Of a stretch of 64,000 nucleotides of DNA, positions 1 to 64,000 are shown one piece after another (positions within the stretch are counted from its first letter, which is position 1; every line of letters begins with the position of its first letter). The position numbers and the translations under genes were made by a program. The stretch covers positions 70,058 through 134,057 of the forward strand of contig DATIKU010000049.1 in assembly GCA_035477215.1 (NCBI GenBank). The letters are read 5' to 3'. The stretch is from Spirochaetota bacterium (GTDB taxonomy: Bacteria; Spirochaetota; UBA4802; UBA5368). The notes beneath the pieces are model-generated. The model saw nothing but the letters and a program-made list of their open reading frames with translations, was not told where the DNA came from and ran no database searches.

Positions 1-796
1 AGGAACATTTCTAGCGGTGGGAAGGGTATGGAGCCCAGTATCGTGAAATCCCTCCACAGTGTCGAGAAATCAGGGGAGGTGAAAATGTTGCCGTCATAGG
101 TCGGCCAGGGGATTTCGCCAAACAGCGGTCCCAGGATGACGGCGAGCGCGAGCGCGGGCATCATGCCGAGGTTCCCGAGATAGTAGGCCCATCGGTGTTT
201 ACGGCGAAAGGACTTGAAGCTTTCGGAGAAAATGAGGTAGAAGGCCAGCCCCACACATACGCTGATTGTAATCGGGCTGGTGCTGAAGCTCCGTATACCC
301 TGTTTCGCGGGATCGAAGATGAGCATCACGGCGGCAAATCCCGCGCCTATAAGGATGGCCGACTGCACCGCATTCGGTATGAGGGCGATGAACCGCCTGG
401 CGAGGCCTGTGAGGCCAAGCACGATGCAGAAGACGCCGAATGTCATCTCGAAGGCGATGAGGGCCTGCATTCGCTCGACGCCCATGGGGAAGGTCTCGCA
501 GTAGGCAATCAGGAGCGGTATGGCCGGAGTCACCCAGCCGGGTACAACGGGATCACCGAAGGTGACATGCGCCAGGTACAACGCCCCGTTAAGAATGACG
601 ATGGCCAGTGCGACCTCGAAGGACATGCCGAGCTTGGCGGTGAGCACCGTGATGATAGAGAGGCATACGGTGCACATCAGAAGACCCTGCGCAAAATCGG
701 CCCATTCGAATCGATAATGAATAAACGGCACTCTCAGCATCAGCGGGCCCAGGGGTATGCCGGGCTGGACCGCACCGAACTCTCTCTTGATGCTCA
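1..796 (-). CDS. Polytopic membrane protein (putative substrate transporter), partial; its C-terminus runs past the window start.
   Basis: I read the reverse-strand ORF myself; it is absent from the ORF track because it has no in-window stop. It begins MSIKRELGAVQPGIPLGPLM. It is hydrophobic with multiple predicted TM helices. A strong GGAGGAGGAGG RBS precedes ATG 796-794. It sits directly downstream of abfT on the same strand. Confidence 0.55.
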
Positions 797-925
797 TACT
801 CAATCCTCCTCCTCCTGTCTATTTATCATGTCTTTCAGGTCGTGTGAGTGAGACCGCTCCCCGGACATTTTTAATACGAGTTTTTCCGTTCATTAACGGA
901 GCGCTTCTCAGCGGATATCACCGCC

Positions 926-2221
926 TTATTGTTTATACCTCTCTTGAAAACGTTTCGAGAGCTCTTCCCGAAAATCCGGATGCGCGATCGCGATCAGTGC
1001 CTCAGCCCTCTGCTTCACCGTCCTTCCATACAGCTCGGCGATTCCGTACTCGGTAACGATAAAGTGAATATCGGTTCGGGGGGTAGTCACCGCCGCGCCT
1101 TCGTCTATTAGGGGCACTATTTTGGATATTTTTCCACCCGAGGCTGTCGAGTGGAAGGCGAGGATCGATCGTCCTCCCCTGGACCAGGCGGCGCCGCGTA
1201 CGAAATCCCCCTGGCCTCCCGATCCGCTGAACTGTCGGTAACCGATGGTGTCGGAAACGGCCTGCCCGAGAAGGTCGACCTGCAGCGCCGAATTGATTGA
1301 AACCATGTTGTCGTTTCGCGCTATGATGGCGGGATTGTTGGTGTAGTCGACGGGATACATTTCCACCATGGGATTGTTGTTCACGAAGCGGTAGAGCTTT
1401 TCGCTGCCCATGAAGAAGGTGGCGATCATTTTGCCGGGGTGGAAATTTTTCCGGGCGCAGGTTATGACGCCGGAATTGACCAGATCCACCACTCCGTCCG
1501 CGAACATCTCGGTATGTATTCCGAGGTCCTTCTTGTGTTTCAGGAAACAGAGCACCGCGTCGGGTACGGCGCCGATGCCGAGCTGCAGGCAGTCGCCGTC
1601 GCGGATGAGCTCCGCGCAGAACTTTCCGATCTTTTCGTCGTTCGCGGTAATTTTGGGAGGCGAGAGAATGATCGGTTTCGAATCGGTCTCGACGATACAG
1701 TCGACCTTGGATACATGGATGAAGGAGTTCCCGAGCGTTCGCGGCATGTGCGGGCTTACCTCTGCGATAACCAGTTTCGAGTTCTCGGCGGCGGGCTTGG
1801 TGTAGTCGACCGAGATGCCGTAGGAACAGAAACCATGCTCGTCGGGTGCGGAGAGCATGCAAAGCGTTACGTCCACCGGCAGTATCTTCTCCGCGAAAAG
1901 GCGCGGGATCTGGCTGAAGTGACAGGGGGTGAATACCGCTCTCGCCTGGTTGATGGATTCCCGGCTGGAGGTGCCGGCGAACAGCGAGTTGTGAAGGAAA
2001 TGATTGCCGTTTTCGGTGCGGCAATACTCAGAAGGGCCCATCGCCACCATGTGAACGATCTCGACCTTGTTATAAGCATCGCGGTTATCCATCATGGCCC
2101 GCAGCAGCACCTCCGGTGAGCCGCTGGCATGCCCCACGACCACGCGGTCGCCGGATTTTATACGGCGCACGGCCTCGGCCGCCGTTGTCAGTTTGCCCCT
2201 GTAAACATTCTTCCAGTCCAT
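926..2221 (-). CDS. abfT: 4-hydroxybutyrate CoA-transferase (acetyl-CoA hydrolase/transferase family).
   Basis: The 431-aa product matches the AbfT/Cat2 family along its full length. GAGGAGG RBS 5 nt upstream. Confidence 0.85.
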   Translation of the reverse strand: MDWKNVYRGKLTTAAEAVRRIKSGDRVVVGHASGSPEVLLRAMMDNRDAYNKVEIVHMVAMGPSEYCRTENGNHFLHNSLFAGTSSRESINQARAVFTPCHFSQIPRLFAEKILPVDVTLCMLSAPDEHGFCSYGISVDYTKPAAENSKLVIAEVSPHMPRTLGNSFIHVSKVDCIVETDSKPIILSPPKITANDEKIGKFCAELIRDGDCLQLGIGAVPDAVLCFLKHKKDLGIHTEMFADGVVDLVNSGVITCARKNFHPGKMIATFFMGSEKLYRFVNNNPMVEMYPVDYTNNPAIIARNDNMVSINSALQVDLLGQAVSDTIGYRQFSGSGGQGDFVRGAAWSRGGRSILAFHSTASGGKISKIVPLIDEGAAVTTPRTDIHFIVTEYGIAELYGRTVKQRAEALIAIAHPDFREELSKRFQERYKQ

Positions 2222-2259
2222 TGCGCCTCCTCTATCGTTTCAGCCGGATGTGCCGCTTG

Positions 2260-2553
2260 TCAAGGCCGGCCACGGTGCATATCATCAATAAACTGCCTCG
2301 CGTCCTCTTCGCAGGTCAGGATCCTGACGGTCCGACCCTCCGATGAGGGTCTGTCGGCGCATGCCGTTTTGCATCCGGTGACGACCAGTATAATGTCGGC
2401 GTTCTCATCATCCCAGCGCGTCAGCGTCGCGCCGTGCGGCAGGTTTCGGCGGATGTACCCGACCGCCTCGACGCGATCGTACCGTGGGTTGCATCCGCCG
2501 CAGTACTTGATCCCGATTCTGTGTATTATGGCGCTTAATCCTCTATGCCGCAA
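2260..2553 (-). CDS. Small Cys-motif protein (CGGC ... GCKTAC); possible metal or FeS binding.
   Basis: 97-aa ORF with a TTG start that overlaps the abfD stop by 19 nt. Motifs KYCGGCNP and TGCKTAC. It is sandwiched between abfD and abfT. No obvious SD. Confidence 0.4.
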   Translation of the reverse strand: MRHRGLSAIIHRIGIKYCGGCNPRYDRVEAVGYIRRNLPHGATLTRWDDENADIILVVTGCKTACADRPSSEGRTVRILTCEEDARQFIDDMHRGRP

Positions 2554-3998
2554 AGATGTTTGGCGAGCTTCTGCTTCTGCTTCAGGTTGACCTGCCTGGC
2601 GATCATGATGCGCTGGGCCTGCGGGGAACCCGCGCCGTGCATCGATTCGGTCAGGTATCCGACCGCCGCCGTGCCCATCGTGATGTTTTCGATGAGCCGG
2701 AGGATACGGCAGCGGTTCTCGGTCGGGACGTCCGCTCTGCCCGCGTAGTACTTGTTGAGCCAGTTCCCGACGAGCGGCGACTTGAAGTCTTTCTCCGAAG
2801 GGAGAGTCACCATGAGACCGCCGGCGATGTCCTGCGCCAGGCGCGCGATCTCATAGGGGAAGCGCGTGATGTTCTGCTTGTGAACGTTGGCGAGCAGGGT
2901 GTTGACGTAATACGTGCCGGATGGCTCTTTGTGTCCCTCGGACGCGCAGGCGATGCAGCCGCAATAAAGGGTCTCGTTGAGATGGTTCATCTCGATGATC
3001 TTGTCTTTTACATGGGAGGCCTTCTCCGCGCCGTTGTACTCGGCCGCGGTCTGGGCGGCACCGATGAGGACATCGCCAACACCGACCTTGCACGCGTAGC
3101 TCTGGCGGTGGTACGAGGCGAACTGCTCGACGAGCTGCCCGGAGAAATCGTATTCCCTGTACATGAAGACCCGCTCCCATGGAACGAACACGTTATCGAA
3201 GACCACCAGGGCCTCGTGTCCGCCGAATAACTGGTTTCCCCTGTCGACGCCACCCTCCTCGAGCTTGCGGGTGTCGCACGACTGGCGGCCCATGATATAA
3301 GTGATCCCCTTCGCGTCCGAGGGCAGGGCGAATGATATCGCGAAGTCTTTATCTTCCTCCCTCATGGAGATGGTCGGCATCACGATGATCTCGTGCGAGT
3401 TTACCGCACCGGTCTGGTGCGCCTTCGCGCCGCGCACCACTATGCCGTCCTTTCTTTCCTCGACGACATGCAAAAAGAGGTCGGGGTCGGCCTGCTGATG
3501 GGGGGGCAGTCCCCTGTTTCCCTTCGGATCGGTCATGGCCCCGTCGCACACCAGGTCGTTGTTCTGGACATATTCGAGATATTTGAGAAAGCGCTTGTTG
3601 TATTGCGTACCGTATTTTTTGTCGATATCGTAGGTGACCATCGAGAGGGCGTTCATCGCGTCCATCCCCACGCACCGCTGAAAGCAGCATCCGGTGAGCG
3701 AGCCGAGCAGCCGGCCCATCTTGCTCTTCTTAACCAGGTCTTCCGTGCTCTGGTGTATGTGGCAGAACCGGTTGATCTTCTTTCCGGTGATGTGCGATGT
3801 CGCGGTCATGAGGTCTTCATATTCGGGCATGTGCGCCAGTTTGTAGGTCATGGCCACGGCGTTCATTGACGGGCGAATGATGGGGTCGTCGACCACGTTT
3901 TTCACCCTCTCGCCGAACATATATACAACCAGATTGAGTTTTCTAAGGCTCTCTTCGTATTCCTCCGCCGTTTTCAGGGCCATTTTTTCGTTCTTCAT
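2535..3998 (-). CDS. abfD: 4-hydroxybutyryl-CoA dehydratase / vinylacetyl-CoA delta-isomerase.
   Basis: 487 aa. The full-length alignment to Clostridium aminobutyricum AbfD is near-colinear: AEEYEESLRKLN, GMDAMNA, HVKDKIIEMNHLNETLYCG, ESMHGAGSPQAQRIMIARQ. Confidence 0.92.
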   Translation of the reverse strand: MKNEKMALKTAEEYEESLRKLNLVVYMFGERVKNVVDDPIIRPSMNAVAMTYKLAHMPEYEDLMTATSHITGKKINRFCHIHQSTEDLVKKSKMGRLLGSLTGCCFQRCVGMDAMNALSMVTYDIDKKYGTQYNKRFLKYLEYVQNNDLVCDGAMTDPKGNRGLPPHQQADPDLFLHVVEERKDGIVVRGAKAHQTGAVNSHEIIVMPTISMREEDKDFAISFALPSDAKGITYIMGRQSCDTRKLEEGGVDRGNQLFGGHEALVVFDNVFVPWERVFMYREYDFSGQLVEQFASYHRQSYACKVGVGDVLIGAAQTAAEYNGAEKASHVKDKIIEMNHLNETLYCGCIACASEGHKEPSGTYYVNTLLANVHKQNITRFPYEIARLAQDIAGGLMVTLPSEKDFKSPLVGNWLNKYYAGRADVPTENRCRILRLIENITMGTAAVGYLTESMHGAGSPQAQRIMIARQVNLKQKQKLAKHLCGIED

Positions 3999-4242
3999 GC
4001 TTGGCTCTCCTCATAATGATTTTGATCGTTTCAACCGCCTGGATCCCGCTTGAGTCCGTTCCAGTACTCCCGGAATCCTTCCGCCAATATCGCGGTGAGG
4101 TTTGTTGGCTTACGGGGGTACTGCAAAAGCTCAGGCCCCTTCCCGGAAACGCCGTTATCGGCGGGCGGAAAAAGGCGCACAATGGTGCGGAGTATTCCCC
4201 GTCTCCACGCCATTGTGGAGGATTATAATCAGTCGTTATCTC

Positions 4243-5280
4243 CTACAGTTCGTACAGTTTCGGCGCCAGTGGCTTGTTGCTCCAGTATTTCGGATCGTGC
4301 GAAGGAACGATCTCGACGTTCGGTCCCATCCACTTCATCACCTTGAACATGTAAAGCGCCTGGCTCGACTGCGGAATGTCCCATGCGAGTCCGGGAGGAA
4401 TGGCCTCATACATATTCTCAAGCGTGTACTCGGCATCTGCGCACAGGATGGTCACCGCACCGTTGCTCTGTTTGACCATCAGTGACTGGTGGCCGGGAGT
4501 GTGCCCCGGAGTCGGGAAGAGCACAACCGACTGGTCGCCGAACAGGTCGTGTACGCCGTCGACGGTCTTAATATTCAGCTTGTTCATTTTCGCAAAATCA
4601 CCCGGAATATATGCTGTCGTGACACCGGTGGCTTTGTTTTTCGCCATTTCGTCTTTGATGACCTGCAGCTCCTTCTTCTGGAAGTACAGCGGCACGCCGG
4701 TACCTACGAAATTATCGATGGCGCCGGCATGGTCCAGGTGGCCGTGACTCAAGATGACGGCCTTGAGGTCTTTGGGGCGGATGCCGAGCGCCTTGTCGAT
4801 TTGGATCTTGAATTCCTCGAAATCCTTCATTACCGGGGTGTAGGCCTTGACTATCGGCGCGGTCCAGTATCCCACCGGGTCTTTCGCCACCATGGCATTG
4901 TTTCCCGTATCAAAAGCCACCCAGTCCTTGCCGTGACGGATCATGAAAAAGGTCACCGGAATATCCATGGGCGTGCCAACGCGGGTGTCTTTCAGCATGT
5001 ACTGGGTCTGGGTTTTGAGTATTCCGCACTTGAAGGCGTACACGTCGGCAAGGCCCGACTTCGAGACCCTCGGTTGCGTCGCGGGAGCGGCGGCGAACGC
5101 GGCACCGGCCTTTCCCATCATCGTCTCGAGGAGCGGCACGGAAGCGACCACGGCAAGGCTCTTCCCCATGTGGCGTAAGAAGTCCCGCCGGTCTAGCTCG
5201 CTGCCGGAAGCGGCCTGGTCGATGAACGTTCCGCTCGCGTCGTTTCTGGATTCCTGCGGCTCAAGAGTTTTACTGTTCAT
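4243..5280 (-). CDS. MBL-fold metallo-hydrolase (AHL-lactonase-like) with a Tat signal peptide.
   Basis: Start ATG 5280 with an AAAGGAG RBS. Twin-arginine motif RRDFLRHMG followed by a hydrophobic stretch. HxHxDH motif SHGHLDHAG. Confidence 0.8.
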   Translation of the reverse strand: MNSKTLEPQESRNDASGTFIDQAASGSELDRRDFLRHMGKSLAVVASVPLLETMMGKAGAAFAAAPATQPRVSKSGLADVYAFKCGILKTQTQYMLKDTRVGTPMDIPVTFFMIRHGKDWVAFDTGNNAMVAKDPVGYWTAPIVKAYTPVMKDFEEFKIQIDKALGIRPKDLKAVILSHGHLDHAGAIDNFVGTGVPLYFQKKELQVIKDEMAKNKATGVTTAYIPGDFAKMNKLNIKTVDGVHDLFGDQSVVLFPTPGHTPGHQSLMVKQSNGAVTILCADAEYTLENMYEAIPPGLAWDIPQSSQALYMFKVMKWMGPNVEIVPSHDPKYWSNKPLAPKLYEL

Positions 5281-5363
5281 AATTCGCTCCTTTTTGTAAA
5301 ATTTTTCTGCGCTCTTTCGTCGGGCAAGAGCGCAGATGCACGAACTGAAATAACCCCGGGGCG

Positions 5364-6200
5364 TTACAGTGAATACGAAGCCCCGAACGTCGCCCACCAG
5401 CGATACGTGTCTTTTATGTTCCCGGTAAAGGCGTTGTTGTTGAAATCACTGGATGGAATATACGCGAAATTAATACTGCCGTTAAATGATACACCGCTCG
5501 CGCTCGTGGAAAGCTTCGCGGACGCGACCACATCGCTGATTCCCTTCATCTCCATCGAGTTCCAGTCGAAATACGCAGCTGAGAGTCCCAGTCCCAGTGA
5601 GCTTCCATCTACCAGCTTGAAGGATTGCCCCAGGGAAAGTTTGACATAATGGTTTTTTCCGCGCTCGCCGTTGACCGTAACGTCCTTGTCCACGAAATAA
5701 TCATAGGCGTACGAGATGGTGGGATTCAACGGAATTGCCAGAATTGTAGCCGACGCTGTCCCCTCCCACCAGTCCCATTTATAGCCGAGCTTATCGTCGC
5801 TGTTGTAAAACCAGTAATACCAGCCGCTCACTCCTATTGCAACCACCTTCTCGACGGTGTACGCATATGCCACATTCCAGTGTGCGCCATTGTAGGCCAC
5901 ATTGCCCTGTTCCCGTCCGGTGTCATTCATGCCGGTGCCGTCTCCCAGCGTTTCCGAGCCGTACTGACCCATATACATCAGGCTTAATCCCGTTTTTCCG
6001 ATGCCGAAATACACATAGGGGAAAAACACACCATTGCCCGCTCCAAAGAAATCCAGACCCCTCCAGAAATAATTATTCCAGAACTCGACGCCCGCGGTGA
6101 TTCCCAGGGGAGTTGTCTCCTGCGCATGTACGGCACGCGAAGAGCCAAGCGCGCCTATGATGATGCAGGCGCTTAAAAGGACTGCCATTGATTTTCGCAT
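5364..6200 (-). CDS. Secreted / outer-membrane beta-barrel-like protein.
   Basis: Start ATG 6200, 5 nt after GGAGG. Signal peptide MRKSMAVLLSACIIIGALGSSRAVHA. Aromatic-rich alternating pattern with WW/YY motifs. Confidence 0.6.
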   Translation of the reverse strand: MRKSMAVLLSACIIIGALGSSRAVHAQETTPLGITAGVEFWNNYFWRGLDFFGAGNGVFFPYVYFGIGKTGLSLMYMGQYGSETLGDGTGMNDTGREQGNVAYNGAHWNVAYAYTVEKVVAIGVSGWYYWFYNSDDKLGYKWDWWEGTASATILAIPLNPTISYAYDYFVDKDVTVNGERGKNHYVKLSLGQSFKLVDGSSLGLGLSAAYFDWNSMEMKGISDVVASAKLSTSASGVSFNGSINFAYIPSSDFNNNAFTGNIKDTYRWWATFGASYSL

Positions 6201-6299
6201 CCATACCTCCATAAAGCAATTTTTATTATTTTAGCCAGCAGCAACTCTTCCAGCGTTGGTGCGCGTGCGATTTGGAATTATTGCCCTGCTTACCTAATA

Positions 6300-6314
6300 G
6301 CAAGTTCCGTGCCA
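6300..6314 (-). promoter_or_regulatory. Sigma54 (-24/-12) promoter for the OMP plus MBL-hydrolase operon.
   Basis: The minus strand reads TGGCACG-GAAC-TTGCT, an exact fit to TGGCACG-N4-TTGCW. It lies about 100 nt upstream of the OMP start. Confidence 0.75.
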
Positions 6315-6822
6315 GCCGGTAATGATGCCGGAAAGAAGGATGTATATGTTTTCCGGAAGGGAGAGAGGTCAAAAGGGCCCCCAGTGTGCGCCGTGGGACG
6401 TTATCATCATAGGTGGCGAGCTTAAACCCGGCCGTTTGCGCAGGATTGTTCAGCAATCTCCAGCAGTCGCGTTCAGGCGGCGACGCGCTTGGGCTTGTTT
6501 CACGCAGGTACGCTCCGGCGCTTGTTTTGTATTGGATTGAGACGATTGATATTGTTGCAAAAATGCATCAATTCGGGGTCTTTCAAATATTACCGGGCGA
6601 AATAGGGCATGCCATCTGTTAAAATCTTAATAATGGGCTTTGAAATAGTGATTTCTGCCATTTGCCGGGTGTTTGTGGAATTTTGAAAACAAATCAAAAT
6701 TCTTAATGGAGCTCGTCTGTGCATTTAGCCCCGGCCATTGATTTTAAACGTTGAAAAATCCGGCAGTGTTCAAGGAAGTGTGGGATTGTTAACGTACATG
6801 CATGAAGTACATGGAGATGAAA

Positions 6823-6860
6823 GGGAAACTCTTGTTGCATTCAAGCAACAAGAGTTTCCC
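6823..6860 (-). terminator. Perfect 16-bp stem / 6-nt loop hairpin; likely intrinsic terminator for tatA.
   Basis: gggaaactcttgttgc-attcaa-gcaacaagagtttccc. It is 15 nt past the tatA stop and is followed on the minus strand by TTTCATCTCC. Confidence 0.55.
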
Positions 6861-6874
6861 GAATGCAACAAATC

Positions 6875-7045
6875 TTACGGAAGCTGTTTCTTCTTATCGG
6901 TTTCTTCTTCTCCGCTGATTCCCTTCTTGAATTCCCGTATGCCGCCGGCGATATCCTTCGCGAGGCGCGGAATCTTTCCCGCACCGAAGATCAGAAGAAG
7001 GATGCAAAAAATGATCACAAGTTCCCAGATTCCTGGCATTCCCAT
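6875..7045 (-). CDS. tatA: Twin-arginine translocase subunit TatA/E.
   Basis: MGMPGIWELVIIFCILLLIFGAGKIPRLAKDIAGGIREFKKG matches TatA across its whole length, and GGAGGA sits upstream. The longer track ORF is an upstream extension. Confidence 0.85.
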   Translation of the reverse strand: MGMPGIWELVIIFCILLLIFGAGKIPRLAKDIAGGIREFKKGISGEEETDKKKQLP

Positions 7046-7192
7046 AGCATCCTCCAAGAGAGTGTACGTAAAATAAGCCTTCATCATGTACGCCAAATAC
7101 ATGCCTCGTTCCACCACCGGCGTCTGTCCGATACAACCCTCTTCCCTGATGATTGCCGAACCGGCTGGCGGAACCGGCACAGGTAGTATAAA

Positions 7193-7207
7193 GCAAGTCC
7201 CGTGCCA
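7193..7207 (-). promoter_or_regulatory. Sigma54 (-24/-12) promoter upstream of tatA.
   Basis: The minus strand reads TGGCACG-GGAC-TTGCTT, nearly identical to the promoter at 6300-6314. It lies about 150 nt upstream of tatA and 83 nt downstream of the EBP stop. Confidence 0.75.
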
Positions 7208-7289
7208 GTCGGCCGGTTCCTGTGCGTATTCATACGCGCCGAAAGCAATGGTGCTTCTTGTGCACCACCTTGCACCGCGCCGCCGTAGG

Positions 7290-9395
7290 TCACCGGGAGA
7301 TTTTGTCCGTATGGGATATGCCGTATCTGGCGGCCTTCCTGACGATGGTCGACGCGTCGATCTTCAGCTCCCTGGCCATTTCCCGTGTGGTCTTGTACGA
7401 GGCGTACGCCTTCTCCAGAAGCTGTTTTTCCACGCTCATCACCGCGTCGTTCAGGGGCATCAGGGATGTTACCAGCACCCGGGCGATATTCCCGGACGTG
7501 CCATTGCCCAAAATCAACGGAATATCATCCTTGGTTATCTCGTCCCCGGATGCCATGACCATCATGCGCTCTACAAGATTTTTAAGCTCCCGGATGTTGC
7601 CGGGCCAGTCGTAGCCCATGCAAATATCGATTACTTCGGGGGCTATCCTCCGTGTCATGGTGTGGTTTTTATTCAGCATCGAAACGAAATGCGCGATCAG
7701 GTAAGGGATATCCTCCTTCCGTTCCCGCAGAGGTGGGATATTCAAAGGCACTACGTTAAGTCGATAATAGAGATCCTCCCGGAACTCCTGCTGGTGTACC
7801 ATTTCGAGTATACCCCTGTTCGTGGCGGCGATGACTCGCACATCCAGGCGATGGGGCTTGTGTCCGCCCACGCGGGTGATCTCCTTGGACTCGAGGACGC
7901 GCAGCAGTTTGGCCTGGAGATTGAACGGCATTTCGGCGATTTCGTCCAAAAAAATCGACCCGCCGTTGGCAATCTCGAAGTATCCTGGCTTTCCGCCTTT
8001 TCTGGCCCCGGTAAACGCCCCGGTCTCATAGCCGAAGAGTTCGGATTCGATAAGGTTTTCCGGAATTGCCCCACAGTTCACTTTAATGAGTGGTTTCCCG
8101 GCCCGGGTGCTGTGATTGTGTATATATTCCGCGATGAGTTCCTTGCCGGTACCGGTCTCGCCCGTTATGAGCACCGAGGAATTGACATGGGCTATTCGGC
8201 AAACCGTATCCATAAGGTTTTTCATCTTCGATGAGACTCCGACTATCTTGTCAAATGCGTTAAATTTCTTCTTTAAGTCACTCAACTCGCTTTGGTAAAT
8301 CCCGGCGAGTTTTTCGCTTTCATCAAGTTTCAGTATCAGTGATTTGAGTTCGGTGATGTCCCTGACGTTGGTGACGACGCGGATGATGTTTCCTTCCTCG
8401 TCGAACACCGGGCTCCCGGTGACGAGGAGGGTTTTGCCGGTCTTCGTTTCCTGATATATGGTCTGTTGCTCTCTCTTCTTTAGGACCAGCAGGGTGACCG
8501 ACTGCGAGAAAAACCCTTCCTTCACGAGGTCCCTCATGTTGCGCCCGTAGAACGAGGGGCAGGGGAGACCCGTTATCGTCTCGTAGGCCTTGTTTATCCT
8601 CAGTACATTCGCGTCGCCATCGGTCACCCAAATGCCGTCGTATGACGACTCGATGATGGCATCCAGGTCCCTGTTCAACTCCTTCACGTTTTCCAGTTCG
8701 TGCGAGATGGCCTCAAGGTCGGTGACGTCCTGGAAGCGGTAGACGGCTCCGACGATCTGCCCATATTTTTCGATCGGGTACGCACCCATTATGTACGGCC
8801 GCCCCTTTACCGAGACCTTCTGCAGCGGGGCCGCTTTCCCGGTTACCAGCACCCCGGCTACATCGATATCGGGGAAAAGTTCCGTTATTTTTCTGCCCCG
8901 TGCCTCTTCCTCCCTTATCCCCATTATTTTCACGGCCGCCTGGTTGAACATGTTGATAGCCGTTAAGCCGTCCACGGAGATTATCATGTACGATGTGGAA
9001 TTGATGATGGCATGGAATTCGCCGAGCATCTTCTGGTTATGTTCCGCGACCGCACGGGCGAAACCGGTTCTCGTGATGATGCCCGCGATGTTGCCGTTCT
9101 CCATGACCGGAAGCTGACCCTGCTCGAAATATACAAGGTCTTCAACCCTGTCGTCGGGGTGCCCCGTGATGACCTCCCTGTTCATCAGGGATTCCACCGG
9201 TGCCTTCAGGTCGAGTGACTGACTGACCGCCCGGTTGATGTGCCGGTTGGTGAAAAGGCCGAGCAGTGTGCCATCGGCGTCCGCGACCGGTGCACTGTCT
9301 ATGCGGTACTGGACAAATAAAGCGGCGGCTTCCTGTATGGTGTGCTCGCTCTTTAGAATCAGAGGATCGGACGTCATTATTTCCCTGAGCTTCAT
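7290..9395 (-). CDS. Sigma54-dependent transcriptional activator with CBS pair, PAS domains, AAA+ sigma54-interaction domain and Fis-type HTH.
   Basis: Walker A GETGTGKE. GAFTGA motif present (ETGAFTGA). ESELFGY. C-terminal HTH. Probable start MKLREIM. Confidence 0.9.
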   Translation of the reverse strand: MKLREIMTSDPLILKSEHTIQEAAALFVQYRIDSAPVADADGTLLGLFTNRHINRAVSQSLDLKAPVESLMNREVITGHPDDRVEDLVYFEQGQLPVMENGNIAGIITRTGFARAVAEHNQKMLGEFHAIINSTSYMIISVDGLTAINMFNQAAVKIMGIREEEARGRKITELFPDIDVAGVLVTGKAAPLQKVSVKGRPYIMGAYPIEKYGQIVGAVYRFQDVTDLEAISHELENVKELNRDLDAIIESSYDGIWVTDGDANVLRINKAYETITGLPCPSFYGRNMRDLVKEGFFSQSVTLLVLKKREQQTIYQETKTGKTLLVTGSPVFDEEGNIIRVVTNVRDITELKSLILKLDESEKLAGIYQSELSDLKKKFNAFDKIVGVSSKMKNLMDTVCRIAHVNSSVLITGETGTGKELIAEYIHNHSTRAGKPLIKVNCGAIPENLIESELFGYETGAFTGARKGGKPGYFEIANGGSIFLDEIAEMPFNLQAKLLRVLESKEITRVGGHKPHRLDVRVIAATNRGILEMVHQQEFREDLYYRLNVVPLNIPPLRERKEDIPYLIAHFVSMLNKNHTMTRRIAPEVIDICMGYDWPGNIRELKNLVERMMVMASGDEITKDDIPLILGNGTSGNIARVLVTSLMPLNDAVMSVEKQLLEKAYASYKTTREMARELKIDASTIVRKAARYGISHTDKISR

Positions 9396-9554
9396 GACAT
9401 GGGTCCCGTGTGTGGATGTAGTGGATGCCATCGCCGCAGTATGCTGCCGGCATCGGTCATTTCCCGGTTACGACCCCCCCTGACAAAGCAAGGGCGGGGA
9501 TTTTTCGTCCCCGCCCTCAGTATAGCACATTGTCGCGTTTTTATTGCAAGGACT

Positions 9555-10961
<1,407 letters not shown>

Positions 10962-11205
10962 CTAAATTATACTCGCGAAAAATTCAGTTATACTAACAGC
11001 GGCCGCGAAAGGGGAATGTCAATGATTATAGGCCCGCTGCCGGGCTTGAATTGTTACGTCCATGTTAAATTATTTCCCGGCATCCTGCGCAATTTGGAGC
11101 GGCTTTGGAAAAGCGGTTTCCGATTCAATAAATTAGATTGACCGCCATAGTCCACCGGTGTAGAAAGAAGGGTCTATTCGTGCATACATTGCGATACGGG
11201 GTGAG

Positions 11206-11568
11206 ATGATGGATGAACATGCGACGGTAAGGTCTCCGGCGGCGGTTATCGTTTTCAGCGTGATTACCTGCGGTATTTACGCGCTGTACTGGATTTACAC
11301 ATTCGCGAAAGAACTTCGGGACCTCACCGGAAGGACCGATCTCAATGCGGGGCTGGATCTCCTGCTCTGCATTGTGTGTTTCCCCTATGTCGTTTACTGG
11401 TCGTACAAATACGGAATGGTGCTCGATGAGGCGCTTGCAAAGGCGGAGCGGAAGCCGGATGAGAACGCGATACTCTATCTGGTTCTCTCCGTTTTCGGTC
11501 TTTTCATCGTCACCATGGCCATCATGCAGTCGACCGCAAACCGGATACAGGGGCGGCAGAGTGCGTAA
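11206..11568 (+). CDS. DUF4234 small membrane protein.
   Basis: TCGIYALYWIY and YVVYWSYKYG motifs with two TM segments. Confidence 0.65.
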   Translation: MMDEHATVRSPAAVIVFSVITCGIYALYWIYTFAKELRDLTGRTDLNAGLDLLLCIVCFPYVVYWSYKYGMVLDEALAKAERKPDENAILYLVLSVFGLFIVTMAIMQSTANRIQGRQSA

Positions 11569-11965
11569 GCACGCATTATTCCCGTTTGCAGCAATGGCGG
11601 TGGTCATCCTCGCCGGCGCGATCGGCGGCGATACGTTTTGTTTTTTCAAGCTCGTCTACGGGGTTCCCTGTCCGGGTTGCGGTATGATGAGGGCGTTTGC
11701 GGCGCTTGCCGGCGGCGATCTTGCCGCGGCGCTCTTGTTTCACCCGCTCGTTTTGGTTGTGCCGTTTCTGGTGCTCGTTGCCGTTTTCCGGAAGAGCCGG
11801 CCGTTTTGGGCCATGTACAACAGCAGCGCTTTCTGGGCCGCCTGCGCCGCGTGCTTCATGGTCGTATGGGCAGTGCGCATGTTCATGTTCTTTCCTGACT
11901 TCCCGCCGATGGATTATTCGCGATCATCACTCGCGTGGAGGGCCGTTGAGCTGTTATGCAATTAA
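11561..11965 (+). CDS. DUF2752 small membrane protein.
   Basis: GTG start overlaps the previous stop (GTGCGTAA). CPGCGMMRAF motif and several TM helices. The longer track ORF from 11345 is out-of-frame read-through. Confidence 0.6.
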   Translation: MRKHALFPFAAMAVVILAGAIGGDTFCFFKLVYGVPCPGCGMMRAFAALAGGDLAAALLFHPLVLVVPFLVLVAVFRKSRPFWAMYNSSAFWAACAACFMVVWAVRMFMFFPDFPPMDYSRSSLAWRAVELLCN

Positions 11966-11980
11966 AGGCGGGTCTTCTGC

Positions 11981-12250
11981 ATGAAAGAAGGGGGGCGTGT
12001 GTCTGCGGGTACCGTTTTGCGCGCCCGCCTTCGTTACTATGCCGCGCTCGTATTTTTCGCGGCCGGAATCCTTTACGCGCTGTTTCCGCTCGACCTGATA
12101 CCCGATATACTGGGGCCGCTCGGCTGGGTGGACGATATCGGCGTGCTGTTCGTTATGTTTGTCTTCGCCCTGCGCTCGTACCGCCGCTTGAAGCTCTCAC
12201 GGGAGGCGCTCAGCGATCGCCGTCCTCAAAACAAACGATCTCCTGGCTGA
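11981..12250 (+). CDS. DUF1232 (YkvA-like) membrane protein.
   Basis: LDLIPDILGPLGWVDDIGVL motif. ATG 11981 lies 16 nt after the previous stop. Confidence 0.65.
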   Translation: MKEGGRVSAGTVLRARLRYYAALVFFAAGILYALFPLDLIPDILGPLGWVDDIGVLFVMFVFALRSYRRLKLSREALSDRRPQNKRSPG

Positions 12251-14804
12251 TGATGTCCGAAACCAATACGAGTTCTTTTTCTATATCGTATACACTTACG
12301 ACTTCCGCGTAGCGCTCCTCGTCGGGTAGGATCTTCGCGAGCATGTTCGGCCTGGCCGCGATGTAGGCCTGGTTGAATACGGTCCCCTTGTTCTCGGGAA
12401 AAAGCGCCACATAGAAGATATCGGTCTCGACGAGGTCCTGGAAAAAGTGCGTGCCGAACGAGAGTTCCGGCACCAGGTCGTCGCGCATGCTGGCGATTTC
12501 CATGAGGACGGCGATATTGTTGATCTCAGAAAAACGGACCGGCACGCCGAGCGATGGCGTGGAGGTCCCCCAGCGTCCCGGTCCCATGAGGAGCGTGGGA
12601 AGAGCGGCCCGGCTTCCGTTCTGCCGGTTGAGCCTGCCGACGAGGCGCGCGATGTCGTATTTCTGCGAGAGCGGCAGCGTCCCGTAGGATTTGGGATCGA
12701 CGAGTATAATTCTTTTAATCCGTTGCATGATGTTTCCACCCATGAAGTAACCTTCCGAACGGAAGAGGGTTCGGGCCGGGTCGATCCGGGAGGGTATCTC
12801 CACCCGCTTCTCCTGCCACCTGGTTTGCTGCGGACGGCACTGAAGCAGGTTGATGTGATACGCCCCGTCCCTGTCGAAGTTTACGGTAAACTCGATGTCC
12901 ACGGGATAGGAGTAGGCCCTCTCGATAGTTCTCATCAGACGCTGCATATCGGCGGCGAAAGCGGTGTCGGCGAGGAGGCGCTCGAAGGTGAGCACCCACG
13001 ACCTGGGCTCGGAACGCCCCATGTCCCTGAGCCGCTGTTCGGACTCGAGATCACGCACCGCCATAAGCTCCATGGGTATCTCGACGCCCTGGTCGAGGAG
13101 CGAGGCCAGGGGGACCGTGCGGATATCGTTGGCCGGAATATCGAGAATGTCCACGTCGTGCTGCGAGAATTTACGCGCATCTTCCATTCCGGCGTGCGGA
13201 CGGGTCAGCGGCGAGTCGAGCGCCACGATCAGCGGGTAATCGCCCTCTACGCGGTTGACCGCCCGCGTGCCGAGGCCGAGCACCAGCCGGAGCATGCCGG
13301 CCTTCGGGTCCATCTCGCTCTTCCAGACGAACGTATTGTACGACATGCCGACGCCGCCCATGTCCGGAAAGAAATAGTTTCCGTGATGCGATCCGGAGAC
13401 GCGCTGGACCAGGAGCGCCATCTGCTCGTCCAGCTGGTCCAGGCCCCGCTGCAGCCGGTAGGTGAGGGCGTCCACGTCCATGGTGCTTGCGAAGACCCGG
13501 CGGACCGCATCGACGAAAGCCGCGAGGCGCTGGGCGGGCGAGCCCTGGTTGACGCAGAAAAAGCTGTCGTATTTGCCGGCGAAGGCGTTGCCGAACGCGT
13601 CCTCCAGCAGGCTCGAGGAGCGGACGATGAACGGCGACTGGCCGAAATACTCGATGATATACTGAAACTTTTCCTTTACCTCGTCGGGGAAGGTTCCGGT
13701 GAGCATTTTTTCATGAAGCTCGGAGGCGGCCTTGAAATATCCATCCCCGGTCTTGTGCTCCATGAACGGTTTCCACCATCCGTTCTGAACGATATACGTA
13801 TAGAAGACATCCGAACCGATGTAGAACGAATCGTGCGGTTCGAGCAGGTCGTTCCACCTCGAGTCTTCGGAGCCGGTCAGAATCTTGCGGGCCAGAAGCA
13901 TCCCAACGGCCTTTCCGCCGATATAGCCGGTGCCGATGAGCCGGTCCTTGAGGTTGAGGAAGTCCTCAAGGGCGAGATGCCGCGTGGCGAGCGAAAGAAT
14001 GCGTTCATCGCGCCCTATTATAACCCTGCAGAGGTGGTCGATCATCTCCTCGCGCTTCTCGCGGTCCCACGGGCTCCAGTGGAGGTCCTCGGCTTTTAAA
14101 AACAGCCTGTCCCAATAGTCGAGGTTGCGCCGCGTGCCGCCCGCCCCCTTCTGCTGAACGTGTTGGATGAGACGCGCGGCGTCCACGCTGTTGGTGACGG
14201 GAGTGAGGCTGTCGTTTTTTTGGAGATGGGGGAAAAACATCGTCGGCGAATAACGGTTCCACACTTTCAGGGGATGGATGTAGTAGCTTCCCTCCGAGTT
14301 GTAGACGTCGATGAGCACCTGCGTTGTCTCCCTTATGCGCGCGATGCTCTTGAACGAGAGGCTGTTGCGTAGAATGGCGAAATAGGCGATGGTATTGAGT
14401 TCAAAAAGGTAGGGACAGGTCACCATGAAGAAGTTGCCGATCATAAGGTCGGTCGCCCAGGCCGATTGAAGGTCGGAGAGGCAGTCGAAGACGTAATAAA
14501 TCTCCTCGCCCTCGCTCTTGATGATGGAATGCACCTCGGTCGAAAACGATTCGAAACCGCTGAACGAGTCGAGCGTATATATCTCACTGTACTGGCCGGG
14601 CAGCAAAATCGGCTGGTGCTGGGCGAAGCGCATGTAGACCACGCGCCGGCCCTCGGCGAGCGCGTTGTGAATATAGGGAGTGGCGAACTGGAAGTAGTCC
14701 GTGATTTCGTCCACCTGCCAAACCACGTTGTCGCCGATGCGGAGATTGTTGATGACCCGGTCGAGACCGGGTATGCCGGTGCTGCTTTCCAGGGGCGATT
14801 TCAT
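12210..14804 (-). CDS. Large PPDK_N (PEP/pyruvate-binding ATP-grasp) domain protein with a KaiC/RecA-like N-terminal region lacking a P-loop.
   Basis: Central GYIGGKAVGMLLARKIL ... VRSSSLLEDAFGNAFAGKYDSF. No PEP-utilizer His motif. N-terminus TGIPGLDRVINNLRIGDNVVWQVDE. Probable start MKSPLE at 14804. Confidence 0.75.
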   Translation of the reverse strand: MKSPLESSTGIPGLDRVINNLRIGDNVVWQVDEITDYFQFATPYIHNALAEGRRVVYMRFAQHQPILLPGQYSEIYTLDSFSGFESFSTEVHSIIKSEGEEIYYVFDCLSDLQSAWATDLMIGNFFMVTCPYLFELNTIAYFAILRNSLSFKSIARIRETTQVLIDVYNSEGSYYIHPLKVWNRYSPTMFFPHLQKNDSLTPVTNSVDAARLIQHVQQKGAGGTRRNLDYWDRLFLKAEDLHWSPWDREKREEMIDHLCRVIIGRDERILSLATRHLALEDFLNLKDRLIGTGYIGGKAVGMLLARKILTGSEDSRWNDLLEPHDSFYIGSDVFYTYIVQNGWWKPFMEHKTGDGYFKAASELHEKMLTGTFPDEVKEKFQYIIEYFGQSPFIVRSSSLLEDAFGNAFAGKYDSFFCVNQGSPAQRLAAFVDAVRRVFASTMDVDALTYRLQRGLDQLDEQMALLVQRVSGSHHGNYFFPDMGGVGMSYNTFVWKSEMDPKAGMLRLVLGLGTRAVNRVEGDYPLIVALDSPLTRPHAGMEDARKFSQHDVDILDIPANDIRTVPLASLLDQGVEIPMELMAVRDLESEQRLRDMGRSEPRSWVLTFERLLADTAFAADMQRLMRTIERAYSYPVDIEFTVNFDRDGAYHINLLQCRPQQTRWQEKRVEIPSRIDPARTLFRSEGYFMGGNIMQRIKRIILVDPKSYGTLPLSQKYDIARLVGRLNRQNGSRAALPTLLMGPGRWGTSTPSLGVPVRFSEINNIAVLMEIASMRDDLVPELSFGTHFFQDLVETDIFYVALFPENKGTVFNQAYIAARPNMLAKILPDEERYAEVVSVYDIEKELVLVSDIISQEIVCFEDGDR

Positions 14805-14985
14805 TGGCCACTTCCGGTCGGTACGAGTTTGATGTGGATCGGCTTTTTTATCATGCGGGAGCGGCGTTGTCAAGATATTTCCGGCGGACGCGCGTGACGG
14901 CGCGATAAAATTCGGGTTGCGCACCGCGTGAAACCCGGTACGGTGGATACAGATTTGTGTCAATCCCCGCTGCGGAGTAAACTAT

Positions 14986-15489
14986 ATGAACCAGGTAATC
15001 GAGGCGATCCGTACCCGGCGTTCGGTGCGAAAATTCACCGACGCTCCCGTTTCCGCCGAAGACCTTTCGGCCATCCTCGAGGCGGGGAGGTGGGCGCCAT
15101 CAGGACTAAATAACCAGCCATGGCGTTTCGCCGTAATCAGGGACGGAGAAGTCCTGGAAAGGCTTTCGCGGCTGACCCGTTACGGACCGGTTGTCCGCGG
15201 CTCGACGCTCTGTGTGGCGGTTTTCTATCATGCTCCTTCCGGATACAACCGCGACAAGGACATCCTCGGCATCGGCGCGTGCATCCAGAACATGCTGCTC
15301 GCGGCGCACTCCCTCGGGATCGGGGCCGTGTGGCTGGGGGAAATCCTCAATCAGAAAAGCGCCGTCAACGGCCTCCTCGGCCTCGACGCCTCGTACGAGC
15401 TTATGGCCGTCCTTGCTCTCGGGTCTCCGGACGAACGGCCTGAAAGCGAGAGGAGGCCGATCGACGAGCTCGTTGTGGGGAGTGTATAA
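14986..15489 (+). CDS. Nitroreductase family protein.
   Basis: RRSVRKF ... GLNNQPWRF motifs. Confidence 0.85.
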   Translation: MNQVIEAIRTRRSVRKFTDAPVSAEDLSAILEAGRWAPSGLNNQPWRFAVIRDGEVLERLSRLTRYGPVVRGSTLCVAVFYHAPSGYNRDKDILGIGACIQNMLLAAHSLGIGAVWLGEILNQKSAVNGLLGLDASYELMAVLALGSPDERPESERRPIDELVVGSV

Positions 15490-15546
15490 ATGCATGTCAG
15501 TATGAGAGCCGGGATTCCGGCGGACCGGCGAGTCTCCATCGCCCAA

Positions 15547-15577
15547 TAAAAAATCCTCCGCGGAGGAGGATTTTTTA
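15547..15577. terminator. Bidirectional intrinsic terminator.
   Basis: aaaaaatcctcc-gcgga-ggaggatttttt: a 7-bp stem flanked by an A-run and a T-run, between convergent genes. Confidence 0.8.
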
Positions 15578-15640
15578 TGACTTTTCCGGCCCATGGGGGC
15601 GGCCGGGTTCCCCGCCGGCCACGCGGCCGGCAGGCGTGTT

Positions 15641-16621
15641 TTACAGGTTGGGGATATTCTTCACCCGTTTTTCCTTGGTTTCCTGTTTCTGCTTTTCGAT
15701 GCGCTCGCGCTCGAGGCGTTCCTTCTCGGCCTGTTCGTGCGCAAGGCGTTCCTTCTCCGCCTGTTCACGCGCAAGGCGCTCCTTCTCGGAGCGGGCCGCG
15801 GCGAGGCGGTCCTGCCTGCTTTTCTCGGCCTGCGCGCGCTCCAGCTCCGCCTGTTTCTTCTTTTCATCTTCCCGGCGCTTCTCGGCCTCGGTGTCCACGG
15901 GAGGGGCGACCATCACCTGCCGGATCTCCTGTTTGACGGTATCCTCGAGCCTTTCGACCGGTTTGATGTCTTTTACTTCCTCGCGGATGGCCGTTATCTC
16001 CTCTTCCTTGAGGACCGCCACCTCGATCTCTTTCTTTTCGTTCACGATCCTGTCGACCGCCTTTATGTCGAGCGATACTGTGCTGTTGGTTTCGATAACC
16101 GTTTCGACATCTTCGATAACTTTCCCTTCCCTGACCGGGTTGACCTTTATCCTGCCCGACAGCACGTCGATTCTCGATGAGTTCTCGTCGGCGGTGACCC
16201 TGAAACTGGTCCCGCGCACGGCGGCGATGGTGGTCGGGGACGCGACCTCGAAGCTGGATCCCTTCGCGAGCTTTGAGACCGTAACGAACATCTTTCCGCT
16301 CGCCAGATCCATTCGTGACCGGTTTGCGCCTTCACCGGTGAAGAGGGCGGTCATCCTGACCTGGGAGTTTTCATTGATGCGGATGATTCCGCTGGTGCCG
16401 TAGACGATGTCGATTAACGACGAGGCGCCGGTAAGGATGGTGTCTTCCTGGGCTATCGAGTCGCCGGGCGCGAGCTTGCGCTCGCCGCTTTGAGAGACGG
16501 CTTTCGCTTCGCCGAACAGAGAGTGAACGGTAAGCGTCGTGGATTCTTTGGCCTTGTTGGCGCACGATGAAATGAAAGACACGCAGAAGACGCAGAGTAT
16601 AATCGCTGTTACTGGTTTCAT
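15641..16621 (-). CDS. FecR-domain lipoprotein with a C-terminal Glu/Lys-rich tandem-repeat coiled coil.
   Basis: Lipobox FISSC. FecR core IAAVRGTSFRV. C-terminal (EKERLAxEQA)n repeats, which appear as 33-nt DNA repeats at about 15690-15870. Confidence 0.8.
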   Translation of the reverse strand: MKPVTAIILCVFCVSFISSCANKAKESTTLTVHSLFGEAKAVSQSGERKLAPGDSIAQEDTILTGASSLIDIVYGTSGIIRINENSQVRMTALFTGEGANRSRMDLASGKMFVTVSKLAKGSSFEVASPTTIAAVRGTSFRVTADENSSRIDVLSGRIKVNPVREGKVIEDVETVIETNSTVSLDIKAVDRIVNEKKEIEVAVLKEEEITAIREEVKDIKPVERLEDTVKQEIRQVMVAPPVDTEAEKRREDEKKKQAELERAQAEKSRQDRLAAARSEKERLAREQAEKERLAHEQAEKERLERERIEKQKQETKEKRVKNIPNL

Positions 16622-17079
16622 GACTTTGCCCCTTGTTTAATTCCTTTAGTTTCCTCGTGGATATCCCCGTAAAGACAAACCGGAACCGATTCGCCGGCCG
16701 CCCGCCGCCGCGGAACGAGTCCGTGCCGCATTTCAGGGAATGCCCCCTCCATTCACGTTAAAGAATTCTTATCTGTATGACCCCCCCCAAGCGGCGTTTC
16801 GGAAAATTATCCGACCCGCGGCGGAAGTGAAGCCTAACAAGAAATCGACCGCACCGTAACATAATACAATCTAAAAACGGGGAAGTGTACTATTTTTTAG
16901 ATTTTTTCAATATTAATCATCAGAAAAGCCGGAAATCCATGCGTTGAACCGGCGGTATTTACAGGAAAAGAGGCCGGTTTCCAATCGAAACCTCTTTCGG
17001 GTGCCTTATTTTGGATTATCCCGCCGCCTGATTGATCCGATATTTAAACAAGCGGCATATCAACCGGCGGGAGCCGTCA

Positions 17080-18234
17080 ATGAGCATCACTATTCCCTTT
17101 CACAGGCCCCATATCACCGAAGCGGAAATCGACGCAGTCGCCGCGGTGATGCGCTCGGGCTGGCTCACCATGGGGCCGAAAACCGTGGAATTCGAGGAAT
17201 CCTTCCGCGTGCGCATTGGCGCGGCCCACGCCGTCGCGGTAAGCTCGGCCACCGCGGCGCTGCACCTGGCGTTGGTGGCGGCGGGGATAGGCGAGGGTGA
17301 CGAAGTTATTGTCCCCGCCATGACCTTCGCCGCTTCGGCCGAGGTCGTCCTCTACCGCGGCGCTGCGGTGGTTATGGCGGACATCGAGCGCGACACGCAC
17401 CTTCTCGATGCTGAACGGCTCGAGGAGAGGATCACCCCGCGGACCCGCGCCGTCATGCCCGTGCACTACGGCGGCATGCCCTGCGATATGGACCGGATCA
17501 TGGATATCGCCCGCCGCCGCGGGCTTGTCGTCATCGAAGACGCGGCGCACTCGCTGCCGGCGGAATATCGCGGGAAATCGATCGGCACCATCGGTGACTT
17601 AACCTGCTTCAGCTTTTATGCCACGAAGACACTTGCCGTCGGCGAAGGCGGCATGATAACCACCGAAAACGCCGAATGGGCCGAGCGGCTTCGCTCGCTC
17701 CGCCTGCACGGCATCGGCAAGGACGCCTGGAAACGCTACTCGGCCGAGGGAAGCTGGGCCTACGATGTGCTCGAGATGGGATACAAGTATAATATGACCG
17801 ATATCTCGGCGGCGATCGGCATGGCACAGTTAAAAAAACTCGACTGGATGAATGATCGACGCGCCGCCATTGCGGCGGCCTACGACGCGGCATTCGCCGG
17901 GACCGATGCGCTTGTTCCGTATGGGAAGCGGGAAGGGCGTTCCTCGGCATGGCACCTCTATCCGCTTCGGTTGAATCTCGATGCCCTTTCAATCGATCGG
18001 ACCCGTTTCATCGTGGAGCTGAAAGAGCGGGGTATCGGCGCCAGCGTCCATTTCATCCCGCTGTACCGGTTTACTCATTATGGGAAGATGGGATGCCGCG
18101 CTGCGGACTATCACGCGTGCGAATGGGTGTTCGAACGCGAGGTCTCGCTTCCCATCTATCCTGGGATGGGGGACGATGAGGTGAACGTCGTGATCGAAGC
18201 GGTGCTTGCCATTATAGACAAATTCCGAAGGTAG
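17080..18234 (+). CDS. DegT/DnrJ/EryC1 family PLP-dependent sugar aminotransferase (PglE-like).
   Basis: MSITIPFHRPHITEAEIDAVAAVMRSGWLTMGP. RBS GGCGGGAG. Confidence 0.9.
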   Translation: MSITIPFHRPHITEAEIDAVAAVMRSGWLTMGPKTVEFEESFRVRIGAAHAVAVSSATAALHLALVAAGIGEGDEVIVPAMTFAASAEVVLYRGAAVVMADIERDTHLLDAERLEERITPRTRAVMPVHYGGMPCDMDRIMDIARRRGLVVIEDAAHSLPAEYRGKSIGTIGDLTCFSFYATKTLAVGEGGMITTENAEWAERLRSLRLHGIGKDAWKRYSAEGSWAYDVLEMGYKYNMTDISAAIGMAQLKKLDWMNDRRAAIAAAYDAAFAGTDALVPYGKREGRSSAWHLYPLRLNLDALSIDRTRFIVELKERGIGASVHFIPLYRFTHYGKMGCRAADYHACEWVFEREVSLPIYPGMGDDEVNVVIEAVLAIIDKFRR

Positions 18235-18245
18235 GGTGCGGGACG

Positions 18246-20156
18246 ATGCCGATTCTCTATGCGATCAGGGGCAAAAGGCTCATTTACGTGATACTCGATG
18301 CCCTCGGTGTCGCCGGCTCTTTTGCGGGCGCATATGCGCTGCTTCCCGGCTCTGCTTTCCAGGCGGGCCGTGCAGGGGTTGCGGTATGGGCGGCAATAGC
18401 CTGCGCCGCTTACCTGGCCGCGTTCTATTTATTTCAGATTTATCGTGTCATATGGCATTACTCCGATATGCGCGACATGTACCGCCTTCTGGCGGCGAAT
18501 ATAGCGGGGATGGCCGCGGCCGTGGCGGCGGCGTTCGCATTCGGCATGGAGATCGCTCCCGTATGGATCGTCCTCATGTTCCTCCTTGCGGCCGGTTTCA
18601 CCGTTCTGTATCGCGTCATCGTGCGCGACCGGCTTGGCCGGAAATCGTTCGTTCGGCCCGGTACCGGTGAAGATGGAGCGCCAAAGTCCCGGCGCAGGAT
18701 ACTCATCGTTGGTGCGGGCGATGCGGGACGAATGATTTTGTCCGAATACGCGAGGCGCGGATGGGACCGCGACATCGTCGGCTTCGCTGATGACGATTAT
18801 GCGAAGACCGGTCGGATAATCGGCGGCAAGAGGATTCTCTGCACGCTCGACGGCATGGGTCGCGTAATGCGCCGCCACGAGGTCACGGAAGCGATCGTGG
18901 CCATGCCGTCCGCCGGAACAGGGGCCATAGACAGGGCCGTTGCCATCCTGCGCCGCGAAACCCCGGACATCGTGATAAAGACCCTTCCCGTTTTCACGAA
19001 GATATTCGAAAAGTCCCTGAGCCCCGACCTGTGCGAGGTGGGGATAGCGGAACTTCTGGGTCGCGAAGAGTTCGCCGTCGACGCGGCGGCAATGCAGGAG
19101 CGGTTTGCCGGAAAGACCGTGCTGGTGACCGGAGCCGGCGGGAGCATCGGGTCCGAGCTGTGCCGACAGTTGTTGAAGTTCAGGGTCGCGCGGCTGGTCG
19201 CCGTCGGCAGGGGGGAGTTCTCCATTTACGCGCTCGCCAAAACGCTCGAGGAAGAACTGTATTATCTGGACAACGGCGCCGAGATCGCTTATCGCATCGT
19301 CGACGTAAAGGACCGCCGCATGCTCGACGGAATTTTCGAGCGCTATCGTCCCGAGATCGTCATCCACGCCGCGGCGCACAAGCACGTTCCGCTTATGGAG
19401 TTCAACGAGACCGAGGCCCTGCAGAACAACGTACTCGGGAGCCGGAACGTGTTCGACGCGGCGCACCGCTTCAAAGCGGAGGAGTGCGTGATGGTGTCGA
19501 CCGACAAAGCGGTCCGCCCGGTCAATGTGATGGGCGCGAGCAAGCGTATCGCGGAGCTCGTGGCGATGTATTATTATCTGGAAAAGGGCCTCCGTACCTC
19601 GATCGTACGTTTCGGCAATGTGATCGGGAGCCGCGGTTCGGTCATCCCGCTCTTCAGGGAGCAGATACTCAAGGGGGGGCCCGTCACCGTTACCCATCCC
19701 GAGGTGAGGCGCTATTTCATGTCCATACCCGAAGCCTCCATTCTGGTGCTGAACGCGGCGGCCTATGCCTCCGGCGGCGAGATCTTCGCCCTTGACATGG
19801 GAAAGCAGTACCGCGTGGCCGACGTGGCGCAAAGCCTTATACGGCTTTTCGGCTACGTCCCCGAACGCGACATCCGGATTGAGTATACGGGGCTTCGTCC
19901 GGGCGAGAAGCTTTACGAGGAGCTCTTCTATGATCCGGCCCGAATTTCGAGCACGGACAACGCCAGGATATTCATGCTGAACGCGCCCACGGAAGGGTAC
20001 GACAGGAGAGCGCTCGAGGCTTTCATCGCCGATACCATTCCCTCCCTCCACGGGCGCGATGCGCTCGCCATACGCGAGGCGATAAGGGCGATCGTTCCCG
20101 AATACGAGTTCGATGTCCCCGGCGTTCCCCGGGGAAGAGCGCGCCTGGTCACCTGA
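18246..20156 (+). CDS. Membrane-bound NDP-sugar 4,6-dehydratase (CapD/PglF/WbpM family).
   Basis: N-terminal TM helices followed by TVLVTGAGGSIGSELCRQ Rossmann motif; CapD family. Confidence 0.9.
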   Translation: MPILYAIRGKRLIYVILDALGVAGSFAGAYALLPGSAFQAGRAGVAVWAAIACAAYLAAFYLFQIYRVIWHYSDMRDMYRLLAANIAGMAAAVAAAFAFGMEIAPVWIVLMFLLAAGFTVLYRVIVRDRLGRKSFVRPGTGEDGAPKSRRRILIVGAGDAGRMILSEYARRGWDRDIVGFADDDYAKTGRIIGGKRILCTLDGMGRVMRRHEVTEAIVAMPSAGTGAIDRAVAILRRETPDIVIKTLPVFTKIFEKSLSPDLCEVGIAELLGREEFAVDAAAMQERFAGKTVLVTGAGGSIGSELCRQLLKFRVARLVAVGRGEFSIYALAKTLEEELYYLDNGAEIAYRIVDVKDRRMLDGIFERYRPEIVIHAAAHKHVPLMEFNETEALQNNVLGSRNVFDAAHRFKAEECVMVSTDKAVRPVNVMGASKRIAELVAMYYYLEKGLRTSIVRFGNVIGSRGSVIPLFREQILKGGPVTVTHPEVRRYFMSIPEASILVLNAAAYASGGEIFALDMGKQYRVADVAQSLIRLFGYVPERDIRIEYTGLRPGEKLYEELFYDPARISSTDNARIFMLNAPTEGYDRRALEAFIADTIPSLHGRDALAIREAIRAIVPEYEFDVPGVPRGRARLVT

Positions 20157-20240
20157 CCGCGCCGAGGGCAAACAGTAATTGACAAAAAAATAGACGGGCC
20201 GGAAGATACCGTTGGTTTTGAACGAAAAACCTTGCGGGGT

Positions 20241-23543
<3,303 letters not shown>

Positions 23544-23559
23544 AAGAACGGCGCCGGGG

Positions 23560-24510
23560 ATGGAACGCATAATCGGTACGGTCAAAGAGAAGGAGCGCAG
23601 CCCCGTCCTTGCCGTGTTCATTTCGCTTTTCTTCACCGGGCTGGGGCAGTGGTATTGCGGCGAGCCACTGCGCGCGGTGGTGCTTTTTCTGCTTCGTTTT
23701 CTTCCGATTGTTTTTATTCCATTTATTACGTTTGCAGACCGGGGAAACCATGGCCTGTTCGTCGCGGCGGCGATGATCGTCGCGAGTATCGCGGTATGGG
23801 CCGCCGCGCCCGTCGACGCGTTTTTTCTGGCTCGCCGCCGCTCGATTATACCAGGGAGGACCAACTCGCTGCCGGTGTACGCGCTCTTTGCGCTCATCAC
23901 CACGGCGCTGATCGCCGCCGCGGCGGCGATGACGGGCGCGATGTATCGTCCCCATATTCAGGGCGATGACGCCATGGAGCCGCTAATACGGAAGGGCGAC
24001 ATCCTCCTCGTCGGCCGTTTCGTGCGCGATCTGCCTCCGCCGGGAAGCGTGGTCGTGTATCGCGGCGACCGCGGTATGCTGACCGCGCGGGTCATGGCCC
24101 GGGAGAAAGACCGCGTGGCACACAGCGGCTCGATGATCGCCGTCAACGGAGACTTTTTGCTCATGGGTATCTACGGCGATATCGAGGTCCGAAAGATGGG
24201 GCTCGATAATTCGGAACAGCTTTTTTACGAGATGAACGACGGCAGGAAGTACCCGGTGAGGGCCGTCTCGGGTTCCGGCCGGCTCGCCAAATACAAGGGC
24301 GCCTCCGCCGCCGCCGGCGAGGGCCGGGTTTTCGTGGCGGACGACAATCGCCTGGGGAGGGAATGGCTCCGCAGTATAACCACCGCAGCCCTTGCAGGCC
24401 GGGTTGAGGGTGTTCTTTGGGGGGGCTCATGGCGGAGGGTGCTGGTACTGCCTTTTCTGAAAATTCAACGAAGCGCCTCGGAGATAAACACAGTAAATAT
24501 TGTTGACTAA
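23560..24510 (+). CDS. Membrane-anchored signal-peptidase-I-like protein, probably catalytically inactive (Ser to Ala).
   Basis: Start MERIIG at 23560. N-terminal TM region. SPase box B/C QGDDAMEPLIRKGDILLV with a GCC (Ala) codon where the nucleophilic Ser is expected. Box E FVADDNR. Confidence 0.55.
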   Translation: MERIIGTVKEKERSPVLAVFISLFFTGLGQWYCGEPLRAVVLFLLRFLPIVFIPFITFADRGNHGLFVAAAMIVASIAVWAAAPVDAFFLARRRSIIPGRTNSLPVYALFALITTALIAAAAAMTGAMYRPHIQGDDAMEPLIRKGDILLVGRFVRDLPPPGSVVVYRGDRGMLTARVMAREKDRVAHSGSMIAVNGDFLLMGIYGDIEVRKMGLDNSEQLFYEMNDGRKYPVRAVSGSGRLAKYKGASAAAGEGRVFVADDNRLGREWLRSITTAALAGRVEGVLWGGSWRRVLVLPFLKIQRSASEINTVNIVD

Positions 24511-24570
24511 ATAATTAAAGCCGTCAATTCTAAGCACGGCGGTTACCAAGGATCTTCACGGAGGAACGCA

Positions 24571-25539
24571 ATGGTCTTGATTACTGGGTGTAACAGCCTT
24601 CCTGGAAGAGCGCTCGCCGGCCGCCTCATGCAAAGCGGTGCACCCGTACGGGGATTCGACTTCTGGAAACTCAAGGAGACCCCCAAGACCACGGAATTTA
24701 TCGGTGGAAGCATCCTCGACTACGAGCTCGTGCTTGAGGCATGCGAAGGCGTCGATACGATATATCATCTTCTCGACATCGAGTACCCCTCCCACTACGG
24801 CCGCAGGTTCATGAAGCGGGTGAACATCAAGGGCACCGAGAACCTGCTTCGGGCCGCCCATGAGGTCGGAGTGAGCAAGATCGTCTACCTCTCATCGTCG
24901 AAAGTGTACGGATCTCCCGAGGAACTTCCCGTTAAAGAAGACGACACCCCGCGTCCCAACACCCGTTACGGCAAAGACAAGATGAAAGCCGAGAACCTGT
25001 GCAGGAAATTTGTTGATAAGGACGGGATGGATATCACCATTTTCCGCGCCGCGCCTATGACCGGCCCGGGGCTGGATGATCCGATGATCCTGATTATCCT
25101 TTACATGGCGCTGGGCATGGAGGATTCAAATCGCCTCTACATAGCGGGCGAGGGCGACTCCCGTTACCAGCTCGTCTATACCGACGACGTGGTCGATGCG
25201 CTTATCGCGGGGGCGAAGGCGCCGGTCGCGCGCGGCGGCATTTACAATCTCGGATCGGACAACGTGCCAACACAGCGAGAAGAGGTAATGAAGGTAAAGG
25301 AAAAGGCCGGCCTCGAATGCGAGGTCAAACACCTTACCCCGTTCTTCGCGAAACTCCTGTCATTTATTTTGAAGCCGCTCAACATCAATTATCTGAGGAA
25401 GGAGCACCTGCTCTTTATTCTTTCCAACTTTGTTCTCGACTGCTCAAAGGCGAAGAGGGACCTCGGCTGGATGCCCTCGAAAGACAACATCGAAATTTTT
25501 ATCGAGACGATCGACTGGTATCGGAGGGAAAAGCTGTAG
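24571..25539 (+). CDS. NAD-dependent epimerase/dehydratase family protein.
   Basis: Rossmann-type N-terminus. RBS GGAGGA. Confidence 0.8.
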   Translation: MVLITGCNSLPGRALAGRLMQSGAPVRGFDFWKLKETPKTTEFIGGSILDYELVLEACEGVDTIYHLLDIEYPSHYGRRFMKRVNIKGTENLLRAAHEVGVSKIVYLSSSKVYGSPEELPVKEDDTPRPNTRYGKDKMKAENLCRKFVDKDGMDITIFRAAPMTGPGLDDPMILIILYMALGMEDSNRLYIAGEGDSRYQLVYTDDVVDALIAGAKAPVARGGIYNLGSDNVPTQREEVMKVKEKAGLECEVKHLTPFFAKLLSFILKPLNINYLRKEHLLFILSNFVLDCSKAKRDLGWMPSKDNIEIFIETIDWYRREKL

Positions 25540-25593
25540 GTGCGCCGTTCGTTCCGGGTGTTTGACGCGCCGCCGCGGCCGCGCGGGCGGTTC

Positions 25594-27246
25594 TCAGGTT
25601 TCCTCCGCGTTTCGTCTGAATACCTTTCGGGTCAGCGCCGTTATAAGCATCCATAGCTTTACGAGGATGAGCTTCAGGAACTGCCCGACGCTCCCCTCTC
25701 CCATGTCCATGGCCAGGAGCATCCGGGCCTTCCGCATCTCTTTGGTGGTCAGGGACCGGCTCTGTAGCTGCATCTCCTTGAGCCTCTTTTTGACCTCCTT
25801 TCGTGCGAGCTTCATCGTCTCCTTGTCTTCGTCATAACCCTTCATGGCCTGTATCATCTTGAGAAGCCCCGGGTCTTCGAGCATCCTCTGCTTTATTTCC
25901 CGGACCCTGGCGTCGGCATTCCTTAATACCGGGTTCTTGTTGTTGCCCCCGTATTCCATCAGCAGCTCGAGGTACTGTCCCAGAAAATAAGCCTGCTTAT
26001 AGAGGCGCTCCCGCTCCTCCTGGGTGCGCGCCTTGAGATCGATGCGGTGGAGTTCATCGACGGCGGTCTCGATCGAATCGAGCATCTCGTCGGTGAGCTT
26101 GAAGAGCTCGTAGGGCTCGAGGTCCTTGATCTCGACGAATCGCTGCGAAACTTCCCGCAAGTCGTTGAACATCCGCTCCGAGAAATCGAGCAAATAGCGG
26201 TAGGCCCGGCGTTCCTTCGGCAGGAGCACGCTGTCGTCCGCCTCGCCCCCGGCTTTCGCCATCTTTTTCTTGATTTCCTTTATGTTGACCGAAGAGGGGT
26301 CAAAATCGATCTTCGAAAACTCGAGCGTCTTTTTCATCTCGAAGAAGTTGGGCTCGGCCAGGTCGTCGCCTATTTTGAGGACGTTGAGCTTGATGTCGGC
26401 GAGTTTGTTCTTCATCCCGTATTTGTCGATTTTGCTGATGCCGTCGGTCACCACGAGGATCTCCGCGTTGATGAGTTCCTTGTCGAAGCGGATGTCCTCA
26501 ATGGCCTGGTATACGGCCCCCTGCAGATTGGTGCTCGTTCCGCCCGTGGTGGTGAGGAGCACCTTTTCTATCAATACGGGGAAGTCCTCCTTTTTTTCGA
26601 TCTTTACGAGGTCGCCGGTCTTGGTGTCGAAGGGCCGGTAGAAAATCTTCGCGTTGCTGTTGAGTTTCCTTCGAAGGAATTCCGCCACGAGGCACTTGGA
26701 GAAAAACGAGCGCATCTTGAAGTCCATCGAACGCGAGCGGTCAAGGAGCAGGTAGAATTTCTGGTCGAAACGGTTGGCCTGCCGGCCCGATTCGTCGCGT
26801 AGCGTCGATATGGGTTTGAACGAATCGGCCCTGGTCTCGAAAAAGCGCTGCACAAGGAGCGTCCGCTTGAAGAGCTTGATGTCGAATATATCGTCATCGA
26901 GGGCGAGCTCTCTGGGAAGCGTGCGCTTGAGGTCGTAGATCGTGCGGTAGGTGTCGATGACCATGTTGTCCGACAGCGGCGATACCTTTTCCATACGGTT
27001 GACAAGGATCGTTTCATCGCGGTCGGGGGCCTCGATCTTCTCCTCCTTGGAAATGTCCTCTATGGCCAGAAGGGCCTCCGAGATGAAGTCGGGGGTGAAT
27101 ACCACGCGCGCGATCTCAAAGATCATGAAAAACTTCGCGGGGAGTATGACCTGGAGATTGTCGAAAAAGCCGAGGGAATCCCAGTACTCGATAAAGTCGA
27201 GGCTGGGGCGCTCCGGCCCTCGGATCGATGTGATCGTGCCCGTCAT
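25594..27246 (-). CDS. vWA (MIDAS) domain protein with a long helical C-terminal region.
   Basis: MIDAS DRSRSMD ... TTGGTSTNL ... ILVVTDGIS. Lies 21 nt downstream of the AAA+ gene. Confidence 0.8.
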   Translation of the reverse strand: MTGTITSIRGPERPSLDFIEYWDSLGFFDNLQVILPAKFFMIFEIARVVFTPDFISEALLAIEDISKEEKIEAPDRDETILVNRMEKVSPLSDNMVIDTYRTIYDLKRTLPRELALDDDIFDIKLFKRTLLVQRFFETRADSFKPISTLRDESGRQANRFDQKFYLLLDRSRSMDFKMRSFFSKCLVAEFLRRKLNSNAKIFYRPFDTKTGDLVKIEKKEDFPVLIEKVLLTTTGGTSTNLQGAVYQAIEDIRFDKELINAEILVVTDGISKIDKYGMKNKLADIKLNVLKIGDDLAEPNFFEMKKTLEFSKIDFDPSSVNIKEIKKKMAKAGGEADDSVLLPKERRAYRYLLDFSERMFNDLREVSQRFVEIKDLEPYELFKLTDEMLDSIETAVDELHRIDLKARTQEERERLYKQAYFLGQYLELLMEYGGNNKNPVLRNADARVREIKQRMLEDPGLLKMIQAMKGYDEDKETMKLARKEVKKRLKEMQLQSRSLTTKEMRKARMLLAMDMGEGSVGQFLKLILVKLWMLITALTRKVFRRNAEET

Positions 27247-27267
27247 GCTAACGTACCTTTAAGGCCA

Positions 27268-28764
27268 TCACAAGAGGTCTTTAAAGTCCCTGAGTATCCC
27301 TTCCTTGAGCTCGCGCACCTCTTCGACCGCCGGATTGATTTCGGAAACATTGCTCTTCAGCGTTTCAATGGTTATTTCGTCCTCGGCCCTGAAACGGGAG
27401 GGGAATATCTTTTTAAGAAGGCCCTTCAGCCCCTCGATAAGGCCCCGGGCCTCTTTAAGACGGTCGCGCTTCTCGGGGTTCTCGCGGATATCCTGGAATA
27501 TCTTGCGGATGTTCAACAAAAACTCGATCTGCTGCGTTGTGCCGGTCGCGTTGAAATGCACCAGTGTCTGCTGATAGGCATCGAGGTAGACGTCCTTCTC
27601 GGACTTGTCTTTGGCCTTCACCGAGACGAAGCTGTTAAGTGTGCACAGTGCGAGGTACATGTTCTTGACGTCGTCCATGTTGACCTCGTAGCGTCCGTCG
27701 AGAATCGCCGTCGCCCTCAGGAAGTCGGCCAGCTTGGCCTGCTTCCGCGGGCTTATGAAGAAATTGTACTCGCTCTTTCGCATATCGCTCAGGAACTTGT
27801 TGGTGATCACGTTCTTCATGAAATAGATGAAGTCGGGGATCTCGACCCTGATGTCTTTGTTTTTGTTCCGTATGATGTCGGACAGGAAGACCACCTGGTT
27901 AAAGGGAATCTTGCGGTCGGGCTCGATGGCCTTGCCCCTGCTGAACGCGTACGTGTGGTCGATGAGGAGCTGCGAGTACGAGTTGTTGTCCTCGGGGATG
28001 ATCGATTTGTAGCTGAAGCGGTCCAGGACCGCCTCGGTGACCTCGTTCATGCGCATGTAGTTGGCGGTGGCGATGGCGGTGTGTATGGCCGTGTCGATGA
28101 TCTCCGAGCCGTTAATAAACTTGCGCTCGTTCAGCACCGTAAGGAGTGAGCGGAGCACCACGTCGCTCGCGTCGAAGAACTCGTCGAGGAACACGAGGTT
28201 GGCCTCGATGATCGATCCGTGAATGTTGTGTCGGATTCTACCCTTCTTGAACTCTTCGATGTTGTAGGGGCCAAAATAGTTGTCCGGGGTCTGCTCCTTG
28301 CTCGCCTGCGTCATGAAAACTCGCACCTGATCGAAGGTGTTGAAGATGTAGTTCGCCAGGTACGACTTCGCCATGCCCGTGCGGCTCAACAATAGCATGT
28401 GCTCGCGTGTGAGAATCGCGAACATTGACTGCTGTATAATCTCCTCGCGGTCGATGACGTTTTTTGCGATCCGGTCCATGTGCCAGCGCAGGTAGTCGAT
28501 CGTTGTGGGGATGTCGAAATTTTCCTTCTGGGCGGACACGGTGAAGGGTGCGATGCCGGTCTCGGATCCGGGTTTCTTCTCGGCCTGTTCCGAGATGACA
28601 TACTTGGAAGATGACCTCTCCTCCGCGGTCCTGCCGTGCGTCTCTTCTCCGGCCGTGAGCGACTCTTCCGCGGTGAAGATATAAAATCCGTCCTTCTCGA
28701 GCCTCGATTCGACGCTGGCGAGGCTCGTTTTCTGCATGGCCTGTTCCCTGATTCGGTTGGTCAT
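27268..28764 (-). CDS. MoxR/RavA-like AAA+ ATPase with variant Walker A (SRTGMAKS).
   Basis: Colinear with E. coli RavA: LLLSRTGMAKSYLA aligns with FLLGPPGIAKSLIA, VFLDEFFDAS is Walker B, and LNERKFINGSE aligns with INERQFRNGAH. I checked the P-loop codons in the DNA. Confidence 0.8.
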   Translation of the reverse strand: MTNRIREQAMQKTSLASVESRLEKDGFYIFTAEESLTAGEETHGRTAEERSSSKYVISEQAEKKPGSETGIAPFTVSAQKENFDIPTTIDYLRWHMDRIAKNVIDREEIIQQSMFAILTREHMLLLSRTGMAKSYLANYIFNTFDQVRVFMTQASKEQTPDNYFGPYNIEEFKKGRIRHNIHGSIIEANLVFLDEFFDASDVVLRSLLTVLNERKFINGSEIIDTAIHTAIATANYMRMNEVTEAVLDRFSYKSIIPEDNNSYSQLLIDHTYAFSRGKAIEPDRKIPFNQVVFLSDIIRNKNKDIRVEIPDFIYFMKNVITNKFLSDMRKSEYNFFISPRKQAKLADFLRATAILDGRYEVNMDDVKNMYLALCTLNSFVSVKAKDKSEKDVYLDAYQQTLVHFNATGTTQQIEFLLNIRKIFQDIRENPEKRDRLKEARGLIEGLKGLLKKIFPSRFRAEDEITIETLKSNVSEINPAVEEVRELKEGILRDFKDLL

Positions 28765-28783
28765 GATAAACCCTTTTACTCTC

Positions 28784-30397
28784 TTATTCCACGATGCCCG
28801 GCAGGACGATCATAATCGCCGCCCCTTCGCCGGGTTTGCTCTTGATGGCGATAGTTCCACCATGGTTTTCGACGATGGAGTAGGAGACCATGAGGCCCAG
28901 GCCGGTCGACTTCTCTCCCTTGGTGGTGAAGAACGGCTGGAAGACCTTTTTAAGGTGTTCTCGGGGAATGCCCAGTCCCGTGTCGCTTACGGTGATGGCG
29001 GCGTACAGCGCGCCATTGTTCACCATAGAGTCGACAGTAATCCGGAGTTCCCCCTTTTCGGGCATCGCCTCCTCGGCGTTTGCGATGAGGTGAAGGAGCA
29101 CCTGCACCAGCTGGTTCCGGATGCCCCGGACTTTTACCCCGGCGTCCGGGTATTCCGTGATGACCGAGTACCCGTTTTTCTGGAGGCGGTTGAGCATGAT
29201 CTGGATGGGGTGGCTTGTGATGAGCTTGTGGGCCTCGAAGACCTCCTTGTCCGTTTCCTCCGGCTTGGAGAGGTTGAGCAGCTGTTCGCCGATCTGCTTT
29301 ATTCTGGTAAGCTCTTCCTTCATGGACTTTACATAGTCCCGCATCGGGCTGTTTTCGGAGGTGTTGTTCTCGATGAAGTTGAGGTCGATGGCGAGCAGGT
29401 TGATGGGCACCTTGAGTTCATACGCCACGCCCGCCGCGAGGAGCCCCATGGCCGAGAGCTGTTCGGCCCGCTGCATGCGTTTGCCGATGCGCGACTGCTC
29501 GGTGACGTCTTCCACCATCAGCATGACGGTCTTCACCCGCCGGTCGCTGTCGAGGATTGGATTGATCTTTATGTTAAGCGCGTGCTCGTCTTCCGGCGCG
29601 GGGGAACGCCTGTACAGTGCATTTTTGATGGCCTGCGGTTTCCTCTGGATAAAGACCTCGTCGAGCACGCGCTGAAATCCCGTCTGGGCGATGCCCTCGA
29701 GCTCGGTGAAGTTCAATCCCACTATCGACTGCCCCGGATCGAGCCCCATGATCTGTTTTACGGTGGGGTTTTCGCTCAGTATTATGCCCGTGGGATCCAT
29801 GGTGATAATGCCGATCGGTGCGTTGTTGATGATGTCTTCGTTGAGCGCAGTGAGCCGTCGCAGTTCCTCGGCCTGTTCTATCTGTTCCTTTATTTTCTCT
29901 TCAAGTCGCTTTGAGTTGATCTTCAGTTTTCGCTCCATCAGATGCATGTCGGTGATGTCTCTGAGGATGCCGAGGAGTCCCGCTATCTTTCCATCTTCCG
30001 ATCGGATGGGCGAAAGGTTGGCGAGAAAGTAAATCTCCGAGCCGTCTTTGTTGAATGTTTTGAATTTTTCGTTGAGGATTTCATTTCCGCCGATGACCGA
30101 CTTGAACACCGCGGTGGCCCATTCGATCTCGATGGCGGGGACCGCCGCGGAAAAGTGCATTCCCATGGCATCCTTCTTGTTGACCGGAAAAAAGTTCTCC
30201 CATGCCGCGTTCAGGAATATGAAGTTGCCCTGGTCGTCGAGCGCGAATATGGCGTCGGAGGCGCCCTCAATCAGGTGCTGATAATTGACCTTGGGGAAGC
30301 AGACGCCCTTCGATTGCAGCGCGTCTTTCAACTGGAGGCTCTCGACGATCCGTATGAGCTCTTCCTTAGACAACGTCTGTAGTGTTTTGGTGTCCAT
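28784..30397 (-). CDS. PAS-domain histidine-kinase-like protein with the phospho-acceptor His replaced by Tyr (DivL-like).
   Basis: Two PAS regions. H-box reads SAMGLLAAGVAYELKVPIN; codon TAT at 29420-29422 on the minus strand. N, G1 (DTGLG), F and G2 (GLGLMVS) boxes are intact. Confidence 0.85.
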   Translation of the reverse strand: MDTKTLQTLSKEELIRIVESLQLKDALQSKGVCFPKVNYQHLIEGASDAIFALDDQGNFIFLNAAWENFFPVNKKDAMGMHFSAAVPAIEIEWATAVFKSVIGGNEILNEKFKTFNKDGSEIYFLANLSPIRSEDGKIAGLLGILRDITDMHLMERKLKINSKRLEEKIKEQIEQAEELRRLTALNEDIINNAPIGIITMDPTGIILSENPTVKQIMGLDPGQSIVGLNFTELEGIAQTGFQRVLDEVFIQRKPQAIKNALYRRSPAPEDEHALNIKINPILDSDRRVKTVMLMVEDVTEQSRIGKRMQRAEQLSAMGLLAAGVAYELKVPINLLAIDLNFIENNTSENSPMRDYVKSMKEELTRIKQIGEQLLNLSKPEETDKEVFEAHKLITSHPIQIMLNRLQKNGYSVITEYPDAGVKVRGIRNQLVQVLLHLIANAEEAMPEKGELRITVDSMVNNGALYAAITVSDTGLGIPREHLKKVFQPFFTTKGEKSTGLGLMVSYSIVENHGGTIAIKSKPGEGAAIMIVLPGIVE

Positions 30398-30417
30398 AGG
30401 GTGACATGTTTCTCAAA

Positions 30418-30810
30418 TCATTGAAGTTTCTTTTTGCCCGGCATCGTCATCGTGTTGAAGAACCAGATTTCGACGATGAGGCTGAGAATCGTGCCCACAA
30501 GAAAGGCGATCGCGAAGTGCATGGTGCTCATCCTGATGATGTACAGGCCGGCGAATGCGAAAACGCCCAGGAGCGCAAGTCGCAGGGGGAAGCCCCCGAG
30601 GGTGATGGCGAGAAGAACCATGGTATTTGATTTCATTCCCTTGCGTGCTCCGAGGACCCACAGTGCGGAAAGAAGAAAGCTCAGCGCGGTTCCGACCAGG
30701 TAACCCTTGGACTCGGTGATCCCGTTAAAAAGATAGCAGGCGCCGCTTATGATGAAATTTACAATCGCGAAGATGGAAATGAGGAGGAAGGCAATCTTAA
30801 GATTCTTCAT
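30418..30810 (-). CDS. Small four-TM membrane protein; first gene of the HK-like/AAA+/vWA operon.
   Basis: 130 aa, hydrophobic. 20-nt gap to the next gene. No clear SD. Confidence 0.45.
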   Translation of the reverse strand: MKNLKIAFLLISIFAIVNFIISGACYLFNGITESKGYLVGTALSFLLSALWVLGARKGMKSNTMVLLAITLGGFPLRLALLGVFAFAGLYIIRMSTMHFAIAFLVGTILSLIVEIWFFNTMTMPGKKKLQ

Positions 30811-31034
30811 GTCGATTTCCGCAACCAGCCGTGGCGTATTTCGCTTCCATACCGGACATTAACCTACCGGATAGCGAGGAATTCGGTCAACAAATATTTT
30901 ACGGCCGGTCTGCCGACACGATGCTGACGAGTAAGTGATTGTGGACAATAAAACGCGACAGCACGGACACCGCAAAGGCGCGAGCGGTTTCTATTCCCGC
31001 GCCCCGCGGCCGCCGTGATGACCGGGCGGGCCTT

Positions 31035-31724
31035 TTAAAGCTTGGCCGCCAGTTCCTCGCTCACTTCCTTGACGCCGGGCCGGCCGTCCAGCTCGATGAT
31101 GGCTGGAACGCCGTTGCTATCGCGCGCGAGTTGTTTGAAAAATTCGACCGCGGCAAGGGTCCCGCTCTTGGTGTCGTAGTAGACGCCGTGCCTCGCGTTG
31201 ATCGCTTCCTCGTCCTGGTCGTCTGAGCGCGCCGAGAGGGCCCCACCGCACACCCTGCAGACGAAGCCACCGTCCTTCTCGGCGGGCTTGATGGCATCGA
31301 TGAATATATTGTTGGGATGGTTGCCGTCGTTTTCGCATATCCGCCGGCCCATTATCCGCTTCTTGGCGATCTCACGATCGAGGACTATTTCGATTACGTA
31401 GTCGAGCTTGATGTTAAACTCGTTCATGGAGTGGTTGAGCGCCCTGGCCTGGTCGAAGTTCCGGGGAAAACCGTCCAGAAGCCAGCCCACCCTGCAGTCG
31501 TCTTCCTTCAGGCGGTTAAGGATCATCGGGATGGTGATGCCATCCGGTACGAGGTTGCCCCGATCGATGAACTCCTTGGCCTGCAGTCCGAGCTGGGTCC
31601 CTTTCTTTATATTCGCCCTGAAGATAACGCCCGATTCGATGTGCGGAATGTTGTATTTTTTCTGTACCAGGGCGCCCTGTGTGCCCTTTCCGCTGCCGTT
31701 GGGCCCGAAGATAAGAATATTCAT
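31035..31724 (-). CDS. adk: Adenylate kinase (paralog 1, extended lid).
   Basis: ILIFGPNGSGKGTQ. Lid CENDGNHPNN ... CRVCGG. Confidence 0.9.
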   Translation of the reverse strand: MNILIFGPNGSGKGTQGALVQKKYNIPHIESGVIFRANIKKGTQLGLQAKEFIDRGNLVPDGITIPMILNRLKEDDCRVGWLLDGFPRNFDQARALNHSMNEFNIKLDYVIEIVLDREIAKKRIMGRRICENDGNHPNNIFIDAIKPAEKDGGFVCRVCGGALSARSDDQDEEAINARHGVYYDTKSGTLAAVEFFKQLARDSNGVPAIIELDGRPGVKEVSEELAAKL

Positions 31725-32307
31725 AGACCACCTCTCCTTACAGTTGTTAAATCGTCGGCCCTGAGAAAGTTATTTTCGCCACGCATACGGCGGCCCTTGC
31801 CTGCAGCGCGTCTCCCGGCGCCCGCGTGGCCGACGACCGTGAGGTATGCGTGGAATCATAGCCTGTCCACACATAGTCGAGCGCGTGCATTTGTAAAGCA
31901 GTTTTACATTATTTTCAGAGCGTTCGCATTGAATCGGCCATTCATTATATAAATTAAAATAGCAATTGCCGATGAATAAATTAATCGATATGTAATACCT
32001 TAAGCGGCCGTCGCGCTAATAATTTGCCGCTCCATAAAAGTTATTGAATTTATAATTTCGTGCCGGTATGCAGGTACATCACGGCGATCCACCGGCGCCC
32101 GGTGATGATCGGGCGCTTATTCGCTCCGGTAAAAAATACTTGTCTTTCACTTAAGGCCGGTCCAGCAAGAGGGGGTGTGTCGTTCTGTAACATCGGCGGC
32201 GGTACGGAGTACCTATTCACTATGTCAGGTCCGCCGGTTAGCGCGCCTGTCGCCGCTAAAACACCGGCATATCCCGAGATTCGGACAAGGAGGGTTGTGA
32301 AACGCTC

Positions 32308-33246
32308 ATGATCAGCGTGAATAATGTAAGCAAATATTACGGGGACTTTTGCGCGGTGAACGATATTTCATTCGTCATCCGCAGGGGTGAGATTACCGGG
32401 CTTTTGGGGCCCAATGGCGCCGGCAAAACAACGACACTGCGCATGCTCACCTGCTATCTCGCTCCCGACGGCGGGAGAATAAGTGTGGGAGACCATATGG
32501 TCGACGAGAACCCGCTGGAGGTAAAACGAATTATCGGCTACCTCCCGGAGTCGGCTCCGCTGTACGCCGATATGATGGTCTATGATTATCTCGACTACAT
32601 CGGCCGGCTCCACGGCATCGATGGCGGAGGAAGGCTTCGCGAGATTTCGGCGATGTGCGGCATCGACGAGGTGATGCACAAGAACATCGGCGAGCTTTCG
32701 AAAGGGTACCGCCAGCGTGTTGGCCTTGCGCACGCCATGATTCATGATCCGGAGATCCTGATCCTCGACGAGCCCACCAGCGGCCTTGATCCCAACCAGA
32801 TCGTCGAAATCCGCAGACTCATCAAGGAGATCGGAAAGAGAAAGACGGTGATCCTGTCCACGCATATCCTCTCCGAGGTGGAGGCCACCTGCGACCGCGT
32901 CATCATCATCGATCATGGAAGCATTATCGCCGATTCCCGCACGGCCGAGCTAAAGTCGACCGCCGGCGGCGCGATGCGCCTTTCGGTCCGGGCAAAGGGG
33001 GCCGGTTTCGGCGATCTTGCGACCACGTTCGGCGCGCTTCGGGGGGTCCGGTCGGTTGAGCCGCTCGACGACACCGAGGGACTTTCCGCCGCGACCGTGC
33101 GAGGGGAGGGAGGAGTCGATATCAGGCCGCTCGTCTTCGCGGCGGTGCGCGACGCCGGGTGGGAGCTGTACGAGATGGCAACCGAGCATGAAACGCTCGA
33201 ACACGTATTCCGCAGGCTTACAAGGAGAGGGGACGATGAACTATAA
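32308..33246 (+). CDS. ABC transporter ATP-binding protein (GldA-like).
   Basis: Walker A GPNGAGKTT. Signature LSKGYRQRV. Walker B ILILDEPTSGLD. Confidence 0.9.
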   Translation: MISVNNVSKYYGDFCAVNDISFVIRRGEITGLLGPNGAGKTTTLRMLTCYLAPDGGRISVGDHMVDENPLEVKRIIGYLPESAPLYADMMVYDYLDYIGRLHGIDGGGRLREISAMCGIDEVMHKNIGELSKGYRQRVGLAHAMIHDPEILILDEPTSGLDPNQIVEIRRLIKEIGKRKTVILSTHILSEVEATCDRVIIIDHGSIIADSRTAELKSTAGGAMRLSVRAKGAGFGDLATTFGALRGVRSVEPLDDTEGLSAATVRGEGGVDIRPLVFAAVRDAGWELYEMATEHETLEHVFRRLTRRGDDEL

Positions 33247-33946
33247 AGAGTCGGTCCAAATAATGAAGAAGGAGTTGTCCGGCTATTTCACCACGCCGAT
33301 CGCCTATATCGTTATAACGGTATTCCTGGTGATAACCGGATGGTTCTTCTTTTCCACGTTCTTTCTGTACAACCAGGCCGAGCTCCGGGGATTTTTTCAG
33401 CTCCTGCCGCTTGTTCTCTCCTTCGTCGTGCCGGCGGTAACCATGCGGCTCTTCTCGGAGGAAAAGCATTCGGGTTCGTTCGAGATACTCATGACGCTTC
33501 CGGTCTCCGCGCGCGACGTGGTCCTCGGAAAGCTTCTTGCCGGCGCCGCATTCGTCGCGATCATGCTGGCGCCCACACTCTTTTATGCATTTTCGGCGGC
33601 TCTGGTCGGTTCGCTCGACCCCGGACCGGTCATCGGAGGGTATCTCGGGGCGCTTCTTCTGGGGCTTGCGTTTTCCGCCATCGGCGTCTTTGCGTCATCG
33701 CTTACAAAAAACCAGATCGTGGCGTTCATTATCGGTCTCATCATCTGCCTGGTCATGACCCTGGCGGATAAGTTTCTGTTCTTTCTGCCTTCGCCCTTAT
33801 TAAACGCGGTCGAATACATCGGCGCCGATTTTCATTTCAGGAACTTCTCCCGCGGGATAATCGACTCGAGGGATATCCTTTATTTCCTTTCGGTGGCGGC
33901 CATCGCGTTTATCGGGACGGTGAGATTGCTCGAGGAAAGGAGATAG
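33236..33946 (+). CDS. ABC-2 type permease (GldF-like).
   Basis: Overlaps the ATPase stop by 11 nt. Six TM helices. Confidence 0.8.
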   Translation: MNYKESVQIMKKELSGYFTTPIAYIVITVFLVITGWFFFSTFFLYNQAELRGFFQLLPLVLSFVVPAVTMRLFSEEKHSGSFEILMTLPVSARDVVLGKLLAGAAFVAIMLAPTLFYAFSAALVGSLDPGPVIGGYLGALLLGLAFSAIGVFASSLTKNQIVAFIIGLIICLVMTLADKFLFFLPSPLLNAVEYIGADFHFRNFSRGIIDSRDILYFLSVAAIAFIGTVRLLEERR

Positions 33947-33952
33947 CCGACA

Positions 33953-36049
33953 ATGAAACGACCATCCATCGACTTCAAAGGATTGAAAGAGCGCCTCCGC
34001 GCGACCGTCATCGAGGCGGCCGACGAGCGCAACCAGTGGCTGTTCAGCATCGTTATAATCGTGCTTGCCAACCTGGTCGGGCTTTTCCTTTATTTTCGCG
34101 TGGACCTGACCGCGAATAACGCGTATTCGCTCTCACGGGTCAGCGAAAAGACAGTATCCTCGCTTGAAGAGCCGCTCACGATCAAGGTGTTCTTCTCGAA
34201 TGATCTGCCGGCGCCATATAATGCCGTATCCCGGTATCTTGCGGACCTGCTCGAGGAGTACTCCCAGCGGGGAAACCGTAATTTCCGCTACGAGTTCGTC
34301 GATGTGGAAAAGAACAAGGACGCGGCGGCCGATTTCGGCGTGCATCCCGTCCAGATACGCGAAATCAAGAACGACCGGGTTTCGGCGCGCAACGCCTACA
34401 TGGGCATCGCCGTGGTGCACGGTGATCTTATCGAGACCATTCCATCCATCACCGAACCCGAGGGCGTTGAATATCGAATCACCACGCTCATGCGGAAGAT
34501 GAACGGTAAAATCGATTCGCTGCTCAAGCTCGACAGGCCCGTAATGGTAACACTGTACGCATCGTCCAACCTTCCCATCCCGGGAATGCAGAACCTCGCC
34601 GAAAAAGTGCGCGCCGTCGTCCAGAAGACGAATGCCCGCAATTACGGTAAGCTCGAGTATCGCCACGTGGATCCGCTTGCCGACCGTGCGGCGCTCGACC
34701 TCGCCGACACATACGGTTTGCCGCGGCTTAAATGGCCGGCCTTCGCCGGTATGGACGGACGCCCGGTCGTCCCGGGCGATGGCATGCTCGGAATCGTACT
34801 GGAACATGACGGCAGGTTCGAGACGGTGCAGATACTGGCGCGCACCGTTTTAGGCCAGTACGCGGTCGGGGGGCTGGAAGACCTCGAGTCGCGCATCAAC
34901 GGCGCTCTCGACAACCTGATCAGCATAAACCCGCGCGTGGGTTATATCACCGGCCATGGCGAGCGGGACATGCACAACCAGCGCGACGGAGCGGCGACCT
35001 TCCGCGAACTGGTGGCCGATATGTACGAGCTAAAGACCATTGACCTCTCGAAGGAGGACATCCCCGCGGATGTCCGGACCATCGTGATAAACGGACCGCG
35101 GAGCAGGTATGCGGACGAGGAGCTTTTCAAGATTGATCAGTTCTTAATGAAGGGCCGGTCGGCGCTTTTCTTCGTCGACTCCTTCGCTGAAATACAAAGC
35201 GAGGGCCAGAACATGTTCATGCGTGAGCCCGTCGTGCTTCCGGTGATGACCGGGATCGAGAAGCTCCTCGAGCATTATGGCATTACGGTGAACCGGGATA
35301 TCGTGCTCGACGAAAAATGCTACCAGGCAAATCTGAGCGGCATGGGAGAACAGAGCCTGTATTTCGCCCCCATGATCGGCTCGGAAGGTCTTAGTGAAAA
35401 ATACGTAATAACAAAATATTTGAAAAAAATAGTGTTTCTTAAATCATCCTCGCTGTCCCTCGCCGCGGAGGGCCGATCCGGAACCCGTCCGGAGGCGCTG
35501 GTATCGTCCTCCGACCGCAGCTGGCTTATGAAGGAGAGGATAAGCTTTATGCCCTGGTCCATGGCGCCGCCCAACGCGTCCCAGATGGGGAAGCATGTGC
35601 TGGCCGCGGTATTTGCCGGTGATTTCGCGAGCTATTTTGCCGAGCGGGAAGCTCCGGCGCCGAAGGGCGGGGCGGCGACGGGCCCGGTGGCCACCGACAC
35701 GATCGTCAGGCGGACGGTGAAGCCGGCCAGGATCATCGTGGTGGGGACCTCGGAGATAACCACCCCCTCGGTGATCGACAAGGAAGGAAAGACGCCCAAC
35801 GCGGTGCTGGTGCACAACATGATCGATTTCCTGAGCGGTAATGATGATATACCGGAAATGCGGAGCAAAGGCCTCGAACTCAATCCCCTCAGGGACTCAA
35901 GCGACGGCACGAAGCTCGCGCTTAAGGTCTTTAACATCGTCCTTTTGCCGCTTTTGGTAGTGGGGGCCGGTCTTGTCGTGTGGAAGCGCCGATCGACGCG
36001 AAGAAAACGCATAATGGCGGAATTTGCGACGGAGGTGCCCGGTGAATAG
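33953..36049 (+). CDS. GldG-like ABC-associated protein.
   Basis: 698 aa with N- and C-terminal TM helices and a Gldg-family architecture. Confidence 0.75.
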   Translation: MKRPSIDFKGLKERLRATVIEAADERNQWLFSIVIIVLANLVGLFLYFRVDLTANNAYSLSRVSEKTVSSLEEPLTIKVFFSNDLPAPYNAVSRYLADLLEEYSQRGNRNFRYEFVDVEKNKDAAADFGVHPVQIREIKNDRVSARNAYMGIAVVHGDLIETIPSITEPEGVEYRITTLMRKMNGKIDSLLKLDRPVMVTLYASSNLPIPGMQNLAEKVRAVVQKTNARNYGKLEYRHVDPLADRAALDLADTYGLPRLKWPAFAGMDGRPVVPGDGMLGIVLEHDGRFETVQILARTVLGQYAVGGLEDLESRINGALDNLISINPRVGYITGHGERDMHNQRDGAATFRELVADMYELKTIDLSKEDIPADVRTIVINGPRSRYADEELFKIDQFLMKGRSALFFVDSFAEIQSEGQNMFMREPVVLPVMTGIEKLLEHYGITVNRDIVLDEKCYQANLSGMGEQSLYFAPMIGSEGLSEKYVITKYLKKIVFLKSSSLSLAAEGRSGTRPEALVSSSDRSWLMKERISFMPWSMAPPNASQMGKHVLAAVFAGDFASYFAEREAPAPKGGAATGPVATDTIVRRTVKPARIIVVGTSEITTPSVIDKEGKTPNAVLVHNMIDFLSGNDDIPEMRSKGLELNPLRDSSDGTKLALKVFNIVLLPLLVVGAGLVVWKRRSTRRKRIMAEFATEVPGE

Positions 36050-36974
36050 AAAGATACTCGCGAGCCTCGCCCTGATAGCGGTACTTGCGGTCGTACTCCT
36101 CGTTTTAACGCGCGAAAAGGGAGCGGACCTCCCGCGGCAGGAGTCGTGGAGCGGCGAGACCGAGGAGATAGTATTGAGGAAATCTGGTGAAACGATCCGG
36201 CTTTTCCGCTCGGACGGAACCTGGCTGATCGGAGAGGCCGCCTATCCCGCAGACGCGCAGGTTGTCGCGGGGCTCGAGGAAAGGATGAAAAACCTCGTCC
36301 TGACCGATCTGATATCATCCCGGGAGCACTACGAGCGCTACGATCTCGGCGACGATCGTGCGATCGAGGTATCACTGCGTTCGGGCGGGAAGCTTGTCCG
36401 GCATGTATTCATCGGCAAGAAGAGCAGTACGTTCAGGCATACCTATGTGAGACTCTCCGGCCATCCGGGCGTCTATCTGGCCACGGGGGCGCTGTCGGAT
36501 GAATTCGGCAAATCGCTCGACGAATTGAGGAACAGGGATATCTTTTCCGAGACGAAAAGCGCCATCAACTCCATCGAGATCCGCTACGGCGCTTCGAGTA
36601 TCACGCTCGCAAGGAGGGCCGCGCCTGAAGCGGCACGGGCTGATAAGAAGGCGGATGCACCGGAAGAGGACCACTGGGAGTGCGTTTCTTGCGCTACGCC
36701 GGTAGATGCAAACAGGGTAGGCCAGATAGCGGGATCGTTCGCGCCCTTCACCGCGGCGGCCTTTCCCGCGATAGACAAAAAGACCCTTGGAGCGCCGCGC
36801 TGTACGGTACGGATTAAAACCGCCGACAAGCTTATTGAGCTTGCATTCTACTCGAAAATCGGGGATAATCGATACCTGTGCACATCAACCGAATCCCCGT
36901 ACGTTTTCGCGGTAGACGGTTGGAAGGCCGAACGCTACTTCGTCACGGCGAAAGACCTTAAGGAGAGGAAATGA
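36042..36974 (+). CDS. DUF4340-like protein following GldG.
   Basis: GTG start 5 nt after GGAGGT and overlapping the gldG stop. N-terminal TM helix. Confidence 0.55.
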   Translation: MNRKILASLALIAVLAVVLLVLTREKGADLPRQESWSGETEEIVLRKSGETIRLFRSDGTWLIGEAAYPADAQVVAGLEERMKNLVLTDLISSREHYERYDLGDDRAIEVSLRSGGKLVRHVFIGKKSSTFRHTYVRLSGHPGVYLATGALSDEFGKSLDELRNRDIFSETKSAINSIEIRYGASSITLARRAAPEAARADKKADAPEEDHWECVSCATPVDANRVGQIAGSFAPFTAAAFPAIDKKTLGAPRCTVRIKTADKLIELAFYSKIGDNRYLCTSTESPYVFAVDGWKAERYFVTAKDLKERK

Positions 36975-38083
36975 TCAAACGCCAAAAATCGGAAAACCGC
37001 GCCGAAACCGAGGTCCTCGCCACCGTGGGGCCGGCGACGATCGAGCTGATCGGCGCCCTCTACGATGCGGGGCTATCGGGACTGAGAATAAACAGCTCTC
37101 ACGGGGATCCATCGTTTCACGCGAGGGCCATCGATCTATCGCGTAAAGCGCGCCCCGAGGCCTATATCATCTATGATATTAAGGGTCCGAAGATACGCCT
37201 TGGCGACATTCCGAAACCCTATACCATTAAATCCGGTGATCGCGTGGTCCTGAGGACCGATATACCCAAGAGCGCTGGATCGGACTTTCCGGCCGTCGCC
37301 GATTTCAGGGAGGGTATACCCGTAACCTGTTCAGATCTCGACGAGTTCGTCAGGCCGGGGGACCGCCTTTTTGTCGACGACGGGTATGTCGGCCTGCGCG
37401 TCGAGCGCACGGCGAGGGGGGTTATCGAGTGCGTGGTGCTCTTCGGCGACGTGCTGCGTTCGCGCAAGGGGCTCAACCATCCCGATACGGTCGTCGGCTA
37501 TCCGTATACCATGCCGCAGGATTTTCCCGACCTGGAGTTCGCCGTAAGCCATGGGATTGACTTCCTCGCCGATTCATTTACTCGCAACGCCGAGGACGTT
37601 CGCGAATTGCGCGAGCGGCTTTCGGGCACCGGAATCGGCATCATCTCCAAGATTGAAAATCCCGAAGGCGTAAACAACTTCGACAAAATCCTCAGCGAAA
37701 CCGACGCGGTCATGGTAGCCCGGGGTGATCTCGGCGTCGAGATGGATCCGGTGATGCTCCCGGAGATGCAGAAGGTCATGATCGAGAAGTGCGCGCTCGC
37801 CGGAAAGCCCGTCATTACCGCGACACAGATGCTCGAGTCGATGATGGAGAACGCACGTCCAAGCCGCGCCGACGTTAGCGATATCGCCAACGCCCTCTAC
37901 GACGGCACCGATGTGGTGATGCTCTCGGGTGAAACATCGGTGGGTAAGTTTCCCGTGGAGTGCGTCAGGATGATGCGGCGGATCGCGGAGTATGTGGAGG
38001 GGACCCGGCGCTATCGCGAACGCAAACGGGAGGTGCGGGGCCTCTCAGCGCTTCGCGAGGGCTCCCGCAGCGGCGGCGATTAA
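36971..38083 (+). CDS. pyk: Pyruvate kinase, short form lacking the C-terminal regulatory domain.
   Basis: SHGDPSFHARAIDLSRKA. KGPKIRLG. ATQMLESM. 370 aa. Confidence 0.85.
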   Translation: MIKRQKSENRAETEVLATVGPATIELIGALYDAGLSGLRINSSHGDPSFHARAIDLSRKARPEAYIIYDIKGPKIRLGDIPKPYTIKSGDRVVLRTDIPKSAGSDFPAVADFREGIPVTCSDLDEFVRPGDRLFVDDGYVGLRVERTARGVIECVVLFGDVLRSRKGLNHPDTVVGYPYTMPQDFPDLEFAVSHGIDFLADSFTRNAEDVRELRERLSGTGIGIISKIENPEGVNNFDKILSETDAVMVARGDLGVEMDPVMLPEMQKVMIEKCALAGKPVITATQMLESMMENARPSRADVSDIANALYDGTDVVMLSGETSVGKFPVECVRMMRRIAEYVEGTRRYRERKREVRGLSALREGSRSGGD

Positions 38084-38464
38084 CCCGGCCGCAGCGCAGT
38101 ACAGTCCGGGACCCCAGTGTTCGGGAGGAACGGGAAGACTCAGTGTAGCGGCGGCGACCAGTATAGCGGCGGCGACGACAAGCGGAAGCGTACGTTCGGC
38201 CCTGGCCGAAACCAGGATGTACAGCGCGCTTAATCCCAGAAACGCCGCGGCAAGCGCGGGCGGAACGGTGGAAACGGCGTTTCCCGAGATGAATTCGAGC
38301 AGGATGCGCAGGCCTCCGATGCCCGCGTGCGAAAGACGGTATTCGACGTAATACCATGGCAGGGCGAGTGATACGAGCATCGCGAACGCCCCGGCTACCG
38401 ACACGAGGTTGCCTCCGTTTTTTTCGCGGACCGTTACAAAGCGTTCATGCCATTTCTCAGCCAT
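38045..38464 (-). CDS. Small membrane protein, hypothetical.
   Basis: 139 aa with three or four TM segments. Overlaps the pyk 3' end convergently. Confidence 0.35.
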   Translation of the reverse strand: MAEKWHERFVTVREKNGGNLVSVAGAFAMLVSLALPWYYVEYRLSHAGIGGLRILLEFISGNAVSTVPPALAAAFLGLSALYILVSARAERTLPLVVAAAILVAAATLSLPVPPEHWGPGLYCAAAGLIAAAAGALAKR

Positions 38465-38590
38465 GCGTTCACCCTGTGCGCCATTCGCGTCTTCTGAGGC
38501 GCCGGTTCAGTCCCGGTTAATGTGCCCGGCAGCCGCGAAAAACTACCGTTCTTCAGGCGCGATGTCCACCAGAAAAATAAATTTTTTGTG

Positions 38591-38620
38591 TTGACACGGT
38601 GCCCCCTTTGATTTTAGTAA
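38591..38620 (+). promoter_or_regulatory. Putative sigma70 promoter for tRNA-Leu.
   Basis: TTGACA, then 17 nt, then TTAGTA. It is 45 nt upstream of the tRNA. Confidence 0.35.
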
Positions 38621-38664
38621 CTCCCTACCGGAGGCGTACGAGCCTGTCGGCCGGTGGAACGACC

Positions 38665-38748
38665 GCCCAGGTGGTGGAATCTGGTAGACACGCATGGTTG
38701 AGGGCCATGTGGGAATTTCCTGTATGGGTTCAAATCCCATCCTGGGCA
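38665..38748 (+). tRNA. tRNA-Leu (anticodon GAG), type II.
   Basis: Acceptor GCCCAGG/CCTGGGC. Anticodon loop TTGAGGG. Long variable arm. T-loop TTCAAAT. Confidence 0.85.
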
Positions 38749-38756
38749 CAAACGGA

Positions 38757-38784
38757 AACCGCGGTGACGCCGCGGTTTTTTTAT
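38757..38784 (+). terminator. Intrinsic terminator after tRNA-Leu.
   Basis: accgcgg-tgacg-ccgcggt followed by an 8-nt T-run. Confidence 0.8.
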
Positions 38785-38856
38785 TTTCATCGAAAACCGC
38801 CTTCACGCCGATACCGTAGATGAGGGAAGTCTGCAATTCCGAAAGGAGGGCGCGAC

Positions 38857-39014
38857 ATGGAGTACCGGTCAAAAGAAGAATTCGAGATCATACCCAAACA
38901 CTGTCCCCGGTGCGAGGCCCTTGTAATGGCGGCGGTTGTGAGGACATCGGGCGGCGATTTTTACAAGTACCGGGAGGCGAGGTGTTCGCAATGTAACTGG
39001 ACCAACGGCGGCTG
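38857..39014 (+). CDS. Small zinc-ribbon protein (52 aa); not in the ORF track.
   Basis: AAAGGAGGG RBS 6 nt upstream. HCPRCE ... CSQCNW. Confidence 0.4.
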
Positions 39015-39085
39015 AACGGCATGCGATAGAAAAAATTCTTGATAAATTCAGTCCGTTTAACAGTCTGTTCACACCAGCGCTTTCA

Positions 39086-39112
39086 TAGACTCGTCAGGGA
39101 GTCTATTTTTAT
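39086..39112 (+). terminator. Intrinsic terminator.
   Basis: tagactc-gtcagg-gagtcta followed by tttttatttgg. Confidence 0.7.
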
Positions 39113-39172
39113 TTGGTAACCTGTGGACGGGATTACTCGATACGATCCGATCCATATCCAGTGGAGAATGTA

Positions 39173-39820
39173 ATGCGACTGATACTGCTTGGAGCCCCCG
39201 GGAGCGGAAAGGGTACAATCTCGGAGATGCTTGTCGAAAAGTACAATATCGTGCAGATATCGACAGGAGATATCCTTCGCGGCGCCGTCGCGGCCGGAAG
39301 CCCCGTCGGCAAACAGGCCGAGGCGTATATGAAGAGCGGTGACCTGGTTCCCGATGCGGTGATCATGGGAATAATGGAGGAGCGGCTGCGGGAGGCGGAT
39401 TGTACGCCGGGATTCATCCTCGACGGGTTTCCCCGGACGATACCCCAGGCCGAAGCCCTCGGAGGACTGTTGAAAAAGCTCTCCCTCAGGCTCGACGCGG
39501 TCTGCAACCTCGACGTACCCGAGGATGTCATAATTCGAAGGCTTACGGGACGGCGCACCTGTACCAATCCGTCGTGCCAGGCCATCTTCAACCTGGACGG
39601 CAAGGCCCCGAAGAAAGAGGGGGTGTGCGACAAGTGCGGAGGCGCCCTCGCGCAGCGGGATGACGAAAAGGAGGACGTGGTTCGCGCCCGGTTGAAAACT
39701 TACGGCGAGAAAACGGAGCCGCTCATCGGCTACTATAAGAAAGAAGGCATTCTCCTCGCCGTAGCGGGAAGCGAGAGCAGGCTCCTTTTCGACCGGATGG
39801 TCGAAAAGCTTGGGAAATGA
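39173..39820 (+). CDS. adk: Adenylate kinase (paralog 2, Cys4 zinc lid).
   Basis: LILLGAPGSGKGT. Lid CTNPSC ... CDKCGG. RBS GGAGAA. Confidence 0.9.
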   Translation: MRLILLGAPGSGKGTISEMLVEKYNIVQISTGDILRGAVAAGSPVGKQAEAYMKSGDLVPDAVIMGIMEERLREADCTPGFILDGFPRTIPQAEALGGLLKKLSLRLDAVCNLDVPEDVIIRRLTGRRTCTNPSCQAIFNLDGKAPKKEGVCDKCGGALAQRDDEKEDVVRARLKTYGEKTEPLIGYYKKEGILLAVAGSESRLLFDRMVEKLGK

Positions 39821-39892
39821 GGAAGCGGCCCGGAGCCGTTTCATCGATCCGTAATAAAAAGCGACGTGCCGGCGGCATGACCGCCATTTTAA

Positions 39893-39978
39893 GGAGAGAT
39901 GCCAGAGCGGTTGAATGGGGCGGTCTCGAAAACCGTTGAGGGGTTTCCCCTCCGAGGGTTCGAATCCCTCTCTCTCCG
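39893..39978 (+). tRNA. tRNA-Ser (anticodon CGA).
   Basis: Acceptor GGAGAGA/TCTCTCC. Anticodon loop CTCGAAA. Long variable arm. Confidence 0.8.
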
Positions 39979-40031
39979 AATACCGCGCCGAATGTACGCA
40001 CCGTCGGCGCGGGGAATGACGCTTTAAGCAA

Positions 40032-40116
40032 GGAGAAGTGTCTGAGTGGCCGAAGGAGCACGGTTGGAAACCGTGTGTAGCGCAAGCTACCGAGGGTTCG
40101 AATCCCTCCTTCTCCG
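40032..40116 (+). tRNA. tRNA-Ser (anticodon GGA).
   Basis: Acceptor GGAGAAG/CTTCTCC. Anticodon loop TTGGAAA. Long variable arm. Confidence 0.8.
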
Positions 40117-40203
40117 AATTCCGTCGGCGGATAACAGGCGCGGGTTTGGCATGGCGCCGTCCCCGCTCGGTACCATTCATATCCACACTCCTGAAGAGAG
40201 ACA

Positions 40204-41862
40204 ATGTCATATCAGGTAATCGCGAGAAAGTGGCGGCCCCAGGATTTCGACGCGGTCGTTTTCCAGGAGCATGTGTCGCGCACCATCCGCAACAGCATTA
40301 AAAACGGTCGGATCGCCCACGCCTGCATCTTCGCGGGCCCGCGCGGCGTCGGAAAGACCACCATGGCGCGCATACTCGCAAAGGCCGTCAACTGCAAGGA
40401 GGGCCCCACCGACAGCCCCTGCGGCGTATGCGAAAATTGCAGGGAGATCCGCGAGGGAATCGCCTTCGACGTCATCGAGATCGACGGCGCCTCCAGCCGG
40501 GGAATCGAAAATATCCGCGAACTCCGCGAAAACGTCAACTTCGCGCCGCTCAAATCGAAATACAAGGTCTACATCATCGACGAAATCCACATGCTTACCA
40601 CCGAGGCCTTTAACGCTCTGCTTAAGACACTGGAGGAACCCCCGCCGCACGTGATATTCGTCTTCGCGACCACCGAGATACACAGGGTTCCCGACACCAT
40701 CCTGTCCCGCTGCCAGAAGTATTATTTCAAGAAGATATCGATCGACGCGATCGTGGCGCACCTGGCCCATATCGTCGGGGCGGAGGGCTTCAACGTGGAC
40801 GAGAAGGCGTTGTACTCGATCGCCCGCGCCGCCGACGGTTCGATGCGCGACGCGCAGTCGCTCCTCGACCAGATGCTCTCGTTTTCAGATGGCGCGGTCG
40901 GCGAGGACGACGCGCTCGCGCTTCTCGGTGTCGTACCGCTTGCGAGCTACCTGCACGTGCTGGGCGCCGTCGCCGGAGGCGACAGGAAGGCGCTTATGGA
41001 CGAGGTTCACCGGGTCGTGACGCTCGGTGTGGATGTCCCGCGCTACGTGGCGGGACTCATGGACGTCATTCGAAGCGCACGCCTCATCAAAAACGGAGTT
41101 GTGGTGCGGGAAATACTGGGGTTCTCGACTGAGGAGACCGCCGGTCTTCAGGCGCTTGAGGCGAAATTCCATGACGAGGAGCTCGGCGTGCTTTTCAGGA
41201 TCGGCGTCGAGATACAGGCCGACCTGCGCGCCCAGGCGGGAGAGCGGATATGCCTCGAAATGGGGCTGCTCGATATGGCCTCGGCGAAGGCGGCGCCCTC
41301 CATCGCCGAAATTCTAAGGAAAATCGGAGGGGACCGTCCGCTCCCGCCGACCGGAAAAAAAACTCCCGAGCGACCCCGGCCTCAAGAAGCGACGAGGAGC
41401 GCGCCGGAAACCGCATCCCCCCGGCCGCCGGACGGATTGTCCGCGGTCATCGCCCCGAGATTGCGTGATGAGTGGTCGTCATTTCTCTCTTCGCTCGAAA
41501 AACAACGGCAATACCTTCACGTGCGCCTGAACCAGGCGCGGCCCTCCTTCGAGGACGGGCGTCTGGTCCTCTCGTTCCCCATAAGCGACGAGAACGGTTT
41601 CCACAGCAGGATTATTGACAGCAAAGATATCACGTTCATAAAAGACGAGCTCTCGAAACGCCTGGGAGGCGCGGTGGCAGTCGTAACGCGGGACGCCCCG
41701 ACGGAAGAAAACCTCGAATCGCCGGTCTCCGGGGACATCCCGCCCCCCGAGGCGGTGATGCTCTCGAGGCCCGAGCCGGAGGAGTTGCCGGTTGTCAGCC
41801 CGGTGGTCGAGAAGGTTAAAGATATGTTTCACGGTCGGATTATCGATAAAGGAGACGAGTAA
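40204..41862 (+). CDS. dnaX: DNA polymerase III subunit gamma/tau.
   Basis: WRPQDF ... GPRGVGKTT ... IIDEIHML. Confidence 0.95.
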   Translation: MSYQVIARKWRPQDFDAVVFQEHVSRTIRNSIKNGRIAHACIFAGPRGVGKTTMARILAKAVNCKEGPTDSPCGVCENCREIREGIAFDVIEIDGASSRGIENIRELRENVNFAPLKSKYKVYIIDEIHMLTTEAFNALLKTLEEPPPHVIFVFATTEIHRVPDTILSRCQKYYFKKISIDAIVAHLAHIVGAEGFNVDEKALYSIARAADGSMRDAQSLLDQMLSFSDGAVGEDDALALLGVVPLASYLHVLGAVAGGDRKALMDEVHRVVTLGVDVPRYVAGLMDVIRSARLIKNGVVVREILGFSTEETAGLQALEAKFHDEELGVLFRIGVEIQADLRAQAGERICLEMGLLDMASAKAAPSIAEILRKIGGDRPLPPTGKKTPERPRPQEATRSAPETASPRPPDGLSAVIAPRLRDEWSSFLSSLEKQRQYLHVRLNQARPSFEDGRLVLSFPISDENGFHSRIIDSKDITFIKDELSKRLGGAVAVVTRDAPTEENLESPVSGDIPPPEAVMLSRPEPEELPVVSPVVEKVKDMFHGRIIDKGDE

Positions 41863-42185
41863 TGCTGAAGGAACTTGGGGAGATGGGCCAGATCATGAAG
41901 CTTCAGAAGGAGTTTAAAAACATCCAGAAGAAGCTGCAGAAGAACGAGGTCACCGGCGAGAGCACGGACGGAACGGTAAAGGCCACCATAAACGGCGAAT
42001 ATAAACTGGTGGACCTCAAGATCGACGAGGCGGCGCTCGCGACGGCCGACAGGCGCGCCATCGAGAAAAAAATTATATTCGCCGTCAACGACGCGGTGGA
42101 TAAAACAAAAGAATATGCGGCCCAGGAAATGGCCAGGCTCACCGGCGGGCTCAACATCCCCGGCCTTGGAAACTTTTTGAAGTAG
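41862..42185 (+). CDS. ybaB: Nucleoid-associated protein YbaB/EbfC.
   Basis: TAATG overlap with dnaX. 107 aa in the YbaB family. Confidence 0.9.
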   Translation: MLKELGEMGQIMKLQKEFKNIQKKLQKNEVTGESTDGTVKATINGEYKLVDLKIDEAALATADRRAIEKKIIFAVNDAVDKTKEYAAQEMARLTGGLNIPGLGNFLK

Positions 42186-42194
42186 GACAAGCGA

Positions 42195-42791
42195 GTGAAC
42201 CTTCCCGGTACGCTTGAAGCGCTCATCCGCGAGCTGTCGAGGCTTCCCGGCATAGGCCCCAAGAGCGCCTCGAGGCTCGCGTTTCACCTGATAAAGGCGA
42301 GCCCGGAGGACGCCTCGGGTCTGGCGCGGGCCATCGTCGAATGCAAGCGCTCCATCACCGCATGCACGGCCTGCGGCGCCATAGCGGAGGGCGGGCTCTG
42401 CCCGGTCTGCGCCGACGCGACGCGCGATCAAACGGTAATGTGCGTGGTCGAAAATCCGCGCGATGTGCTCACGATTGAGAGAACGGGTGAGTTCAGGGGT
42501 CTGTATCATGTGCTGGGCGGGGTCATCTCCCCGCTTGACGGGATCGGCCCGGACGAGCTTTCAGTCCGCGGCCTTGTCGACCGCTGCACTGGAGGCGCGG
42601 TACGCGAACTCATTATCGCGACCAATCCCACGGTCGAGGGCGATGCCACCGGCCTCTATCTCGCGCGGTTGCTCAAGCCGCTGGGCCTGCGGGTTATGAG
42701 GATTGCGCACGGGCTGCCGGTGGGGGCCGACCTCGAATACGCCGATTCGATGACGATTGCCAGGTCGATTGCGGGGCGCGTGGAGATGTAG
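42195..42791 (+). CDS. recR: Recombination protein RecR.
   Basis: LPGIGPKSA HhH motif. C4 zinc finger CTACGAIAEGGLCPVC. Toprim domain. Confidence 0.9.
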   Translation: MNLPGTLEALIRELSRLPGIGPKSASRLAFHLIKASPEDASGLARAIVECKRSITACTACGAIAEGGLCPVCADATRDQTVMCVVENPRDVLTIERTGEFRGLYHVLGGVISPLDGIGPDELSVRGLVDRCTGGAVRELIIATNPTVEGDATGLYLARLLKPLGLRVMRIAHGLPVGADLEYADSMTIARSIAGRVEM

Positions 42792-42804
42792 GACCGGCCC
42801 GCGA

Positions 42805-44118
42805 TCAGCGTTTTTTCCCCTCAATCGAGATATCGACGGGTATGCCCGTAAGGCCCAGTTTGCGCTGGAGCGCCTTCTCTATGTGGCGGAGGAGGTCTTT
42901 GCGGAAGTGTTCCGGGTTATTCACGAAGAGCTTGAACCGGGGCGGTTTTACCCCCGTCTGAGTGAGATAATAGATTTTAAGTTTGCCTCCCAGCGTCGGA
43001 ATATGGTGCGAGCGCTGGATTTCCTCCATTATTCGGTTTAGCCTGGGCGTTTCCACCCGCTTCAAGGCCCGCTCACTCAGGTCGACCGCCGTGGTCACCA
43101 GGCGGTGAATACGCTGTTTCTCGCGGGCCGAAATGGAAATAATCGGAAAATCGCCGGCGCGGTAGAACGTAAAGATGAGGCGTTCCTTATAGACGTCAAA
43201 GGTTTTATGGTCTTTTTCTATCGCATCCCACTTGTTTACGGCGATTATGGTGGGCTTGAGGGCGGCGATAATCTCGTCGGCTATCTTTTTATCGGTGTCG
43301 GTGAGTCCCTCCGCGGCGTCGATCAGGTGGATCACGACGTCGCACCGGCGGATTGACTCGACGGCGCGCCGAAGGGAGTAGAAGTCGACGTTTTCGGTGA
43401 TGCGGCTCTTTTTTCGGATACCGGCCGTGTCAATGAGGGTGATTGTGCGGCCGTGAAAAACGAAATCCTCGTCGATGGCGTCGCGCGTGGTGCCCGGGAT
43501 ATCCGATACGATCGAGCGCTCGTAGCCGATAAAAGCGTTGAGAAGCGTCGATTTGCCCGCGTTCGGACGCCCGACTATGGCGATTTTGAGCTTTTCTTCC
43601 TCCGAATGGAGGCGCTTGACGGGCAGCCGGTCGATTATTTTATCCAGCAGAAGGCCGATATTGACCCGGTTCAGGGCGGAAATCGGCAGGAAATCATCAA
43701 ACCCCATCTCGTAAAAGTGCGGCAGGTTTTGAAAACTGGAAGGGCCGTCCATCTTGTTGACGGCGATGATGACCGGGATGTTCAGTTTGCGGACGATTTC
43801 GGCCAGATCCATGTCGAATGACGCCGGGGCCGGGTTCTCGAGGAGCAGGATGATCACCGTGGAGCGCGAAAGAAAATTTTTCGCGTTGTCGAGTATCGCC
43901 TTGGAGAGCAGGGACGAATTCTCTATGTCCAGTCCCGGCGTGTCGGAAAGCATGAACGAGGCGTCGGCATGGGTGACCCGGTACGATAGAATATCGCGCG
44001 TGAGGCCCGGCATCGAGTCGACGATCGCCTTCTTCTGTTTTATCAGCGCGTTAAAGAGCGTCGATTTGCCGACGTTCTGCCTGCCGATGATCGTGACGAT
44101 TGGAAGCTGCTTTGCCAT
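42805..44118 (-). CDS. der: Ribosome-biogenesis GTPase Der (EngA), double GTPase.
   Basis: GRQNVGKST and GRPNAGKST P-loops plus a KH-like C-terminus. Confidence 0.9.
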   Translation of the reverse strand: MAKQLPIVTIIGRQNVGKSTLFNALIKQKKAIVDSMPGLTRDILSYRVTHADASFMLSDTPGLDIENSSLLSKAILDNAKNFLSRSTVIILLLENPAPASFDMDLAEIVRKLNIPVIIAVNKMDGPSSFQNLPHFYEMGFDDFLPISALNRVNIGLLLDKIIDRLPVKRLHSEEEKLKIAIVGRPNAGKSTLLNAFIGYERSIVSDIPGTTRDAIDEDFVFHGRTITLIDTAGIRKKSRITENVDFYSLRRAVESIRRCDVVIHLIDAAEGLTDTDKKIADEIIAALKPTIIAVNKWDAIEKDHKTFDVYKERLIFTFYRAGDFPIISISAREKQRIHRLVTTAVDLSERALKRVETPRLNRIMEEIQRSHHIPTLGGKLKIYYLTQTGVKPPRFKLFVNNPEHFRKDLLRHIEKALQRKLGLTGIPVDISIEGKKR

Positions 44119-44551
44119 TGCTTTTACTGTTCTCCACCGTTCACCGGCAAGGATAATGGAGAGTTCGCCGCTTACAAGTAAATTAATTTATTTGGCCCCG
44201 GCGGGACAGCGCCACTCTCCGTGCCCCGACCATGCATAAACGGCAGCCGCGCCATTGATCGAACGATTCGTACGCGGAATGAATACGGGGATTTGGAAAA
44301 ATATTTACTAACGCCAAAATCGTTGACATCCGGGCCGACACCGGAAGAAACGAAAGTGATATAAACTGAAAAGATTATAATAATATTTATTATATAAAAC
44401 AGTTTTTTACTTGCAAAAAAATATTATATGTTTACACTACTTTCGAAAATGCATTCGCGATGCCCGACCTCGTTAATTAATTGATACGACGTTCGCGGGT
44501 GCTTCGGGGTTCTGGACCCCGAGATAAAAATACAAAGGGGTGGTGCATTAA

Positions 44552-44755
44552 ATGAAAGGTAAATCGGTAAAGCAGTTGACGGCGGAAGGGAAGAGAAGGG
44601 CGATCAAGGCGAGGAAGCTCGAGGGCGAGCTGAAGAAGGAAAAGGCCGCTCTTGCCAAGGCACAGAAGGATCTGGTTGCGGCAAAGAAGGCCGAGGCCGC
44701 TGCGAAGAAAAAGAAGATAGTGAAAAAGCCCGCGAAAAAAGCCGTTAAAAAGTAA
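44552..44755 (+). CDS. Lys/Ala-rich histone-H1-like small basic protein.
   Basis: KAAKK-type repeats; 67 aa. AAAGGGGTGG RBS. A 350-bp AT-rich leader lies upstream. Confidence 0.6.
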   Translation: MKGKSVKQLTAEGKRRAIKARKLEGELKKEKAALAKAQKDLVAAKKAEAAAKKKKIVKKPAKKAVKK

Positions 44756-45013
44756 ACCATACCCGAAAGAAAACGAAGAACCAACGAGGGGAGAAATGAG
44801 GCTCCCCTTATTGTTTTTGGGCGCATTAGAGCGGAAACGTCCATTAAAATAGAGTGAAGTATTTTTCAGCGGAATTCGATAGATAATGCAGGGGCGTATC
44901 TCGAAAAGCGGGCCTCTCCCGGGAGGTCGCTGCCCGTTGCTACGGGAATTCGCGAAGGCGCCCGCGCGCGAACAACGGCCTCGGGCCGGGAGCGACGTGG
45001 CAAGGAGACGGGT

Positions 45014-46183
45014 GTGGCGGAGTTCAAGGAAAGAAAACTGCGGGCTTTTGATGATATCAGGACCCTGCCCGACATCATTGAGATGCTGAAAACCCAGTTC
45101 CACAACAGGAAGCTCAATATCAAATACTCCATCGACAGGATGGAAGCAAAGGTCAACGAGTATCTCGAGGACAACACCGTAATGCTTGTAACCGATCAGG
45201 AATTCACGCCGGAGGATTCCATTACGATCTACGGTCTTCTGGACAAATATTTCGAGATCGACCTCAAGGTGGTGGAAACGCGCGGGCCGGGGTACTTCAG
45301 GTGTAGTATCGTCAGCATGAGGAAGGCGTCGCGCGGCAGAAGGGACCTGCGGTTCAGGGTGGGTCCCGAAAAGGTGACCGCCACGAATTTCAAGATTTCG
45401 AAGCATACCATCGATATCACCAGTTTCACGATACCCACGGGCATAAAGGTCATTATCGAGCAGTTCCAGTCCCAGCACTCGAAACTTGCCGACATCTTCA
45501 AGGTGGATGTTTTCCAGCCAGGCGATCCGATAATCGACCGGGTGAAGCGAAGCCAGAAGAACGTTTTTATTGAAGATTTTTCAAATCCGGAGTCACTTAA
45601 GCCGGAAAACGATAACTTTGTGGATATGGAGGAATTTCTGGGAGATGATGCCGAACAGTATCTGAAAAAGGGGATAGAGCGCGGCTATAAATCGCTTATC
45701 ATCTCTCCCGTAACCTATATAACCCCGGCCGAACAACCTATTCCCTTCGCCTATATTCAGGCCATCTCGAAAAAAGACATTCTTACGATAGAAAAGATGC
45801 TCGAGATCAAGGAGCTGGGGTTTACACTCATGGATCGCATCAGGGACGCCAATACACTGCTGGTGCCGGTGCACCAGCAGATCGTCGATATAAGCCTGGG
45901 CGGCGCAAAACTCATGCTCTCCGACGAAAACCTCAAGAAGTACGTGATACACTCCAAGGGGTTCGTCTTCGACATCGTTTTCAAGCTGCAGGCCCCTATC
46001 ACCATCTACGGCGAGGTGAAATTCACCTTCTCCGATAAAGCGGGCAACCTGTTTGTAGGGGTCGATTTCGCGGGAAATTCGTCGAGAAAAGACGAAATGA
46101 AGCGTTTTTACTCGGTCATCAAGCCTATGGAGATCGAGTATAAAAACAGACTTATCAAGGAAATGAAGCAGAAAAACAAGTGA
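45014..46183 (+). CDS. PilZ-domain protein (putative c-di-GMP receptor).
   Basis: GTG start after AGGAGA. RRDLRFRV (RxxxR) and DISLGGAKL (DxSxGG) motifs. Confidence 0.5.
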   Translation: MAEFKERKLRAFDDIRTLPDIIEMLKTQFHNRKLNIKYSIDRMEAKVNEYLEDNTVMLVTDQEFTPEDSITIYGLLDKYFEIDLKVVETRGPGYFRCSIVSMRKASRGRRDLRFRVGPEKVTATNFKISKHTIDITSFTIPTGIKVIIEQFQSQHSKLADIFKVDVFQPGDPIIDRVKRSQKNVFIEDFSNPESLKPENDNFVDMEEFLGDDAEQYLKKGIERGYKSLIISPVTYITPAEQPIPFAYIQAISKKDILTIEKMLEIKELGFTLMDRIRDANTLLVPVHQQIVDISLGGAKLMLSDENLKKYVIHSKGFVFDIVFKLQAPITIYGEVKFTFSDKAGNLFVGVDFAGNSSRKDEMKRFYSVIKPMEIEYKNRLIKEMKQKNK

Positions 46184-46915
46184 TTACCTCTTCCCTTCCG
46201 CGTTTATTTTTTCTTCCCTGATTACCTCGGCATCCGACTTGCGCGCGTAAAAAGGAACGACCGCCGTGAATTTCGCGTATCGGTCCGGGTCCGCGGCGTA
46301 TGCATTCATGACGATTCGGCAGGCGACGTTTCCCGAAGGGGCGAAACCCGGAAGCACCGCGCATTCGGGGACCTGCGCTTCTATCTCCGAGCGGTATTTT
46401 TCGGCCCCGTCGCCGATGGCGAATGCGCGTTTACCGAGAGCGGGGAGCGCCAGTCGGGTTATCTCGTAATCTCCCGGGGCAACCACCTCGATCGGGGAAA
46501 GCGGATCGTCTGATGAGCGGTAGAGCGCGCCGAACACGCGGCCCTTTTTCGCGTCGAAGGCCACCAGGACGTACTCGCCGGGCGCCGCAGCGACCGAAGC
46601 CGCGTAGAGAAGCTGTGATTTCACCGGAACAAGGGGTACGTCCAGCACCTGTGCCAGCATACGCGCGGTGCTTACGGCGATCCGGATGCCGGTGAAGGAG
46701 CCGGGGCCCACGCCAACGCCGATCAGTCCGATGTCGCGTATGCCGATGCCGAGCTCGACGAGCGCCGCATCGAGGTTCGCGAAGAGCGTCACCGAATGCG
46801 ATACGCGCGATGCCGCCGTACGGTCCGAGGTCCTCACTCCCGAGGAGGCGGCGAGAAGCTCGACGGAGGTTGCGGTTTCAATCACCAGGGTATTCAATGC
46901 TGATTTTCCTTTCAT
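46184..46915 (-). CDS. tsaB: tRNA t6A biosynthesis protein TsaB (YeaZ).
   Basis: LVIETATSVELLA. TsaB fold. Overlaps the tsaE stop. Confidence 0.8.
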   Translation of the reverse strand: MKGKSALNTLVIETATSVELLAASSGVRTSDRTAASRVSHSVTLFANLDAALVELGIGIRDIGLIGVGVGPGSFTGIRIAVSTARMLAQVLDVPLVPVKSQLLYAASVAAAPGEYVLVAFDAKKGRVFGALYRSSDDPLSPIEVVAPGDYEITRLALPALGKRAFAIGDGAEKYRSEIEAQVPECAVLPGFAPSGNVACRIVMNAYAADPDRYAKFTAVVPFYARKSDAEVIREEKINAEGKR

Positions 46916-47306
46916 TCTCACCGCAGTATTCCATGAATATGGCGACGGTCGAATCCGGCAGCAGCCCCTCGGCGCGCTCGGCCCATTCGATTACGGAAAC
47001 GCCGTCACCCTCCCAATATTCCTCGAAACCAAGCGTATCGAACTCGGCCGCCTTTTCTATGCGGTACAGGTCGAAATGGTACAGCGGCATCCCGCCGTCG
47101 TAAATTTCGAGCAGCGTGAAGGTGGGGCTGGTGATGTCATCGGTTATGCCCAGCCCCCTGGCGATCCCGCGGGCAAGTACGGTCTTCCCGCTTCCGAGGT
47201 CGCCGCACAGCGCATAGACGGTCCCACGGCGCGCGCTTTGGCCAAGCTCCTTCCCCAGGCCAAGGGTCTCTTCCTCGGAGCGGCTTATCAGGGTCCTGCG
47301 TCGCAT
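46878..47306 (-). CDS. tsaE: tRNA t6A biosynthesis ATPase TsaE (YjeE).
   Basis: GDLGSGKT P-loop. Probable start MRRRTL. Confidence 0.8.
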   Translation of the reverse strand: MRRRTLISRSEEETLGLGKELGQSARRGTVYALCGDLGSGKTVLARGIARGLGITDDITSPTFTLLEIYDGGMPLYHFDLYRIEKAAEFDTLGFEEYWEGDGVSVIEWAERAEGLLPDSTVAIFMEYCGENERKISIEYPGD

Positions 47307-47313
47307 GTTTAAC

Positions 47314-48261
47314 TCAGGACGCGGGGGTCGTCTCTTTTTCAAGTCTTTTTATAAAAGCGACGATGTGCTCCGGTGGATCGATCCCGAAGCACATGGGTTT
47401 TCCTGTTGCGGGGTGGTTGAACTCGAGGTATACGGACGCGAGCAGCAGGTGGGGAACGCGGTATTTTTCCCACTTTTTCGAGTAGATGGGGTCGCCGATG
47501 ACCGGGAGCCCCGTTGAGGACAGATGCACCCGGATCTGGTGCGTACGTCCAGTGTGGATGACAACATCGAAGACCGAGTAGACGCCGGTTTGAGTGTGAT
47601 AGATATTTTTTAAAAAGAGTTCGGTGACGGCAGCCCTGCCGTCACCCCGGATGCTCATCTTATGCCGGTATTTCGGGTGCCTGCCTATCGGCGAATCAAT
47701 GACGAGGTGATCGGCCTTGGGTTTGCCCGCCGTCACGGCGACGTACCGCTTTACCACCGTCCTTCCGGCGAACGCCTCTGATAAAAACCGGTGTGCCAGG
47801 TCGGTCTTCGCTATCACCATCACCCCGGCCGTGTCCTTGTCGAGGCGGTGCACGATGCCGGGTCGCTCAACCCCGCCGATTGAAGAAAGGTCGCGCAGGT
47901 GATGGAGCAGGGCGTTTACCAGGGTTCCGTCGCTGTTTCCCGGGCCGGGATGAACGACAAGCCCGGCGGGCTTGTTGATGACGGCAAGCTGGTCATCTTC
48001 GAACAGGATGTCGAGCGGAATGTCCTGCGGCTCCAGGTCAAGCTTTTCCGGCTTGGGGAAGGCGATCAATACGGCGTCGTCGGTTTTAAGCCGATAGTTG
48101 GGCTTGACGGGCGCGCCGTTGACGGTGATGTGGCCGTCGCGGATAAGGTGCTGTATAAGGCTGCGCGAAAGGTCCATCTCCAGGGACTGCGAGAGGAAGC
48201 GGTCGATGCGCTCGAGCTCGCCCTCGCCGGGGATTATTATTTCGATGTGTTCGCCGTGCAT
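47314..48261 (-). CDS. rluD: RluA-family pseudouridine synthase (RluD-like) with S4 domain.
   Basis: HRLDKDTAGVMV catalytic motif. N-terminal S4 domain. Confidence 0.85.
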   Translation of the reverse strand: MHGEHIEIIIPGEGELERIDRFLSQSLEMDLSRSLIQHLIRDGHITVNGAPVKPNYRLKTDDAVLIAFPKPEKLDLEPQDIPLDILFEDDQLAVINKPAGLVVHPGPGNSDGTLVNALLHHLRDLSSIGGVERPGIVHRLDKDTAGVMVIAKTDLAHRFLSEAFAGRTVVKRYVAVTAGKPKADHLVIDSPIGRHPKYRHKMSIRGDGRAAVTELFLKNIYHTQTGVYSVFDVVIHTGRTHQIRVHLSSTGLPVIGDPIYSKKWEKYRVPHLLLASVYLEFNHPATGKPMCFGIDPPEHIVAFIKRLEKETTPAS

Positions 48262-48488
48262 GGTGATATCAAACCGTTCCGATCAGCCGTTCTCAGTGCG
48301 GGTGTGGCAAAATCCGGGGTGAAAATATAGTCATCGCGAGGAGCGCGGCGACGCGGCGAACTCAAAAGGCGGGAAGCTAATCTCCAGGCCCTGCCTGGAA
48401 AGAGATTGCCATGCGCCGGCGAGACCGGGGCTCGTACTAACTGACTATCCCATGAAATTTAATTCACACCCCTTCGCGCGTAAAGCCC

Positions 48489-48977
48489 ATGATCGATTAT
48501 ATATTGACTTCCGCATCCGTCCATTCATTAATTGCCGCCATGGAACCCGGAGCCATACGGTCGACGATTGCGGCCCGCGCCGCGGAGCTTCGAGCATACC
48601 CGGTTGAACACGCCGCGGCGCTGCTCGCCTGCGCGGGCGTCCTCTATTTCATGGAAATCATCTATTTCATGATTGCCATCGCGTTTCTCTATGGCAGGGC
48701 CCCGGCGGTCGGTATCGGCTTTCTGCTTTCGGGCCTTTTGAGCGTCCAGGTGATCGGCCTTTCGATGAAAAAAGAGCCGACCCGAAAGGTCCACCTCTTT
48801 CTGATGGAGATACATGCCGCCTATTCGATACCCTTTCTCATCGGTGCGTTCTCCGGCGCGGTCCCGGTGACGGGTTACGACCAGGCGTTCATCGCCCTGC
48901 GCTGGGTACTTGTGCTGATCGAGATCTGCGGGGTGTACCTGCTTACCGATGAACGGGTGAGGGCTTCGTTCTCCTAA
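48489..48977 (+). CDS. Hypothetical membrane protein.
   Basis: 162 aa, four or five TM helices. Confidence 0.4.
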
Positions 48978-50188
48978 ATGTTTTCCGCCACCGCCATGCC
49001 GAATTCGGAACACTTCAGAAGCTTCGCCCCCTCCATCTGCCGCTCCAGGTCGTAGGTAACGCGCTTCTGGTCTATGGTCTTTTCGATCGCCTTTACCAGC
49101 CGGTCGGCCGCCTCACTCCAGCCGAGGAAGCGCAGCATGAGCTCCCCGGACAGGATGAGCGAGCTCGGGTTGACCTTGTCCTGGCCGGCGTATTTCGGCG
49201 CGGTTCCGTGCGTGGCCTCGAAAATCGCCTCGCTGTCGCCGATGTTCGCGCCCGGCGCCATGCCGAGCCCCCCGACCTGCGCTGCAAGCGCGTCCGAGAG
49301 ATAGTCCCCGTTGAGGTTGGGCGTGGCGATAACGTCGTATTCCTCCGGGCGCAAAAGCACCTGCTGGAACATGGAATCGGCGATCCGGTCCTTGATGATG
49401 ATTGTGCCTTCGGGTGCCTTCCCCTTGCATGTGTCCCAGAGTTCATCCTCCGTAATTGTGCGCCCGGCGAATTCCTCACGGGCCAGTTCGTACCCCCAGT
49501 CCTTGAAGGAGCCCTCGGTGAATTTCATGATGTTGCCCTTGTGCACCAGAGTAACGCTCTTCCTGCGGTTCTGAATGGCGTACTTGATGGCGCTGCGCAC
49601 CAGATTTTTGGTATTCGAGATGCTGATGGGCTTGATGCCGATACCTGCGTCGAACTCGAGTTTCTGCCCCATCTCGCGGTTGAGGAATTCGATGAGCTTT
49701 CTGGCCTCGCCCGAGCCCTGCTTCCACTCGATCCCCGCGTAGAGGTCTTCCATGTTCTCGCGGTAGATGATCATGTCCACCTTGCCGGGCTCCTTCACGG
49801 GGCTCGGGACGCCCGCGAAATAACGCACCGGCCGCACACAGGCATAGAGCCTCAGTATCTGGCGCAGGGCGACGTTGATGCTGCGAATGCCGCCGCCGAC
49901 GGGCGTGGTGAGCGGCCCCTTGATGGCGACCTTGTATTCCTTGATTCGGTCGATGGTTTCCGCGGGAAGCCACTCTCCGGTTTTATCGAACGCCTTTTCC
50001 CCGGCCAGGACCTCCATCCATTCTATACGCTTTTTACCGCCATATGTCTTCTCGACCGCCGCGTCCAGCGCGATTTTCGCCGCGCGCCAGATGTCGGGCC
50101 CCGTGCCGTCGCCCTCGATAAACAGGACGACGGGGTTGTCCGGAACCTCGATCTTTCCGTGTTCGTACCGTATTTTTTCAGCCTTCAT
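48974..50188 (-). CDS. icd: NADP-dependent isocitrate dehydrogenase.
   Basis: Start MKAEKIRYE (ATG 50188). IDH family. Confidence 0.9.
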
Positions 50189-50647
50189 AGTTGCGTACCT
50201 TCGACAATTATTAGAGTTATACCGCCGATAAACCGCACCCGCGACAATGACAACACCATGCATAATCCAATTCAGGGCCAGCACAAAACTGCCTAATCAT
50301 TTCCAAAAAACGCAAGTATGGAAACAGGATACCCATTCTGCCAATTCTTTTTTAGGGCGGCTGACGTAAATTCATTTGCAAACCCGTTTGTTGTATGTAT
50401 ATGAAGGGGTTGTACCGTGGAGGTAAAACCGAGCGCCGTGCCGACACGCGAGGGGCGCCCCGGTGGCTTTTTTCCTCTCCCGGGTTTCCGTGCGAAGATT
50501 TTTGAAAAAGACCGGGCTGCAGGCCCGCGCGACGGGATGCCTGATGGCGCGCTGCAGGCATAAGCATTCAACCCGCTTGTGCCGATAGTGTAACCGGGCG
50601 AATCGGACCCGTCTGACAGGATAATATTGCATCGCGAGGTAGTACAC

Positions 50648-51934
50648 ATGGGCGAAAATGAAAACCTGAGCATCGATTTCTCGGAGCTCAAGTACCTCGA
50701 GCGCCAGCTCCACAACCTGAGCAGGCTGGTTGAGATTAACGGAATCATCAACTCCACCCTCGATATAGCGAAGCTTTTAACGATCGTCATGGAAATCATC
50801 AAGGAGATAATGGAAACCGAGGCAAGCACCCTGCTCCTCTACGAGGAGCAGACGCGCGAGCTGGTGTTTAAAGTGGCGCTTGGCGAGGCCGGCAAGGAAC
50901 TGCAGGAGCGATACCGGGTCAAGATAGGCCAGGGAATAGCCGGATGGGTTGCCGAAAACCGCGCCACGGTCTACATCAATGACGCTTACGCCGACGAGCG
51001 GTTCGATCCGTCGTTCGACGCCAAGACGGGATTTACTACGCGGTCCATGCTGTGCGCGCCGCTGCTTTTCAAGGGACGCCTTGTCGGAGTGATCCAGGCG
51101 ATCAATCCGGTCAACCGTCCCGGTTTCGACGACGAGGACGTGGTGCTGTTCAACGCGTTCGCGACGCAGTGCGTGCTGGCGGTGCAGAACGCCATTTTCT
51201 TCCAGAACGCGCTGGAGGAGGAGCGCATCAAGAACGAGTTGACCGCCGCGCACTCCATCCAGCGGTCGCTTCTTCCGGCGGTAAACCGACGTTACAAGAA
51301 CGTCGCCATCGGCGCGCGCTCCATATCGGCGCGGGAGGTGGGCGGAGAATTCTATGACATCTTTTTTCTTAAAGACAATTCCATCGCGGTGGCGCTGGGC
51401 GACCTCCATACCAAGGGGATACCGGGGGCGCTGTATGCCTCGGTCGTTAACGGCGCGGTCAAGGCGCTCTCGCACGGGAGGTCCGAAAATCCGGCCGGGA
51501 TAATCTCGTTTGTGCAGGACGTCATGCGCGATCACATGAGCGAGACGGTCGGGCTCTCGCTGTTCTACGGCATTCTACGGTGCGACGAGGATACCATGCG
51601 CTTCGCGAGCACCGGGATCGCCTATCCCATACTGGTGCGCGAGGGCGTGGCGCGATATCTGCGTTTCGGCGCGGCGGCCGGCGAGAACGCCACCAGGAAC
51701 GTAAGCGTCAAACTCAAGCCGGGAGACTCTTTCGTCATTATTTCCGATGGATTGATCAACGTAAAAAACCGCGCCGGGCAGCTCCTGGGCCTGAATCGCG
51801 TCATGAAACGCCTCGAGGCGAGCTTCGATAGCCCTGAGGCGATCATCGATTCGCTCCTCGGCCTGACGGAAGAGTTCACCGAGAGGCTCCAGCGTCGCGA
51901 AGACATCTCGATCATAGTTTTCAGGATGGAGTAG
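50648..51934 (+). CDS. GAF-domain PP2C-type (SpoIIE/RsbU-like) serine phosphatase.
   Basis: N-terminal GAF domain. C-terminal PP2C motifs GDLHTKGIPGALY ... IISDGL. Confidence 0.8.
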   Translation: MGENENLSIDFSELKYLERQLHNLSRLVEINGIINSTLDIAKLLTIVMEIIKEIMETEASTLLLYEEQTRELVFKVALGEAGKELQERYRVKIGQGIAGWVAENRATVYINDAYADERFDPSFDAKTGFTTRSMLCAPLLFKGRLVGVIQAINPVNRPGFDDEDVVLFNAFATQCVLAVQNAIFFQNALEEERIKNELTAAHSIQRSLLPAVNRRYKNVAIGARSISAREVGGEFYDIFFLKDNSIAVALGDLHTKGIPGALYASVVNGAVKALSHGRSENPAGIISFVQDVMRDHMSETVGLSLFYGILRCDEDTMRFASTGIAYPILVREGVARYLRFGAAAGENATRNVSVKLKPGDSFVIISDGLINVKNRAGQLLGLNRVMKRLEASFDSPEAIIDSLLGLTEEFTERLQRREDISIIVFRME

Positions 51935-51939
51935 AAGGC

Positions 51940-52002
51940 GCTAATACGAATTTGCGCCGTGCTAATACGAATTCGCGCCGCGCTAATACGAATTCGCGTC
52001 CG
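51940..52002. repeat. 3 x 21-nt tandem direct repeat (gctaatacgaattYgcgYccg).
   Basis: Three consecutive units, each containing the palindrome cgaattcg. It lies 6 nt after the PP2C stop, in a convergent intergenic region. Confidence 0.85.
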
Positions 52003-52045
52003 TTGAATGCGGATCAGTTCCGCGGGGAGTGATGAAGCCGTATAC

Positions 52046-52861
52046 TCAGCGCCCGAATATCCGCTTCAGAACGACCCTGAAAAAGAAGAATTTAATGCGG
52101 ACGACCCTGCCGATTCTCCATGGTTTGGTAATGATGCGGTAGAACCAGTCCAGGCCGCGGTCCATAAAGAAGGCGGGGGCCTTTTTGATCTCACCGGAGA
52201 TTGTGTCGATCGCGCCGCCGACGCCGATGAGCACCGCATTCCTGAATTCGTTGCGGTACTTGTCGATCCAGCGGTCCTCCTTGGGAAAACCGAGTCCGAC
52301 GAAGATGATGTTGGCATTCGACTTGCGTATGGCCTCGACGACCGATTTTTCGCGCTCGGCGTTGAAATACCCGCCGTGCCGGCCGACGATCCGGATATTC
52401 GGGAATGATTTGTGAATGTTCGAGAAGGTCCTCTCCACGATCTCCGGGCGCGCCCCCACGAGAAATATCGAATATTCCTTGATCTCGGCGATGCGCACGA
52501 GATCCATAAGAAAGCTGATGGGAGGTATCCGTTCCTTGAGGGGCGTCTTGAGAAACTTCGCGGCCCAACCCAGTCCCGCGCCGCTTGCGATGTGCATGGA
52601 GGCCCTGCTCGAGATGAGCTGAAGGTCCGCGTTGGATTTGTACCGGTGGAGCTTGTACGGGTTGAGAAGGATGACGTGGTGGGTCCCGCCGGTGTCGATC
52701 ATCTTTATAACCTTCACGACGGCCTGCGATCTGGTGACGTTGTCGATTCCGATCCCGAGAATGTTGACGATGTTGGCGTCATCGAGCTTTACCTGGTTGT
52801 ACTCGAGAACGATGTCGCGCTCTTCCTTCCACGAGTCATAATAAACAGAGTCCTTGACCAC
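52046..52861 (-). CDS. WecB/TagA/CpsF family glycosyltransferase.
   Basis: ILGIGIDNVT ... LVGARPEIVE ... VGLGFPKEDRW. Confidence 0.8.
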   Translation of the reverse strand: MVKDSVYYDSWKEERDIVLEYNQVKLDDANIVNILGIGIDNVTRSQAVVKVIKMIDTGGTHHVILLNPYKLHRYKSNADLQLISSRASMHIASGAGLGWAAKFLKTPLKERIPPISFLMDLVRIAEIKEYSIFLVGARPEIVERTFSNIHKSFPNIRIVGRHGGYFNAEREKSVVEAIRKSNANIIFVGLGFPKEDRWIDKYRNEFRNAVLIGVGGAIDTISGEIKKAPAFFMDRGLDWFYRIITKPWRIGRVVRIKFFFFRVVLKRIFGR

Positions 52862-53161
52862 CGCGTCCTCCCGTCACGTGCTTGTGAAGTTGTATCGCTA
52901 TAGCGCGAATGATGCGGAATTAAACAGGCCCGGCGACTCTACCCCGCCTGCGGCGGGGTAGAGCGGTTTTACCTGTTTTAAAGCATCAGACGTATTGCAT
53001 ATCCTGAGAATACCGTGTTTCCACTTGCGCAACAGCTTTATTGTACTCATGGTATAAAATCGGCGTGAGTGGATTTTTTAATTGAAATAGATCGGTGTCA
53101 ATACAAAAATAAGAAACGCCGGAGTCGCGTGACCGGCGATAGACGGACTGAAGAGGTGGAG

Positions 53162-53935
53162 ATGGAGAGGCTTGATGAAGTGAGGGCGTTTCTCGAATTC
53201 GATCGGGCGCGGGGCGGGTATGTCGAGCCGCCCGCGCGGATGGACGCCGTTCGGGAACGACTGTTCGATGTTATACACACGTATAATCCAGGTGTAATCG
53301 TCAAGGCGGGGCTCGGCGGCGGGCGCCTGCTGAGTGAGATGGTTGAGAACAGCGAGGCGTATATCGTGGTGGTGGAGCCCTCGCTCGGCGCCATCAACGG
53401 ATTCCTCGGGCGGTGCAAGGCCCCCGTCCGCGAGCGGATCCGCTTCGTAAACGGCGATTTTCATGATTTTCCGATCGACTACTACAAGGCGGATTTGCTC
53501 GTATGTGTCGATTGCATCGATATCTTCGATTCAAGCCGCTCGATCGACGAGTTCAGGCGAGCCCTTCAGTTCGATGGCATACTCTTCCTGTGTACGGTGG
53601 TGCTTGAGAATGAGGACGCCGACGGCGTTTATGACGAATATATGCACGCCGTCTTTCCCCTGCACAACGACTATTACCTGGAAGACGACCTTAAAACCTT
53701 TCTCGAGCTGAAGGATTTCCGCTTCATAAAGGGGAGCGTGCTGAAATTCGAAAAGAATCTGAAGACGGAAACGGCGTATTTCGGGGAGCACTACGAAAAT
53801 GTCACCTGGCCGGAAGTGTATGCGCTACTGGAGCGGCACAATGGACCCATGCGGAAGCTCTACGCGATGGACGATGAGTTGCTTATCAGGGAGCCCTACA
53901 TGATCGGCTGTTTCATGCGCAACAAGCCGTCGTAA
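53162..53935 (+). CDS. Hypothetical protein, possible SAM-dependent methyltransferase fold.
   Basis: VKAGLGGGRLL Gly-rich motif. The upstream GTG 53069 is an alternative start. An extended -10-like tgGTATAAAAT lies at 53050-53060. Confidence 0.45.
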   Translation: MERLDEVRAFLEFDRARGGYVEPPARMDAVRERLFDVIHTYNPGVIVKAGLGGGRLLSEMVENSEAYIVVVEPSLGAINGFLGRCKAPVRERIRFVNGDFHDFPIDYYKADLLVCVDCIDIFDSSRSIDEFRRALQFDGILFLCTVVLENEDADGVYDEYMHAVFPLHNDYYLEDDLKTFLELKDFRFIKGSVLKFEKNLKTETAYFGEHYENVTWPEVYALLERHNGPMRKLYAMDDELLIREPYMIGCFMRNKPS

Positions 53936-53980
53936 CGGCCCGGCGGCCGCTGTTTCGCGGCCGCCGCTGTTTCGCGGTGA

Positions 53981-54766
53981 CTACTTGGCGAGCATGCCGC
54001 CGTCGACGGGAATGATGGCGCCCGTAACATAGTCCGACGCCTTCGACGCCAGAAAAACGGCAAGCCCCTTTATGTCATCCTCCTCGCCCATCTTCGGTAT
54101 GGGAATCTGCATGAGCATCGCATTTTTCAGCGGCTCCATCTCGGCCTTGTCGAGGTATCCCATCATATCGGTGTGGAAGAACCCCGGTGCGATTGCGTTG
54201 ACGTATATCTTGTATCGCGCCAGCTTGATCGCGAGGTTCATGGTAAGGAGATTGATTGCGGCCTTGGACGAATTGTAAGCCACGGCCGGGTGCGCCTCCT
54301 CGATCGAGCCGCGAAAACCCATCACCGACGAGATGTTGATGATCTTTCCGCCTCCCTTTTCTTTCATAACTCTCGCGGCTTCCTGCGACAGTATCCAGAC
54401 GCCTTTTACGTTTACGTCGAAAATCTTTTCCCATTTATCCAACGGGAAGTCGAGCGTGGGAGCCCCCCAGGTGATGCCGGCGTTGTTGACCAGGATGTCG
54501 ATGGTGCCGAATTCCTTTCTGGCGGTCTCCACCAGCGTGCGGATCTCGTCCGGTGAACCCATATCGCATTTTACCGGCAGACACTTTACCCCGAGCTTCG
54601 AAATCTCCTCGGCGGTTTTTGAAAGCGTATCGAGCTTGCGTGAGGCGATGATTACATCCGCGCCGGCCTCGGCGAGCCCGGTGGCGATGAACTTGCCGAT
54701 ACCCCTTCCGCCGCCGGTGACGATTGCCTTTTTGCCCTTCAGGCTGAACAGATCGAGTAATTTCAT
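53981..54766 (-). CDS. SDR-family oxidoreductase.
   Basis: TGGGRGIG ... NNAG ... YNSSK. Confidence 0.85.
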   Translation of the reverse strand: MKLLDLFSLKGKKAIVTGGGRGIGKFIATGLAEAGADVIIASRKLDTLSKTAEEISKLGVKCLPVKCDMGSPDEIRTLVETARKEFGTIDILVNNAGITWGAPTLDFPLDKWEKIFDVNVKGVWILSQEAARVMKEKGGGKIINISSVMGFRGSIEEAHPAVAYNSSKAAINLLTMNLAIKLARYKIYVNAIAPGFFHTDMMGYLDKAEMEPLKNAMLMQIPIPKMGEEDDIKGLAVFLASKASDYVTGAIIPVDGGMLAK

Positions 54767-55019
54767 GGGAACCTCCTCGAGAGATAGTAAAATAAATTCA
54801 TTAAGAATACCGCGGGATGGGCCAGGGCGTTTTCGGCCCGCGCGCCGCGCTCCGATAAATGATCGAGCGCCGTAGGATTCTGTCCAGTACAATTTGGACG
54901 TGTAAAAAATTGTTGACAATGCCGGGCGCCAAACGGTTATGTAAAAACACGGAAAGGCCGGGCGGTGGCGGATCGATGCGCCTATCGGACTTGCGGTCTG
55001 TTCACATATAGAATTATTT

Positions 55020-55094
55020 GGGCGATTAGCTCAGTTTGGTTAGAGCGCCTGCTCGACACGCAGGAGGTCATTGGTTCGACTCCGATATCGCCCA
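55020..55094 (+). tRNA. tRNA-Val (anticodon GAC); position 33 appears to be C.
   Basis: Acceptor GGGCGAT/ATCGCCC. D-arm GCTCAGTTTGGTTAGAGC. Anticodon stem CCTGC/GCAGG with loop TCGACAC. Confidence 0.7.
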
Positions 55095-55121
55095 ACTTTT
55101 CTTTTTCAGGGGTGCCGTTAA

Positions 55122-57044
55122 TTGTCCAGCGAAGTCAAAGTTACCCTCCCGGACGGATCCTCCCTCCCGGTCGAATCGAACTCCTCGGTCTACGAGGTGG
55201 CCGGTAAAATCGGAAAGAAACTCCAGAAGGCCGCGCTGGTCGCCGCCGTCGATGACCGGCCGGTCGACCTGGCGTTTCGCCTTGCCGGCGACTCGGGCCT
55301 GAAGCTGTTCACCTTCGCGAGCGCGGAGGGCAAAGACGCGTTCTGGCACACGGCCTCGCACCTTCTGGCGCAGTCGGTAAAGCGGCTCTTCCCGGGCGCG
55401 AAGCTCGCCATCGGCCCTGCCATCGACAACGGCTTCTACTACGATTTCGAGGTGGAGCGAAACTTCTCTCCCGAAGACCTTGTGAAGATCGAGGCCGAGA
55501 TGGCGAAGATCGTCGCCGAGGACCTCGAGGTCGTCCGCGAGGAGATGCCGCGGCGCAAGGCGATCGAATATTTCTCCTCGATCGGCGAAAGTTACAAGAT
55601 CGAACTGCTCGAGGGCCTGGCCGATGGAGCGGTTTCGCTCTACCGCCAGGGCGAGTTCGTCGACCTCTGCCGCGGACCGCACCTTCCGCGCACCTCGTAT
55701 ATAAGGGCCTTCAAGCTGTTGTCGATCGCCGGGGCATACTGGCGCGGCGACGAGAAGCGCCCCATGCTCCAGCGCATCTACGGCACAGCGTGGCCCACGG
55801 AAGACGGGCTCGACGCGTATCTCAAACATCTGGAAGAGGTCGAGAAGCGCGACCATCGCAAGTTGGGCAGGGATCTCGACCTCTACTCGGTGCGCGACGA
55901 AACCGGCGCGGGCCTCATCCTGTGGCATCCCAAAGGGGCGCGCCTGCGCCATATAATCGAAAGCTTCTGGCGCGAAGAGCATTACAAAAACGGTTACGAC
56001 CTGGTATACTCGCCGCACATCGGAAAATCAACGCTCTGGAATATCAGCGGGCACCTCGGCTTCTACAACGAGAACATGTATTCGCCGATGGACATCGACG
56101 GGCAGGAATACTACGTCAAGCCCATGAACTGCCCCTTCCATATAATGATATACAAGGGCAGGGGATGGTCCTACCGCGACCTGCCGCTGCGCTGGGCGGA
56201 GCTCGGCACCGTTTACCGGTACGAGCGAAGCGGCGTATTGCACGGGCTGCTTCGCGTGCGCGGCTTTACCCAGGACGATGCCCACCTTATCTGTCGTCCC
56301 GACCAGATGCCCGAGGAGATCGACCGCGTGCTCGCCTTCTGCCTGTACATGCTCCGGTCGTTCGGTTTTTCCGATTTCAAGGTTTACCTCGCCACGCGCC
56401 CCGGGGAGAAGTTCGTGGGCGATGAGGCGATGTGGAGCGAGGCCACTCAGGCACTCAAGGAGTCGGTGGAGCGCGCCGGGATCGATTACGAGGTGGATGA
56501 CGGCGGCGGTGCGTTCTATGGCCCCAAGATCGATATCAAGATAAAAGACGCGCTCGGCCGAGAGTGGCAGTGCAGTACCATACAGTTCGATTTCAACATG
56601 CCCGAGCGCTTCGACGTCACCTACGTCGGTAGCGACGGCCAGAAGCACCGTCCCTGCATGATACACCGCGCGCTCCTGGGCTCCATCGAGCGATTCGTCG
56701 GCGTGCTGGTGGAACACTATGCGGGGAAATTCCCGCTGTGGCTCTCTCCGGTGCAGGTTGCGCTGCTCAATGTCGTTTCGGAGGCCGCCGACCACACCGC
56801 GCACCTGCGCGATGAGCTGATGCGCCGGGGACTGCGTGTCGAAACCGATCTGCGTGATGAGACCATCGGCTACAAGATCCGCGACGCGATCGAGAAGAAG
56901 GTGCCGTATATAGGCGTGATTGGCAAAAAGGAAGTCGAGAGCGGGACCATTTCGGTACGCAGGCGCGGAGAAACCTCCTCGCGGGCGCTGCCGGTCGAGG
57001 AGTTCGCCGCCCTGCTGAAGGCGGAAGCCGCCGAAAAAGCGTAA
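55122..57044 (+). CDS. thrS: Threonyl-tRNA synthetase.
   Basis: TGS, editing and class II catalytic domains. The only plausible in-frame start is TTG 55122. Confidence 0.9.
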   Translation: MSSEVKVTLPDGSSLPVESNSSVYEVAGKIGKKLQKAALVAAVDDRPVDLAFRLAGDSGLKLFTFASAEGKDAFWHTASHLLAQSVKRLFPGAKLAIGPAIDNGFYYDFEVERNFSPEDLVKIEAEMAKIVAEDLEVVREEMPRRKAIEYFSSIGESYKIELLEGLADGAVSLYRQGEFVDLCRGPHLPRTSYIRAFKLLSIAGAYWRGDEKRPMLQRIYGTAWPTEDGLDAYLKHLEEVEKRDHRKLGRDLDLYSVRDETGAGLILWHPKGARLRHIIESFWREEHYKNGYDLVYSPHIGKSTLWNISGHLGFYNENMYSPMDIDGQEYYVKPMNCPFHIMIYKGRGWSYRDLPLRWAELGTVYRYERSGVLHGLLRVRGFTQDDAHLICRPDQMPEEIDRVLAFCLYMLRSFGFSDFKVYLATRPGEKFVGDEAMWSEATQALKESVERAGIDYEVDDGGGAFYGPKIDIKIKDALGREWQCSTIQFDFNMPERFDVTYVGSDGQKHRPCMIHRALLGSIERFVGVLVEHYAGKFPLWLSPVQVALLNVVSEAADHTAHLRDELMRRGLRVETDLRDETIGYKIRDAIEKKVPYIGVIGKKEVESGTISVRRRGETSSRALPVEEFAALLKAEAAEKA

Positions 57045-57240
57045 AAAAGCATACCCTGACGGCGGTATGACGAAATTTTGTTGATTAATATAGGCATATG
57101 CTGTCAATGTGGCCCAGTGCCGGTTCTTAACGGATTCGGGCGGGTGGGGTGTCCGGCGCGCGTTTTTTTTGCCTGCCGCGTACCATGCCCTTCGCGGGCG
57201 GTCTTATTAATCTTTGCTTGAGGGCGGAAGGAGGCTTCGC

Positions 57241-57774
57241 ATAGACAAATCAGATATAAAACGCTACCGGATCAACGATCAGATCAGGGAGCCGATGGTC
57301 AGGCTTGTCGGAGAAGAGGGAGGGCCCCAGGTCGTACCGACCGAAGAGGCCATGGGTATCGCGAAGAACAAGGAGATGGATCTCGTGGAGATTTCTCCGG
57401 ACCAGGATCCCCCGATCGTCAAGATCATTGATTTCAGCAAATTCCGATTTGAGCAGATTAAAAAGGCCAAAGAGGCGAAGAAAAAGCAGAAGGTCATTCA
57501 CGTAAAGGAAATCAAGTTCCGGCCGTCAATCGATTCCAATGATTACAGGCACAAGGTCAATCATGCCAGGGAGTTCCTGGAAAAGGGCGACAAGGTGAAG
57601 TTCACCCTTATGTTCCGGGGAAGGGAGATTGTTCACAACGAACTGGGCTTCAAGGTGATGGATAACATCCAGAAAGACCTCGAGCAGTCCGCCCTGATCG
57701 AGAAAAAGGCTTCCATTGAGGGAAGGAATATAACGATGATAATGACGCCCGCGCCGTCGGTGGTGAAGAAGTAG
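57241..57774 (+). CDS. infC: Translation initiation factor IF-3, probably with an AUA start codon.
   Basis: IF-3 homology begins at IDKSDIKRYRIN. GGAGG lies 6 nt upstream of ATA 57241. There is no in-frame ATG or GTG nearby. Confidence 0.8.
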   Translation: MDKSDIKRYRINDQIREPMVRLVGEEGGPQVVPTEEAMGIAKNKEMDLVEISPDQDPPIVKIIDFSKFRFEQIKKAKEAKKKQKVIHVKEIKFRPSIDSNDYRHKVNHAREFLEKGDKVKFTLMFRGREIVHNELGFKVMDNIQKDLEQSALIEKKASIEGRNITMIMTPAPSVVKK

Positions 57775-57802
57775 CGGCGGGGCTTTTCGGAGCGAGGAAA
57801 AA

Positions 57803-58000
57803 ATGCCAAAGATGAAGACGAACAGCGGAGCTAAAAAGCGGTTCAAGGTCACCAAGAACGGAAAGGTGAAGCGGGCCAACGGCAATAGGAGCCATTTGCT
57901 TGAGGCGAAATCGTCAAAGCGGAAAAGACAGCTTCGCAGTCCCAGCCTCGTCCATGAGACCGAGCTCGACCGTGTTCGACGCATGCTTCCCTACGGCTGA
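57803..58000 (+). CDS. rpmI: 50S ribosomal protein L35.
   Basis: MPKMKTNSGAKKRFK. Confidence 0.95.
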   Translation: MPKMKTNSGAKKRFKVTKNGKVKRANGNRSHLLEAKSSKRKRQLRSPSLVHETELDRVRRMLPYG

Positions 58001-58045
58001 TTCGCCGGGGGAACCGATTACTGAAACATTTCGAGGGGAAGAGTT

Positions 58046-58402
58046 ATGCCACGTGCAACAACCGGAAAGGTACATCATAAAAGGCGCGAAAAGATCTTAA
58101 AGGATGTACAGGGCTTTTACGGGGCCCGAAAGAACCTTTTTAGAACGGCGAAAGACGCGCGGCGCAAGGCGCTGCAGAACTCATATAAGGACCGCAGGCG
58201 CAGGAAGCGGGACTTCAGGGCGCTGTGGATCATACGGATCAATGCGGCGGCTCGCCTTAACGGTATCTCCTACAGCCGGCTCATCGCCGGGATGGGGCTG
58301 GCCGGTATAACCATGAATCGAAAGCTGATGGCCGAGCTTGCCGTGAGCGACCCGAACGCCTTCGCGCAGATCGTTAACGCGGTCAAGGAAAAGGTGTCCT
58401 GA
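58046..58402 (+). CDS. rplT: 50S ribosomal protein L20.
   Basis: MPRATTGKVHHKRREKILK. Confidence 0.95.
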   Translation: MPRATTGKVHHKRREKILKDVQGFYGARKNLFRTAKDARRKALQNSYKDRRRRKRDFRALWIIRINAAARLNGISYSRLIAGMGLAGITMNRKLMAELAVSDPNAFAQIVNAVKEKVS

Positions 58403-58447
58403 GCGTCGATTGTTCCGGACGCTCGGCCTGAACGCCGGGAGCACATC

Positions 58448-59353
58448 ATGCCTGTGAAAAAAAGCGCCCTCTTCGCGGCGCTTGTTTCATTTCTGGCCCT
58501 TGCGGCGGCCTCCCGGGCCTCAATGCCTCTTACCGAAACGATCGCGACCCTGCCCGAAGGCGCGGTGGAGCTGTTCGTCGACGGGGAATTCTTCACCCAC
58601 GACAACGGCTACCGGCGCGATACGCTCGGTATCGGCTTCGGAATCGTCGACCGTCTCTGCGCCCGGGTTTATTTCCAGTATCTGCATGATGGTTTTCCGT
58701 CTTCGCGCGACGCCGTTGTGGGCGATACGTTCGTTCGCCTCTGGTGGTACGCCGGCGCCGCCGCCGCCGCCGCGCCGCGCTGGGGATTGCTCGCGCTGTT
58801 TCGCTTTCCGACGGGTCCCAACGCCTATACCGACGAGCGATGGCGAAACCTCGCCCTCGGCAACAACGAGCTGAAGCTGGGGCCGGTGGCCCAGTACGAG
58901 GTGGGCGTGCTGTTTCTTCACGCCAACCTGTTCTACGTTTTCAGGGAAAAAAACCGGGAAGGGTTTTATAACGGACTGTACCTGAATCCCGTGGAAAAGG
59001 AAACGTATGACAAGGCCTTCGGGCTCAACTTCATGGCCGACGGCACTTTCCTCGATCCGGGGCGGCTCGAGAACGATTACGCGGTCGCCTCGCTCGCGCT
59101 GAACACCGACGCGCTCTATCCGTTAATCCCGTGGATATCCGCCTACGCGTCCCGTCGTTTCACACGCGTACGGGACGAGATCGAGGAGATTCCCATCGAG
59201 GGGGCACTCGTCAATCCGCTGCTCTTCTCGGCCGGCGCGCGATTCTTTTTTTCGTACAATGCGTTTGCCGGTATTTCGACGACCGTAAGCGCCGTCAGGA
59301 AACGGCACTATCCCGGTGAGACGATAGGCGTTGAGATAAGGCTCCAATTTTAG
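58448..59353 (+). CDS. Secreted / outer-membrane beta-barrel-like protein.
   Basis: Signal peptide. Aromatic-rich. C-terminal RLQF. Confidence 0.55.
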   Translation: MPVKKSALFAALVSFLALAAASRASMPLTETIATLPEGAVELFVDGEFFTHDNGYRRDTLGIGFGIVDRLCARVYFQYLHDGFPSSRDAVVGDTFVRLWWYAGAAAAAAPRWGLLALFRFPTGPNAYTDERWRNLALGNNELKLGPVAQYEVGVLFLHANLFYVFREKNREGFYNGLYLNPVEKETYDKAFGLNFMADGTFLDPGRLENDYAVASLALNTDALYPLIPWISAYASRRFTRVRDEIEEIPIEGALVNPLLFSAGARFFFSYNAFAGISTTVSAVRKRHYPGETIGVEIRLQF

Positions 59354-59582
59354 GATAAAAAAACTTGATTATATTTTATACCTGTGCGTATACTTGAGTT
59401 GTCGCAAAATAGAGATGAAAGGCCGTTTATCGTCTTTTTTATTGCAGAGAGTGGTAATTACCGCCGAAAATATGGTGAGGCGGTGCGTTTGAACGCATTG
59501 CGACCTGCTTTTTGGCTGGCGCGCTTGTTGCCGTTCCTGACAACGACCGTGTGCCAACAATAACGAGGGAGGTATCAAAGGA

Positions 59583-60290
59583 ATGATTTCCATGCAGCAG
59601 CTCGAGGAGCTTGAAAGCAGGATAATAAAGGCGCTGCAGCTTATCGGCGACCTGAGGACTGAAAACTCGAGACTCGAGTCCGATAACGAGTCCCTCAAAG
59701 TCGTCGCCGAGGAGGCGAAGCTGAGCCTTGAAGAGAAGGAGCAGGAGCTGGCCCGCATCCAGCGCGAACTCGACGACACCGCGCGCGAGCTTGCCGAACT
59801 GAAGGACAAGGAAAACGTGCTGGAGAAGAAGATCATCGAGCTGTTAGGCAAGATGGACGCGCTTAAAACAGGCTCGGCCCCGATCTTCGAAAGAGGCACG
59901 CGCGCCGAAAGGCCCGCCGCGCGCGAATCGGCGCCGAAGAGCGCACCGCGCGTCGCTCCCCGCAGGGAAGACGTCAGCGTTGAGACCGTTCGCAGCGGCG
60001 ATGATATCGTGATTTCCGACAAGGACGACGATATCATCATTATCGACGATGACACCGCGCTCGCGGACGCGGACGTCCGGGTCGAGACCTCTCCCGGCAG
60101 GCCGGGCGGAGAAGACGAGATCATTCTCCTCGACGACGGCGCCGACGAAATAGTGATCGATGACGTTGACAGCGATCTGGTCATCATCGACGAAACGGAG
60201 AAGGGGAAATCCTCCAAGAAGAAGGGCAGGTCTTTCGACGAGCTCTCCATGGATGATGATTTCCTTATCATAGAAGAGGACGGCAAGTAG
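59583..60290 (+). CDS. ZapB-like coiled-coil protein with a long acidic Ile/Asp-repeat C-terminal tail.
   Basis: N-terminus MISMQQLEELESRIIKALQLIGDLRTENSRL. Tail IIIIDDD, IVIDDVD, LVIIDE, FLIIEED. Confidence 0.6.
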   Translation: MISMQQLEELESRIIKALQLIGDLRTENSRLESDNESLKVVAEEAKLSLEEKEQELARIQRELDDTARELAELKDKENVLEKKIIELLGKMDALKTGSAPIFERGTRAERPAARESAPKSAPRVAPRREDVSVETVRSGDDIVISDKDDDIIIIDDDTALADADVRVETSPGRPGGEDEIILLDDGADEIVIDDVDSDLVIIDETEKGKSSKKKGRSFDELSMDDDFLIIEEDGK

Positions 60291-60297
60291 GCGCGGC

Positions 60298-60663
60298 GTG
60301 AGCGTCGATGGCCGCAAAGGGAGGTTGCCGGTGGAGAACAGGGTGAAGGTTTCCATCTACGGCGGTACCTATTCGATCCAGGGAGAGGCGTCGCCGGAGT
60401 ATATCGAGCGACTGGCCCGTTTCGTAAATGAACGCATGGAAGAGGTGGGCCGCAGCCTGTCAAGCGGCACTCCGCTCCAGGTGGCGATTCTCGCGGCGCT
60501 CAATATCGCCGATGAATACATGCAGGTCAGAGACCTCAAGGTGGGACTGACCGGCGAACTCGAACGGAAGACGAGACAGTTGATCTCTCTCCTGGACGAG
60601 GGTCTTGTCGGTGATATCTTCTCGCAGTTTGAAGCCTCAAGGCCGCACCCGCCGATTCCCTGA
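60298..60663 (+). CDS. zapA: Cell division protein ZapA.
   Basis: VKVSIYGGTYSIQGEASPEYIERLARFVNERMEEV. Confidence 0.8.
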   Translation: MSVDGRKGRLPVENRVKVSIYGGTYSIQGEASPEYIERLARFVNERMEEVGRSLSSGTPLQVAILAALNIADEYMQVRDLKVGLTGELERKTRQLISLLDEGLVGDIFSQFEASRPHPPIP

Positions 60664-60900
60664 GCACCGCGCGGCCGGCGCCCTCACGCGCGGCGCATCC
60701 CGCCTTGTGCGCGCGCATGGCAGTGGTCGGGGGAATGCCTGCGCGACGGGCGTATGCATCACCTCCGGCCTTTCCGCCTTAAAACATGTCGTTTATTATC
60801 TTTTCCTTTACTGAAACACGCATATCTTCTACATTGTTCCGGCCGGCTCCGGGATATTTTTTACACTTTTTTCTATATAAACGGGTATTTAGAGTAACTG

Positions 60901-61467
60901 ATGAGCGATGTTTCTGTGACCATCGGCGACGAGGACCTTGTCAGACGATTCAAGGGAGGCGAACAAAAAGCCTTCGATGAGTTGTATACGCGATATGCGC
61001 CCCGTCTCAAGCGGCTCATCGTGTATTCCCTCGGCGACGCAGACGAGTCCGAGGACGTACTGCATGATGTGTTCATGAGAGTGTTTCTGCATATCGATTC
61101 GTTCAATACCGACATGGCCTTCTCGTCGTGGATTTACCGAATCGCCGTCAACTGCTGTAAGAATTATCGCAAGAAGCGCATGAAAGAGATGCTGACGGTC
61201 GGCGGGGACCAGATGGACGGCATCAACTCGCCCGAGGGTTCGCCCGAGGAGTTGTATCTCAGGGAAGAGGACATGCGCGAGTTTTACCGGGCGGTCGACT
61301 CGCTCAAGGAGAAGTTCAAGACCGTGTTCTTGCTGAGGTTCGATCACGGCATGCAGTACAGCCAGATCTCGAGCATACTGGATTGTCCGCAGAGGACGGC
61401 GAAGTGGCGCATGCAGAAGGCCGTCCAAAAGATCGCGGACCGGCTTAAGTCGAGAAACGTGGTATAA
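60901..61467 (+). CDS. ECF (sigma70 family) RNA polymerase sigma factor.
   Basis: Region 2 FDELYTRYAPRLKR. Region 4 HTH near the C-terminus. Confidence 0.85.
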   Translation: MSDVSVTIGDEDLVRRFKGGEQKAFDELYTRYAPRLKRLIVYSLGDADESEDVLHDVFMRVFLHIDSFNTDMAFSSWIYRIAVNCCKNYRKKRMKEMLTVGGDQMDGINSPEGSPEELYLREEDMREFYRAVDSLKEKFKTVFLLRFDHGMQYSQISSILDCPQRTAKWRMQKAVQKIADRLKSRNVV

Positions 61468-61495
61468 TTACCGGGGGATATACAGAGTAACGCCG

Positions 61496-63553
61496 ATGGG
61501 AGCCGGAAGAATGGAGCCGCATATCGAAGAGGAAATACTCGCGATCATCCACGCCCTTCGCGTGGACGGGCGGTGCTCGGATGCACAGGCGGGTTCTCTT
61601 GCCGCTTTTTTCGAGCGGGCGCATTTTGATGATCCGCCGATTGATGCGCCGCGCGGCCTTGCGCGCGTGCGGTTGGAAGCGTCGAAATTGCACGGGCGGA
61701 GCGCGAAAGCGCGGGCGTTTTCCGCGCGGACAAAGCTTCTTCTGGCCGCCGCTTCGGTTTTCATGATCGCGGGCGCGGCTTTTCTTGTTTTTCGTGCGGG
61801 TGATGAAACCATTCCCCACGAAACGGTGGCGGCGGCCGTCTACGGAGACGTGCACTTCATGCGCAGCGGCACGATCTCGGTTCTTGAAGCGGGCGCGCTT
61901 CTTGGCGCCGGCGACACGGTGCGCACCGGGGCCCGCGCGTTCGCGGAGCTCCGATACGGGGATAAAGTTACGATAAGGATCAAACAGAACTCGCGTTTCA
62001 GGATAGACGAGCTGGCCCATGGAGGCGACGGCAGGCTTCGCGCGGGCCTGGACCTTTCGGCGGGAACGGCGCTTTTAAGTTTTAAAAAGCTGCAGAGGGG
62101 CGACTCCGCCGAGGTGCGCACCCCGACATCGGTGGCGGGTGTGCGCGGCACGAGTTTCGGCGTTTCGGTGTCGGAAAACCGGGATGTTCGCTTCGAGGTC
62201 CTCGAGGGTAAGATCAGCGTGCGCGGACGGGTTGTTCTCGACGGGGCGGTGCCGATGGACGAGGCGGCGCGCGGGGTGCTGGAGGGCGTCGAGCGCAGGC
62301 TTGCGGAGCGGGCGGTTGCCGTGGAGGCGAACGAGGTGTGCGAGGTGAAGGAACGCGACGCCCGCGCCCTGGCGAAAAAAATCGAAGAAACTCTTGCTGC
62401 GCTTCCGGAAAAAGGGAAACGCGCCGAAGAAACACGTCTTGCCGATGCCATCATAAAAATAGCCGCGGAAACGGCGAACCCCCGCATCTACACCGCCGCC
62501 GAATCGCCGCCGGTACTTTTCAGGGATCTGAAACGGATGGCGATGACGGGGGAGGCTGCGGACGAAGCCGCCGTGTCGCGACGCGAAAGGGAGCGCCCGG
62601 CCGCGTTCGACCAGAATGCCTGGATGGACAGGGCGAAGGTTTCGTACGTTGTCGCCGATGACGCGCGGCAGCTTTTCATAGCGGTCGGGACGGACGGCCG
62701 CATTGACGCGCTCCGGCGCGGGGCCGTGGTGTGGCGCTTTCGATGCGGCTCCCGGGTAAACGCCCAGCCGGTTTCCGACGGTGAGATTGTTTTCCTTGCC
62801 ACGGCGGACGAGCGCATCATCGCCCTCTCGCTCGATGACGGCAAGGAGCTCTGGAGCAGGAAGATAGACGGCGTGCTGCATTTCGGCGCACGGCTTTCGA
62901 TTGACGGGGATGGCGTCTACGCTGCGACGGCAAAGGGCCATCTGTACCGGTTCAACCGCCGGGGCGGGGAGAAATGGAGACTCAGGCTTCCCGCGGCCTC
63001 CTACTCGACGCCTGTAGTCGACGGCAGGCTCCTTTTCGTGCCCGCTCAGGACGGCAAGATCCACGTTGTCGATACCGCACTTCGTCTTGTCGTTATGAGA
63101 ATAGATTCGGGGAAGATAATAGGCTCATCGGTCATCGTCCACGGGGGTCGGCTGTATTACGCTAATTTCGATGGCGTCATCGCCTGTCACAATATTGAGC
63201 GCGATGAAACCGAATGGCGTTACCGCCTGCATGGCGCGGTAACCGCCGACCCGGTCATAGACGGGGACTTTCTATTTGCCGTTTCCTCCGGCGGAGACGT
63301 GGTCAAGCTCTCGCTTGACGGCAGGGCGGCGTGGCGTGTGAACATAGGCGGTCCCGTTGACAGAAGCCCGATCGTAGTGGGGTCGGGCCTGTATGTACTG
63401 TCGCGGCGCGTGTTCTATGTTTTCGACACGGAGAAGGGGGCGGTGCAGTGGTCGCTTGTGACGCCGTCTGAATCGGCCACAAATATTGCCGTGGTCGGCA
63501 GAACGATGTACTTTGGAACGGAAGAGAATGGAATATATCGAATTAAAAAATAA
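61496..63553 (+). CDS. Anti-sigma-like membrane protein with FecR domain and C-terminal PQQ-like beta-propeller repeats.
   Basis: N-terminal anti-sigma region plus a TM helix. FecR core SVAGVRGTSFGVSV. Repeated G-x-hydrophobic-Y/F propeller blades. Confidence 0.75.
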   Translation: MGAGRMEPHIEEEILAIIHALRVDGRCSDAQAGSLAAFFERAHFDDPPIDAPRGLARVRLEASKLHGRSAKARAFSARTKLLLAAASVFMIAGAAFLVFRAGDETIPHETVAAAVYGDVHFMRSGTISVLEAGALLGAGDTVRTGARAFAELRYGDKVTIRIKQNSRFRIDELAHGGDGRLRAGLDLSAGTALLSFKKLQRGDSAEVRTPTSVAGVRGTSFGVSVSENRDVRFEVLEGKISVRGRVVLDGAVPMDEAARGVLEGVERRLAERAVAVEANEVCEVKERDARALAKKIEETLAALPEKGKRAEETRLADAIIKIAAETANPRIYTAAESPPVLFRDLKRMAMTGEAADEAAVSRRERERPAAFDQNAWMDRAKVSYVVADDARQLFIAVGTDGRIDALRRGAVVWRFRCGSRVNAQPVSDGEIVFLATADERIIALSLDDGKELWSRKIDGVLHFGARLSIDGDGVYAATAKGHLYRFNRRGGEKWRLRLPAASYSTPVVDGRLLFVPAQDGKIHVVDTALRLVVMRIDSGKIIGSSVIVHGGRLYYANFDGVIACHNIERDETEWRYRLHGAVTADPVIDGDFLFAVSSGGDVVKLSLDGRAAWRVNIGGPVDRSPIVVGSGLYVLSRRVFYVFDTEKGAVQWSLVTPSESATNIAVVGRTMYFGTEENGIYRIKK

Positions 63554-63637
63554 ACAGGCTGGCATGTGCGCCGCGCTCGTTTGGTGAGCTACACGGAAGG
63601 CCGGGTTGCGAAAAGGAGGGAGTATCATGAAGAGGAT

Positions 63638-64000
63638 AACGGCGATTGGACTTTTGGCGTTTGTCGCCCTGTCGATCTCCTGCTCGAAAAAAACGGAGAA
63701 TCAGTCGAGGGCGGTGATTACGTTCATGATAGGCGAGGTGCAGGTATTCAAGAATAACGCCTGGGGCGGTGTCGAGACGGGCTCCGAGCTCTATCAGGGT
63801 GATCGGATCAGAACAAAAGCGGGGGCGACGGTTGACGTACAGATCGGTCAGAGCGTCGTTCGCGTTAAGGAGAAGAGCGAGCTCGCTCTCGCCGCCCTTT
63901 TCATGGACCGGTCCACGAACTTGGAAAACACGTCTCTCGAGCTTGCGGTGGGGACGGTGCTCGCAAAGCCGCGGAAGCTTATCAAAGGAGAGAGTTTTAT
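63638..64000 (+). CDS. FecR-like lipoprotein, partial (runs past the window end).
   Basis: Lipobox LSISC ... IGEVQV. Confidence 0.6.

Follow-up and report, generated by a model that had tools for sequence, protein, structure and literature searches.

Several described systems resemble parts of the locus reported here. In the blcABC pathway of Agrobacterium, BlcC (AttM) is the gamma-butyrolactonase (PMC5924552). Among the Clostridiales, control of the abfD operon by sigma-54 and an enhancer-binding protein (EBP) has been predicted within the XanR regulon, and a UAS class of the form TGT-N10-12-ACA has been reported for PrdR and related EBPs (PMC6615313). In G. sulfurreducens, a TatA/E gene forms part of the fdn operon, which depends on RpoN (PMC2725144). 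Searches of the literature found nothing relevant on a lactonase linked to AbfD or AbfT, nor on 4-hydroxybutyrate genes controlled by sigma-54 in groups other than the Clostridiales.

The locus lies in a 64 kb stretch of DNA from a Spirochaetota bacterium, the whole of which is called the window below, and its features are collected in Table 1; loci used for comparison carry L numbers. Judged by its sequence, the locus fairly probably serves to catabolise a small gamma-lactone under sigma-54 control; the likeliest substrate is gamma-butyrolactone or 4-hydroxybutyrate, and the host is an uncultured anaerobe of the Spirochaetota. By analogy, the best reading is that it would be an anaerobic counterpart of Agrobacterium blcABC, in which a gamma-lactone is converted to 4-hydroxybutyrate and then to crotonyl-CoA.

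Table 1. Genes, predicted promoters, candidate enhancer sites and RNA hairpins of the locus, in window coordinates
Feature	Position	Strand	Remarks
Sigma-54 EBP	7290..9395	(-)	701 aa; CBS x2, PAS x2, Sigma54_activat (AAA+), lid domain, HTH_50 (Pfam)
P_tatA, predicted sigma-54 promoter	7192..7207	(-)	TGGCACGGGACTTGCT; minus-strand reading 7207..7193 = TGGCACGGGACTTGC
tatA/E-family gene	6875..7045	(-)	56 aa; TIGR01411 63.3 bits (cutoff 53.9); PF02416 55.5 bits
Candidate UAS site 1	6853..6870	(.)	degenerate palindrome TGTTGCATTCGGGAAACT; starts 20 bp before site 2
Candidate UAS site 2	6833..6850	(.)	perfect palindrome TGTTGC-TTGAAT-GCAACA
Predicted intrinsic terminator hairpin of tatA	6823..6860	(-)	16-bp stem then TTTCATCT; -30.9 kcal/mol, z = -7.3
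Candidate UAS site 3	6553..6570	(.)	TGATGC-ATTTTT-GCAACA; ~250 bp upstream of P_omp
P_omp, predicted sigma-54 promoter	6299..6314	(-)	TGGCACGGAACTTGCT; minus-strand reading 6314..6300 = TGGCACGGAACTTGC
Predicted outer-membrane beta-barrel channel (OMP)	5364..6200	(-)	278 aa; Sec signal peptide
MBL-fold lactonase, AttM/BlcC-like, predicted Tat-exported	4243..5280	(-)	345 aa; PF00753 61 bits
Conserved long hairpin and U-run	4165..4220	(-)	just 3' of lactonase stop, before abfD
4-Hydroxybutyryl-CoA dehydratase/vinylacetyl-CoA isomerase (AbfD)	2535..3998	(-)	PDB 1U8V 722.7 bits
Small Cys-rich ORF between abfD and abfT	2260..2553	(-)	97 aa; CGGCNP...GCKTAC; 60% identity to L037 ortholog
4-Hydroxybutyrate CoA-transferase (AbfT)	926..2221	(-)	PDB 3eh7 531.6 bits, 3gk7 460 bits
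Polytopic membrane protein	3..797	(-)	first 265 of 478 residues, runs off window edge; no Pfam family

Sigma-54 promoters and the candidate enhancer

Exact matches to TGGCACG-N4-TTGC were found twice in the window, compared with 0.03 expected (shuffle mean), and none of 100 shuffles reached two. Both are intergenic, P_tatA being oriented toward tatA and P_omp toward the OMP-lactonase pair, and both read TGGCACG-N4-TTGCT exactly, with the GG and GC doublets exactly 10 bp apart as in TGGCAC-N5-TTGC. A 21-nt stretch is common to the two copies at 90% identity (6299-6319 and 7192-7212). P_omp was kept in L002, L003, L033, L037, L038, L039, L043 and L044, where the flanks diverge, and L040, which has no OMP gene, carries an equivalent sigma-54 promoter directly 5' of the lactonase. 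P_tatA was kept in L003, L037, L043 and L044, which are all of the tatA-bearing loci compared; in L037 an identical -12 variant is present in both promoters. Orthologous promoters are therefore conserved in at least eight distinct spirochaete loci with diverged flanks, and the comparison confirms both predicted promoters as real and conserved. Standard -24/-12 geometry would place the start of P_tatA at about 7181 and that of P_omp at about 6288, giving predicted 5' UTRs of about 136 nt and 88 nt, respectively.

The first-pass annotation had described two near-identical sigma-54 promoters here, and they proved to be the only exact matches in the window and to recur in orthologous loci. Its distances were also correct: P_omp lies 100 nt before the start codon of the OMP gene (6200), P_tatA lies 148 nt before that of tatA (7045), and 83 nt separate P_tatA from the stop codon of the EBP gene (7290). 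Its calls of the EBP, tatA, Tat-signal MBL and OMP genes likewise agreed with domain, motif, signal and fold evidence. Neither rpoN nor tatC was found among the approximately 45 large ORFs of the 64 kb window. A second EBP was not found there either, in agreement with that annotation, which had called this EBP the only one. A sigma-70 consensus scan of the region gave no match above chance. Rfam gave no match within 3900-7400, whether the whole window was scanned at gathering thresholds or that stretch alone at E <= 1, and therefore no known riboswitch or sRNA is present in the long untranslated regions or in the 560-nt tatA-OMP spacer.

The EBP has the domains expected of a bEBP, with PF00158 at 236 bits, AAA_lid_14, and the GAFTGA motif at residue 459, and its orthologs (38-93% identity) adjoin the lactonase in many loci. 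Recognition helices of the HTH were compared between EBPs with and without the palindrome array described below, and were too generic to discriminate between them.

At up to two mismatches, the consensus TGTTGC-N6-GCAACA occurred five times in the window against 1.57 expected, a count reached by none of 100 shuffles, and three of the five palindromes are located between P_tatA and P_omp (6870..6553). The tandem pair formed by sites 1 and 2, with a spacing of 18-20 bp, was kept in L003, L033, L013, L014, L031, L005, L008 and L032. Site 3 was kept in L003, L037 and L044, and L033 and the deltaproteobacterial loci have an equivalent third site. Six loci (L005, L008, L013, L014, L031 and L032) have one fixed layout, in which the members of the pair are 18-20 bp apart, the third site follows 77-82 bp beyond the pair and the promoter another 79-92 bp beyond the third site. 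The arrangement of the sites is conserved from Desulfobacterota to Spirochaetota. Across the fetched loci, 16 of the 20 exact TTGC-N6-GCAA cores fell no more than 600 nt upstream of a module sigma-54 promoter, a zone comprising 1.7% of the sequence (binomial P ~3e-25, a value that treats related loci as independent and uses a promoter set picked after inspection). A UAS is expected to consist of several dyad-symmetric sites that keep their place upstream of a sigma-54 promoter. The three palindromes show this pattern and are likely the enhancer of a sigma-54 switch. The distance from this putative enhancer to P_omp is 250-540 bp, much longer than the 80-190 bp of the deltaproteobacterial loci.

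Sites 1 and 2 overlap the terminator hairpin of tatA, the top of which is site 2 and the outer stem of which shows compensatory changes in L003, and therefore RNA structure, and not protein binding, could account for some of their conservation. The TTGTTGC repeats that overlap one another 3' of tatA were considered as a possible terminator/antiterminator switch, but this interpretation was dropped, as other loci show them to be a conserved tandem pair of enhancer sites.

Apparent recruitment and possible control of tatA

The tatA gene was present in every spirochaete locus that has both a Tat-signal lactonase and an intact upstream region (the window, L003, L037 and L043/L044), and absent where the lactonase signal is of the Sec or lipoprotein type (L033, L038/L039 and L040). 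L004, which encodes a Tat-signal lactonase (69% identity) and has no tatA within 4.4 kb, was left out of this correlation because toxin-antitoxin-like small ORFs have replaced its upstream region. An independent linkage was seen in a Geobacter MAG (L030), where a gap of 37 nt separates tatA from the Tat-signal lactonase gene that follows it. The correlation amounts to essentially one evolutionary event in the spirochaetes plus the Geobacter case. In a close relative, a second tatA, adjoining an FdhE-like gene, is found elsewhere on the same 1.33-Mb contig as the locus tatA, and the latter is therefore taken to be an added, dedicated paralog. Apparently it was recruited together with a duplicated promoter. 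The P_tatA-tatA cassette is found in the sub-lineage with a Tat-dependent lactonase, and it seems to have been inserted secondarily between the stop codon of the EBP gene and the EBP terminator/enhancer.

Position had led the first-pass annotation to name the EBP as the regulator of tatA, and the two promoters do adjoin the only EBP of the window. No palindrome was found upstream of P_tatA, however, and every candidate site for EBP binding is located 3' of tatA, in the stretch that separates P_tatA from P_omp. Activation of P_tatA would therefore need sites downstream of the gene, and for this reason EBP control of tatA is the least secure part of the earlier claim. The adjacent EBP might instead control P_omp only, with P_tatA either served by an EBP encoded elsewhere or a weak or decaying copy, and with tatA expressed mainly by read-through from the EBP gene. 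The similarity of the two promoters is uninformative on this point since it is sigma-54, not the EBP, that reads the -24/-12 element, and no terminator precedes tatA on the coding strand after the EBP stop; the terminator that ancestrally belonged to the EBP gene is today located 3' of tatA. Against this account, P_tatA is intact in all tatA-bearing loci, and the shared -12 variant of L037 suggests that the two promoters are kept matched. Sigma-54 enhancers can also act from afar and from downstream, as do the NtrC sites of glnAp2, which further weakens the case for P_omp alone. We regard that account as possible but not probable, and favour an EBP that would act on both promoters.

The predicted lactonase and its gene neighbourhood

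The lactonase carries the HxHxDH motif as SHGHLDH, invariant in 17 homologs, as expected for an MBL-fold lactonase. Its best-scoring model was that of AttM (NF045700, 153.7 bits against a cutoff of 390), which makes it a distant relative and not an equivalog, and it matched the AHL lactonase 9kho in the PDB at 107 bits. It has a twin-arginine signal with the motif DRRDFLR (DRRDFLRHMGKSLAVVASVPLL...AFA), in keeping with the S/T-R-R-x-F-L-K motif, hydrophobic stretch and AxA of a predicted Tat signal; in the alignment of 17 homologs one Arg is invariant and the other nearly so. Because the score is so far below the AttM cutoff, we infer the substrate solely from the gene neighbourhood.

The OMP had no match in Pfam or NCBIfam. 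Its family is tiny, with nine clusters among 5.8 billion, and is confined to relatives of the source organism. An AF2 model of moderate confidence (pLDDT 72.7, pTM 0.70) has about 12 strands, and the best folds in Foldseek were OmpG, NanC, COG4313 and FapF (TM ~0.5), consistent with a beta-barrel channel.

AbfD was identified by its close full-length homology to 1U8V. In the alignment of the two, a CxxxC motif and downstream His and Cys residues are conserved; we take these residues to be the [4Fe-4S] ligands Cys99, Cys103, His292 and Cys299 of 1U8V. AbfT was likewise identified by close full-length homology to two solved 4-hydroxybutyrate CoA-transferases (3eh7 and 3gk7). The small Cys-rich ORF had no match in the local Pfam copy, and its L037 ortholog is tagged PF27236 AF_0334. 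The 478-aa membrane protein, a candidate hydroxy-acid transporter, is 93% identical to L037:11481-12917 (tblastn). Along its entire length, the L037 protein in turn shares 52% identity with the product of the gene that comes first behind the sigma-54 promoter of L012. Between the lactonase and abfD the spirochaete has a gap of 245 nt with a conserved hairpin and no sigma-54 motif, and therefore co-regulation of abfD-abfT with the lactonase is only putative. The hairpin is nearly invariant in L002 and L003 (z -3.4 and -4.1), with a z of only -1.65 in the window, and could either terminate transcription in part or stabilise the mRNA. A third sigma-54 promoter considered in this gap, GGCCTGAGCTTTTGCA, was rejected on its wrong GG-GC spacing and its lack of conservation in L002.

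The lactonase adjoins abfD and abfT in the window and in 15 of 35 genome-scan loci, and also in L037-L040 and L043/L044. This linkage spans Spirochaetota, Desulfomonilaceae, Syntrophobacteraceae and Smithella, with differing gene orders. Two versions of the neighbourhood were seen, between which the lactonases are 55-65% identical. The first, found in three phyla, combines the lactonase with AbfD, AbfT and the unclassified membrane protein, all present in the window (3998..3); the alternative combines it with ABC or TRAP uptake, an Fe-alcohol dehydrogenase (Fe-ADH) and an aldehyde:ferredoxin oxidoreductase (AOR). The first-pass annotation had proposed a signal-dependent secretion module. Its link between tatA and a Tat substrate stands, but it had missed abfD, abfT and the conserved membrane protein directly downstream, and the locus does not appear to serve primarily in secretion; with these genes it is recast as one of lactone/4-hydroxybutyrate catabolism rather than of AHL quenching.

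The same architecture could act on another substrate, such as substituted gamma-lactones, delta-valerolactone, epsilon-caprolactone, or 4-hydroxybutyrate oligomers derived from polyhydroxyalkanoate or polyester. Periplasmic hydrolysis, the outer-membrane channel, a TonB-dependent receptor in L026 and the solute-binding proteins would all fit a substrate that, unlike gamma-butyrolactone, does not permeate membranes, and the Fe-ADH and AOR version would act on any omega-hydroxy acid. AbfD and AbfT, however, are very close to characterised 4-hydroxybutyrate enzymes, so the product should be 4-hydroxybutyrate at least in the version that carries them, and the lactonase is highly conserved between the versions. 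We consider a different substrate of this kind unlikely.

Quorum quenching was also considered, in which an exported AHL lactonase would destroy the signals of neighbours in the periplasm and abfD and abfT would be unrelated housekeeping fermentation genes. The public annotation is 'N-acyl homoserine lactonase family protein', the nearest structures and NCBIfam models are the AHL lactonases 9kho, AiiA and AttM, and an enzyme that intercepts signals from outside would be well placed in the periplasm. Gamma-butyrolactone and AHLs are, moreover, both substrates of BlcC (PMC5924552). Nevertheless, the lactonase scores far below the cutoffs of all curated AHL-lactonase models, and hydrolysis of an AHL yields N-acyl-homoserine, on which neither AbfT nor AbfD acts. 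Chance adjacency is also inadequate to explain a linkage to 4-hydroxy-acid enzymes and uptake systems that recurs in three phyla in shuffled orders. Quenching is thus quite unlikely to be the role of this enzyme, and we retain lactone catabolism.

Proposed pathway and comparison with known systems

That the two promoter motifs are chance matches or non-functional sequence is scarcely credible, for although rpoN was not seen in the window, the excess of exact matches, where they lie and which way they point, their persistence in orthologous intergenic regions that have otherwise diverged, and the neighbouring GAFTGA-bearing EBP with its enhancer array all speak against it.

In the proposed mechanism, the PAS domains of the EBP, its CBS domains or both would sense a metabolite of the pathway, and the EBP would then assemble on the array of palindromes. 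Looping of the DNA would allow it to activate the sigma-54 holoenzyme at P_omp, which lies downstream of the array at a distance of 250-540 bp, and, less certainly, also at P_tatA, about 355 bp away on the other side of the array. P_omp would express the channel and the lactonase, and P_tatA would raise the supply of TatA for export of the folded metallo-lactonase. The lactone would then be hydrolysed to 4-hydroxybutyrate in the periplasm and the hydroxy acid imported, probably by the unclassified membrane protein, after which AbfT would activate it and AbfD would dehydrate it to crotonyl-CoA for fermentation. More tentatively, a single three-site enhancer, partly inside the tatA terminator, might serve the two co-directional sigma-54 promoters that flank it. 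A TatA paralog would thus have been recruited, by duplication of a promoter whose copies gene conversion possibly keeps matched, into an undescribed periplasmic pathway of anaerobes from gamma-lactone to 4-hydroxybutyrate, with new transporter and small porin families; this full combination strikes us as conceivable rather than probable.

If the catabolic reading is correct, the locus would represent an anaerobic route for gamma-butyrolactone-type lactones, in which an exported lactonase feeds either AbfT and AbfD or Fe-ADH and AOR. Such a route would be widespread in uncultured Spirochaetota and Desulfobacterota of digesters, peat and groundwater, and no description of it was found in the searchable literature. 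A large family now annotated 'N-acyl homoserine lactonase' would then be catabolic and not quorum-quenching. A specific functional hypothesis would also be gained for each of two membrane protein families that lack a classification, namely that of the 478-aa protein of the inner membrane and that of the 278-aa barrel. The sigma-54 regulator, with its predicted operator TGTTGC-N6-GCAACA and fixed three-site layout, is a potential lactone/4-hydroxybutyrate biosensor. The locus would also offer a compact natural case of an export-machinery gene placed under the signal of its cargo.

Over its PAS-AAA+-HTH region the EBP is most like PrdR, the activator of Clostridioides proline reductase, which was its best NCBIfam model (NF041552), and the TGT-N12-ACA form of the locus palindrome falls inside the PrdR-type UAS class (PMC6615313). 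It differs in a score of 525.8 bits, below the equivalog cutoff of 795, which does not make it a PrdR equivalog, in its other target genes and in its N-terminal CBS pair. An extra TatA-family gene tied to a Tat substrate is also known from GSU0781, in the formate dehydrogenase operon of G. sulfurreducens, and from E. coli TatE. The operon of GSU0781 has been assigned to the RpoN regulon (PMC2725144). The second tatA of the close relative, next to its FdhE-like gene, is a further parallel to the formate dehydrogenase case. Unlike these paralogs, the locus tatA is monocistronic with its own terminator and its own copy of the promoter of the substrate operon, and sits between the activator gene and the candidate enhancer.

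The 4-aminobutyrate/4-hydroxybutyrate fermentation of Clostridium aminobutyricum uses AbfD and AbfT that are close homologs of the locus enzymes. There, however, entry is through 4-aminobutyrate or succinate semialdehyde and not a lactone, and the lactonase, outer-membrane channel and tatA are absent; any orthology between clostridial XanR and the locus EBP is putative. As in blcABC (attKLM) of A. tumefaciens, an MBL-fold lactonase would open a gamma-lactone to a 4-hydroxy acid and co-encoded enzymes would catabolise the product, and the Fe-ADH and aldehyde oxidoreductase version would take the blcABC route itself, from 4-hydroxybutyrate through succinic semialdehyde to succinate (PMC5924552). 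BlcC is cytoplasmic, whereas the locus lactonase, whose similarity is below the family cutoff, is predicted to be exported (by Tat, or as a Sec or lipoprotein substrate in relatives). Finally, blcABC is under the repressor BlcR, while the locus would be under a sigma-54 EBP, and the route in the window would be anaerobic and CoA-dependent, through AbfT and AbfD.

Two promoters and their candidate enhancer

The 64-kb window, which comes from an uncultured Spirochaetota bacterium, was scanned on both strands with the sigma-54 motif TGGCACG-N4-TTGC, and only two exact matches were found: P_tatA, upstream of tatA, and P_omp, upstream of the gene for an outer-membrane barrel protein (OMP). Dinucleotide-preserving shuffles gave a mean of 0.03 matches and reached two in 0 of 100, and the two sites share 19 of 21 positions, including bases unconstrained by sigma-54; the near-identical promoter pair noticed in the first-pass annotation is therefore far beyond chance. 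Since relaxed forms of the motif showed no enrichment in the window, the signal is confined to these two sites. Both are intergenic and oriented toward their respective genes at the distances originally claimed, P_tatA lying 148 nt from the tatA ATG and 83 nt from the stop codon of the gene for the sigma-54 enhancer-binding protein (EBP), and P_omp 100 nt from the OMP ATG.

Features of the locus and of the wider window
Feature	Position	Strand	Description
EBP	9395..7290	-	CBS x2, PAS x2, Sigma54_activat AAA+, lid domain, HTH_50
P_tatA	7207..7193	-	reads TGGCACGGGACTTGC
tatA	7045..6875	-	passes TIGR01411 and PF02416
Enhancer site 1	6870-6853		degenerate palindrome, starts 20 bp before site 2
Enhancer site 2	6850-6833		TGTTGC-N6-GCAACA, perfect palindrome
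Enhancer site 3	6570-6553		palindrome with one mismatch
P_omp	6314..6300	-	reads TGGCACGGAACTTGC
MBL-fold lactonase	5280..4243	-	invariant HxHxDH motif; DRRDFLR twin-arginine signal
Long hairpin and U-run	~4165-4220; L003:9235-9285; L002:2254-2300	- (window)	just after lactonase stop; nearly invariant
Cys-rich ORF	2553..2260	-	CGGCNP...GCKTAC; overlaps abfD end, precedes abfT
Membrane protein, N-terminal 265 of 478 aa	3-797	-	polytopic; runs past window edge
MoxR-type AAA+ protein	27268-28764	-	'MoxR-vWA-beta-propeller ternary system' family; within 25594-30397

For comparison, 35 loci encoding lactonase relatives were scanned, one genome per species, and eight more were obtained by exact-protein look-ups (L-numbers denote these loci). 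The position of P_omp is kept in L002, L003, L033, L037, L038, L039, L043 and L044, the more distant of which have almost wholly diverged intergenic flanks; L040 lacks the OMP gene, and an equivalent promoter precedes its lactonase. P_tatA is kept in L003, L037, L043 and L044. The -12 element reads ATGTGC at both promoter copies of L037 (L037:4969 and L037:5882) and ACTTGC at both copies in the window (7207 and 6314), L003 and L044, and this joint change suggests that the copies are kept matched, by gene conversion or co-selection. Many deltaproteobacterial loci carry a one-mismatch sigma-54 promoter directly 3' of an EBP homolog (38-46% identity) and 5' of the module.

The domains ascribed to the EBP were matched, with its GAFTGA loop at residue 459; the top curated model was PrdR, at 525.8 bits below the cutoff of 795. 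The palindrome TGTTGC-N6-GCAACA, with up to two mismatches, occurs five times in the window against 1.57 expected, a number reached in 0 of 100 shuffles. In L005, L008, L013, L014, L031 and L032 the layout of its TTGC-N6-GCAA core is fixed (a pair with starts 18-20 bp apart, a third site after another 77-82 bp, and then 79-92 bp to the -24 element); L006 and L026 are similar, and the spirochaete loci retain the pair and third site with longer spacers. Across approximately 590 kb of fetched sequence, 16 of 20 exact cores fell within 600 nt upstream of a module promoter, a zone making up 1.7% of that sequence (binomial P ~3e-25, ignoring kinship among mutually related loci and with the promoter set chosen after inspection). 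From sequence, the palindromes are taken to be candidate binding sites of this EBP orthogroup, and TGT-N12-ACA agrees with the type of UAS described for PrdR-like EBPs (PMC6615313). In the Syntrophobacteraceae loci the palindrome is absent and the EBP is shorter and divergently oriented, so that these loci are probably served by a different activator. The spacer holding the palindromes (6314-6875) has 46% G+C against 57% for the window overall, and its AT-rich tracts, which lie between sites 2 and 3, could favour DNA bending.

Origin and distribution of tatA

The tatA call stood, and the gene is followed by an intrinsic terminator with a 16-bp stem (z = -7.3). In L033, L038 and L039, which lack tatA, the palindrome array starts immediately after the EBP stop codon, and in L033 the EBP terminator is made up of the first palindrome pair. 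A P_tatA-tatA cassette separates the EBP stop from that hairpin in the window, L003, L037 and L044, where the hairpin serves as the terminator of tatA; most simply, tatA would have been inserted along with a duplicate of the P_omp core. Because the cassette is 5' of the array hairpin, the candidate enhancer is downstream of P_tatA, by approximately 355 bp, and it is 250-540 bp upstream of P_omp. A palindrome scan of the window found none belonging to P_tatA itself. Activators of sigma-54 are able to work at a distance and from positions downstream, as the NtrC sites of glnAp2 show, which makes it plausible that the two promoters share one array, although this is the weakest link in the model. 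As a terminator scan found none between the EBP gene and tatA, tatA may also be expressed by read-through from the EBP gene.

In the spirochaete loci whose upstream region is intact, tatA is found precisely in those with a twin-arginine signal on the lactonase (window, L003, L037, L043/L044) and is absent from those with a lipoprotein or Sec signal (L033, L038/L039, L040); this contrast represents about one evolutionary event. An independent case of the linkage comes from a Geobacter MAG, in which the gene for a Tat-signal lactonase is preceded by tatA at a distance of 37 nt (L030:7673-8816), at the end of a string of AOR, binding protein, ABC transporter and Fe-ADH genes. In another Spirochaetota locus (L004:1530-4440), which encodes a Tat-signal lactonase of 69% identity, small toxin-antitoxin-like ORFs replace the upstream EBP, tatA and OMP genes.

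Neither rpoN nor tatC was found within the window. A single 1.33-Mb contig of a close relative (GCA_053578275.1) bears, besides the module tatA (L044), a second tatA approximately 0.87 Mb away (L042:6001-7013); the latter is directly followed by an FdhE-like gene, and its product is 71% identical to the window TatA. Neither tatA adjoins tatC. The tatA of the module is thus an extra paralog rather than the only TatA. Of the signal-dependent secretion module originally proposed, the comparative evidence supports the idea that TatA is supplied to a Tat substrate in response to a signal, as an accessory to one sub-lineage and with precedent.

Gene neighbourhood of the lactonase

The lactonase agrees with its first description as a Tat-signal MBL-fold hydrolase with an AHL-lactonase-like motif, the closest solved structure being an AHL lactonase (107 bits); the top curated model, the AttM/BlcC lactonase, scored 153.7 bits, far below its cutoff of 390. 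A second, small cytoplasmic MBL-fold gene in the window (22884-23543, + strand), directly 3' of homoserine dehydrogenase and PLP-dependent (threonine-synthase-like) genes, is unrelated to it. The OMP (278 aa, Sec signal peptide) matched no family in family-model searches and has relatives in nine clusters among 5.8 billion. Its predicted structure is a 12-strand barrel (pTM 0.70) with OmpG, NanC, COG4313 and FapF as top fold matches, and on this model the assignment as an outer-membrane channel holds.

The first-pass interpretation was too narrow in overlooking four further genes directly 3' of the lactonase on the same strand. The first product matches 4-hydroxybutyryl-CoA dehydratase (AbfD; 1U8V, 723 bits), and the aligned CxxxC and downstream His and Cys, which we take to be the [4Fe-4S] ligands of 1U8V, are conserved. 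The Cys-rich ORF, which may encode an accessory factor for the Fe-S dehydratase, has an L037 ortholog tagged PF27236 (AF_0334), and in both L016 and L040 a related segment separates abfD from abfT. The third product matches 4-hydroxybutyrate CoA-transferase (AbfT; 3eh7, 532 bits). The 478-aa membrane protein, which has no Pfam family, may represent a new family of transporters. Its gene accompanies those for the lactonase, AbfD and AbfT in Spirochaetota, Desulfomonilaceae, Syntrophobacteraceae and Smithella; in L012, L034 and L016 this gene comes first after the sigma-54 promoter, and its product shares 52% identity with the spirochaete copy across phyla. The 245-nt lactonase-abfD gap contains no sigma-54 motif; its hairpin and U-run, without an Rfam match, are followed by a much less conserved spacer. 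Set between OMP-lactonase and abfD, the hairpin may act as a partial terminator or may stabilise the transcript, and abfD-abfT-transporter would be either read through from P_omp or transcribed from its own promoter.

Homologs of both AbfD and AbfT lie within 10 kb of the lactonase in the window, in 15 of the 35 scanned loci and in L037-L040 and L043/L044. Together they cover the same four groups as the membrane protein, in the orders lactonase-abfD-abfT, abfD-abfT-lactonase and abfT-lactonase-abfD (L006). A second version (L009, L013, L028, L030, L035) has, in place of AbfD/AbfT, an Fe-alcohol dehydrogenase of 385 aa and an aldehyde:ferredoxin oxidoreductase, along with either a TRAP binding protein or an ABC transporter of the LivK type. 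If the lactonase product is a 4-hydroxy acid, both versions make chemical sense: the first would activate and dehydrate it to crotonyl-CoA, and the second would oxidize it through the semialdehyde to a dicarboxylate. From this neighbourhood we infer that the locus serves lactone/4-hydroxybutyrate catabolism, and not primarily AHL quenching or secretion. Periplasmic hydrolysis of a freely diffusible lactone is hard to explain, and we therefore retain a less permeant ester or lactone as an alternative true substrate.

Elsewhere in the window, the MoxR-type gene is flanked by genes for a 550-aa protein without a family (25594-27246) and a PAS histidine kinase (28784-30397). A 917-aa protein (12210-14963, - strand) matches PPDK_N/PEP-synthase ATP-binding in its central part only, its long N- and C-terminal regions having no family match.

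Relation to known systems

Read in this way, the locus brings together a sigma-54/EBP regulon, blc-like lactone breakdown linked with AbfT/AbfD, and a substrate-linked TatA paralog. This combination did not turn up in the literature that could be searched; each kind of element is known. It offers a testable operator-activator pair in the palindromes and the EBP, makes it probable that a widespread 'AHL lactonase' family should be re-annotated as catabolic, gives two unclassified membrane protein families a concrete hypothesis, and provides an example of an export component regulated together with its cargo. In Agrobacterium blcABC, BlcC/AttM opens gamma-butyrolactone (PMC5924552), and the chemistry is the same as that of the module's oxidative route. 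The formate dehydrogenase operon of G. sulfurreducens, assigned to the RpoN regulon, ends with a TatA/E gene (PMC2725144), a precedent for placing TatA in a sigma-54-assigned operon.
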